DNA of 57,299 bases, counting the filler, from Sphacelaria rigidula (Eukaryota): the NCBI GenBank assembly GCA_964200075.2. It is 8 parts of 8 records of this genome, joined end to end, with 100 filler letters (N's around TTAATTAATTAA, not from the genome) between each part and the next. Parts side by side here need not be neighbours in the genome. Positions count along the whole stretch, not along the records: positions 14,351 to 21,425 come from CAXNAA020016617.1; 7 more parts are not named here. The stretch is one strand, 5' to 3'. The translations under genes and the position numbers were made by a program. A model generated the notes under the pieces. That model was not told the DNA's origin, ran no database searches, and was given only the letters and a program-made list of their open reading frames with translations. Positions 1 to 57,299 of the stretch are shown here, one piece after another (the first letter of the stretch is position 1; every line of letters starts with the position of its first letter).

Positions 1-279
1 AAGGCACGCCCTCCCCCCCCTACAGCATCATGGGTACACCCCCTATAGCGTGCAGCACGTTCTCCACAAAACTCCAAACCTCAGCTATCTCGCTGGTGTC
101 GTTTCAATCACTACTCCAGTTGGACCTTTCTCACTTGCGGCGTGAGTACGAGAAATTTCAGACATTGTAAATCCTTGCTCCGACATCAGGAACATACTTT
201 CAAGACCTACCAACATGGTTTCCACAAGTCCGACTACCCCGAACACCCTAATTAGATGGATTCAGAGCCCTCCGTCATT

Positions 280-346
280 GGATGCTCCGTCTCGAAAGGG
301 GTGCGTGGTCAATGATCAAACGACTAGGGCAAGCAACATCTGAGTA
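280..346 (+). mobile_element. ~65-nt LINE 3'-end fragment
   Basis: GGATGCTCCGTCTCGAAAGGG...CAAACGACTAGGGCAAGCAACATCTGAGTA matches the end of the LINE at ~31995-32055 and copies at 3225-3291 and 28288-28350. Confidence 0.8.
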
Positions 347-365
347 CACCCTCCCCGCCCCACCG

Positions 366-657
366 ATGGTGAGACACCCATGATGCAATGTAGAACCCTT
401 GGCTGTTTTTGAAGGAGGCGATACCAGAAAATGAAATAACTAATTGAAGGCTGTCATCCATTTGCAAGATGGTTGGCACTTTTCGGACTGAACAATCTTG
501 GAAGGATGCAGCCCACCCTTCATGCGACTCGCCGAATACATCACGGCGCTTCGCGCTTGGTGATTGATTGCAAGCCTGTTCCGACAAAACCCGGCGTGCT
601 CCATCCTGGCTTTGTAGGGATGCGAGATCAATGGTCTTACGACTACGGCATGCATGT
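366..657 (+). mobile_element. Partial copy of a ~550-bp SINE-like repeat (family B)
   Basis: GATGGTGAGACACCCATGA...GCGACTCGCCGAA...GGGATGCGAGATCAATGGTCTTACGACTACGGCATGCATG aligns by eye with 32068-32637 and 40555-41180. Confidence 0.8.
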
Positions 658-758
658 CTATGTTTCTCCAGGTACACGGCCGTATCTATCGCCCTTGCTA
701 TCCGTCTCTCTACTCTACGCTTACGTATATGCATTTACCCTCTAGTACTGAAGAAAGG

Positions 759-1010
759 GATTTGCGCTTCACACGAACGTGACGCCCAACCCCAACCCTA
801 CCGTGCCACGGATCAGATGTCTCAAAGCTCGTCATACGACATTTTTTGCTGCAGATGACGTTGGGACTTGGCCGGCGGGCAAGAATCTGATTTGGCGTCC
901 GCAGAAGACACGTTGGAGCATAGGGCAGACAGGTGCGGCACGGGGTCTTGGTGGCCAGACCTGGGTACTCTCAAGCAGTGCATCTTGTGCGGCAATGTAC
1001 TCCAACAAGT
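759..1010 (+). repeat. ~250-bp dispersed repeat, second copy at ~4818-5065
   Basis: The two copies align throughout (shared GACTTGGCCGGCGGGCAAGAA, GGCGTCCGCAGAAGACACGT, GTGCATCTTGTGCGG), roughly 80% identical by eye; class unknown. Confidence 0.8.
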
Positions 1011-1994
1011 GTCGGTGAAGATGATGTGTGATTCGTTGGGTATCCGAGCACACAACGTGGCAACCAACTGGGTTCGGACACAATTCGTGGTGCGGTGTCG
1101 GTGTCGATGCAAGTACAAGAAAGGTGCCCGAAACTCAAAGAAATCATCTCGGGAGGCAAGGTTAGGTTGAGGAGCCCGAGCCCGGCACAAGTGGTACTAT
1201 TAATAGACAACATGTCGACTTGGCTTCTTTGTAACTATCGAAATGAAACACACTAGATGTTCGAGCGAGTCCGGGGACAAACCGGGCGACTCAGCATCAA
1301 GGCGCACAACACGAACATACTGTAGCACAATTATCAAGTTGTGTGCAGTAATGATGAGCGGCGCAAAACAAGTACGGCGAATGAGCACCACATTGTTGAC
1401 AACGAAACATACATATAATAGACCATGTGACCCCCCCCCCCAAGAGAACATACACAAATAGTAGCAATTTACTATTACGTGAATAGATGGGATACGCATC
1501 CAAGTTGTCGGTGAAGCACACCACGACATGGATATTGATAGAGTCCAAAGGTGTAACATGGAGACAAAAAAAGGAATCGAAAAACAAGATTATAACTCGC
1601 AACCAAAGACGTGGAAGCACTTGGACGAATCGACTACTTTTGACACAATATCCGGCACCGCCCCTTAGTTGAACCCTCGGGAAAGCGACACGAGATACAC
1701 TCGAGACGCGGCTAAAAACCAGCGGTCGGCTCCATTTACACACGATATATATACATAAATACCTATGCTGCAGGGAAAGAGTGGCGTTTCATGCAGCCCT
1801 TTCTGAAAAGGGGTTCCCAGACAAAAATCGAGGCATGTCTTATATGCCAGAGCCTGGTTCAGGCGCGCCTGTTTTAGGAAAGGTAGTTCGGGTAATTTTG
1901 CAGGCATGCCTTGAAGACGAGGTTCTGGTATAGATGGTGTACTCGTTGCGCTCTGTGTGTGACCACGGGTTGGAGAGATGAAGCGAATGCAACG

Positions 1995-2150
1995 GAAATC
2001 ATTATAATAATGATGATAAAAGTTATACTGATGAATAATAGTAATGATGATGATTATAACAATAATAGAAATAAAATGAAAAATAAAATAATGACAAGTA
2101 AGAGTGATGAAATCAACAACCACAACGACAACAATGATGATGATAACAAC
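1995..2150. repeat. Degenerate AAT/ATG/ACA trinucleotide microsatellite
   Basis: Low-complexity trinucleotide run; explains spurious Ile/Asn-rich ORFs. Confidence 0.8.
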
Positions 2151-2491
2151 AGAAAGGCACAGGACCCAGACATGAGGATGATTTTGTAGTAAAAACAAAA
2201 GTTGCGCCAAGCGCGATTACGGCCGAGAGTTCATGATCAGCTCCCAGAAAACCCTGAGGACCCGTTCAAAGTCAGGCAAAAACTAAAACATGAGACATGT
2301 CCTGTTTCACTGTACTGCAGCACAAACACGCTCACGTCCGCTCTCATGTGCTGTAGCTATCCCTGTTCTGTGGTGTGTTAGACCTTGCGAAGACGGTTTG
2401 GTCTCCCCTGAGATTGCCTGAGCTGCTGTATTGTTGTGTTCGTCTCTCTGTAGAATATAGTATCAGTAGGGACGCAGTGCTATCTACAAAC

Positions 2492-2691
2492 CTGACTGTT
2501 GAATACTTCATGTTATCCAGACCCATCGTTTGCGCGATACCGAACATGGCTGGGTAAAGGCACACAACCAGCGCCGGTATACACCGCTCGACCGGCTGGG
2601 CCAGGCGCCGTGCTCCGATGAAATGAGCAACCCATAGCATAGGGCGGATATACTGCACCACCAGGGTACTGCTTGCACCCGTCAGCTGCCG
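2492..2691 (-). CDS. Possible isolated exon of a hydrophobic protein
   Basis: Open frame RQLTGASSTLVVQYIRPMLWVAHFIGARRLAQPVERCIPALVVCLYPAMFGIAQTMGLDNMKYSTVR between a CAG acceptor and an AG|GTTTGT donor; no recognisable family and no partner exons found. Confidence 0.25.
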
Positions 2692-3224
2692 CTGGCATCA
2701 GCGCAAGCGCTCGCGGCGACGGCAAGACCCAACCAGCCATACTAACATGGGGATATACCTATACGCGAGCATTGCAATGACGCCCTGCGGCGGCAATGTA
2801 CCACTCGCTATCTGCTTGTCTGCTTGCAGCTTCGTTTCTCTGCTGCTGTTCTATCCGTCCCGGCACTACTGTTCACTTCTGTTCTGTAGTACGTCGTACA
2901 CTACAGGTGTGACTCGAGTGTGCGAGCCTGATGAGCATTTTTCACTACATAATTCACTACAAGATCGTATTTCATTGGCGTTAGATTCCACCGATTCCTC
3001 ACTGAAGGGCCTCTGATTGGTCGAATTCCATATCTCGCTGCAAAAATCTACCCCATGTATGGGCGTTGTGCCCAACAGAAACGGTTTTTTGCATGTGGTC
3101 CAAGAACCGGTTTCGAAGCAGCATTAAGGCCACTCGAAGCCGCTTACCTATTTAACCACAAGAACGTTTCAATACACACGAAGAACTGGCTAGGTGAGGT
3201 GATCGTTTCCTACATCCCCCTAAA

Positions 3225-3291
3225 GGATGCTCCGTCTCGAAAGGGATGCGTGGTCAATGCTCAAACGACTGGGGCAAGCAACAGATGAGTA
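3225..3291 (+). mobile_element. ~65-nt LINE 3'-end fragment followed by a C-tract
   Basis: Same sequence as 280-346 and the LINE terminus; followed by TGCCCCCCCTCCC. Confidence 0.8.
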
Positions 3292-3789
3292 TGCCCCCCC
3301 TCCCAAAGTGTGCGGCGCTTGCGTCCAGAACAAATCAAGCACATGAAACATATCGCGATGATAGATGATAGCCTTTGACTTTTCGATTTCCACCTCTCCT
3401 CGTATTTTCAGGTGTCGACTCTCAAACCTCGGGAGATAAAAGTCATTTTCAATGTCTTGGGCGGTTGGCGGCATTTCGATTCGCTCATATTTCGGCAGGA
3501 TAAATAGTCTGGTTTCCCTGGTGTTAGCGTATTTCGAGGAACACCATACTGTACGACCTTCCTACATCTTTTGCGCTGCTGGTGCACGTTTTGATTACAA
3601 GCCCGACGAACTTGTTCCTATTTTTGCGAGAAATAGTCTTGATTTTGCTCCAAGAGTTGCTCGGAAACCTTCAAGTTGCGCAAATGACTAAGCAGAGTAT
3701 GCAGCGCTCCCCAGGGTAGTGTAGTCGTATTAATTGCAGGGATCCTATCTGTTGTGGTCCTTCGAGCACGTGCTCGTTTTGTCGCACTT

Positions 3790-3880
3790 TGAACCCTCCC
3801 CTCCCTCGGGACGAGTCCGCGGCCTACTGGTGTACTGGTCTAGTAGTCTCAAAGGATCAACCCATCTCTCCTCCGGTACA
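3790..3880 (-). repeat. Dispersed repeat homologous to ~39380-39450
   Basis: Reverse complement TGTACCGGAGGAGAGATGGGTTGATCCTTTGAGAC...CGGACTCGTCCCGAGG matches TGTACCGGGGGAGAGATGGGTTGACCCCTTGAGACGACGGACTCGTCACGAGG on another contig. Confidence 0.65.
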
Positions 3881-4817
3881 TGCCATGCCTTTCGGTCTCG
3901 CGGATAGGGCCAGCACTCCCGCACCGCGCCAGCTCTCGTCAAACAAACGCAGTCACCTACTTTTTGTTTACTCACGTGCGTATGCTTTCGACGGTGAAAA
4001 TCAGATACTTGGATGAAAAAACCCAACGCATCGGGTATCGAAGCCATGTTCTCTCCACCGTAATGGTGACAGTCGGACCATTCGATCACCGGGGCTATGT
4101 ACCTCGGAAGAACTTCTTTTCGTCTTCAGCAGTGGAATCAGTCCCTAAAGATTTGGTTCCGCATGGCTATGGCGTCCCCGAAACAGAGTGATAACGTAGA
4201 GCCCGCGCCAAAAAGTGGCCCGGGATCCACGGAAGAAATTAAGGGAGTGAATTCGTACGCTGGCTTCTGCTCGACGCTTCGAAAAACGTAATCTAAACTA
4301 CGACAAACACTGCGCAAACCGATATAATGCTGTGTCGGTCACAACAGACCGTGCCCGACGCCCTGCCATCGTAGGACCGCGTGGGGTGGAAGGGAAGTCG
4401 TGGGCATTTGGCTGGGTTTCCCTGGGGCTTTCCTGGGGACACAAGTTGTACATCGGCAATGATGGCCGTATCATATTTCGTTCCCCAACGTAGTGGCGTG
4501 GTCCTTCAAGCCCAGCCCTTGTGGCTGCCAATACGGTATCACGGAGTAGTACAACACCATGCACGGGGATATCGAGACCAAGCATACATGTCCGGAGCGC
4601 CAGGAGGCCGACAAAACGAAAATGCCCTCTTTATTCCCGGCATGTTTTGAATCCAACCTCTCCCTTCACGCATCGTTATAGCCACCTTAGCAACCGCGTC
4701 CGACTCGACAAATTAGCTCAAAAAGCCTCCCACGTACACGGCCGTACCTTCCCCTGCCATTCGTCTCTTTACCCTAGGCTTGCGTGAATCCAATTTCTCT
4801 CTGTTACTGCTGTACGG

Positions 4818-5065
4818 GATTTGCACTTTACGCGGAACCTAACGCCCACCCCCAACCTTACCGTGCCTCGGATCAGACGTTTCAAAAGCTCGTCATTCGA
4901 CATCTTTTGCTGCCGGTGACGTTCGGACTTGGCCGGCGGGCAAGAACCCGATTCGGCGTCCGCAGAAGACACGTCGGAGCACAGGGCAGACGGGTGCGGT
5001 ACGGGATCTTGGTGGCCAGGTGTGAGTACTCTAAAGTAGTGCATCTTGTGCGGTAATGTCCTTCA
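4818..5065 (+). repeat. Second copy of the ~250-bp dispersed repeat
   Basis: Aligns with 759-1010. Confidence 0.8.
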
Positions 5066-6692
5066 CCAATGAAACGCTGCAATAGGCCGAGCACGTTAGC
5101 AAGGTGTATGTTTAAAGATGAAACGTTCGAGGTGTCAGTGAGCTGCGACACCGCAGGCATATAAACCCGGCTTGTTCTTGGCTGTGAGTGGGCGGATCAA
5201 TAGGCTAGTCCCAGCGCACAGCAGCCAGAAAGCATTGCCGTGGTACATAAAAGGTGGGCCATGGTGATATCTCTTTCCATCATTGAGATCCATTTCCAGT
5301 TTCACAGACTCTGGTGCAACATGGCCATCGGTGAAAATTAGATGGACCGAGAAGACAAACAAAGTAATGAGAGTAATAAAAACGTTCGAGATGCTTATTG
5401 AAGGGCCAGGTTTTCGTTGGCCAACAGGTGCAATGTTCGTTATCCATCCAAAACACTGGGATCCACCCAATCACAAGATCGGATACCGACCGCACGTTCC
5501 AATATAAGTACTAGGAAACTGGTGAATAGAGAAGTGGCAGTCTAGTTTTGGGCAGCGAATCAGGTGAAGTAAGGTCATGAGTTATGCGGATCGGAACCTC
5601 GTGATGAGAAATATTACCTTTGCGTCGAGTTATATAGGTGTCATCACTGGAAAAGAAATTCAGCGATGAGTCAAATCGTCCAGGTCAAATCGACCAAACG
5701 TTTTCGGTTAGGAAGGTCATCACCTGGAACGTTTGACATCAAAATTTGAGGATAGGAAGGTTTTAGTACCCGACATGGATGCTCAGAGTAAAATATGTTT
5801 CCGTGATCAACTTCGAAGGACTCACGGGCTCGTCAATGGTAGGGGGGTCTTGCGAGTATACAGCGCCAGGGTCTACCTCATATATATTTTTCTGCTTTCG
5901 CTCGATTGGAGCAATCCCGATCGTTATCGCGACCAAAAATATGTTTCAGTCCTTTTCGTTCCCTAGCTATTGATTACACCACAGAAAGAAAAAACTTGTC
6001 TTCGGACCAAATACGTTCGATACCACCCCCACCGCTAGATCGTTGTTTACTCTTCACTGCCACGACGATGCATAAATTGGGAATGTTCCCTGTGAACGGC
6101 CTTTTCGGTCGTACATGTACCAAGGTAGCCGGTAAACGTTCACCCGACCCTGCGTTGATAGGAGCTGTCATCAGCTGTTGTGCGTGCCTGTCGAATGACG
6201 AACAGGCGGCTGGTCCATTTTTATTTCCCTCTCCAAGTTTTTATTGAAACCTGCACCGCTTGGAAGTTCTGCTCGTTCTTCTCCTCTGTACGACGCTGTT
6301 TGTAACGAAAAGAAGTTTTGGTTTCCTTGTGGCGTTCGGCAAGCGCACCGGCCCGTTTTGCTACGAACGTGACCGGTCTCGCTGAAGGTTCCTTCTCGTG
6401 CGGACTGCGCTCCGTTGAATTCCTGCAACTGGTATTTTCCACATCGGTTGATGTAGCTTTCACGTTTGGAGTGACCACCATATCATGTCCCCGGACTCGT
6501 GGTACTATCGTTAGACGTTTTGGTCGTTTCATCATCGTGACTCTGTCTGACCGTGATACCGCGTGTTTCCTTGCTGGTGTACTTTTTGGACCCCTACGGG
6601 ACATCGACCGACTGGTAGTGCTGTTGATCGGATTCGATTTATACATGAAAGCAGGCCAACACTGGTCCTGGTGCCATACCGGAGGTGGTTCA

Positions 6693-6720
6693 AGAACCTG
6701 CTAGTGCTACAAGCAGGCCC

Positions 6721-6755
<35 letters not shown>

Positions 6756-7075
6756 GGCACAGGCCATCGCCGCCTCTGACACCGCACATCCACCGCTGCG
6801 GGCGCCGACGGTCCCGGTGCCGAGGGTGGATGGCGTGGCCGAGGAATCATCCACGCTGGCATCAGCAGGGGATCCAGATGGTGGCTTAGGAGTAGACCGT
6901 GGACCTGTGGAAGCTCCCGCCCACCGGAGACCTCCGTTTGTTACAGAACCTGCTAGTGCTACAAGCAGGCCCGATGATGATGATGTTGTGATGATGATGA
7001 TGAGGCACGGGCCATCGCCGCCTCTGACACCACATGTTCACCGCTGCGGGCGCCGACGGTCCCGGTGCCGAGGGT
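6693..7075 (+). repeat. 252-bp-unit tandem repeat containing (GAT)n, truncated by the contig end
   Basis: AGAACCTGCTAGTGCTACAAGCAGGCCCGATGAT... starts at 6693 and again at 6945. Confidence 0.9.
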
Positions 7076-7175
7076 NNNNNNNNNNNNNNNNNNNNNNNNN
7101 NNNNNNNNNNNNNNNNNNNTTAATTAATTAANNNNNNNNNNNNNNNNNNNNNNNNNNNNNNNNNNNNNNNNNNNN
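7076..7175. other. Artificial contig spacer (N-run, TTAATTAATTAA, N-run); same spacer at 14251-14350, 21426-21525, 28601-28700, 35776-35875, 42951-43050, 50126-50225
   Basis: Seen directly: seven 100-nt spacers with an all-frame-stop palindrome at an exact 7175-nt period, leaving blocks of 7075 nt (last 7074 nt). Confidence 0.97.
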
Positions 7176-7209
7176 GGGTAGGTCGCTCGAAGACATATTT
7201 TTCATTATT

Positions 7210-7241
7210 CCACTAACACAGGGTCAACCCTGTGTTAGTGG
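7210..7241. repeat. Perfect 15-bp-arm palindrome
   Basis: CCACTAACACAGGGT-CA-ACCCTGTGTTAGTGG. Confidence 0.9.
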
Positions 7242-8415
7242 GGGTCCGGTCCCAAAAGGGTTTAATGAAGCTGTAATTCTTTGCATACCTTCGGAGCCAA
7301 GTAAGGCCATGTTATATTTATGGGTTTCGGCAATACACTCCACATCAAACTTCCACGACGAGAACAAGACCAGACAAGCACTACAAAACTCTACAACGCT
7401 TGCTCACTCAAGCTAAACGCATTTATCTGCACCGTCAATTCGCGTCCAATGTGCGTCGCATCTTGTAGTGAAATATAGGGCCAACAATCATGGGCGCTAC
7501 CTCACCCAAGACGCCCCCAAATGGCTATTTATCAAGTGTTTTCTAATGTGAAAAAAAAAACTACCACCTCCAGAGGGGGGAATGGGGGTACAAAGGGTCT
7601 CGGAGATCTTGTTTTGGGCACTCCTGTGTCATCCAGGACTTTTAGCTCCTCGATGTGAGGGGTCACATTTTCCACATTTTTGAAGAGGAAACAAGTCAAA
7701 TAACGCAATTTTTCTCGCAGCCGGCGCTGCCGATTGTTTTCCAGTTACGATCGCCGATTAACTGGAAAACAGTAGATGTACCTACTGGCGGCGCCAGCGG
7801 CCAGTTTAAACTCAACTGGCCAGAGCAGCCAGTTTACAGCCTTACCAACTGGTTGTTGGAGTTAGACGCATCACGTACCATTCACGAACACCACGGTACG
7901 CACAAGCTGGAGGCGCTACTGAAAAGGTAGCCAGAAAGATTCTGAAAGATGAGAGACGCGCTTTGATCGGAGGTCATCTTTTAGATTATTTTTGGAAACC
8001 TTCTCAGCAGCGCCTTCAGCAACGAACACGAGGATCAGAATATGGGAAGGCTTCCAACCGGAGGTTGTTGCGTCAAAGCTGGGTTAGCCTCCACTTCGGG
8101 TGCTGCTGTAGAAGGCAAGCTCGTGTCATTTTGAGAAGAAACGGATTTGACAGATCTACGGGTGTGCCAAAAAAATGATGTACGAAACCGTTGAAAAAAA
8201 CCCGACTGAGTAACGTCGCCATATGCCGGACTGTGGCTTATGCTACGGCTCAGAGTACTATTGGTTGATGTATGACATTTTCTCTCTTCATAACTTTACA
8301 CTGGCTCTAATTTGCTGGGGTTTCTCCTCTTGGCTATCTCAGTACGTTGTTGCGTCTTGAAATAAACCTTGTTGCAAAATTTCAGGCAGAGCGCCAATAA
8401 AACCGCCAAGCTGGC

Positions 8416-11400
8416 TCAGCTTGAATTCGTCCGCGATAGGTTGAAACGGAACATGCGACTCCCACCGATCCCGTAAATACTACCCTCGCGGGGACGATTA
8501 CTTCCTGATCCCAAGAACAGACCATGCTCCTCGCCCCCCCCCCCCCTGCACAGGGGTCACACACCAGTTTCCACTTTAACGTTTCGAACTTTTCACTCGG
8601 ACGATTGCAAATAGACATCTGGATCCTGGGAACGTTTCTTCCGAGTAACATGACATGAACATGATATAAATCCAACATATGGATAAAGTTGCGCCGTTAG
8701 GCGTCAACACCCCGCAGCCGGAAAAGTTTGTCCGAGAAACCTATTCGAGGGACATTTTCCGGACCCCAGTGCCGGCAACAAAACTAACCACAAAACAATT
8801 GACAAGAAATCCATCGAAAATAAAAATAAAAATAAACACGAAAGCACTGACCTGAGTTTGCCTGATGTGGCCAGCGTGAGCTCCGGTGACCGAAGCATGT
8901 TGCTGCGTAGCCGCGGAGCAGGTCCTGGTGCCCCAGGGGTAGGCACGACACCGGTTGCCTGTTGTCCAGGCCCCATAGCTTGAGCAGTGGATCCCGGCAA
9001 GACGATGCCGTTTACGGGGGTGAAGTTGCCGAAAGGCGAACCGAACATTCCCACCACCGCTGATCTCCTTCAGAGAGAGTGCAAGAGGAAAAAGAAAAGA
9101 GAAGGCAAGACGGTTTGCAATTGTGGAATTATGGCAACACTCTCCCTCGGTATATCTGAGTACTTCGGAAATACCAAACAAAAAGATAAGCGGCGTCCGT
9201 CTGTCGTGATAAAACGCAGACTTCGCATGTCTTTTGGCTAAGCCGTGTCTTATTTAGAGAAATATTTTGAGGCAAAATCTTCTCTTTGAACGTCGCTGTC
9301 AACAGAATTCACTCGACATCCCTGTCGAAGGGAAAATCCTGTCTCGATACAGGATATCGGTATGAGAACGTGACGTCGTGACAACACACGAAACACACCA
9401 GTGCGTCACCACACCGAACAGAAAGCTGTGCATCTCTGGTGTGTGGTCCAGGCTCTATAATGAGCCCAACAGCCTACGCATAGCTCCCATTTTACGTTAT
9501 GTTTTTCGACATGCTCAACGCGCTTTGGGAACATGTTGAAACAAACAATTCCATTTTTTTTCTCAACATGTTCCCGAAGCGCGTTGAGCATGGGATGTCA
9601 GACTTCAACGAATCAGAAGGACAAGAATGTGAAGAATCACAACTATTTTCAGAAGCATATTTACCTGAAAAAAAATCCTCTCGAGAAGACGGGGGGGCCT
9701 TTCTCCTGTGCTACAGGTTTCGCCCTGTACTTTACCTACTATGTTTTCGGCACATGACATTTTCCTTCTCTGAACACCCCAGGTACATTGAGAGTTGTCG
9801 GAGCACACGCATGGTGATCTCCCGATCATAATAACATGAAAACTTGGCGACATGTTGCCGCGGGTCTCGAGATACGTTCGGTGAAAGGTTTTTGAACTTC
9901 TTGGATGGCCGAGCTCGTAGTTGGTTCCGAGAATCACATATTTCGGCGACCGGATCTTTGCAGGGTTGTGTATCGGTACCGATTATATCAATAATGTGTT
10001 GCATGGTAGTTGGTGATCATCTAAATTGCATACTTGACTTCCAAGGGATCAAATATCACCGAAACGCCTACTTACGACTGAGCCGGGTGTACCGGTCCCG
10101 CGGCCGGGCGGGTGAATCTTGCTTGCCCTGCCGCCCCGGCAGCAGCAGTAGCACTTCGGTCTTCCAGTCGAGGCTTTTTGTTCGAGCTGTGACTGCGCAG
10201 CCATTCCACGACCTGGCGTCGTATCGCGAGAGACGGGGTGACCACAAGAACGACACTATGATGATTTTTGCCACGAGTGCATGCTTTCAATACGCAGTGA
10301 AAACCCGATTCTTCACCCTTTGATGACTTTTGGGGAAATGGATAAGCTAGTGATCTACTGCACGAGAAAATGGGGAGGGGGGAAGGGTCGGGGATCGAGG
10401 TACGCAGCAGTGCTACAAAGGTCGGTCCCGTTGTCGGCGATTTTTTTTTGTAAGTACACACCGAGCCCACACACTGATTCGACGTGTCGGAACATTCGAG
10501 TGACGCAGCTGTTAATCCTGCCGTGACGACAAGCTGGAAATATGTATATCTGAGAGTCACAACGCTTCAACACGGGGACATGCGGACACAGACCTCTGAA
10601 TGTCCCTCTTCCTGGGCACGAGACATTGCCTTTCCAATATCGCTGGGCATATTGTTGTCGTAGAACCACTGCACTATCTTGACATGTCCGCGTCCTGCCG
10701 CCATTTCCAGCGCCGACAAGCTGCAGCCCTCTGACCGATTCTCGTGAAGCCACTGCTCGTTGCGAAACAACATCCCCGTTAATCGGCCATGTGTGTTTTT
10801 CGAAGGGGCGTGGGGGAGTACTCATGATCATGCGTGCCATATTCATGACACCATTGACCTCGCATCCCTACCAAGTCGGGACGGAGCACGCCGGGTCATC
10901 GCCGGACCAGGCTCAACCTCAAACCACCAAGCGCGAAGCGCCGTGGCGTGCTCGGCGAGTGGCATAAAGGGTGAGCTGCATCCTGCTAAAATTGTCCAGC
11001 CCGACGCCTACTGATTATCTTGCATTTGGATGACAGCCTACAACGAGTTGCTTCATTTTCTGGTATCGCCACTTTCAGGGGCAGCCACGGCTTACACCCT
11101 GCCTCATGGGGTATCTCACCATTCAAACACCACGTAGTACGATCATCTCTATTAGGGGGGTCGGCAGCGCTAGCTAGTGCGCAGTTGTCATCATGGGAGA
11201 ATCAACAAGCACCAGACAAGCGGTAAATACACTGTGATACACAAAACACACCGACATGAATGACGACAGCGGGTGACACGAAACGCACCTTTTGCGGCGG
11301 AACTGACTCTTACATTGTCGATTATCCGTCATGTCGTTTTCATCAGGCAGAACACCACGGAATTGCGACAAATCAAGGGAAAGTAAACTCGTGAGTTTGC

Positions 11401-11756
11401 TCGCAAGTGCTGCCCCGTAACCATCGTGTTTCTTCTTTGTGGAAATACAGTTGAACTTGTCGAGGGTGCTGCACTTCGACAGCCTCATGGGTTGCGTCTG
11501 CCAGCAACCACGAAGGGGACTGGACACGATCCGATCATGACGAGGAAAAAGAGTGGAAAAAGAGAAGAAAAAAACTCCTGATGAAATGATTGCCCACCTC
11601 TACAACACTCAAGTGACCTCCTTCGGCCGCGCCGTCCATGGCATCTGTGGTGCATTCCAAATCCTTGCCGTGAAGCCACTTGACCATCTCCAGGTGTCCT
11701 GCCGCCGCAGCACGGTCCATCGCCCGCTTGCTGAACTTCAAACTTTCCCCACTTGC
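8416..11756 (-). CDS. Ankyrin-repeat protein (AMD.AA..GHL..V.WLH type), 5'-partial, five exons
   Basis: Phase-compatible GT-AG exons 11756-11598, 10752-10594, 10212-10076, 9067-8852, 8545-8416 give ...[74 protein letters not shown]...[15 protein letters not shown]..., then a Pro/Gly-rich tail. The first three exons are solid; the last two are less certain because a TAA at 10072-10074 is an alternative end. Confidence 0.85.
9510..9592. repeat. Intronic inverted repeat: 30-bp arms (one mismatch) and 23-nt loop
   Basis: Arms CATGCTCAACGCGCTTTGGGAACATGTTGA (9510-9539) and TCAACATGTTCCCGAAGCGCGTTGAGCATG (9563-9592). Confidence 0.9.
9690..10070 (+). mobile_element. Possible decayed hAT-like transposase fragment in an intron
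   Basis: [11 protein letters not shown]...[21 protein letters not shown]...[13 protein letters not shown] loosely follows the hAT order PF...E.P.F / DGW...PIIN / HTAEY; contains stops and lacks the catalytic D. Confidence 0.35.
10806..11160 (-). mobile_element. SINE-like family B copy in an ankyrin gene intron
   Basis: Reverse complement of the 32068-32637 element, ending CATGAGTACTCCCCCACGCCCC. Confidence 0.8.
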
Positions 11757-12467
11757 CTACAAAAAAAAGCCAAGGTGAGATCGGAAGAACATTAGTATAA
11801 TGCACCCCAAACCTCCGCACATGGTCTGATCAAGGTCTGGAAATGCCCCAGATATGAAGGGGAAAGAGCGCGACAAACGTACCAATAGAATTCGGTACGT
11901 TTTTCGATAATATCCACAATGCCATCTTGGGCAGTCGGCCAACTACGCGTACTTTTCGAGAAATTCTTTTCTTCACAGAGTGTGCAAAGGTTGGGATGGC
12001 TTTTGCGAGGCTCACGTTTGAAAACGTTCGACGCGTTTTCCGCCTGCGGTTCAACCAACTCCGAACTTGAAGCTGATGTCGATCCCAGGGGCATCGCTAC
12101 TGTCATGAGCTGCTGCTGCTCGTACTGTGATGAATGTGTGCGACCTTCGCGTCCACATGTGTTAATGCTCGCTGTCCGCACCTCTTAATCTAGTTTGAGC
12201 ATGACCCAAAGTTGATTGGGGCGCCTTTTGGAGCACGACTATCATGTGCAAGTGAATCCGTGGAGTCGTTCAGATGTATCGGGAGAATCACTGTCAACTA
12301 AAGCTCAAACCAACCAGATACCAGGTTAATCTTGTGAACTGACCAGTTAACCTGGCAGCCAGCTCACAAATCTTCTCATATATTCTTCTATGGACATTGC
12401 CTCCTAGAGCATATAGTTCAGTAGGCAGCAGTCTGGTGATCGCTCTCCCCTGCGGTGTAGCAGCGCC

Positions 12468-12612
12468 GCACTTTAAATGACCCCCCAGGGATCCACCCGT
12501 GGTCTCATGATAGACGTACCCGAGAAATACAAGACTGAAACACTCGCTGAAGAAAGGAAGGAACAGCCAAAAAAAAGTCGAACAGAACGACATAGTAGAC
12601 TAAGACGTAACG
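12468..12612 (-). mobile_element. Short retroposon-like repeat (family C)
   Basis: Aligns with the 30806-30977 insertion (CATGATAGACGT, GAAACACTCGCTGAAGAAA, CGAACAGAACGACAT, GACTAAGACGT). Confidence 0.7.
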
Positions 12613-14183
12613 AAGAATAATAATTATAATAATAACGTCGACAACAGCAAAGCACAGAAAGAAATGGCCGACCTAAAGCAAAAAAAAGGGGGGGAAAGTA
12701 AAGAGCAAATAAGATGAAATAAAATGATACGATGGTTAGACTGCGACCGTGAAGGGCATCTCATGCCAGGTGCCCCGCCGGTTAGGGCAGCGGAACGGAC
12801 ACAGAAGGATCGGAACTGTAAGCTTCTATTGAAAGAACAAAATATGTTCATGAGGTACCAGCGTGTCCTTGACGATACGGTACTATACTACTATCTGTAG
12901 AGTACATATCTAATTATGTGCAAAAGTGGCTGGGTCGACTGCCGTGATAAGCGTGTACGATGATGTGAACGGTTGCTGCTTCTACGCCACTAGCTGGTGG
13001 AAATTCGTGTGTGCATGTATGTGTGGTCTGTGGTACTGTCCGTGTGCGTGTCGTACCCTGTGTCTGTTGTACCGTGTACTGCGCGCGAGCTGTGCATCGG
13101 CTATCTCTTGCGCGCGGGTGGATTCAAAAATGTGTTGGGTAGTCGGACTGCCGGGTTGCTCAAACATGCCATGGAACTGGTTCTACTTTGAGGGTAGGTT
13201 CTGTAGATCTACCCGTTGGGGGCGAAATACGCCAGCCGTGCCACCAGCACACGATCGTGGGGAGTCCGGTTCCAAAGGGGTCAATGGTTGTGGCAGTGTG
13301 TTAGGGGTAGTAGATGTATCTCATACTCGAGATTCCCGGTATGTTTCACAGTGACTTACAGATAAATATATCTGGAACCTCGAGTTTGAAATACAGTACC
13401 TGTAGTAACATGTGGTCGTTGTGGCGTTCGTGGACGGCAACTGGGGGGAAAATGAGCCGAATGTGTGGGTGCAATGGGTAGAGTTGGTGCGTGAATTCCC
13501 TCCCGCGCAGTGTGTCGCGTCGGGTACAGTGTGAGAAGCGATGGCCAACGATAGGTACTTTCTGGGCCGACTGGTTGCCCAAAAAGGGAATGATTGAAAA
13601 AAATTACTACATCAAGTACACCTGGCCGACCTTTTGGCGTAGAAAGGGGAAGTGATTTCTGGAGATGAGACGTCCTTCTGCGCATGGCTGTATATCTCGC
13701 GAGTGTTATATATTTTTTCTGTTTTCTTTTTTCTCGCCCGGATGCTAAGGAGCCCCCCGATTGCTGCGCGTGAAACATTCGGAGCGACATCGGTCGGGAT
13801 TGTGTGTTTCGCTGTTTTTGCGTTAGCGTTAACTTTCGAATAAAATGTTAACGTAAAGTTAATTTTTTTTAACGTGCCACGAAACGTAACGTGAACGTGT
13901 GACGTGTAGAGCCCTGAAAAAAAAATGGAGTGTGGGTCCGAGACGTTTTTCTATAATCGGGAGACCCGCCCTACCCGCACCACTCCCTTTTATGGGGATA
14001 GATGTTCAAACTTAAATGAAAGATTCAATGAATCAGAGGCTCCTTGGTGGGGAGTCGGCGGAATCTAGCGCCAATAAAATGCAATGTTAGTAGTGAAATG
14101 CGCAGTGAAAAATGCCTGTGACTGGCTCATAGACTTGATTCCACGTGGAGTGTTCGTATACTGCAGTACATGACGTGCCGGTC

Positions 14184-14250
14184 GCCCCGGTGGCTCAGTT
14201 GGTAACCTCGTAACCTTCTGGTTGTTGAGTTGTGGGGTTCGATTCTCGGA
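14184..14250 (+). mobile_element. tRNA-derived SINE head, truncated by the contig end
   Basis: Pol III A box TGGCTCAGTTGG and B box GGTTCGATTCTC, no proper anticodon arm; related copy on the minus strand at 35876-35950. Confidence 0.7.
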
Positions 14251-14399
14251 NNNNNNNNNNNNNNNNNNNNNNNNNNNNNNNNNNNNNNNNNNNNTTAATT
14301 AATTAANNNNNNNNNNNNNNNNNNNNNNNNNNNNNNNNNNNNNNNNNNNNAAAGGTGATTCGACATGCCTAAATCCCGATTTCCTCTCAGGCCGCAAAA

Positions 14400-16020
14400 G
14401 CGCAGACCCTATCGCAGCATCACTCTGTTCAGTAGTTTTGTGAAGGAAAGATACAACAAGAGTCGCGTACAATCGATACTGAAAAATAAGAGCAGCAGCG
14501 TGCTGATTTGGCAGGAGCTCAGGTCAGCGACAGCGGCTGGCTTATGAACAACAGTGCGCCTTTGTGCACTGGTGTTTTGTACAAACCTGTAGGAGAAGAC
14601 CTCTTTAGCAGAAGGAAAGGGGGGCAACAAGATCAAGTACACGAGCCAACGATGGCTTGGCGCGTTGATCGTGCCTGACTGAACGAATCACCGAGAAATT
14701 CGCCACGTGCAGTAGGAACTGATGCCGTGCAACCTTGTGCGGGCGATGTCCAAATTGACAGCACGGTGAAAGTAGCAAGCAGTGCGCGTTGATCCCACGT
14801 AGCACAAGATGTACAGTCAAACACCACAGCAAGTTGCAAGTTAAAGGGCATGAATACTCTTTACCGAGGGACACACGGGCAGAAGCTTTGAGAGCTGCTG
14901 ACTATCGAAGCGATAGATTCGACTTATAACCGTCCTACCGTCGACGCCAATGTAATGAAGAGCAAGGGGTAATATAATGCAAGGACACAGGTTGTAGCCC
15001 AAGGTACAGGCTCACAAGGCCAGCGGACAACAGTCAGGCTGGCACAGCTCTGCACACTACTGAACACAGCTCAGCAAAATGTCAGACGGGTTCTCACGCA
15101 ATAGGTTCTTCACTCCTTCTGGCTATCTTGATTCTAACTCCAGTACCCAATCAATCAATCCAACCCAAACCAGCCAATACCTCTCACCGATGGTTAGACT
15201 TCCTTTTGCTGGCTAACAGAAGGGGAGCAGTTGGTAGTGATTGATGGTGCGAGCTTTGGTCGTGGGAACAGCGACCAAAGCCGGTATCATCCCTGTAGTT
15301 ATACAGGTTCACATTCGTACCCGACCAACTCGGACCTGTAGTCTTGGCTACCGAGATTCCCAAATTACCGAAAGCCAGACTTCGACAACGGGTCTGAAGC
15401 GGCATGACAACAGGCTAGTATGCGTCTTCATGACACTTGATGTTGCGCACGCTGTACTGCAAGATTAGCGTGAGGGTTTCTCTGTTTTTTTGTTTGGAAG
15501 ATTGATATCTCGGAGTTTGAAAAATAGGGCATGTGCACTTGATGATGCGCACGCTGTGCTGCAAGATGAGCGTGAGAGTCCTGATTTTGTACTATGCTGC
15601 AGAGTTGGATGCATGTCTGAACCGATACTCGGTGTGCACTGCATTGCTTGCACCATGGGAAAGCGCAAAACGTGACAGGTTGTTTGCAAATATCCAAGTA
15701 CGGATATCATTATTATTGTAGATTCGAGAGAGCTTGGCTTTGGATCTTGGAACGTTGATCGGGATCTTTGAGCGCAAGCAGTTTAATGAGGTACAGAAAA
15801 TTTTGAAGTACTGTAACTTTTCGAAAGAAGGGGCGCACATATGATTCTGTTATATATTGTCTATGGGGGCAGGTGCGATTTTTCTCCTAAAGAAAGTACC
15901 TGTTCAGTGATGACGTGAGTAGGTTTGAGAGACATCCCCGCTCACCGGGTGAATCGTTGTCTAGAATGGTTTCCCGTGAGCCTACTAATGAAACGACCGC
16001 GCAAGGGGGGTGTTGATATG
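14400..16020 (+). mobile_element. Highly decayed Ty1/copia relic
   Basis: Motif remnants in copia order: TPQQ (integrase, ~14820), KG*YNARTQVVAQG (~YKARLVAQG, ~14960-15005), LDVAHAVLQ (~RPDIA.AV, ~15440, locally duplicated), then polypurine AAGGGGGG plus TGTTG at ~16003-16015 (candidate PPT/LTR start). Confidence 0.5.
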
Positions 16021-16628
16021 AGCAGCCTTTTCGGTGTGGTCTACAGTACTGACAAGCCACGGTACAGAGGTACCTGTCTTCACGGGTTATGACCGTTACA
16101 TTCGGTGGGATTTGATACCATAGTAGGTGTGTGCCTTGTACTCACGTACGCAATGTTTGGGAGCTTGGCTGACCACGATATTGGTTAGCCACACGAGTTC
16201 ACTTCGTTCTCTTTCTTCTTTTCCCTCCTTGGCTTGCTTAGTCAAGCTGTGCAATACTACTCTTCTACAACAACATGACCGGCTAACCCGTGTCCTTTGA
16301 TCGCCTTCATCAGTCGTGTCTAGCCGTCCCTGTTTACGGATCACGCATCAAGAAACAGGGGTGTGCGATGACTCGTACAATTACGGTACTCTATTTTAGT
16401 TCTTGAACGGCACCCTCCACTGCCGAGACAAAAGTAATGTAAAGTAACTGGACGAGGTCGATCTTTCCCAGGCACGGCGTAGCTTTTTGCGGCGTCCTCA
16501 CGGATCTGTAGTGTATGGGACAAGTGAGGTTACAAACAGATCACTCGGAAGTAGAACATTCCACCACACGAGCAGCGCGTGTAGTCTTGTTCACATCGCC
16601 GCGCCAGCTCACGTAATCACGCCTTTTC

Positions 16629-19600
16629 CTACCAAAGTTCCTGAATCAAGGAGCTGACACTTGCGATCATCGTCGGGTTAAGATTGAAGGATAAGCGCAG
16701 CAGCCCGAGACTCTTCTCGTGAAAATCTTGCACCAATAGCTGAGGCCTCGATTCCAGAAACTGAATGATGCCATCTTCCGACTCGTCCATGCCCAACTGT
16801 CTGCGCGCTGCTGTCCTCGCGTTGCCGCTGCTGCCGCTGCTGCCGTTGATGCTACTGCACGCGTGAGACGGAATATGCCAAGAAACGTTCTCTAGGGGTT
16901 ACCTACTGTGTTGATTGTCAAATGTCAACCAAACTGTACTACCGTCCTCGAGTCACCGCCATCAACTACCCCGTGACTATGGTGCCTCCTGCGACAAGTG
17001 AGAATCAACAAAAGGTTTTCATGACGTCAATTTTATGTATTCTCGATGATTGGATTGTTCACCAATCGGGAGGGACTACGTGTAAGGTTAGACTATCGAA
17101 ACAACTATGATGGAGGGGGGGGGGGCATCTTTCCAAATCCCCTACATTATACATTGCCCGAACAGCATCACTGAGCAATGCGCCAGGTGTCGAGTGATGC
17201 TACGGTAGGGATTGCACGTTTCTAGCAAAAATGTTTCTCTGGGTCTTCGACGGGTCATTTTGATAATATGCATCATTTTTCTTGAAAAAGGCTGAAAATG
17301 ATGCCGATTCACGAAAAGGCCCTTGCGTGCTTCCCCGTGTCCGGCCCCCAGGGATGTGGGTTGCACAGTAGTAAACCCCATACAGTTTGGCTCCTACAAA
17401 GCGAGACCCGAAAACAAAACGTGCAACCCCTGTCGTAGTATTGCTCTACCGGACGTGCTCTAAACCAGGCGACTACTTCCGCCCCTTTCGGCTCTTCAAA
17501 AATAGCTTCAAGATTGTCACAGTAGCCTTCTCCTTGTAAGCTAAAAACGTTTCAAGAGGTGCCTTCCATCCCATCCGCACCCACGCCTTGGCGTTTCAGT
17601 ACTTACTTGGTCTTGGCGACCAACTGCTCGATGCTTGCTTTCACTCTCGTTTCGTACACGTTTGCGAGTGTTTCTTCAGGACGTGTTGAGTGCGGTATGC
17701 TGTGTGCGATGAGGCACGACGCTCGAAAAGGCCTGCACCACAACGATCGTGTGAAGAAGGTTGGGTTGACAACGCGAGATCAAATAATAGAGAAGGGTTG
17801 CATGTTAACCGCAAGGAGACACCTTGCTCGCGCTTGCGACAAACTACCAGTACACACAATGTCGTCATCCCCATACTACGGTACATCTGCAAATGCACGA
17901 GCGATGGCCTGGGGAGGCCTACTTGTCGGGACAACATTGAAGTCAACACTTTGAAAGCTATGTCATGATTTTTCAGTCGTTTCAGAGTCATCCTACGATA
18001 GGGGGGGGGGGGGGGGGGTTTTTGGTTAACTTTTTTCCCGAAATCCCAGGTCAAATTGTTTTTTAAAGGGGCAAAAATCNNNNNNNNNNGTTTTCATTTG
18101 TTATAAGTAAAATAAGTATTATTACGTTTGTGGGAGGGGGGGGGGGGGGGGGGTATTTTGGTCAACTTCTTGCACGAAATCCCAGGTCAAATTGTTCTTG
18201 AAAGGAGCAACGGTTGCTCGAACGAGCTTACAATATATATATATATATATATATATAACGTTCGTTCATACGGATTGACACCGTTTTGAACCAAACACTA
18301 GCGCACCGCGAGTGTGGCAGGCCGTATGACACACTTTTTAGCATCTTTTTTCGTGCCCCCCCTCCCATCGTAGGATGAATTTTAATACGTCCTATGCTCT
18401 ATGTTGCCATGAATAGATGCATATGATATATAAACTCACAGCCATGATGAGTCGCGCCCCGAGTCGTTTGGCGTCCACCGCATGAGCTACGTCAGTGCTA
18501 CACAGGATTCTGGTCCTTCCGGGAGGTTAATTCTACATTCGGGTGGTGTGCCCTTACTGAACGGAAGATTAGGAATGTCGAGTCTCATACCAGAACTCCG
18601 AAATGAAGGTCCATCGAAGTAGCTTCCTTGCGTGTTCTTCACTGAAACTCGGGGTGATCTTGATCCCTAGCGAGTGCTGAAGGCTGTATCTGCTTCAGCA
18701 GGCAGCCGGTCCCAGATGATGCGGACGAGAAACATGTATCGTTAGTCACACAGAATACCGGGGACGTGCACTGTGAGCAGCTAGTGGCGAATGTCGTAAT
18801 CTGGCGAGTGAATGCTTGCCGTAACAAGGATTTCGATTGATGATACCATAACATGGTGTACCCCCCTACAAAGAGGATGAACCTCATCTCTCGGTGCAGC
18901 AGCAGAGACACTGAGCTGTCTGCTGTTAACCGCAAGAGATGTACAAAAACTGAATTTTCGAAGTGCTTTTGTACGAGATAAGACTTGAAGAAGTGTGGAA
19001 TCTATCCACAGAGTACCTTGACGAAGCTTTGTCGACGAGAGCGGAGAAACCCCGTTAACGTTCGGACGTTTCTTGGGCGCAACGTTCCGTCCCAACACGC
19101 GGACGTGTGCACCATTAATAACTTCAATCAATCGATATATATATATATATATTATGTAGTCTCATGCCCCCAGACGATTTGTTGCACCCGAAATATTCCT
19201 TATGAACTTCATGACGTCCAGAACGTTGTTCGCAATGGTATAAAACGCATGAACCAGCTGCTTCCCTTCCCTTCCCCGAAAACCGATTGTAGCCGCGCTC
19301 TCCTCTTGACGACGCCTGAATTTGTACCGGATCAATCAATTCGCAAGAACCAACCAGTCAATCAACCGATGGCTCTTCTGTTTATCGATCTTAGCCCGCA
19401 CTTGGTACACAAACTTTTGTCCTTGTTGTCTTTACATTGAAACCCGTTTTGATCTCTGCAGAGTGCCCTCTAACTTCCGCACTGGGCATCTGATGCGGCC
19501 GCCTTCCGAGGTCACAGGCCGACTACCCAAATTGGATATAAGCAAACCAAATATCAAAATAAAATAGGAACCGCGATATCCATAGATATTTAACTTGCTA

Positions 19601-19910
19601 CACACACATACACACACATACACATACGTCCCGAAACGCGATGGCACAAGCCCGGTTATTCAGACCTCTCCCCGCGTGATCCTCCTCCTGTTACGAGTAT
19701 AATCTCGACGAAATCTCACTCACATGTTGCAGACGCGCTTAATCTTGCGAGGAGTAGTGGCGACAGCGTCCACGAGGGCTCGAAACTCCTCGATCTCGTG
19801 AGGTGCGTACCTTCGACGTGATGGAGGGATGTAGGCATGCTGTGCACAGGTGCTGGCGTCGGGCAGCTCGAAGCTGCGACGGGCGGGAGTAGCACCAAAC
19901 CCTGCAGATC
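16629..19910 (-). CDS. KAP-family P-loop NTPase (Kidins220/NKPD1-like), C-terminal four exons
   Basis: Exons 19910-19724, 18689-18591, 17732-17607, 16854-16629 (CAG acceptors; GTGAGT, GTATGA, GTAAGT donors; three phase-2 joins) splice into a stop-free 211-aa frame: ...EIEEFRALVDAVATTPRKIKRVCNIYSL...KLLRWTFISEFWPFRASCLI...ETLANVYE...LGMDESEDGIIQFLESRPQLLVQDF...LLRLSFNLNPTMIASV...W*. This matches the remembered KAP C-terminal motif series PR..KR..N / W....E.WP.R / D.....FL / NL[DN]P. Walker A/B are not on this contig. Confidence 0.8.
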
Positions 19911-20046
19911 CTGCATCAAAATACGGTTTAGGCAGTAGTTTTCCTTACAGTTTTGTTTTGGATAGTTAGCCTTTGACCACGGAAGGCGTCTGCATCAGAT
20001 CTACAGTACAGAGTACTGCCCAGATATCGGAACGGTTGATATGGAA

Positions 20047-20123
20047 ACAACAACGACAACGACAACGACAACAACAACAACAACGACAACAACGACAACA
20101 ACAACAACAACAACAGCAACAGC

Positions 20124-20154
<31 letters not shown>

Positions 20155-20182
20155 GCAACGACAACAACGACAACAACGACAA
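20047..20182. repeat. (CAA/CAG/CGA)n microsatellite
   Basis: Direct; source of spurious poly-Q/L/V ORFs. Confidence 0.95.
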
Positions 20183-20619
20183 GTGGTTGTTCAGGGGTGG
20201 GGTGAGTGTCGTGTATGACGTGGGGTGTATTCCGATACAAGATTGTCGGTATATGGAAGAGAAACTCAACGCTGACGGATGTTCGTATTTCCTAGTCTCA
20301 ATAAATACGCTGACGTTTGGTTACTTTGACAGTTGCGTCATCTTAGTCAGCGCACCGCCGATCACTGATCACTATATCTATCTATATCACGCACATCCTG
20401 GACACTTTACGGCCTTTATTCCAATAGCAGTAGAAACTTCTGCAATAGATGCCAACATTGTCGTCGGTAATGGAGATCGATCGTCAAGTTTCTCCGTCTA
20501 TTGTCGTCGCCAATATCTCTTGATAGACCCCTTTCCCACACTACTGCCCTGGCAATAGTCTATCGTGGTCGTAAACCGAAAACTATTACCGCCGACCGAG
20601 TATATTGATAGAAATCTTC

Positions 20620-20787
20620 CCAACTTTATTGATGACGGCAATGGCTATCGATAAACTGGGTGCCAAATCTTTTGATGGCGATAATGGCTAATAGTAGATT
20701 GTGTACCAAGTCTGTTGATGGCGACAATGGCCATTGATAGATCCCTTGGGGGTTAGTTAAAATGCAACAATCAATCAATCAATCAAG
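20620..20787 (+). repeat. Three degenerate ~44-bp units followed by the 3' end of a family-C retroposon with a (CAAT)n tail
   Basis: TTGATG[AG]CG..AATGGC occurs three times; then GATCCCTTGGGGGTTAGTTAAAATGCAACAATCAATCAATCAATC, the reverse complement of the 30806-30855 end. Confidence 0.6.
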
Positions 20788-20943
20788 ATTACGCACAGCA
20801 TATTATGTCGATGATAGCAACGACTATCAATAGATAAAACCATGATCTCCTGTAATGCACAATGCCTATTGACCGATATCCCCAGTCGCCAACTAGCAAT
20901 ACAATGATACACTATTTGTGACACATATACTCTGTTGAAGTAC

Positions 20944-21118
20944 GGTAGAGAGGCCGTCGTTGGACATGCGGTGAGATATGATGATACTGCTTGTGAAAAA
21001 ATGACGTCACGATCCTCCAGATTCGCGATGGTTGTATGTTGTAGGAATCCGCGACATGTATGGGCAAACGTTTACGAGATTTGTTGTTGTGGTGGTGGTG
21101 ATACTCAGGGTTCTCCTT
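20944..21118 (-). CDS. Possible additional upstream exon of the KAP NTPase gene
   Basis: CTAAC branch point, pyrimidine tract and CAG acceptor at 21119; open frame KENPEYHHHHNNKSRKRLP...; phase-1 donor is weak (C|GTACTT, or C|GTAAAC earlier). Confidence 0.3.
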
Positions 21119-21525
21119 CTGATGGACAAAAGGGTTAGAGTACTTTCGTGTTTGAGTGATATGTACTTTTACACTGGACAATAGAATGTGATTGCCGCCA
21201 CAATATCCCTGATGATGTGACTATCAATGTACATTCTCAGCGACAATCGACTGGCATCACTGTCTATCGATAGCCATTGAAGGCAACAAGAGATTCGAGA
21301 CAATGAACGAAACAATATCATTGCCGTGACAATGGAGTGGCCGAGTTCTAAAGCGACATATAACAGCCGATTTTAAATTTTGGGGTTCATACAAAATATG
21401 GGGTTGAAGTGGCATTTCTCTCTTGNNNNNNNNNNNNNNNNNNNNNNNNNNNNNNNNNNNNNNNNNNNNTTAATTAATTAANNNNNNNNNNNNNNNNNNN
21501 NNNNNNNNNNNNNNNNNNNNNNNNN

Positions 21526-24500
21526 TAACTCCCGGGCGACGCACGCGTGCGTATAAAGCATAATCGCCTACTCCGAGATTCGGCAATTCCAGCCCCGACG
21601 GAGACCCCTCACGTCTACGCGCACGTTCAGCTGCAACACGCCCCTGCACTTGAACGTGGAAACGTTCTTGCAAGTCCGAAACTCCTTGCAATGCACTCTT
21701 AATTTGAACATCGTCTAGAATTTCACACTTTCATTCCCCCACCGACGATGACGCCGGCACTGAGAAAGACGTCCGAGGGGCACCGCCAAACATCACGTGA
21801 TACGGCGTACTATCGTACCGACGGCGATTTGCTGTATTAAGCGCCCATTGCACAGCGGGCAACCCACCCTGTCACTTCTCGACGCTGCTCGAGAAGAATG
21901 GAGCGAAGAGCACGAGCTACATCCTTTATCATGCGTTCGCACGTACCGTTAGACCACGGAGAATACGCTACCGCAAACCGGTGATCAACGCGCAAAGCCT
22001 CTCGCAACCGAGCCAAGATCGCATTTTTGAAATGCGTGTCGGTATCACTCACCCACACACGAGGCATCCCCAGAGGTTTGCACCAATTTATTTAGCAAAG
22101 ACGCAGCAGTCGATTCAGCAGTCCACACTGCTACTGGTTCTAGAGCGACAAAGTTGCTCAAATCATCCATGATTACCAAAACATATCGGAACCCGGCATC
22201 CTCCGACAAATCTTGGGAAGCTAGCGTGTCACTCTCGCCCACGTACAAGAAGTCAAAATGAACGGCTTCATCCGGCGTGGTCCCATGGGCCGTTTCGCCG
22301 AGCGGGCGGTGAACAACATCGGCCGCCCTCGAGTCAGCACAGTGAAGACACTGGCGGACAAATTTGCGCACATGAGTTTCTATCCCCTGCCAGACACAAA
22401 ACTCTTGCAAGCGTACGAGCGTCGCAGCCACACCACGATACCCAGCGTCGCGTATGTGCGCGCAAGTCATCAGACGTACCTGCAGCTGCTTGTCAGAACT
22501 CGGAATCCACAAAACGTTTCGGTCACGCACATGCACATGAAACATATCTTCATTGTCCAAAACAGCAGTACCAACGTCCGTCTCGAAATGTTGCACATCC
22601 GCATCTTCGGCCCCAAGGTCTCTTCGTTGCGCTTGGCGGACAACAGATTTGGACGGCATCGACTCATCAGGTTTGCACGGACCATACACAGCCACAGCGC
22701 GCGCAGGCAAAGTGGGGATATTTACCCAGCACGACCGCAAGTCACCCCACGCGTTCCGCTCACCCGAGATATGACAAATCGTGTACCGGTACTGACCTAA
22801 AACACCTTTCCACCCCTCCAATCGCTGTGCCAACGCCTTCGACACAAACGTCACGCATGCCTGCGGTTCGAAAATGTATGCTAGATTTCGGTGATCCGTG
22901 AAAATGTGTACGCCATTCCACAATAGATGCTCAAGACGACGAAAAGTGCTCACGATAGCGAAATTTTCCTCGTCAATAGCTGCCCAACGCGTCTGTGAAC
23001 CCCTGAAATTACCGCTCAGAAAAGCCCGCGGTTCATACGTCATGTCTTCAACCGGCAACCGTTGTTGTTGCATTGCTGCATCAGGCACCTGCGTTACGAA
23101 ACTACCCCAATGGCACTCAAATGCATCCGGAAACATTGACACCTGGCAATCAGGACGAGGATGGAACAGCGTCACGGTATGAGCCAACAGATCCTTCGCT
23201 GCCGCCCACGCCTTCAGCCTGCCCTCCGTCCACGATGCAGTCTTATTCTGAAACGCCATATCCGGACTGGACCACCCCGCCTGCAAATTCCGTAACACCA
23301 ACCCGAGCGCCAAAAGAGCCGCCATGCACAATGCCAACCAACTCGACCTCACTGGATCGTACCGCCGCGGCTTCGCCTTCACCGCGGACGCCCCAGGTTT
23401 TGGCTGAACACGCATGGGCTCCACGCGCGCAGGGGGATCACCCCGCAGCGCACGATGAAACGCGTTGACGCGGCAATGCAATATGCCGCGCAGGCGCTCC
23501 GCTTTTGAGACGCTGAGATTTGTCGCCCCAGCATCCGTCATGCTCTCCTCCAGCGCGACTTTCCGAGCGGACTCCTCTTCCGCCGGAGTAATAAATATCT
23601 CCGGGCCGCGCTCTACCAAGCGTTCCACCGCCGCATCCCGCTCCTCGGTCACCTGCCCTCCATCCTCCTGAAAAACATCCCCCGACAAGCTCACGCGACG
23701 ACTGCCCAAAACGGCGGGTGTCTCCAAGCGTGGACCAGGCGGAGACATCCGCGTCTTCATGGAGTCCCACAACCGCCGAGCGTGGACTCTAATATCCGGA
23801 ACCATCGGCAACTCCAGAGGAATAACGACATCCGACCCTGGCATGATCTCAAACGAGATCGGAGGCAACTGCACCGGCCCCCAGGAAGTAATCAAAGTCA
23901 GCTGCAACGGGACAGTACGCTCCGTGACATAAACATGCTGACCCGACGCGGTGACAGCCTGCCGCGCCCCAAGCGAAAACGGAGTGCGCAGCGGCACACC
24001 CGGGAGAGGACGCTCCAACATCTCTACAATCTGTACCGACAGACTCACACGACCCGTCCAGTGGGCGCCAGAATACCACTCAGCCTCTACCGCAATGGCT
24101 CCCCGCGCCCGGTGATTCGGGAGATACAACTCTGCAGGAATATATTTGGCTTGATACTCGACCGGTACCTGCTCCGCCAACTGATTGCTCGTGATCCTTA
24201 TTTGGCGCCATGGCTGCGCGTGCGGCGCAGGCATAAATGCCCCCGCTGGGGGCACCGGCACCGCCGGCGGGTACGAAGCCCCGCCCGCAGAACCAAATTG
24301 CTGAAATCCGTCCGGCTCCGCAGCAGGCGTCTCGCCTTGCTCTGCTGCCGGCGGCGCCGACACCGAGCCCGAGACTAGAGAGATCGGTCCCACCTGCACC
24401 GCCCGTTGTGGAGCAGCAGCCCTTGCGGCTGAGCCGGACCCAGAACCGGAACCCTGCTGACGCCGCTGCCCCTGCTGCTACTGCTGTTGGGAACTCGACT

Positions 24501-26331
24501 GTACAACTCCTCCGCTGGATGATCCGCCTCCGCGACCACCCCGATTACCCTTCCCTCCTTTGTGGCGAGGACGCGCGACACTCATCTGTCCAGACTCCCC
24601 CTCAGAAGGCGTTGGGCACTTCCGTGCGATGTTACCTACCTGGCCACACTGATAGCAAGTAATATTGGCGGCGGCACTGCCTGCGGATTTCAATCTGCGG
24701 TTACGCGAGCTCGAAGACTACGGCGACGAAGTGGATGATTTTCCGAATAAATCAACTCGCCGCCATACCTGAGATTCAGCCATCACGGTATCCATAACTA
24801 AAAACGGGTTTGACTCCCAGTTTGTTTCGTGCTGTAACTGCACAAGCACGGCCTGCTTCAATTCCGCCGGTGCCAGACCATCCGCCATCGCTTTCGTGAC
24901 CACCGCAGCGGGCCCTGGGCGGAATTTCCCATCGGAGGAACAATAAACCATCTCGGCGTTGGGATTTTCCGAAAAATACGTCTCCAACTTACCCATCATG
25001 GGCTCCACCCTCTCACACATTGTCCTCCCCTTGTGGTTCATTGCGACAGCCCTCGCCACGGCCGCGGACGCCTGAGTAAGCTTTACCTCCGCGCCTGCCG
25101 CATGCCCTGCGTGCTTCTTTATCGCTGCGGCCAACTGCAGCGGCGTTATGGTATGCTTTCCCTGGAACCTTCTCGCGAAGACGCCTCGGAGGGGGTAGGC
25201 ACAAGTTGCGCCATAGAAACCACCTGATGTCTTACCGCACCCCCCCGCATTCGCATGCTCCACCCTCTTCTTGTATTCCAAGTATTTCGTGTAGAACGAA
25301 CAAGAAGCACCCTCAGAATACAAATTCCCGTAACTGGGCGATCGCAACTCTTCCCTCAGAACGACTGGGGTTACAGTCGCCTCCGCTGGCTCTATTACCG
25401 GTACCTCGGTAGTCGACAGTCTCAACTTACAATTCACACCTGCCTTCTTCGCCGCTCCACACAGCCCTGGGGTCCTATAAGCACCCGCTGCACGCAACTC
25501 CAGCAGGTCTCCAGTCTGGATCAATCACGGGCCAGCCGTCTTTGCAGCTACCTCAGCTTGAAAACTCCTCACGCGTACGTGAAGCTATATGTCCGAAGCT
25601 CTCACAAGCTGTCCAGACTCCTGCCTGCTAAAACATTTCCAGCAGTCTCCTGACGATAGCACGACTAGCACGACTAGCACGACTAGCCCTAATATCGATA
25701 TTGTGACGCCAGCAGGTTGCTTGTACTGCAGCGTCTAAATGCTGTTGAGGGGCTCCCCAGTTCCACTGGCCTCAAGGTCTCGGTTTTCAGCCTTCACAAC
25801 ACCTTATCATTCCCGGAGTAAACAGCTGCAGCCCCGTACCGTCAGGCCTGGGCTACACAGCAAGGGTCAACATCCACAGGATGCCCTTGTCCCCTGGTCA
25901 TCATCCAGGATCGACTATATACTCAACGTGACGGCGTGATTTCGTCATAGTTCTCTGAACGTATCGCCTTGTAGACGCTATATACGCTTCACACACGTTG
26001 CAACGCATCACCACCGCCTCCTCCCCCAACACGGGAGCCAAGCCGCCCCGCCGTACGCGGAGCCAAACTGAAGGATCTTCTTGTTTTCGTGGACCCGATG
26101 CTGATTCTTCTTCAGCCTTACGGGAACCAGCCTCGAGCGCTGCTCTATCCATCGGTTTTAAGGAACAACCCGTGTAGTTCTCATCGCCCCCTCCCAGCTC
26201 CGATTCCGATCATGGCTCGGATTCTCGTACCCTTCCGACCCTCCCTCATCATCCCATCCGTGATTACCCCTCACAGACACGCTCTGTGCCCCAACCCTCA
26301 ACGACCCCGGTGGCACCCGTCGAACGTCACA
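21526..26331 (-). mobile_element. Ty3/gypsy LTR retrotransposon, defective (RT core deleted), 3' end cut by the contig end
   Basis: gag-like ORF 25524-24718; zinc knuckle CYQCGQVGNIARKC (24693-24478); pol 24399-22045 with protease region, RT N-terminus, RNase H (FPDAFECHWG...IFTDHRNL), integrase (H..G...CLHC, VHFDFL, IMDDLS), continuing 22067-21837 (WVSD...NGTCER). Candidate 5' LTR TGTGACG(26331)...CGTCACG(25927) is uncertain. Confidence 0.92.
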
Positions 26332-27291
26332 CCCCTTCGGACACACTCGCCAATACTGGTTCTTCCCCGACACAGTCCGTGTCCCAACCCCCCCACGACG
26401 CCGCTGGCACCCGTCGTGGAACACATGCCATCGGACGCAGCCGTCGGCACTGGATTACCCTTGACACACCCTGTGTCCCACCCTCCAACCACGCTGGTGT
26501 TACCCGTGGCCCCAACCCCACCCCTTGCCTCTACTGCCGGCGCGGTTCTCGTCACACAAGCTTCAGCCCAAGACCGTTCCGTCGTGCAGGTGGCACCCAC
26601 GACTGGACCCCCAACTGCTGGCACTGCTAGCCGTGCTACCCCGCCGGTGCACACGTTGTCCACATCCGCCGCTGTTTTTCCTGCCCCGGCTGATCATGAT
26701 TGTTGACAAATTGTTTGACTTCTGCTTTGCACACCTCAGGACACCCGTCTCCGGCCCCCGTGGCTGCTTCTGGCATATATCTCGAATCAGCAGACGTTAG
26801 TGTCGCCACAGCACTGCGAGTTGTATGCAATACCTTGCTCCGCTCTCCTTCGGCTTTCGCCGAATTGCAAGCAGCCCCCAGTGCCCACACCAGTCAAACC
26901 GTGCCCACCGGCACCGAACCTCGGCTTTCACTTACACCACCACGGCCGCCTTCCCCCCGGCACACCAACACTAGTTCCACCCAGTCAGTGCATAACCCCG
27001 ATGGCACCTCGAGAGGAACTTCTTGTTCCCCCCGCCGTTCCATCGCAGCACAGAGTTCTTCGCGTAGACGCTTTCCACGCCATAATGTTTAGAGATATCT
27101 TCTCTGATCTCCCCTCAGCACCGGCGTTTTCAATCGCATCTTTTAGTGACCACTCGTCTCACGTTTTCCAACGTTATCGTCGACGCGTCCGATCTATTCG
27201 TGATACATCAACACACGCGGACGCTGCACTTGTTCGTTCCTTGCAACGCTAACTTGCAGATATCCAACGTCAACTTCGATTGCCTGCGACG

Positions 27292-28186
27292 ATGTCCGAC
27301 GACAAGATCTCCGTCACAGCTGCAGCCGCCGCCCCTTCATCTTCAGCGACTGCACGAGCCCCTTCCCCCCGCGCCACTATTCAGACAAACTCCGGCGCCA
27401 TCCGCAACGCCCGCCCCGCCCCCGCTGCTCCTTCCCTGACTGTACCCACGGACATCGACACCGATAGTGGCGGCCACCACCGTCCCGCGGGTTTCTCTCC
27501 TACTCCGCCCCCTCCTTCGGCTCCGACGACCCAACCTTCTCCTCCGACGATCCAACCCCCCAACCTTGCTCCACCCCCCTCATCGACCCCTCAATCACCT
27601 CAAGACCTGCCTCAACCGGGTCCCGAACACTACCCTTTTGGGCTCCTTCCCCGCCTCTTCATGAATCAAGACCGCGCGGGTCAACAACGCCTCATTGACG
27701 AGCATGTGCTCCATGCCCGGAACCTTACTTCGGACTTCGCCGCACGCCAGCGGGCGGCCGACGAGGCCGCCGCCGCCCTTCTCATCGATGAACACAAGAG
27801 AACTCTCCGTGAGCTGGAGCAACAGAGAGCAAAGGCCGCGCTAGTCATACGGCCGCCTTGCGCTCGCTCGCAGAACTACGGAATGCTCAGCGAGACACTG
27901 CCAGGAAGTTCGCCGCCGCCGAGAAAAGCAAACAACGGAAATCCAATCAACTGCAGGACCTCGATTCTCGCCTGTTCACTCGCCGACAATCCCAACCTAC
28001 GGCGACCACACTACGACGATCATCACCTCCCCCCCGGACCACTGGTACCCCCGCCCAGTCTTCCCCCCACGCTGCCGCCCAGCCACCTCCCTCCCAACTC
28101 CCGCCAGCGACACCCTCAACTGACCAACAGCCGTCTCACGTTGCCGACGCCGCCCATGGCAGCGACAGTCCTTCACCCCCCCCTCT
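27292..28186 (+). other. Pro/Ala-rich ORF with a predicted coiled-coil segment, probably gag/ORF1 of an unidentified decayed element
   Basis: MSDDKISVTAAAAAP...FAARQRAADEAAAALLIDEHKRTLRELEQQRAKAAL; intronless, apparent frameshift near 27850, interrupted by a SINE at 28187; no recognisable domain. Confidence 0.35.
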
Positions 28187-28600
28187 CCCCCAACCCTGTT
28201 GTAGGGGCGGACCCCCAATGGGCTTGGCTTCGGTTGGCGATGACGCTACAAAACACACCACTCACCACGTAAGCTAGGCAACCAGGTGCTCCGTCTCGAA
28301 AGGGATGCGTGGTCAGTGGTCAAACGACTAAGGCAAGCAACAAATGAGTACCCCCAACCCTGTTGTAGGGGCGGACCCCCGACGGGGTTGGCGTCGGTTG
28401 GCAATGACGCTGTAAAACACACCACTCACCACGTAAGCTGGGCAACCAGGTTACCGCTTTTGTTTTGCGCTCCGGCGTTTTTGTTTTGCGGTAACCACGA
28501 TGATAGTCGAGCTAGATCATGCGGTGCGGCGTGAGAGATCCTCAACTCCGCACAATGGGAATGATTGTTCCACGTAGTGTTTAAATGGTGAGGCACCCAT
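28187..28600 (+). mobile_element. SINE-like family B 5' part, with a ~63-nt LINE tail inserted between ~101-bp direct repeats
   Basis: 28187-28287 is repeated at 28351-28451 (about 8 differences), flanking the LINE 3'-end piece 28288-28350. Confidence 0.85.
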
Positions 28601-28829
28601 NNNNNNNNNNNNNNNNNNNNNNNNNNNNNNNNNNNNNNNNNNNNTTAATTAATTAANNNNNNNNNNNNNNNNNNNNNNNNNNNNNNNNNNNNNNNNNNNN
28701 AAAAAAGAGGTAAAAAAGACACCTTCCACAAAAACCCCCCCCCCCAAAAAAAAAAAAGCCCCCCCCCCCCCCCAAAAAAAAAAACAGCCCAAAAATGTCA
28801 CGGAAAAAAAAGACAGACAGCGCCTGATA

Positions 28830-31800
28830 TTTGGGTTCAGGCTGCATCAAGCGCCTCATATGGGCGACAGTGATGAGAACGAACCCAAGCGTGGGAATTC
28901 CCAGCTGCTTGTTGTGCTCGGCTTATTCCACATTTCGATTTCCGTGGAGATTTTGCCTCCCCAGACCGGGCACTTTTGGGGGGGGGGGCTATCGGAGAAA
29001 GTGCCAAAGTGTGGGGGAATCGTTGGCTAAGCTTTAGGCAGCGGAGGTCTAATCTGGAGCATTCGTGGAGTAGCGACCCATGGTGAGCCATACACGGAGC
29101 GGGAGGAAGTGATGGTGGACGAGACATCTCTATGTGTGAGTATGGCCTGGTGTTATGCAAGCTGTCCTTGAACCGTTACACGGTGAAAATGACCTCCCTG
29201 GAGGAAAGTAACCAGTACAGCAATGGGGCAAGAAGATAGAAGATACGATCGTGGGACGCCTGGGTGGTTTACCATGAAGATAGCCTGACACAAACATGGG
29301 GTACTTGTGTCAAGGGAATTAAGCTTGGCTTCAGGCTAGGAACCCGTGTTGGAGGTACTATTTAGTGTCGGTGAGCCAGGAAAGGGACTGAAAGGCACCA
29401 GATTCCCTACAAGTACTAGGACCGGGATATCCCAGTACCTTGACTTCATCCCACTTCGAAAGTTCAACCAAACAAGCTGGAGATACCCTCGAAAGAGATC
29501 GAGAGAGAGACGGTAAGTAAGGGTGGGTGGAAAAGTAAAGAGTGGACAGGTAAATGTAGATAGGGATAAAAGGGATAAGGGGAGACGGGCAGGAGAGACA
29601 GACAGGGGGATAGCCACACTACGGGCATAGAACGGTAAAATGGTTTGTAGGTCGAGGGGGAAAAGGCGAGTAGTAGCAGAACACTACAGAGCACTAGGGA
29701 CACCACCAACTAACTAGAGGTTCGACGCGAAATTCGAGGAAGAGATCAACGCGTGGGCAGAGGTAAATATAGAGGCATTCAAACCGGAGAAACGTGTCTC
29801 AACAGAATTGCAGAGAGAGTTCACAAAAGAGGAAGTGAAGGAGTGCGTAGCTCAACTCAAGAAAGAAGGGCAGCAGGGGCACACGGAATATTGGATGTAT
29901 TTCGAAAATACGTGGGAGAGGGAATGATTTTCACGATGGTTACGCTGTGTATTTGGATCTTGGACGACGACTACATACCCAAGAGGTGAAGAGAAGGAGT
30001 AGTAGTCGACCTTTTCAAGAAAGGAAACAAGGCTGACCCAGGGAGTTATGGAGGGATGGCGCTCATAAGCATCGTAGGAAGGAAATCCTGTAAGATTCCG
30101 AACGATAGAGTGGGAACGATGCTAGAGGAAGAAGAAAACGTCAGCGAGGGGCAAGCAGGTTTTCGGCTGAAACGTAGCTGCGGAGACCATGCGTACACAT
30201 TAGGTAAGATTATCCAAGGTAGGAAAGACGCCAGGTTGACAACGTGCGGTTTCTTTCTAGACGTAAAAAAGGCCTATGGCATAGTATAGAGAAAGGGGCT
30301 GTGGAAAAAGTCGTGGGGAACTGCGATCAGAGGGAAAATGTAGAGAATGGTGAAGAAGATGACAGAATGCGCCAAACGTGCCATGATTCTAGACGGGTAA
30401 ATATCGAAATATTTTTATGTATCACAAGGAGTTGCACAAGGATGTACGTTATCACCCACTTTATTCAAAGTATCTGTCGATGACCTGATAATAGCAATAG
30501 AGGCAGCGAAGCAAGGAGTCAGGGTGGGGCAACATACGGTATCGAGATTGACGTCCGCGGATGATTTCGTGGGGATATCAGAAACAACAGAAGAACTGCT
30601 GAAGCAGATAGAGAAGGCGCTAGAGTACACTAGGAAATAGAGAGTGGCAGCCCATGTGAAAAAAAATGCGCGGTACTTGCATGTAACGAAGATAGAGAAA
30701 AATCGATGGAGTTCAAATGGAAGCGCGGAAAAGAGGAATTGCCGATCGTAGAGCAACATACATACCTTGGCGTAGAGACCTCAGAAGACTGTTCTTGGAA
30801 TGCACAAATTGATTGATTGATCAATTGTGACACTTTAACTGATCCTCTAGGGGATCTAGCCGCGGGCGCATGATAGACGTGCCCAATAAAACCAAAACCG
30901 AAACACTCGCTGAAGAAAAAAAAAACAGCAAAAATTCGAACAGAACGACATCGTGGACTAAGACGTGAAAAAAAAATCATGGATGAAGTAATAGAAAAGG
31001 GTAAGGCACAGATAGGCAGGATAGACGTGATCGTACGATATTCGCACCTAGATACTAGGATTAACAGATGTATTCTGATGAATGTGATCGTACCGAAGCT
31101 AGAACATGCAGGAGGAGTATGGGAGGGGAACGCGAAGTTGGGGAACATTTTGAAAACAGCGCAGATGACAGCAGCTAAGAAAATACTTGGATGTTTGAAA
31201 ATGACGGGTGATACAGCACTGGGAGCAGAGTTGGGATTGTACCCACTTGAAGCAAATAGAGACACGAAAAAAATTGAAATAGAAACATAGCGTACAGAAC
31301 ATGCAGAGGAAGAGATTGCCAGCCATAATTGATAGGACCGTATGGAAGAAAGTGGCGAAAGGGCAGGCTGGAATAAGGTGGGATAGGGTAGTCGAGAAAG
31401 CATGGAAGGAGATAGGAGGAAACAAAGGCGAGATACTGTTTATAGGTGATTGCGAGGGGTACAAGGCAAAAGCAAGAGGCATGATGAAAATAAGGGGGGG
31501 GGGAATCGCTGAGACGGAAAGTAGACGGAGAAGAACACCTGAAGATTTGCGGGGAGATGAGAGAGTGGGTGGGGATGAAAGCATATCTGCATGGCCCAAT
31601 GGACTCCGCGAGAAAATTCAAGCTGAGATTTCGGGTGGGGGAGGTGGACCTGCTAGAAAGATGAAAGAGGTGTACCAGTAATCGAGAGGAGGAGGAAGCA
31701 GATGCACAGAAATTTCCCCTGTGGCAAAGCAATTGACAGCAAAACTCATATAATGGTAGAAAGTGTTGGCGGGAGACATGTGGCAAGTAAATGGAGGTGA

Positions 31801-32055
31801 CACGACATCGTTTGACGCACTACAGTGGACAGTAGGGAGAAAACGATGGCTATACTAAAGGAGATGGATGGTGGCCACAGGCGGCGAATCAGGAAGGGGG
31901 TGAGATATGTAGAAGTTTCTTGTGTAATGTATGGAAGAAGCGTGATGAGCCCCGAAATGTTGGAGGTGCTTGCATTAGGAGTAGGAACGGTTTTCCGTCT
32001 CGCAAGGGACGCGAGGTCAACGGTCAAACGACTAAAGCAAGCAACAAATGAGTAA
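28830..32055 (+). mobile_element. Decayed APE-type non-LTR retrotransposon (LINE), antisense in a kinase intron
   Basis: Endonuclease remnants (GDF, GNR) then RT motifs LFKKGNKADPGSY, SEGQAGFR, FLDVKKAY, QGVAQGCTLSPTLF, SADDFVG and YLG, with many stops and frameshifts; ends ...CAAATGAGTA. Contains insertions at ~29336-29715 and 30806-30977. Confidence 0.92.
30806..30977 (-). mobile_element. Family-C short retroposon with (CAAT)n tail nested in the LINE RT
   Basis: Interrupts the LINE frame; plus strand begins ATTGATTGATTGATC; homologous to 12468-12612. Confidence 0.75.
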
Positions 32056-32067
32056 AATCACCCCACC

Positions 32068-32637
32068 TGGTCCGGCAAGAACCGGGCGTGCTCCGTTCCG
32101 GCTTCGTAGGAACGGACCCTCTATGCGGTTGGCGCCGGTTGGCAACGACGCTGTAAAACACGCCACCCACTGCGTAAGCTAGGCAACCAGGTTACCGATT
32201 TTTTTCGCACCCTTGTGTTTTTTTGCAGTAACCATGATGGTAGCCGAGCTAGATCATGTTGTGCGGCGTGGGAAAACCTCAACTCTACACTAAGGGGATG
32301 AGTGTACTGCGTAGTGTTTGAATGGTGAGACACCCATGAGGCAGTGTATGAGCCGTGGCTGTCCTGGAAGTGCCGATACCAGAAAATAAAGCAACTCATT
32401 GAAGACTGTAATTCTAAGGCAAGATAATTCGGAGGCCTCGGGTCGAACAATCTCAGCAGGATGTAACTCACCCTTCGTGCGACTCGCCGAACACACCACG
32501 GCGCTTCGCGCTTGGCGATTGACTGCGAGCCTGGTCCGGCGACAACCCGGCGTGCCCCGTCCCGACTTTGTGGGGATGCGAGGTCAATGGTCTTGCGACT
32601 ACAGCATGCATGATCATGAGTACTCCCCCGCCCCCCC
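32068..32637 (+). mobile_element. Near-complete SINE-like family B element (~550 bp)
   Basis: Non-coding; homologous segments occur at seven places on six contigs; its last ~50 nt resemble the LINE 3' end. Confidence 0.85.
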
Positions 32638-32722
32638 TTTTCTCGTCGCCCTATCATGAGTGCACCCCCCAATCCCCCTCATTCATCCCACGCCGCCCGT
32701 CAGAACCCATAACTCCTCTCAC

Positions 32723-35625
32723 CTGCCGACGAGTGCTGCCGCCTAGCAAGTCCGTCCCCAACGGCGTTTCGAGGTCTATTTCGCCGGGTCTAGGTGTGCT
32801 GCCGCCTCTAGAGCCAGCACCCGCGTAGCGCGGACTAGCGGTCATCGGCACATGCACCTCTTCCGGGCCAAGAAAACATCCCGTTTTTGTCCTGTCTGCG
32901 TTGGTCATGTATGTCGGCGCTGCGGCTGAAGCCGGAAGACACGAGAGTCAAGGGGAGTAAAGGCGGAGAAAATAAGATGGCTCACCAGAGGCGCTCCATG
33001 GAAAGGGCGACGAGCAGTAGCATTGGAGTGGTAGATGCCCGACCGCCGTCGGATACACTCTAGTGTCGTCTGATAATATTACTCCCGAGGTCAGTGTTGC
33101 CGGTTTTTCGGAACGAAGCACAGTCGCGAGCGTGGAATACACGTCTTCATATAACTTGAGGGAAATCTTGCAATTAGCACGTCTGCCAAAGTAAACACTT
33201 TCGCACTTGGATTCGCCATGGCTGTATTTCTTCATGAGTCGAACACATCCTACTGCATCCAATAGCGTTACCACTAGATACGGACGACACATCGACGAAA
33301 GTAACGCCGTCCGTAGACGGGTAATACTCGCACGGGTGGCCTCTCGGCTCTCCAAGCCTTATCTCACCGCCACGTTCCGCCCGGTTTTCGCTCGCTTCCC
33401 GCCCTCCCTCTGCCCTCATGCTCATCTCTTTTATATTTCCTTCCTCAGATGAAAAAGCTGTGTGAAAACTCGATGACCACGGGCTTCTTTTCTGGGGAAT
33501 TTTCTGCTGCAACTGCTGCTGGGTGTTCTGGTCTATAGGGGCGTGTTGCCCCACACGCCTTTCTCCACTCTCATGATGAAGCCGACGCTTCAGCGGGGAC
33601 AACATATCGCTCGGCGGAGAAGATAAAGGCAGTGGTGGCGACAGAACGAATTGTGTCGGCGACGGCGGCGACTGACACTTGGAGCCGTCCGAAAGAAAAG
33701 CGCTTGCTCCGTTGATGTCGCCGTTAGTGTTGGCTGTGTCGTCGCCATTGATTTTCCACCTGCTGCAGTTCTTGCACTTGCGGACGCGCGCAACCACTTT
33801 CCGGGGCTCGTGCTTGTCGGACCTCCCTCCGGGGCTGCCCCAGACAACGTTATTTCCACATGCCCCCATGCCAATAATCTTATGCTCTGCAATGGTTACA
33901 TTTGTGTCTGCGCCGTGGTAACAGTCCTCTCGCGTATCTCTGTGCTGTCGATCTTCCCGCTCCCCCCTGCCGCACGCATCGCCATCTGCACCCTTACGCT
34001 GGATTTCGATCGCGCTTGAAGAAGATATCGGCGACCTCGATTGCTGGCAATACCACCCTGTCTGCCTGCTGCTCCTACTGTCTTGGCTGCCTACTTCGCC
34101 GGAGGTGTTGATGACTTTTAGGTAGCCCACCTCGTGCGCTCGACACGGTGGTCTTCTAGCACCCCTCGTTCTCGGCCCTGCTTCCTGTAGAAGAACGGCG
34201 TCCTCACTTCGACGGAAATGGCTGCCCTCGTCTTGATGATGCTGCTGCGGCCTGACGCTGTTACCGGCTTCTACAACGGAGGCAATGTTGCCCCCCCCTT
34301 CGTCGCCGCAGCACGCTTCTTGCTCTCTACCGTCATCGGTTGGAGATCTTGACGATGATGTCGAAGCAGAAAGGCTTTCCGAGTGACGATAGTCACCGGT
34401 AGGGAGGGATGATGGATTTCGGAAATGGACATGGTCATCGTCATCCCACTTGCGACCCACGAGTTGATCCCCTGACGACGGCGCAGGGCGTCTACAACTG
34501 TCGCACCACCACAACGGGAGATGTAGTCAACGGCGAGCAAAGGATATTAAGGGTGGTACAGAATATCGAGAGTAATGCTAACGGGCACGGCCATGTCTTC
34601 AGCAACAACACCCACGCGCGAACGGCATCCGAACATCATGATGAAACACTGTGTGACGGGCTCGGGGGCAGTAACAACTGAAACTTGATTATTCTGTTGG
34701 ACACACCTGAACTGTGTTAGTATTATCGCTCTTAGTATCCTTAACAAGAGTATATTATATGGTGAAATGTTTCATCTAGATGACCGCGGTTTCTACGCTG
34801 AGATTACGAACCCACGTTGGTTGGCACAGCCTCTTGCCCGGTGGCGACCGCGGAGCATGTAGTAGGAACGGATGTCTCATTAGCATCTCCACCGTGTGGC
34901 GCTGCTGGGGCTGTGCCGAGCAACACGCGGCGATGAAGGATCTTGCGTACGAAGATACTTCTCTGACGGAGTAAAGATTTGAACCATTCACCCAAGGGTG
35001 ATTGTGTTTCCGGCCGAGCGGGACGAGGCGGGGGCGGGGTGTGGACGCAAGATTGTTGCAGAAATATTAGCCCAGTAACAATTAACGTCTTGGAGAGGGG
35101 ATTCCGGACACGCACAAGATAACGAGGAACACAGACCTGCAGTATAAAAGACAACGCCCGGTGACATAAGAGGGTTTCCAGCTGACACGAGTTCTGCTCT
35201 CGCAACTAATGAGGATAATAGTGACTGACCAGAGCAACCATCGCTAGTTGTAACTGCAGGGTACGTGAGGCGTATTCCTTTACCCGATTCTATCCCTCTC
35301 GATCTACATTTACTCTTCTCCGCGACGATCCTCACATGTCCAGAGGCGGACTGTCTCCCTTGCAAATATTGAACATGGCCGCCATAGCGTTTGGGATATC
35401 TGGCCACGGCGTTTTCCCCGTGAGCATCTCGACCACCGTGCAACCCACGCTCCAGACATCCGCTAGCAACCAGTCTAGTGAGGGCTCGGCCTTGATGACC
35501 TCGGGCGCCATCCAACGGGGCGTGCCCTTGATGCCGCTCATCACGCTCTGTTGAGTGGTGCGCTTGCTCGTCCCGAAGTCGGCGAGCTTCACATCTCCGG
35601 TCTTGGATAGCAGCACATTCGCGCT
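32723..35625 (-). CDS. MAP3K/STE11-like Ser/Thr protein kinase, partial at both ends
   Basis: Exons 35625-35336 ([21 protein letters not shown]...[13 protein letters not shown]...[19 protein letters not shown]...AAMFNI), 34962-34816 (ARSFIAACC...[12 protein letters not shown]), 34497-33368 (low-complexity linker) and 32925-32723; all GT-AG and phase-compatible. The N-lobe and the stop codon were not found on this contig. Confidence 0.9.
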
Positions 35626-35712
35626 CTGTGAGTTTCATTTTCGGTCGTGAGCATTAGATGTATGGAAAGAGTTCCGGGCATTGATTCACGAGTTTTTCGG
35701 TGAAAAGGAGCC

Positions 35713-35775
35713 GGGGGGGAGGGGTGTACTCATGATCATGCATGCCATAGTCATAAGACCATTGACCTCGCATCC
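35713..35775 (-). mobile_element. SINE-like family B 3' end
   Basis: Reverse complement ends CATGATCATGAGTACACCCCTCCCCCC; cut by the spacer. Confidence 0.8.
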
Positions 35776-35875
35776 NNNNNNNNNNNNNNNNNNNNNNNNN
35801 NNNNNNNNNNNNNNNNNNNTTAATTAATTAANNNNNNNNNNNNNNNNNNNNNNNNNNNNNNNNNNNNNNNNNNNN

Positions 35876-35950
35876 TGGTGTAAGAAAAATTCCCAGATTG
35901 CTCCGGGAATCGAACCCCACAACTCAACCATCATAAGGTAACGAGGCTAG
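35876..35950 (-). mobile_element. tRNA-derived SINE, same family as 14184-14250
   Basis: Reverse complement CCTCGTTACCTTATGATGGTTGAGTTGTGGGGTTCGATTCCCGGAG. Confidence 0.7.
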
Positions 35951-36289
35951 TGGAATGGTGTACACCTCGCATATGACTGTATATTGCTTTTGAAAACCCC
36001 GTGGTGCGCAGTCTACCAAAATCACTCAACCGAGTATGCTTTTGTTTAGAGAGGTTTTTGCTTGATAGTTTTTAGAAGCACAAAATATTTCGGACGCCAT
36101 TGTAAGCCAGGTAGCTCAGTGTGCTCACTGACGCACTTCAAGACACTGGATTGGGTGCTCGAGTCCCCCTGCTGTAATTTCTTGACCATTTTTTTCTGCC
36201 AGTACTATGCCCATGCTGTAGGGAGTATATTGTATGTGCGCTGCAAAAGCTGTACAACATATTAACAGCGATGAATTCTAGACGGAGTG

Positions 36290-36480
36290 ACGAAACCCTG
36301 TGAAGCGCCCTGTGTGGCACAAAATAATGCTCTACAATCAAATCCCCGCGAGAAACCCTGCAGAATTTCCCTGAAACCCTGTGAAGCGTCCTGTGGGGCG
36401 CGAAAAACAAACTACAGCCAGATCCCCGCGAGAAACACTGTACAGTTTCCCTGAACCCTGTAGACGTGCCCCACAGGGTG
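36290..36480. repeat. ~80-bp degenerate tandem repeat (about 2.5 copies)
   Basis: GAAACCCTGTGAAGCG.CCTGTG and ATCCCCGCGAGAAAC.CTG recur. Confidence 0.7.
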
Positions 36481-38122
36481 CTATTTATCCACGTGTGTGT
36501 TACTTCAACTATTTCTTTCTCGTCTGTACGCGGCTGCGCGGCAGTCGTGTGTCCTGCCGTATGGATGATATTATCGGTAACACCGAGTCATGGCTACTTT
36601 CCCTGGCATACCATCCATTCCCCATACCCATCTTTATGAAACTGGTTGCCGTGGCGATCCGACTTCACAACCAAAGCACCAAAGGCTTGTACATCACTTG
36701 ACAAACAGTCACATACTCGTCGAACATAATTGTCTCAATCCCGCCCACCTACATATCCACCCATAGACCCAGTTTCGTTCGTGTTCCATACATAGCGATC
36801 ATCACATTCCGAAATATCGGGTACTATGCAAGGCAAGACTACAGTAGACTTCTCGCAACACATGGGTTGATCCCAATGTACTCTTTGTCGTGCGTGTACC
36901 AAGAAGTTCACGTATAAGCACACTAGCGATAGGAACGTACAAACCTGAGTCGATTCACAAACTACGGTGCGCGCCGCAGCCCCGCCTCTCTAGGTTGCTC
37001 GCCATGCCTTGCTGCAATCTATGAAACCTGGGCATACTCCACCTTGGTATGCTCAACACGGCGACTCTTAACGGTGGCTGGTCACTGCTCTGTCTCTCCA
37101 CTAAGCGCACTTTTAGCGCTCTGGACAATCCTTGTACACACCAACTCCTTGCAGTACGGTACGTGATCATTTTTCTACTGAGAACACAACACGTCTACGG
37201 GGCCAAGCATCGCCTTTGGAAATACGGGAAGGGAAGGAACGACAGACACCACGATAACAGCTCCGCAAAAATGAATTTCTGGCCTCTACGGTGCCCGTGT
37301 CTCACAAACCCGTTGTGACGGTATTTTCACAATGCAAGCGATCCTATGCTCAAACGACACGCAGCAGGGTCTCCGAACACAGCAGGGTCTCCGAACACTG
37401 TTGGTCACATTTATCCTTTGTTTTTTATTTCCCCTTACAAGTCGGAAATTGTTTTCAAGAAGTCGAAAAAGTTTGAAAAAAAAAGTCCTGCTAATGACGA
37501 CCCTTACTGGTAAAAGGACAGAACTCCGCAAAAACACAGAGTGTCCCCACAACTACCACACAACGTTTTCACCGGGTATAGCCATTTGCACAAGAAAAGG
37601 CGTTTCACACAGCACAGGGTACTTGACACATTGACTAACATCTTGGTTACTTTTGAGGCGCAAAATACTTCAACAATTCACACATATCGGAGTACAGCCT
37701 TTCATAAACGTTATTCAGCACTTGGTCAGCCTCGGGTGCATGTGGGCTTCGGATCTCGCAGAGGCGGTACCGGCAGGAAAGCGGGCCTTATCGCAAGCTG
37801 AGCATATTGTCGACTTATCTTGAACTGGAAATTACAGTGACCCGTGTTGAGCCGTCTAACCTCAGCATGATTTATGGCGAGAACATGATCAGCAAGCTTC
37901 ACTCAGGGACGGCAACAGCTCCCACTCTGCTTGCTCGTGTTTGACCGCTCTCTCTTCCCCCCCCCCCCACCCTCCCCTTCCACCCCGGCGACGCCTTCCC
38001 AAACAAAAGAAGCTTATATGCATGCACACAAGACGCCGTTTCACGATAAATGCGTGCAACAACAGGCGACAAGTTCTCCGTCAATATAGACAACATCTCA
38101 ATAGTGCGCGTGACTAGTACCC

Positions 38123-41100
38123 CTACACCAAAACCCGACATATGCCCGCCAGCTCCTTCTCGAACTCCAGGGCACTCTTGGGGTACACGTCCATACCCAG
38201 CTGCCTTGACACAGGAGGTGCCGAACGACGTGAATGCTTGGATTTCTCTTCCTCGGCGGAGCGGGTTCCCACCATGTCTACGCCAGAAAACAGCTCTGCA
38301 AAGAAGCATCCAGCGTCCTTCACGTTACGGGGTTTGATGATGTCCTACCAGAACAGCGGTGGTGAAAGTGGGAGTCGGATGGCCAACGGAAAGCAAATCT
38401 TTCACTTTTCTGTACATGGCATGTATTTTCCTGCCTTAGCCGGTGGTGAATGGTACACCTGAAGAGCCGTTACGTCGCAACAATGCGGGTTCGATTCCCG
38501 GCGAATAACACGGGATCTTACAAATTGGGGATGGATCTTTTATTGGGGATGAGAAACCCGGAGAATTAAAATCTTCGCATCCACACGAAATCTTCGAAAC
38601 ATGGTTCCATTTGTTCACGTACTGATAGCTACTGACAACTGCTACACGCCATAGAAATTTGGATTTCGATCACCAAAATGTTGGGGTCCTAGGTGAAAAA
38701 CCAATTTCGAAACCATTCTGGCGTCCGTTCGAACACCCAGAATTCGCAAAATTGATTTTTCCTCCAGGACCCCAACATTTTGGTGATCGAAATCCAAATT
38801 TCTACGGCGCGTAGCAGTTGTCAATAGCTATCAGTACGTGAGCAAATGGAACCATATTTCGAATATTTGGTATGGATGCGAAGATTTTAATTCTTCGGGT
38901 TTCTCATCTCCAGTAAAGGGTCCATCCCCAATTTGTAAGATCCCGTGTTGAATGCAGTTTTTTCTGAGAATTTTCGGGCTTTCGTCGCTGAAGACGGCGG
39001 GACGTGAGCAACAACGAGACTTCATTCAACGAGAGTCGACGCCGTGCGGGAGTGATGATCATGATCCAATCTGTAATGTATAAATGCACACGTCGGACAC
39101 ACCATGGTCCGTCTGAATATTACTTCCTCTCAGTGTACTGATCCGGATCATGATCCGGGTATTATTTGGTCCGCTTTTGCCATGTTTGCTCCCTACAGTG
39201 CCGGACGCCGAGCACGCCGAGTAGCGCAAAAGGTTGCGCTTTGGCTTTTTTCTGACTCTGCGGTCACATGTTTTTATATTTTGTGGTTTTAGACCAACGG
39301 ATCGGAGAAGTCTTACTTCATTACTTCTTGTATTTCAGACGGATCATGATGTGTCCGACGTGTGTAAAATGTAAGGAGGCGTGTACCGGGGGAGAGATGG
39401 GTTGACCCCTTGAGACGACGGACTCGTCACGAGGAAGGGGAGGGATTGAGAGAGAGTAGCGGTATATACAGGGAGGAAGATAACGGACAGCCTACCGTGG
39501 AAGACGGATATACGGGGAGAGTACGCCTTCAAAACAATTATACAGAGAATACGGTACTGTTGCTGACCCAACACTATTCTGACAAAGTCTTGTATCCCCA
39601 ATAGATTAAATGGGGTCCCTCCCTCCCGGTACTCCGCTGGCTGTATCATGCTGTACCACTTCACCAGTGGTATGCGGTGCTCTTCAACTGGTCAATAGTA
39701 GTGCCGTACGATTGATGTGATCTAGGGCATGCACTTCTTGTCCAATGCGGTTTTTTTTTTTGTGTGCGCAGGCAATGAAATGTGCAAAAAGCACCCGGTG
39801 CTACAGTTGCACACGCTGGCGGAACGAAAGAGTGACGAACATTTTTCCGCCACGAAGTAGCAGCACAGCTTGCAACACTGCCAACCCAAACGGAGGCATA
39901 CTTTACACCCACCACGAGATCATGTACGGACGGAAGCACGGAGTGGACGGTATCCACAAACTCGTACAGCAGTAGGGTATACAAGAGGGGTACATCGCTG
40001 CTGATGTCACGCTACGCACACGAACTGAACATGACACTATAAAGCAGCATTTTTCATTACCCGCAGCGTCACGCAGTCTTGTCCATCGTCCATCCCGAGC
40101 CGATCTTTGTACTGGCAGATGATGTCCCTCGTTTGCGGGTCGTCAGCAACATCCTTGCCCTGCGTAACGCGCTCCTTTTTCTATCGACAGCAAAAGAATA
40201 AGCATCGGGTGCATTGGATGCGTAGGAAAATATTCGAGGATTCGAGATTCGGGTATGGTTGGATTCCAGCGACACGGCGAGAAGCTGTGGTTACATGCGT
40301 GTCTGTGTTGCTGCCGAACTTTGTGTGTGTGTGTGTGTTAAAGCGTGGTTGCGTAGCCTCCAATAGAACATGATCAAGTTTTGTTTGGCCGCAGGATTTC
40401 AACAAGAGCGGCGGTCGTTTCGTGTACATGCACGACGGCAACCAAGTCGTTCAACGCTGCCTCGGTAGCATATTGACGCTGCCGAAAAGACAGAAAGAGT
40501 CCAGCAAATATCCGGACCCCTCTCCCCTCCCCCCGAGACGTAAATGGAATTGCCACCGGTTAACATCGACGCTGGAAAACACGCCACCCACTGCGTGAGC
40601 TAGGCAACCAGGTTACCATTTCTTTTGCGCTTGCGCTTTTTTTTGCGGCAATAACCATGACGGTGGTCGAGCCACTACAGGTCATATTGTACGGGGTGGG
40701 AGAACCTCAATTCCGCGCAGAGGGGATAAGCATACTGCGACGTGTTTGAATGGTGAAACACCCATGAGGTGGCGTGAAACCCGTGGCTGTCTGTGGAAGT
40801 GGCGATACCAGAACATGAAGCAACTCGTTTGAGGCTGTCCTCCATATACAAGATAATTAGTGGTCTCCGGAAGTGGTGATACCAGAAAATGAAGCAACTC
40901 ACTGGAGGCTGTCATCCAAATGTAAGATAATCAGCACGCTTCGAACACTCTGGGCAGGATGCAGCTCGCCCTTCATGCATCATGCAGCTCGCCCTTCATG
41001 CATCATGCAGCTCGCCCTTCATGCGACTCGCCGAACACACCACAGTGCTTCGCGCTCGGTGACTGATTGCAAGCCTGGTCCGGCGAATACCTCGCGTGTT

Positions 41101-41698
41101 CCGCCCCGGATTCGTAGGGACGCAAGGTCAACGGTCATATGACTACGGCATGCGAGATCATGAATACATCCTCCCCCCCCGACATGTGGAAGTAGTTTAT
41201 TTTTTAATCAACTCATAATAAAGGCAACACCCCATACTGTAAAGTGGACCGAAAGCCGGTGCCATGGCTACATTAGCACTCCCTACACGTAGCTTTACCG
41301 ACACGAGGTTGGACACGACCTTCATCTCGCATCTTCCCCAGCAAAAACACACCGAAACCACACACCCCTCGCTCTTCCACTCCAACGCTGGGTCAAACGA
41401 ACACCATCACATACTAAGAGTAAAAAAAGAAAAGTAGTGCTGTCCCGCTATTCTCACCGTGTCTTCCATGTATTGGTCGAGGGCGTCCATCCCCACCCTT
41501 CCCATGCAACCATCGTCCAAGATGTTGAAGCAGTATCTTATGTCCCTTTCCTTACAGTTCCCGGTGTGAAGAGCCTCCTCGCACAGGTAAAAGCAAACGA
41601 ACGAGTCATAATCCAAGCCTCGGTGCTTGTCGCGCGCGGACGTGATGCCTCCAGGTGACTCTCCCGGCGCGAAGGGTCTTAGGCCGGCTTCCAACACA
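38123..41698 (-). CDS. PP2A regulatory subunit B'' (PR72/PR130)-like EF-hand protein, last three exons
   Basis: Exons 41698-41458, 40180-40061, 38344-38123 splice in frame: ...GLDYDSFVCFYLCEE...IRYCFNILDDGCMGRVGMDALDQYMEDT|KKERV...DIICQYKDRL...VTLR|DIIKPRNVKDAGCFFAELFS...*; collinear with the remembered B'' C-terminus (Y.DFVWFL..EE / YWF..D.DGDG / CQ..D / TLRD / FFD..F). Confidence 0.8.
38430..39005 (+). mobile_element. tRNA-like SINE (second family) split by a foldback element; uninterrupted relative at ~42755-42880
   Basis: A-box-like TAGCCGGTGG and B box in ACAATGCGGGTTCGATTCCCGGCG, shared with 42801-42824; similarity resumes after 38953. Confidence 0.6.
38507..38949. mobile_element. 443-bp foldback/MITE with ~200-bp inverted arms and GAAT target-site duplication
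   Basis: AACACGGGATCTTACAAATTGGGG...CCCCAATTTGTAAGATCCCGTGTT, flanked by GAAT at 38503-38506 and 38950-38953; another arm fragment at 43051-43110. Confidence 0.9.
39087..39364. mobile_element. MITE with ~33-bp terminal inverted repeats
   Basis: CACACGTCGGACACACCATGGTCCGTCTGAA versus TTCAGACGGATCATGATGTGTCCGACGTGTG; TSD unclear (TG left, TA right). Confidence 0.75.
40555..41180 (+). mobile_element. SINE-like family B copy with internal duplications, in a PP2A B'' intron
   Basis: Aligns with 32068-32637; has a ~70-bp internal duplication and a triple ~23-bp ATGCAGCTCGCCCTTCATGC repeat. Confidence 0.85.
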
Positions 41699-43899
41699 CT
41701 ATTCCAGAGGATGCAGCAGCGACATGAACATAAACACACCAGTACAGTATATATTACGCGGGGAGCCAGGGGAGAAGAGAAACAAGGGAGTTTATAGTAG
41801 ACTTCGATGCAGAGTATTGTAGCTATTTTGGTGGTGCAGAGATGAAGACCCCTCGCTTGTGCTACTCGTTAGGTGGATAAAATTGAGCCTTTTGTGGAGG
41901 GTAGTTCAGCCGATTTCACAAAAACAGGGCAAGTGACTTCGCCTACCCGCAAACAAGATTGTGGTGACCGCGTTTATTTTTCCACTCTCAGGTTTATATA
42001 TGTTCTATGAAAGCACTAGTTCAGCAGTAGCACCGAACACACACAGCTCACCTACACCGATCTAGCTCATTTCACACAGTACACACAGCTTTTCAAAAGC
42101 CTTCAACTCTTGCTAGGAGCTGGGAAAAGACGGAAGGATCAACTTGCACTCGTGAGCAGGATTTGTCTTGCTCAGTTAAGCACTGCATCATGCGCGTGTG
42201 TTTGAGTGCATTTTTATCGCACACTTAACCTCCACCCTTTCCTTCGGGACGCGGGACAAGGCCGTAGCCTTAGATGACCAACCCGTCTCTCCCGCGGCAC
42301 TTGTCTTACACTATAGTATTGAGCGGTGAACCAGCACTGATGTAGCCTATCTTCTGCCGTCCAATATTTTTTGACGACCCTTGTCCTCACGTTCTCGAAC
42401 GACGGAAGAAGAAAATAGAAGAGTGCCGGGGTTTCAATCCAACATATCGGCCCAAACTACTGTAGTGTCGATGTACCAGTGTGTGATCAACGGAGTGCGA
42501 CGCCTGCTGCACTATGTTGTGTGTAAAAAAACAATAATGAGGCGGGGGACGGGACAGGCCAGATACGTTGACCGTTGCAGGCAGAACAAAGTCTGACTCA
42601 GAGAAGTTTTGGTCCCGTAGACAACCTACTAAAAGACACCCAGAGTTGATTGATTGATCGATCGAGTAATTGTCGCACACTAACTGCTTCCCGAGGAAAC
42701 CAGCCGTGGTCACCAGATAAAGGAGTACCGCCGGATAGCGATGTTGCAGTGTCGCCGCACCCCGGTGGTCGGTACATAAAACTGAAGCCATCAGGTCAGA
42801 ACAATGCGGGTTCGATTCCCGGCGGACACAATCGGGTATTTCTGAAAAGTTTCTGAATCTCGTCGTTGAAAACATGGAAACGAGTCATGCTAAAATGGGG
42901 AGGGGGGGGGGGGGGGGGGGGACCCAGGATATTGTTTGCCAAACTAACCANNNNNNNNNNNNNNNNNNNNNNNNNNNNNNNNNNNNNNNNNNNNTTAATT
43001 AATTAANNNNNNNNNNNNNNNNNNNNNNNNNNNNNNNNNNNNNNNNNNNNCGAAGATTTTAATCCTCCGGGTTCTCATCCTCAATCAAAAGCACCATCCT
43101 CAACATAGATGATTGGCTGTTATGAGCAGGGGAAAACTCCATCCGTTAGGAAAGGAAAAAATCTATAACGCCCTTTCAAACGACAGAAACAGCAGACAAG
43201 TACGGTCGCTGTCGTTTTCCCGGGATCTCAGTTAGACTGGAGAACGATCGACTAGTTAGCATGATCGCGCGTCGACACCCTGGATCAGTTACACTGGATC
43301 CTACGGTAGTGAGGGGCCTAAATCTCGCTAAAAACAACCTTTCCACGAACTGATCAATAGTTACAGGAGTGCAGCTTTTGAGGGGTGCTCTTCTGTAACT
43401 ACCGACACCTATTCTACTGGAAATAGAGCCCACGCGCTTTGGCTCACACATGTGCCCGTGTATTACCAAATGGGAAGCAATCGATAACAAAGCAGCACAA
43501 GACAAAGACAAGGAACACTCGGAATCCATGACTGAAGCGTGCGGTAGCAGCAGTATATAGTCACATATTTCCATATTTCACTGCCTTATTCCTCTCGCAA
43601 TGATATCGTGTACCACATCACACAATAGCCATTCGTACACGTCCATGGCTGCAGTCTATCTTTGGCTCCTCCGTTCCAGCTTGGGGCGCTAAACTTCCAA
43701 GCGAGATGACTGTTTCCAGTCTTCATCTTCCTATCGTACTCGCCAAAAGAAATTCCCACAATCATACACGTGGTGCTTCAGCTCGGCACTGCTGTAGACT
43801 TTCCAGGAGGTAGCACTATGGCAAAAGCTTGAAGGCATCACTACGTGGGGAAGCGGGGTGCTTCGATTGCGATGGCGGGGTCGAAGAAACTGTGGGGTG

Positions 43900-44365
43900 A
43901 TACAGGTGCAAAAGGCTCATGACGCATGAGGAACTGTGATCAAAGGAAAGGTGTGGACGATTAAGACGAAAGAAATGTCCCAAAAGTGCGACGATGCTAG
44001 ACAGGGAAATATCGAAATATTTTGACATTTTGCCAGGAGTCGCACCAGGATGTACGTTATCACCCTCTCTAACCAAGGTATTCTTTGATGACCTGATACA
44101 AGCATGAGACATGGCAAAGCAAGGGGTCAAGTTGATGAAACAACTGGGAACAGTGCAGCTGACCGCAGCTAAGAGAATACTTTGATGCGGAAACGGTGCA
44201 AATGGCAGCAAAGAAAAGAATACTTGGATGCAATAAAAATAGTGAAGATGAAAACAGTACAGAGTGCAACAGCTCAGAAACTACTTGGATGAAGTGAAGT
44301 TGGTGAAGGAGTTGGGGAACAGTGCAGATTACAGCAGCTAGGGGAATTACTAGGATGCTCGAAAC
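43900..44365 (+). mobile_element. Second, rearranged fragment of the same LINE family
   Basis: ISKYFDILPGVAPGCTLSPSLTKVFFDDLI..AKQGV matches the RT at ~30400-30520, followed by about four reiterations of the segment seen at ~31150-31195. Confidence 0.8.
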
Positions 44366-44499
44366 AAATAGATACGCCCCCCCCCTTTTGAAGTCTTTCC
44401 CTTTTCCCCACCCGTCAGTGCCTGAAGCAACGTAGAGTTCTCAACCATCCAACATGGTGACAGATACAGGCAATGCAATCGAACACGACACAAGTTGAG

Positions 44500-45700
44500 G
44501 GGTCAGGTGGAATGTGGGTGTGGCGTTCCAGTTTGGTCCCCCTCAAGGTGTGACGCAAACACTTCGGGTATGAGGTGTTTCGGATGGGGTGGACGGATAT
44601 GGAAGGAACTTCTTGCTATTGAGACAGCGGTGGTATGTGTGTAATGTTTACGGCCAGTCCAGAGCTCGAAGGGGAATGTGTCAGACGGTAGCATGGCGTC
44701 AGGTCGTCGGGTAGGGTACGAGTGCGCAAGAGTGTGTGTGAAACGTACTCTCTCTGGGACCAAGATTTGTACAATTCTGTAACCTTTTCAGCAGCCGCCC
44801 CCCTAGGTTTTCGAATCCTGTGAAACTGTAGACATAATCATGGCGAAAAATAAAATAGGCAAGACATGCTGAGTAAAAATATAATAATGAGGTACGTTGT
44901 ACTAAATATACCGAGACAAAGCACAGAAATGACAAGAAACATGCCCTTACTCGCATGAGTTGTACATTGATGCTCATTGGGCGAGAGTCTAGTTCGTATG
45001 CCATATCCTAGCTGAGCCACCATGATACGACCGGATTGTGGTGGTGAAGTCTTGCTAGAGTTGTACGGCACAAGAGTTTGACAGCAAAAGGAGAGCGCGC
45101 GTTCACCTACATCGTGCAGCAATACTGTTGGCTTCCCTACTTATTTAGAATATCGGTCAGCAGGGCGACTAGAATACTACGCTCCTGGACAAACTGTCCA
45201 AGGTACCTGGTGGCTTTAGAAACGAACGTAGTTTTTTTATTGTATGGACGTGACGTCTGAGCAATTGCGTTGCATTTGGAGGGGGCTGGTTGTATGCCGG
45301 TATTATCGATCAACAGGCTAAGGAACCTGTGAGACCCTGCAGTGAATATATATATTTGGCGAACCTGGCGAATTTTACTGAACATAAAACCGTGTAGTCC
45401 ACAAACTTTGCCGGGGAAAGTTGGGTGAGCAACACGTCGGTCAAGAAGCTTGTGCATTTCTTTTCTGATCATGCGGCGTTCTCATGGTGGGAAGCCGCGC
45501 TGTTTTGTGGCAAAGGGTGTGCACGCGAGACAAAAACCAGCAAAAATTTGGAACTCGTGCTTCGCCCCCCCCGAGGGGGTTCAGCGACCACCTCGGCGGA
45601 ATGAGTGTCTGAAAACCATATGTAGGGTCCGTGTAGGAAATATCAAAGACACGGTATGTAGTCGCGCAGTCACCTTGCATGGTACGCTAGACATGAGGGG
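44500..45700 (-). mobile_element. Decayed Ty3/gypsy pol relic (different family)
   Basis: FLSLLIDNTGIQPAPSKCNAIAQTSRP...YLGQFV...LVALLTDILNK resembles the gypsy RT thumb; PFELWT resembles the RNase H start. Confidence 0.6.
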
Positions 45701-45878
45701 CAACAAGACAAAGCAGGGCGACTAAGTCTGCGTACTGTATAAGTAATGACAAGACATTGCACGAAACTATTTGGCAGTCACCTTGCATGGTACGCTAGAC
45801 ATGAAGGGCAAAAAGATAAAGCAGGGCAACTAAGTCTGCGTACTGAATAAGTAATGACAAGACATTGCACGAAAATAT
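45666..45878. repeat. 108-bp tandem duplication
   Basis: GCAGTCACCTTGCATGGTACGCTAGACATGA at 45666 and 45774. Confidence 0.9.
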
Positions 45879-46593
45879 ATGTAACATGGTATCGAAAGCC
45901 AAGTTTAAAACACCTGAGCAGAGTAGTATCCAACTACGGTATCAGCAAGGGACAAGGTAGTAGTCAACTACGGTACAGGGTGCGTCAAGAAGCCAACTTG
46001 TTGAATAGAAAACTTATACAATCGATCACCAGAGTGGGATAAAAATGGGGATCCTATTTAGTGGCACCAAGGTAATGATCCTGCTGACAAAATGCTATGA
46101 AAAGGTACCCGGGATTAGCTAAACCAAACCAAATTGCGGACACTCAATAAAAGGGTACCCGGTATTAGCTAAACCAAACCAAATTGCAGACACTCCATGC
46201 GGGAACACACCGTCATTGGCAAACCGTTTAGTGTTTCCTGCGTGTCCTCCCCAACGCAATGACGTTTAGCGCCGGTTCCCTCATCGGGATGCGACACACC
46301 CAGGACAAGAGTGTGGGTGAAACAAGGGCGGAAGTAATAGAGGGCGTGGTTAGTATACGTTAGAAGTCTTGGGGTACATGAAAATATCGCTCGGTTCTAT
46401 ACCACGTGACGCAGATCGAAATGTCGTGTGCCGGGCGGTAAATTCGGCGTTTCGGCCGTGCGAACCAGATAGATGAAACGATTACCAGCGGAATCCTGCT
46501 CAAGCATGGTGAGTACAGGCGGCGCAACAGACAAGGCCCTGCAGATAGCCTACACCCGCACGGTCAAAGAAAAACATCGCGAGCGCCAAACAC

Positions 46594-46845
46594 AAATACA
46601 AAATTACCAGAACATGAAATTGAAAATAGTGCAGCTCGAAAGAGCAAGACGACGGCGGCGTAAATGATGAGACAATAAAAATAAAATACAATATTTCCAG
46701 AACATGAAATGAAAAATAGTGCACTCGAAAGGGCAAGTCGACGGCGGCGCAAATGATGAGACAATCAAAATAAAATACAAAATTTCCAGAACATGAAATA
46801 AAAAATAGTGCAGCTCGAAAGAGCAAGACGACGGCGGCGCAAAAT
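46594..46845. repeat. ~89-bp tandem repeat, three copies
   Basis: CCAGAACATGAAAT.AAAATAGTGCA.CTCGAAAG.GCAAG.CGACGGCGGCG occurs three times. Confidence 0.9.
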
Positions 46846-47379
46846 TATAAAGCACTGAAAGTACAATCGAGGGGCTCAAAAGACAGTTATGGTAGACGCG
46901 ACACCCGGAGATGCAGACAATATGAGTATGTAAGATGAAAGAAAAGCAAACAAGATCGAAATAGAATGGAAGCTTTACTGCCTGTGCATTCCACAAATCC
47001 TCATGGCCACAATAAAAATGCGACCCCGGAAACAAAGTACATACTGATCATGGTGGGTTGTTTCGCAATAATAAAACTACCGGGATAATTTAGAGAATGT
47101 CTAGAACACGATGATTGCTGGTTAGGAACAGCGATGATATTATGGCTGACCAGATGTAGATCAAGCGAAGGTGATACAATGCACGCGACAATGACAAAAC
47201 AAAAACTGTGCGATCAGATCCAAGCAAGGTTATAAAGAACATGAGGGCGGAAAACGCACGTGCACATGACTACATGCGATGTGATAGTGAGAGAGAAAAG
47301 TACAGCCGACAGCAGGCGGTAGAGGCAAATACACAACAAGCGGGATAATAACAGCCAACCAGGGTAGCAGAAAGCACGG

Positions 47380-47700
47380 TGGAAACAGCAGCAGTAGCAG
47401 CAACAACATACAACATACAACAACAACAGCAACGGCAACGGCAACGGCAACAGTAGTAATGGGCAACAGCGACAACAGACAAAAGACAACAACAGCAACA
47501 GCAGCAGCAGCAACAGCAGCAACAACACAAAGCAGCAACAACCAGCGACACACAGCAGCTGCACGGCAACGACGAACAACAGCACAGAAAAATAGCACAG
47601 TCGTGCGGCGAGCAGCAGCAACACACAGCGGCGGCACGACAGCGACGAACAGCAGCACACGACAACAGCGCAAACCACAACAACAGACAACAACGACGCG
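47380..47700. repeat. CAG/CAA/ACG-rich low-complexity tract
   Basis: Direct; source of poly-C/L/V pseudo-ORFs. Confidence 0.9.
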
Positions 47701-48447
47701 GCTGCACAGCTTCCGCAGCTGTCTGAAGCCTGATGTCCCGAAACGCCCCGACGTAATTGTAGGCCCTCTGGTTCGTTGACTCGTGCAATCTCGTTCAACC
47801 TTTATGCCTTTTATCATTGTGTTGGCTAGGTTATTTCACTTTTGCTTGGAACGTCTGCAGTGGCGTGCTGATGAACCATCCCGGATGAGCTCGTGCATAG
47901 AGCCGTTGGTGGCGCACTGCGCGGGTTGCATGTAACAAAGTGCAATGCAGCGGGTACGGAGCACAGGGCACCCACGGGGCAAAACAAACTACATAGCCGA
48001 CGCTCAACTATTTATGCTCAACGTGCGTATGGTAGGTAGACAGAACAATAGAGTGCGAAGAGCCGAAGCAGCATTCCATCATAGTACACTGTACATGCTC
48101 TCATAATACACTGTACATGCTCTCATAGTACACTGTACGTGCTCTCCAAACATCCCAGTGACACAAAGCCGTGACTTCAAAAGCATTGTCTACTACATGC
48201 TCAATTATGTTGCAGGTAAGATACGCTGTGGACACTACAATTTGTGAACAGGCACACTATTTACTCTATATAAAAGAAGTAATATTTTACCTGATCCGAC
48301 CCACACGCCAGCAAAACCCTCTCCTCCGAAGGTTTGTGGTCGGAGCGTGCCAGGGTTTACTCAACACAAGCAAGGGTTGGACACCATGTCATGGTTCGAT
48401 ACTCTAGCAGGGAATGGTGCCAGTTCAGTGGGCACCAGGCTAGCGGC

Positions 48448-49861
48448 TCAAACACAATCATTAGTATCGAAGTCATTGAGTTCGACATTACCGAGTGTAA
48501 AGTCAGCCACCGCACCAGTGGTCAGGTGCCATGCCATGAGCCGCGCACGCTGCAGCACAACATGTGTTGCATGAAGGTCAGGCTTAGATTTGTGAAGACC
48601 AGAGAATCCTCCGAGATAGCAGTCCATGATGGCGTAGATGCTGTTGTATTATTGGCGTACAGGCTAACTTGTGCTTTGCTAGTTGAGATGCATAGTCCAA
48701 AACGCTGTGACCCAAAAGGGGCGGCCAGGTCAATTCAATCAAACAATGTAGTATGATCCATCAGGTACCAAGCATGACAAGGTATGACAAATGGAACCCA
48801 GGCGACTGGAACATGACCAATAAATCTGTGACATCCCCCTAGCCATATTTTTATGGCTACACACAAATTTATTGGAGGGCTGGAAGGGCCAGAACAAAAA
48901 CAAAGCCTGTGCATCATACGCCTGAAAGTAAAACGAGAAAACCCTGCTAAATTACAGTACAGGGGAAAACTCGTTGCAGATCTAATGAATAGGTCAACCC
49001 TGATGAGCAGGGGAAAACTCCATCCGTTAGGAAAGGAAAAAATCTATAACGCCCGGAATTTCTCAGCACGTCGATGCTCTGGCATATGAAAAATTCGGCA
49101 CATGCTGGTAAGATCAAGGATGCCAGTCTCTCGAGAGTTTGGTAATCACCGAGCGGGGACACACAAAGGGCACGGGCGAGGAGCCTCCTCTCTGTCGTTG
49201 CTTCTCTATCTGGTGATGTCGTCATCATCACGCGTGTACACCGCATTTCGTTGAGTGTACCTAGCCAGAGTTGCTTAACCCTTGGACCGCGGTGCCCGTA
49301 GTCTATCTGGACCACGCGTGTACTTTTTCCAAGTGAATATCGATGCCGATTCAGCAGGTGACCTACTCTCGCGGTCTGACGGTCAAGTCCTCCTGCGGAG
49401 TTCGGGGGGGTAAGGTACTCTCGCTCTGTGTTACTCTTTCGTATCTTCCCTGCAATAGAGAAATGCGACTTCAGCCCCATTTTAGTGTTGAACCCTAAAA
49501 TTCAAAATCGGCTGTTATATTTGAAATACATGGATGTGTGTTTGAACCCTTTGACCACGAGGGTAGGTCACCGGCTGAATCGGCATCGAGATTCACTCGA
49601 AACAAAGTGTGCGTGATCCAGATAGACTATTTGCACCGCGGTCTAAGGGTCAAGACCGATGCGCACGCACACACATCAATTACTGTTGCCATTATCCATC
49701 GATCAAGGGGTTGCCCCGCCTCCTGAAAGAGGATACCCCCCGCCTTCCCTCCCCTCCTACGGACTCAGCATGAGGTTTAGACGACCTTGGGGGTACGTGC
49801 CGCCATTTCCCGATGTGAAGTCCCTCAGCCCAGCGTGCAGCTGCTTGACGCTGTCTCCTGT
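48448..49861 (-). CDS. Possible 3' exons of an unknown protein
   Basis: Phase-compatible candidate exons 49861-49786, 49209-49070, 48549-48448 (...ERRLLARALCVSPLGDYQTLERLASLILPACAEFFICQSID|RARLMAWHLTTGAVADFTLGNVELNDFDTNDCV*); CAG acceptors, but weak donors (GTCGTC, GTGCTG). Confidence 0.3.
49279..49649. mobile_element. piggyBac-like MITE structure (TTAA|CCC...GGG|TCAA) with ~105-bp inverted arms
   Basis: TTAA-CCCTTGGACCGCGGTGC...GCACCGCGGTCTAAGGG-TCAA; part of the core (~49450-49520) is the reverse complement of 21360-21425. Confidence 0.75.
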
Positions 49862-50289
49862 CTGCCCAAGAAACAGCAGTTTACAACTTACAGTTTATGG
49901 CATACCAGGAAGAAAGTCGTGTACGTCTACTTGAAAACAGGCATGATAGTGGCTGGGACCAGTGCAGGACGACCTACAGTAGCGGGAATTTGCCGGGAAA
50001 CAGCTCGCGTCTCAGCGCCGGCGTGCTGCGGGCCCTTGCAAATGTAGGGCGACGGCGATAACACGAATACGGCTTATGCTCCAATACAACGTTACGCTTC
50101 CGTGCAACGACGCACATCACCATACNNNNNNNNNNNNNNNNNNNNNNNNNNNNNNNNNNNNNNNNNNNNTTAATTAATTAANNNNNNNNNNNNNNNNNNN
50201 NNNNNNNNNNNNNNNNNNNNNNNNNGTGAGATCGCAGCCGGTTTGTCGGACGGTCTCCGGTGCACTTTTGGGGGGGGGCTATCTCGGCA

Positions 50290-51760
50290 TTACTCTGGGT
50301 CAAACAGATCAAGCTTTCTTGTTGCGAGTAACACAAAACTTCGCCACAATGTTCTCAGCAACTGCTCGCTGGGAAATCGTAATCGTGCCCAAGTCGGGGT
50401 CGCGTGAAAATACCCAGCCAGCGTACGAACGAAGCTCTCCAAGGTTAGTAATGGGGATGTACTGGTTGAGGTCCCTACCGAACTGGTCACACCTGCCCTT
50501 GCGTCCGATAGCAAATATGTCATCTACATATACGATAAACATTATTGAAACCACACCATCTTCTGACAGACGCATCACACACGCATCTGCAGCACACTGT
50601 TTGAAACCCAGACCCCGCATCCCTCTCATCAAATGATTGCGCCAAGGGCGCGATGCTTGTTTGAGGTCGTCAAGTCTCCGGCCAAGCTCCACGACCTCAC
50701 CAGATAGGTCCCCGCAGCCTTGTGGCAGACGAAGGTACACCTCCTCATCCAAAGTTGATTGCGCAAACGCCCGTTCCGCGTCAAAATGGCATAGATCCAG
50801 CCCCAGCTCGCACGTGATGGCAGTTAACAAACGAGTACTCGGTACACACGGACACAGTGAAAAGGTCTCCAGAACATCTACACCTTCACACAGCGAAAAA
50901 CCTCTAACTATTTATGTAGCCTTGGCACGCACAACTTTACCGAATCCATTCGTCTTCCAAGCATACACCCACCTGGACGAGATAACGTTAGTCCCACGTT
51001 GCTACGTTCCTCCCGCCGGCATGAAAGTACCGACCGCCGCTAGTCCGACGAACTCCTTCTCTTCTGCGGCCTTCCAGATAGCGTCGTATGATCCGGAATG
51101 TGGCTGCGCGTACGTCTGCGGTGTCTCCAGCGAGCTCGAGTCCATCGGCAGTTCCCCGTCACAATAACCTCCGTCCCCCTGAGGAACAGCTTTCGCGATG
51201 TCCGCCTCAACTGCCAGCATTACAAACGATCCAGACACTCCCAGCGGCGATGCTCTTGATCTGGACCTCGTGACTGCCGGTGTCACACGGTTTTGTTGTT
51301 GTTGTAGATCGGTGCCGGCAGTCTCCGCTGTTTCCAATATCCACGGATCCATCGACCCAGTACCGCCCGGTACCCCCGTCAACTGTACCGAGTGTTCTAC
51401 CGTCACTGCTTCGTCCTGATTCTCCTCAAATTGTGGTAACTGCTCCACCGCCCCTCCTTCGTCCTCATCCCTTGCAAGCTGAACACGCCGCTGCGGTAGC
51501 CATGCTTGCTGTGAGGGCCGCTGCTGCGACGCCGGTCGCTGCAATTGTGCGGGTTGCGGTCGTTGCCTTCGCTGCTCCGCCGCCCTAGCTCTGCCCCCGG
51601 CTCCCGCTGACTGTACGCGACGCTGCAGTAGTGTCGGCTGTGGCGACGGCCGCTGTTGCGGCGACGGCCGCTGCGTCTGCTGTAGCGGTGTTCGCCGTCT
51701 TGGTTGCTCCACCGCCCCAGTTCCGTCCCCTGTTCCCACTGACTCTAGGCGACCCTGAGG
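50290..51760 (-). mobile_element. Ty1/copia RT fragment with Q/P/R-rich spacer
   Basis: TPQTYAQ...WKAAEEKEF, SSRWVYAWK, LCHFDAERAF, EEVYLRLPQG, LKQASRPW, IVYVDDIF, ISQ; contains stops and frameshifts. Confidence 0.9.
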
Positions 51761-54700
51761 TAGTGCAGCATCCATGACATCGACGTTCAACTCGCCGCCA
51801 GTGACCGAAGCCAGCGCGGAAACCGCTGTACGCAGCGTATGCCCAAACATCACACAATACGGAGTGTTACGGTAGCGTTCACGAAGAGAAGTATTTAAGG
51901 CCCACTGAGCGGCTGGAAAAACATCAACCCATTTAAACACCGGTTGTCTTTGTTCTGACAAAATGGACCGCAACGTTAGAACAACCTCTTTCACCGTGCG
52001 TTCACAAGCACCATTTGACTAAGGGGTATACGCAACAGCAAATTGGTGTTGTACCTTGAGCGCGTCGCCCAGTTGCGCGATTACTCGATTCTTGAAGTGC
52101 GTGATGGCGGTATCACTAGCCCACACACGCGGCACCCCCAAAGTCTTGCACCGATGCATCAAGTTTTTAACCGTAACCTCGGCGGTGCAAGCCTCGGTCG
52201 GCTCCAACCGAACGAAATTGGACAAATCATCCATGATAACCAAAACGTACCACAAACTATGCTTACCAGGCAAACCATTAGCACCTTCAGGTCCGCTACT
52301 TCCGACGTACAGAAAATCAAAGCGAACAACTTTACCTGGCGCAGAACCATGCACCGTATCGCCATACGGATGAGGTACAACTGCACCAGCACGAGGGTCT
52401 ACACAATGCAAACACTGGCGAACGAACTCGCGAACGTGGGAATCCATGTGAGGCCACACACAGTATCCTTTCAAACGAAACAGAGTCGGCGCCGCACCAC
52501 GGTGACCAGCCGACCGCATGTGAGCGCACACCCCCAAGCGAGTTTGTAGAGCTCCATTATCCGACGGAATCCACAAAACATCACTACTGCCAACACGCAC
52601 GCGAAAAAACCATCGTCAGCCAAGCCAGCTTGACCGAAAGTCATAGAAAAAGAATGAGAACCGTCGCCGACTGTTTTGCGCTGCGCGGTACGAATGACAT
52701 CTAACGAGGGCAGCGAATCATCGGCATCACACAGGTTGTACACGGCTACAGGGCGAAGAGGCACAGTAGGAACCTTCACCCAGCGAGACAACAAGTCTCC
52801 CCAGCAATTGCGCTCTCCAGGGATGTATTCAATGGCATACCGATGTTGGTCGAGAACTCCTTTCCAATTGTCAAGCTGTTGCGCCATGGTCCTCGTCACC
52901 GATGTGACACACTCTTCGAGGTTAAAGATGTATTTCAGATTGTGATGATCGGTGAAAATGCGAACACCACCCTAAAGCAAGTACTCTAGCCTTCGAAATG
53001 TATTGATTGTTGCGAAACCTTCTTTGTCCACTGCCGCCCACCGCAACTGTGAACCCTTGAAGCTACCACTCAGAAAAGCCAACGGTTCGTGTGACATGTT
53101 TTCGAGCGCAATGCCACTACTAAACACGGCGACAGGCACTTGCGACACACCCTGGGCGAGGAGGATAAAGCTGCACCTCTTGCGCCACCAAATCTTGCGT
53201 AGCACGCCATGCCCGCACACGATCCTCCGTCCAAACGTCCTCCGGGATGATACGATTACGCGCCACCCGCTTGGTCCGACGCGAAGCCCTCACCATAAGT
53301 GCTAAAAAACACACGTAGCGGCGCCACTACTTCCGCCATGCGCGGGAACGAAGTCCGCAACCAATTCACCCCCTGCAGAGACTGCATCAGCTAACTAGCG
53401 ATTTGAGAACGTCGTATATTGCTCAAACCTTGGACGTGGACGGAATCATGCGAAACAGTACCCTTGGAGTACACCTTACCACACCAAACCACTTCGCGGG
53501 CAAAAGAGGTGCAATTATGCGCAGCGATGAAATAGACCAAAACTCTCCAGTCGGCCAAGAATTTCGTCAAGCAAAGCTAATAATTCTTCTTCGGTTTCAG
53601 CAAAACGTAAAATGTCATCCACCCACGCTTTATAGTTTAGACCTCGCAAAATGTCAGTCAGCACACCTTGGAAATACGCCGTGGCGTTCAACACACCCTG
53701 TGGAGCACGAGTAGGCGTAAGCAAACCGTCAGGCATGACGATCGTGAACATCTCCTGAACCTCCGGCGCCAGAGGCATCTGCTAATACCTCTGTAGTAGG
53801 TCCAACGTGCCGAAGCATTGGGCTCCCGGCAACTCCCTCGTATCTTCTTGGCTTGGCCTCACCCCCCGGAGACTGTTCCACTCGAGCGTTCACCGCCTGG
53901 TAGTCGCTGACCGAACGTAATGTGTCCCGTTCCGGCACCGCCATCGCCGGACTCGCCCACACAGCCTGAATGTTCCCAACCAACAATCCAAACGCCACCA
54001 AGCTGCGATGCATGAAGCAAGCCAATCGGTCTTCACCGGATCGTAACGGCAAGGCTTGGCCTTCACAGCCTTCGCCTGTGGCTTTAGTTGCACCCTCATT
54101 GCCTCCACGCGCGCTGGCGGGTCACCACGCAGCGCACGACGAAATGTATCCACGCGACGAGCCAAAATATCACGCAGACGATATGTGCCATCGGCGCTAA
54201 GGCCCTTCTGCTCGGCCTGCTGCACGCTATCCTCTAGCACACGTTCTCTGGCACCTCTTTCCTCCGCAGGGTCCATGAACCTGTTGGGCCCCCAATCGAC
54301 CAAGCTCTCCACCACTGCATTCGCAGGAGCCTCCTCCTCATTGGCTCTCTGGAACGACCGTATGGATACGGTCACACGCCTCGCAGCAAGATAGCTGGGA
54401 TTTTCCACGCCGGTTTGCACCGGCACAGCACGCGGGCGTAACTTATCCAACGCCAGCGGATACAAATCGATACCGAGCTCCTTCATCGTCGCCATCCCAA
54501 ACAGAACCACGTTGTCTCTGCCGGGCATGACAGCGAACGTGATGGACTGCAACTCCACAGCCCCCCACGACCTACGCACGCTAACAGCAATCGGCACCGT
54601 TGTATGTGTAGCCGTCACGGGAGTACCCGTGGCGGTCTGCGCCGCTTGCGATCCAATTTCAAACGGAGTCTGCAGCTGAGCACCGCCAAACTGCGAAGAC

Positions 54701-56400
54701 ATTTGTTCCAGCAACCCCACACCGATTGACGTGAGCGCGGACCCAGAACTCAAAACAACGCGGGCCATGAATGAACCTACGGAAGCAGGCAAGGATAAAT
54801 CTGTGCGTGAACACTCTGCGTTGCGACCGACAGGCACCACATCTACCGAAGAACCCTAGTCGGTACCAAGAGTCACCTGACGCCAGGGCTGCGCTCAGTA
54901 CTCGGCATCGATGATTGAGAATCGGCAGTCCACCCAGACCATGTCACCGAATATGCAGACGACGCTGTTACAGCCGTCGCAGTAGTAGGAGATGCACCAG
55001 ACACGGATCCTGCCTGACCGAGGGGTTGCGAATTATTTACGGTCACGACGAATCATCACGGGTTCGAATCACCAAATCCACGATTTCTGCGGCTTGATTG
55101 CCCATAAGGGAGAAAAAAGCTGACCGCTGGTCCAAGGGGTATCCACGCAAGTTTTGCGCCATTCCACGTGTCTGGGCTGCGTGAGGCTTGGGGCAATTCT
55201 TAATCAGGTGTCCGTTATCGCCGCAGTTGTAACATGCGCGAGTAGACGACGCTCGCGAAGACAGCTGCTGTTTCTGTTGCTGTTGTTGTTTGCGGCGCGC
55301 ACAACCTGCACTTGCGGCAGAGTCGCGCCGGCCGTGCGCCTCAATAAACTCCCAGTGGTTGGCCACACCAAATATATTGTCGAACACCACGGTCACATTC
55401 TTCTTCCAGCCGTCTACATATGTGAGTATGCTTTTGACATACGCCTCGGATTCCGGAGGCGAAATCCCGTCAACGAAAGCTGTGGAAACCGACTCGTCCG
55501 GGCCTGGCAACCAGCTCCTGTCCTCCGCACGGCACATGGCTTGAACCGTGAAATTTTCAGCGAAAACCTTTTCCATCGATGAGGTAACCATCATCGCTCT
55601 ATCCTTGACGGATGTTCTACCGCTTTTTCTGCATTGGAAGCACTCTACGCAGGTCTGCTACGGCCCGCGCAATATGCCGCCGGTTGTGGTGTACCCGACA
55701 TGCTGCTTCACAGCATCTAGCAATTCATCGGAGGTCATAGCACGACGGTCCTCGTACATGCCTTCAAAAGCATCGATGGATGTATATAGGGATGAGTTGC
55801 CTAATGATCACCCTAGCATGCCTTACAACTCCTTGCGCATTTGCAAGGTACAAAAGCTCTATGTAGTCGAGATAAGCGACGAAAAAAACGCATGATGTTT
55901 CCTCGGTCCACACCTCGCCATGCTTTGGCGGGTCTAGCGGTTCACCTAACACCAGCGGGGCTGCCGCCGCTTGAGCCATGTCGTCCAGGATTCAAACACT
56001 TCACGGAGAGACTCTTGCCTGACTTGTGCGTCCTCCAGTCCACGGAGGGTCCTCCCCCGCTGTGCGCTTCAACTTGGTCTGCTTCCGTGCGGACCAAACT
56101 GCTTCCAGCTGCCCTCCCTATCCTCAGCCAAACTCCAACAGAGTGCCGAGAGTAATATCTGGATGTTGTAGCCTCTGCTAGACGATCTGGACTAAAGAAC
56201 TTTCAACGAGGAACTTCTCCAGTATCACTGGCCTCGTACTCGACAAGTTCTTTCTTCTAACTTGTTATTATCTCGGAGTGATCCTCAACAGGTCACAAGC
56301 CAGATAGCAAGGGGCCTCACAGAAAAGGGCGATCAATTCAGGATCCCCTGCCCCCTGCCACTGCTCCAATCATGCATACGATTATACTGAGACCCTACGG
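51760..56400 (-). mobile_element. Ty3/gypsy retrotransposon, decayed, related to the 21.5-26.3 kb element; 3' end missing
   Basis: gag with CYNCGDNGHLIKNC, protease region, RT (PQGVLNATAYFQ...AWVDDIL), RNase H (AFLSGSFKGSQLRW...FTDHHNL), integrase (HMRSAGHRG...CLHC, FDFLY, IMDDLS). Shares RRALRGDPPARVE.MRVQ.KP with the first element. Confidence 0.93.
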
Positions 56401-57227
56401 CTTGGTATCACTTGGCTACAGAGCTCATTGAGATCAGCATTCCAATGGGTAAGGGGATACCTCGAAAGGAATTTGAAACGGGTACGTCTTGACCCATTTC
56501 TTGGGTAGCTCCCGACTATAGGCGCCCCGCAATGAGAAGCATATGGGCCCAAATACGCAACCCCTGTCGTGGCAAGACTCTCGTACAAATAACGCTTACG
56601 CCACCACACGGAAACACAAGCATAAACACACATAAACGCATGGCTTCTCCGCCAGCAAACACTGCCGGAAGGGGGGGGGGACTACACCGTAAACGACCCC
56701 AGGAACAAAAGCTGCAAAAAAATACACAAAACAAGAACGGGGAAATTTTCGCGTTGCTCGGTCCTGCTCGTATATATCATGTACCGGTACCTGCTTACCG
56801 CTGCCCCATGACGCCACACATACCGCAAGTCGGAGCCATAGCACCGCCACACGTGCATGTACCGGGTGACGGCGCAGAAATGTGAGTGCGGTACAGAACA
56901 CCCCAGGTGACTAAGTTAATCAAAATCGACTGCGGATGGGAGGTCCCACCACAGTACAGTGCCGTCAAAATCACGACGTAGTCACAACTGCGACCCGCCA
57001 TACCAGTATCGGGGAATTGCACTACACCAGTACAAGGTGGGGTGCCAGCAGAGTGCGGCCACACCGGGCTGGCGATTCACCGTACTACTGCTGGAAATTC
57101 CACCGAATCTTATAAACAAACGGTTACGGCGCTGACACGATTCTCATCATCGGCGAGATCCGTATGCTTCGGGCACACGGTGCGTGTTGCCGGTCGAAAA
57201 GTCGAATAGTGAACACCTTCTCACGGT

Positions 57228-57299
57228 AGAGAGAGGGGCGTACTCATGATCATGCATGCCATAGCCATATGACCATTGACCTCGCATCCCTACAAAGCC
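57228..57299 (-). mobile_element. SINE-like family B 3' end
   Basis: Reverse complement ends CATGATCATGAGTACGCCCCTCTCTC. Confidence 0.8.

Follow-up and report, generated by a model that had tools for sequence, protein, structure and literature searches.

Four exons at the probable 3′ end of a gene

The window, a 57,299-nt stretch of Sphacelaria rigidula DNA, carries on its minus strand four small exons at positions 19910–19724, 18689–18591, 17732–17607, and 16854–16629 (187, 99, 126, and 226 nt; 638 nt in total). When translation starts at base 3 of exon 1, their join gives a single open frame of 211 amino acids (aa) closed by a TAG codon at 16631–16629; the other two frames, of 212 codons, are interrupted by 4 stops in one case and 5 in the other. 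The first two nucleotides of exon 1 complete a Gly codon, such that the exon enters in phase; it encodes SAGFG...HEIEEFRALVDAVATTPRKIKRVCN and is bounded by an acceptor ending in ...TTTTGATGCAG and the donor GTGAGT. Exon 2 encodes (I)YSLQHSLGIKITPSFSEEHARKLLRWTFISEFW, exon 3 encodes PFRASCLIAHS...TLANVYETRVKASIEQLVAKT(N) and is followed by the donor GTAAGT, and exon 4 ends in ...ARRQLGMDESEDGIIQFLESRPQLLVQDFHEKSLGLLRLSFNLNPTMIASVSSLIQELW before the stop. All three introns are of the GT–AG type (5′ ends GTGAGT, GTATGA, and GTAAGT; 3′ ends invariably CAG) and occupy 19723–18690 (1034 nt), 18590–17733 (858 nt, a length made uncertain by a 10-N assembly gap at 18080–18089, beside poly-C runs), and 17606–16855 (752 nt), with the overall span of 16855–19723 also including exons 2 and 3. 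GC content is 0.55 in the exons (0.64 at third codon positions) versus 0.46 to 0.48 in the introns. A first-pass annotation of this sequence had proposed that four small exons join in phase into a stop-free 211-aa C terminus with motifs built across the splice junctions, and both points are confirmed, the motifs reading ...TPRKIKRVCN/IYSL... and ...SEFW/PFRAS... (slashes mark the junctions). The junction between exons 3 and 4 falls in a variable linker and is thus not fixed by homology. Because the 211 aa include no Met ahead of exon 4, the gene must have further exons upstream.

Eight 7,075-nt blocks, separated by linkers of the form [44N]TTAATTAATTAA[44N], make up the window, and repeats are cut off at block edges. 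One such linker (21426–21525) closes the block that holds the exons (14351–21425), leaving 1,515 nt of minus-strand sequence upstream of exon 1 (19911–21425; GC content, 0.43), in which neither tblastn nor profile searches located an exon of the family described below. This segment contains an (AAC)n microsatellite (20046–20182) and a 43-nt tandem repeat (20629–20742), and a search for LTRs and repeat structure found no LTR pair in it. A gypsy-type pol lies past the linker at 21426–21525; it need not be a genomic neighbor of the exons and cannot be tied to their block. Given this block structure, the 37 kb apparently "upstream" was dropped as evidence of truncation.

Homology to brown-algal LRR-KAP proteins

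Among 75 candidate proteins, exon 1 matches one at an E value of ≤0.01: P0001, a partial Sphacelaria rigidula protein to which it is 80% identical over 61 aa (E = 1.8e-23). P0001 scores the Pfam family KAP_NTPase at 7.7e-19, covering positions 157 to 284 of 293. Because this match stops where exon 1 stops, the tail should cover no more than roughly the final 20 KAP_NTPase positions: the last ~20 residues of exon 1 constitute the C-terminal end of the domain, and ~150 of the 211 tail residues fall past it. When P0001 served as the query in a broader search, five proteins were recovered at an E value of ≤0.001 among 692 candidates, four of which are proteins of a brown-algal type that combine leucine-rich repeats (LRRs) with KAP_NTPase (E values for the latter, 1.6e-33 to 4.2e-37). 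None of the relatives has a named product; their sources are Ectocarpus sp. 8 and sp. 12, Scytosiphon promiscuus, and Sphacelaria rigidula, the full-length ones being from Ectocarpus and Scytosiphon.

In tblastn searches with three full-length homologues (P0002, P0003, and P0004), matches fall exactly on the four exons, and the alignments for exons 1 and 2 break off where the junctions had been placed (at 19723, past exon 1; 18688–18590 for exon 2). All three homologues cover exon 2 over 18688–18590 with 45 to 55% identity, one of the three (P0004) matches exon 3 over 17731–17645 (E = 0.044), and exon 4 is matched from 16820–16814 to 16632 or 16641 by the C-terminal ends of all three (46 to 51% identity). 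Exon 4 is also 64% and 62% identical to two further proteins, P0007 and P0008. A profile built from five homologues aligns to the joined tail with 196 bits (E = 5e-62), in order across nodes 721 to 913 of 919; applied to single exons, it yields E values of 3.3e-8 for the exon 2 open reading frame (ORF), 0.55 for exon 3 (weak alone, in order in the join), and 1.4e-19 for exon 4. The tail retains 51 of the 76 columns that are invariant among P0002, P0003, and P0004, and its identity to these proteins (36 to 40%) is to be set beside the 40 to 58% found among the three themselves. No protein model identical to these exons is present in the protein collection searched.

By sequence similarity, then, the four exons encode the predicted C-terminal tail of a brown-algal protein family that joins LRRs to a membrane-embedded KAP NTPase. 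The tail shares with the brown-algal LRR-KAP proteins, in order, the motifs TPRK.KRV.N.Y, LLRW...EFWPF, ARR.LG..ES, and LLR.SFNLNP, and the first-pass view of the locus as a spliced piece of a KAP-family gene in a brown alga is borne out by relatives from Sphacelaria, Ectocarpus, and Scytosiphon. The assignment to the KAP family itself stands through those homologues, which carry Pfam KAP_NTPase, and not through the exons, which alone reach no Pfam family. The motif TPRK.KR..N, on which the annotation had drawn, proved to be the conserved C-terminal motif of the KAP domain, one that bacterial KAP proteins also have: TPRKIKRVCN stands at the end of exon 1, and the pattern (T/N)PR..KR..N recurs in the algal proteins, in P0006, and in QatA.

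Extent of the gene within the window

Unlike the full-length LRR-KAP proteins, the locus shows the last 211 aa only. No Walker A motif, Walker B motif, or membrane hairpin was found anywhere in the window by tblastn with the algal homologues or by profile scan, and nodes 1 to 720 of the profile have no match in the window by tblastn with five algal proteins or by six-frame profile scan. The N-terminal LRRs likewise have no match in the window by Pfam scans of ORFs, tblastn, or profile, the block extending just 1,515 nt beyond exon 1 on its 5′ side. The description of the gene as "intact" is not supported, as the window includes only its tail, without Walker A/B or hairpin. Searched singly against Pfam, the four exons matched no family at an E value of ≤0.01, and the exon 1 ORF gave only a noise match at an E value of ≤1. 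Pfam scans of 148, 149, and 141 stop-to-stop ORFs from the window returned no KAP or LRR match, their sole finds being transposon domains and exons of kinase and ankyrin type; these scans also recovered no ORFs resembling QatB, QatC, or QatD, although an operon criterion is inapplicable to a spliced eukaryotic gene. A KAP-like match at 11197–11295 (minus strand; tblastn E = 0.15, profile E = 0.97) was treated as noise. The practical lesson is that tail exons of this kind are too short for ORF- or Pfam-based screens to catch.

Architecture of the full-length relatives

The full-length relatives begin with plant-type LRRs, without a signal-peptide-like start, and all four lack ankyrin repeats, SAM domains, and other features of Kidins220. 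Walker A reads AQWGAGKSS in each of the four, and Walker B reads VVSIDNLDRC or VVCVDNLDRC in all five algal proteins covering the site, such that the form given in the first-pass annotation (DDLDR) is replaced by DNLDR. A hairpin of two strongly hydrophobic helices (Kyte-Doolittle scores of 2.1 to 2.5) intervenes between the two Walker motifs in all four full-length proteins, and the KAP domain is followed by a variable linker and then the tail. An AlphaFold2 model of P0002, based on a 10-sequence alignment, has a mean pLDDT of 63, with a confidently predicted LRR region and P-loop core; its tail is predicted to be all-helical, with residues 589 to 646 at pLDDT values of 67 to 80 and the remaining tail below 50. 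Foldseek comparison of this model with the PDB returned LRR ectodomains only. Sequence searches of the PDB gave the same outcome for the homologue profile and nothing for P0001 at an E value of ≤1, and thus found no KAP structure. In a protein search with P0002, all 149 matches listed besides the query cover only residues 1 to 119, which are LRRs.

Comparison with bacterial KAP proteins and other algal receptors

The KAP family was reportedly defined, by Aravind et al. in 2004, by membrane helices inserted in a P-loop domain, and its members are increasingly tied to bacterial antiphage defense (QatA, PifA, and EF_KAP). PifA, encoded on the F plasmid, mediates exclusion of phage T7. All five algal proteins match the PADLOC models for QatA, PifA, and PDC-S20. 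QatA, a component of the QatABCD antiphage system (PDLC02210 and PDLC02209), is the best model for four of the five (E values, 1e-17 to 7e-24), and the PifA model matches all four full-length proteins (E values, 4e-11 to 7e-16) as well as P0001, a partial sequence (E = 1.6e-7). Two complete QatABCD operons (L002 and L003) share with the algal proteins the exact Walker B sequence VVSIDNLDRC as well as (N/T)PR..KR..N, a closeness that is in part a selection effect, both operons having been found through that very peptide pattern. QatA differs in being without LRRs and in working with QatB, QatC, and QatD in an operon. When the tail alignment was compared with QatA by hhalign, the TPRK motif alone aligned (E = 0.014; probability, 3%), with no detectable likeness beyond it. 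In the ESM Atlas, the nearest clusters bearing a name are in every case bacterial NTPases of the KAP or YobI type, and the best matches to the tail are unnamed short bacterial clusters at 0.94; we treat both as leads only. PifA, PDC-S20, and EF_KAP resemble the algal family in that membrane helices accompany their KAP P-loop domain, but they are prokaryotic single genes with other flanking domains and without LRRs. In EF_KAP of Enterococcus, defense depends on both Walker B and a C-terminal region of unknown function (10.1101/2025.10.07.681051).

Among brown-algal candidate immune receptors, the LRR-ROCO and NB-ARC-TPR proteins (PMC3341825 and PMC11378527) follow the same logic of a repeat sensor coupled to a P-loop switch, and the LRRs of the algal KAP relatives are of the same plant-like type as in these candidates. 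The difference lies in the NTPase, which is a ROC GTPase or NB-ARC domain in those proteins, whereas the KAP NTPase domain is itself membrane-embedded.

Interpretation of the locus

Our preferred reading, which we consider probable, is that the four exons are the 3′-terminal exons of a brown-algal LRR-KAP gene whose product would operate as an anchored LRR-NTPase switch. The exons contribute TPRKIKRVCN, the final conserved motif of the KAP P-loop domain, together with a ~150-aa tail, predicted to be all-helical, that includes EFWPF, ARRxLGMDESD, and LLRLSFNLNP. The remainder of the gene (LRRs and NTPase core) would lie upstream of the 7,075-nt block, past an intron of more than 1.5 kb. In this working model, the hairpin would anchor the protein in the membrane with the LRRs and NTPase on the cytosolic side; the LRRs would sense a ligand, the NTPase would act as a nucleotide-dependent switch, and the tail could be both a lid and an output or assembly module, with the basic TPRKxKR helix probably positioned beside the nucleotide site. 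Such a scheme would follow, by analogy, the logic of NLR-type receptors and of the bacterial KAP defense proteins QatA and PifA. Counted against it are the lack of any match to the NTPase core in the window, of a Pfam match for any exon taken singly, and of an identical protein model in the collection searched; an upstream intron that must exceed 1,515 nt, versus 752 to 1034 nt for the three introns seen; and the sequence before the exon 1 acceptor, which contains in-frame stops together with a faint resemblance to P0001 that would fit the decay of a once continuous exon.

Several of these observations invite the reading that the locus preserves no more than the 3′ end of an LRR-KAP gene, its LRR and NTPase exons having been lost by rearrangement or repeat-mediated deletion, in which case the locus would be a young pseudogene or nontranslated remnant. 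No family exon was found in the 1,515 nt upstream, although the introns seen are of 752 to 1034 nt, two stops lie in frame upstream of exon 1 (19947–19945 and 19968–19966), and a likeness to the part of the P0001 coding sequence that comes just before continues across a stop over the 15 codons abutting the acceptor (4 of 15 identical; score, 17, a value attained by 36 of 112,388 15-mers). That resemblance nets only about +4 after gap cost, however, and its offset was picked after the alignment was seen. The low GC content and the microsatellite and tandem repeat directly upstream, the want of a Met ahead of exon 4, and the failure to find these exons in any gene model of the protein collection would also accord with a remnant, but 211 codons remain open over four exons, all six splice dinucleotides are intact, and the third-position GC content (0.64) is of the coding type. 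Moreover, with 51 of 76 family-invariant columns kept, divergence is no greater than among Ectocarpus paralogues, and an intron of more than 1.5 kb is not unusual. On balance, we regard a truncated relic as a credible but rather unlikely account.

Very improbable, in our estimation, is the affinity suggested in the first-pass annotation with animal-type signaling scaffolds such as Kidins220/ARMS or NKPD1. These proteins share the Pfam family (PF07693) with the algal proteins via the homologues, a likeness by family name and not from sequence comparison, and ankyrin-repeat exons do occur elsewhere in the window (10570–10821 and 11538–11756, minus strand). The latter are not part of the KAP gene, however, as they are located in another block (7176–14250) and 3′ of the stop codon, and Kidins220/ARMS and NKPD1 have ankyrin repeats where all four full-length algal relatives have LRRs. 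In addition, among the PADLOC models, QatABCD operons, and ESM Atlas clusters compared, the best nonalgal matches are bacterial. That the frames are open by chance and represent no gene, as the absence of a Pfam match to single exons might suggest, is refuted by the profile score of the join, by the exon 1 match to Sphacelaria P0001 at 80% identity, and by the coincidence of alignment ends with GT/AG sites; we assign this possibility practically no weight.

Prior record and implications

Protein databases and one supplementary table already document the LRR-KAP architecture, and we found no paper that discusses it. An Ectocarpus gene combining LRRs with a KAP P-loop (Esi0236_0019) appeared in 2011 in supplementary Table 2 of PMC3341825, where it figures in a list of genes containing runs of phase-0 exons. 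Our literature searches found no paper pairing KAP NTPase with a brown alga or KAP family and P-loop with Ectocarpus, nor any combining three among KAP NTPase, KAP P-loop, KAP family, stramenopile, and leucine-rich repeat. The main text of the Phaeoexplorer preprint contains no KAP, P-loop, or NTPase term, although its supplements may list the orthogroup. The locus in the window adds only a partial member to the LRR-KAP family.

To our knowledge, eukaryotic KAP NTPases are known mainly from animals. We raise as a speculative, and on present odds doubtful, proposal that membrane-anchored LRR-KAP NTPases occur lineage-wide in brown algae, where, alongside LRR-ROCO and NB-ARC-TPR proteins, they would make up a third class of intracellular immune receptors of NLR-like kind, that they derive from a common stock with the bacterial antiphage KAP proteins (QatA and PifA), and that the helical tail may serve as a membrane-acting output module. 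If true, this would represent another instance in which a multicellular eukaryote has put a bacterial defense module to new use by pairing it with a repeat sensor, and the sparse knowledge of algal immunity would gain a candidate class of receptors.

Identity and structure of the spliced exons

Four minus-strand exons (19910–19724, 18689–18591, 17732–17607, and 16854–16629) join into 638 nt that, read from the third base, encode 211 residues before a closing TAG; the remaining two frames contain 4 and 5 stops. Exon 1 directly follows the acceptor ...TTTTGATGCAG (minus strand), the three introns begin with GTGAGT, GTATGA, and GTAAGT and end with GAAGCAG, GGTGCAG, and CGTGCAG, and GC content is 0.55 in exons (GC3 of 0.64) versus 0.46 to 0.48 in introns. 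With canonical sites at the exon bounds and one frame of 211 residues ending in TAG, the join proposed in the first-pass annotation is upheld, and the junction-spanning motifs read as they were worded there: the four exons are a real piece of a spliced gene. Within intron 2, at 18000–18190, a 10-N assembly gap is bordered by poly-C runs and a duplicated stretch of ~45 nt, probably where the source assembly left a repeat collapsed or unresolved.

Searched singly against Pfam, none of the four exons hit a family at E ≤ 0.01; the Pfam domain's share in the window is its last motif (TPRKIKRVCN), and ~150 of the 211 residues lie past the domain end. Against longer proteins, exon 1 (61 aa) matched one of 75 candidates at E ≤ 0.01, a partial Sphacelaria rigidula protein of 159 aa (P0001) with 80% identity across the whole exon. 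P0001 matches Pfam KAP_NTPase (E = 7.7e-19; profile positions 157–284 of 293), contains the Walker B stretch VSIDNLDRC, and, as a query, recovered five proteins out of 692 candidates: P0002 (EukProt, 752 aa), P0003 (Ectocarpus sp. 8, 919 aa), P0004 (Ectocarpus sp. 12, 1,027 aa), P0005 (Scytosiphon promiscuus, 783 aa), and P0006, a KAP of bacterial look (1,037 aa). All four algal-type proteins combine leucine-rich repeat (LRR) families with KAP_NTPase (KAP E = 1.6e-33 to 4.2e-37).

When these relatives were compared with the window by tblastn, matches were confined to the four exons and ended at the proposed junctions (19723, 18688–18590, 17731, and 16632). A profile of five algal proteins matched the joined product, hereafter the tail, at 196 bits (E = 5e-62), with nodes 721–913 of 919 in order. 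The tail retains 51 of the 76 columns invariant across P0002, P0003, and P0004, to which it is 36 to 40% identical, a divergence comparable to that between the Ectocarpus proteins. The KAP call thus stands at the superfamily level, by way of homologues only (the P0001 chain, tblastn, and the profile). By sequence similarity, the more exact assignment is to the brown-algal LRR-KAP family, the nearest relatives being unnamed members of it; the further description as Kidins220/NKPD1-like finds no support in domain content, as the relatives carry LRRs and not ankyrin repeats.

The LRR-plus-KAP architecture is already on record, and the locus adds a member to a little-studied family. Supplementary Table 2 of Zambounis et al. 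(PMC3341825) contains Esi0236_0019, a “Hypothetical leucine rich repeat protein” with IPR001611 (LRR) and IPR011646 (KAP P-loop), and lists it with genes that carry successive phase-0 exons; the main text mentions neither KAP, P-loop, nor NTPase. We found no paper in the literature treating the brown-algal LRR-KAP family, and passages of the Phaeoexplorer preprint name only ROCO and NB-ARC-TPR.

Extent of the gene

Eight blocks make up the window, each 7,075 nt long except the last (7,074 nt), and the same 100-nt linker (44 N, TTAATTAATTAA, 44 N) stands between them at 7076–7175, 14251–14350, 21426–21525, 28601–28700, 35776–35875, 42951–43050, and 50126–50225; the linker 12-mer TTAATTAATTAA carries stops in all six frames. 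A dispersed repeat (~300 to 640 nt, 70 to 89% identical) occurs at 366–656, 10805–11147, 28290–28600, 31994–32636, 35713–35775, and 40550–41180, and its presence in five of the eight blocks suggests that the blocks come from one genome. Repeat copies end or begin exactly at a block edge at six of the seven junctions and resume across none; nothing after 28701 continues the copy cut at 28600, under either view of the linker (an insertion or a 100-nt mask). The kinase gene described below is likewise cut at a block edge. Given these cut repeats and the lack of resumption, the blocks are not shown to adjoin in the genome, and features claimed to span linkers, or to be neighbors across them, are unsafe.

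This structure bears on whether the gene is whole. The 211 residues contain no methionine ahead of exon 4, so upstream exons are needed. Neither tblastn at E ≤ 1 nor an unfiltered profile scan in six frames matched anything in the window to profile nodes 1–720 (LRRs, Walker A, hairpin, and Walker B). L001, a 2,958-nt contig whose six exons, with introns between, are 38 to 78% identical to P0002 (55 to 78% in five of the six), shows that the core in this family is divided into 40- to 140-aa exons, which would readily have been detected. The gene was first described as intact, for which a window without these parts offers no support. As the exons lie in block 14351–21425, the informative sequence ahead of exon 1 is limited to 1,515 nt; in this stretch (GC content of 0.43), which holds an (AAC)n array (20046–20182) and a 43-nt tandem repeat (20629–20742), no family exons were detected.

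The reading we consider most likely, at somewhat better than even odds, is that the exons come from a complete gene with its 5′ part outside the block. The main rival, a truncated relic of an LRR-KAP gene, is possible but distinctly less probable. In its favor, the exon 1 frame continued upstream meets TAA at 19947–19945 and again at 19968–19966, and the 15 codons ahead of the acceptor bear a faint likeness to the preceding P0001 residues (4 of 15 identical; BLOSUM62 score of 17, attained by 36 of 112,388 window 15-mers, at an offset picked post hoc and with a gain of about +4 after gap cost); this likeness is a hint of decay and nothing beyond that. A truncation read from 37 kb of retroelement-rich “upstream” sequence was dropped, the window being a chain of blocks not shown to be adjacent.

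Other features of the window and a side locus

Ty3/gypsy-type elements form a collinear minus-strand pair (21526–25524 and 51005–55657; zf-CCHC gag, RT_RNaseH, Integrase_H2C2, and rve) with pol ~50 to 60% identical; the linker edge at 21526 truncates the first, and no LTR pair was found. There are also a copia-type RVT_2 fragment (50312–50911, minus strand; E = 5.7e-23), an RVT_1 fragment from a plus-strand element of non-LTR-like type (30401–30637), and a 443-nt stretch (38507–38949) whose reverse complement matches it at 89%, which makes it a foldback element or long palindrome. A minus-strand kinase gene (34779–35653) has exons at 34779–35066 and 35335–35634 (Pkinase positions 226–263 and 127–204; E = 4e-4 and 2.7e-22); no N-lobe was found, including after the block edge at 35775 that cuts the gene. 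The block preceding the KAP exons contains minus-strand ankyrin-repeat exons (10570–10821, Ank_5, E = 3.3e-5; 11538–11756, Ank_4, E = 1.5e-5), between which a weak likeness to the KAP-family FGKGAVRATRVRH stretch (11197–11295, minus strand; tblastn E = 0.15, profile E = 0.97) was dismissed as noise. L001 (1–2958) is filed under an uncultured Verrucomicrobiales MAG; its exons include an intron-split GAGK/SS and VVSIDNLDRC, and it looks like eukaryotic DNA, similar to that of brown algae, that ended up in a bacterial MAG bin.

Family architecture and relation to bacterial defense KAPs

Full-length relatives begin with plant-type LRRs with an N-terminal cap-like stretch and without a signal-peptide-like start, followed by Walker A (AQWGAGKSS), in some proteins a weaker hydrophobic stretch, the motif FDAWL(F/Y)ADS, two strong hydrophobic helices (hydropathy of 2.1 to 2.5), Walker B (VVSIDNLDRC), EYLDKIIH.PF, a variable, often acidic linker, and the tail. 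An inserted membrane hairpin was reportedly described by Aravind and colleagues in 2004 as a hallmark of KAP NTPases. In an AlphaFold2 model of P0002 (10-sequence alignment; mean pLDDT of 63), the LRRs and P-loop core are confident, and the tail is modeled as helices along its whole length, at pLDDT 67 to 80 for residues 589–646 and below 50 beyond. Our favored model of an LRR-KAP protein is a membrane-anchored sensor facing the cytosol, in which the LRRs would bind ligand, the KAP domain would be the nucleotide switch, and the tail would serve as a lid and an output or assembly part. For an Enterococcus KAP defense protein, Walker B and an uncharacterized C-terminal region are both reported to be required (10.1101/2025.10.07.681051).

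Each of the five algal proteins is matched by PADLOC models of bacterial defense KAPs, with QatA the best model for four (1e-17 to 7e-24), and the PifA and PDC-S20 models match algal proteins likewise. Two bacterial loci reached through the shared Walker B peptide contain complete QatABCD operons (L002, 3995–8610; L003, 4055–8693), and their QatA proteins have the exact peptide VVSIDNLDRC in common with the algal proteins, a closeness that is in part a selection effect of the Walker B pattern search. All five algal proteins and both QatA proteins carry D-N in Walker B instead of the usual D-D, unlike P0006 and the L004 protein, which have D-D. Most worth pursuing here is the family-level reading: a possible class of NLR-like receptors with ties to the anti-phage KAPs of bacteria.
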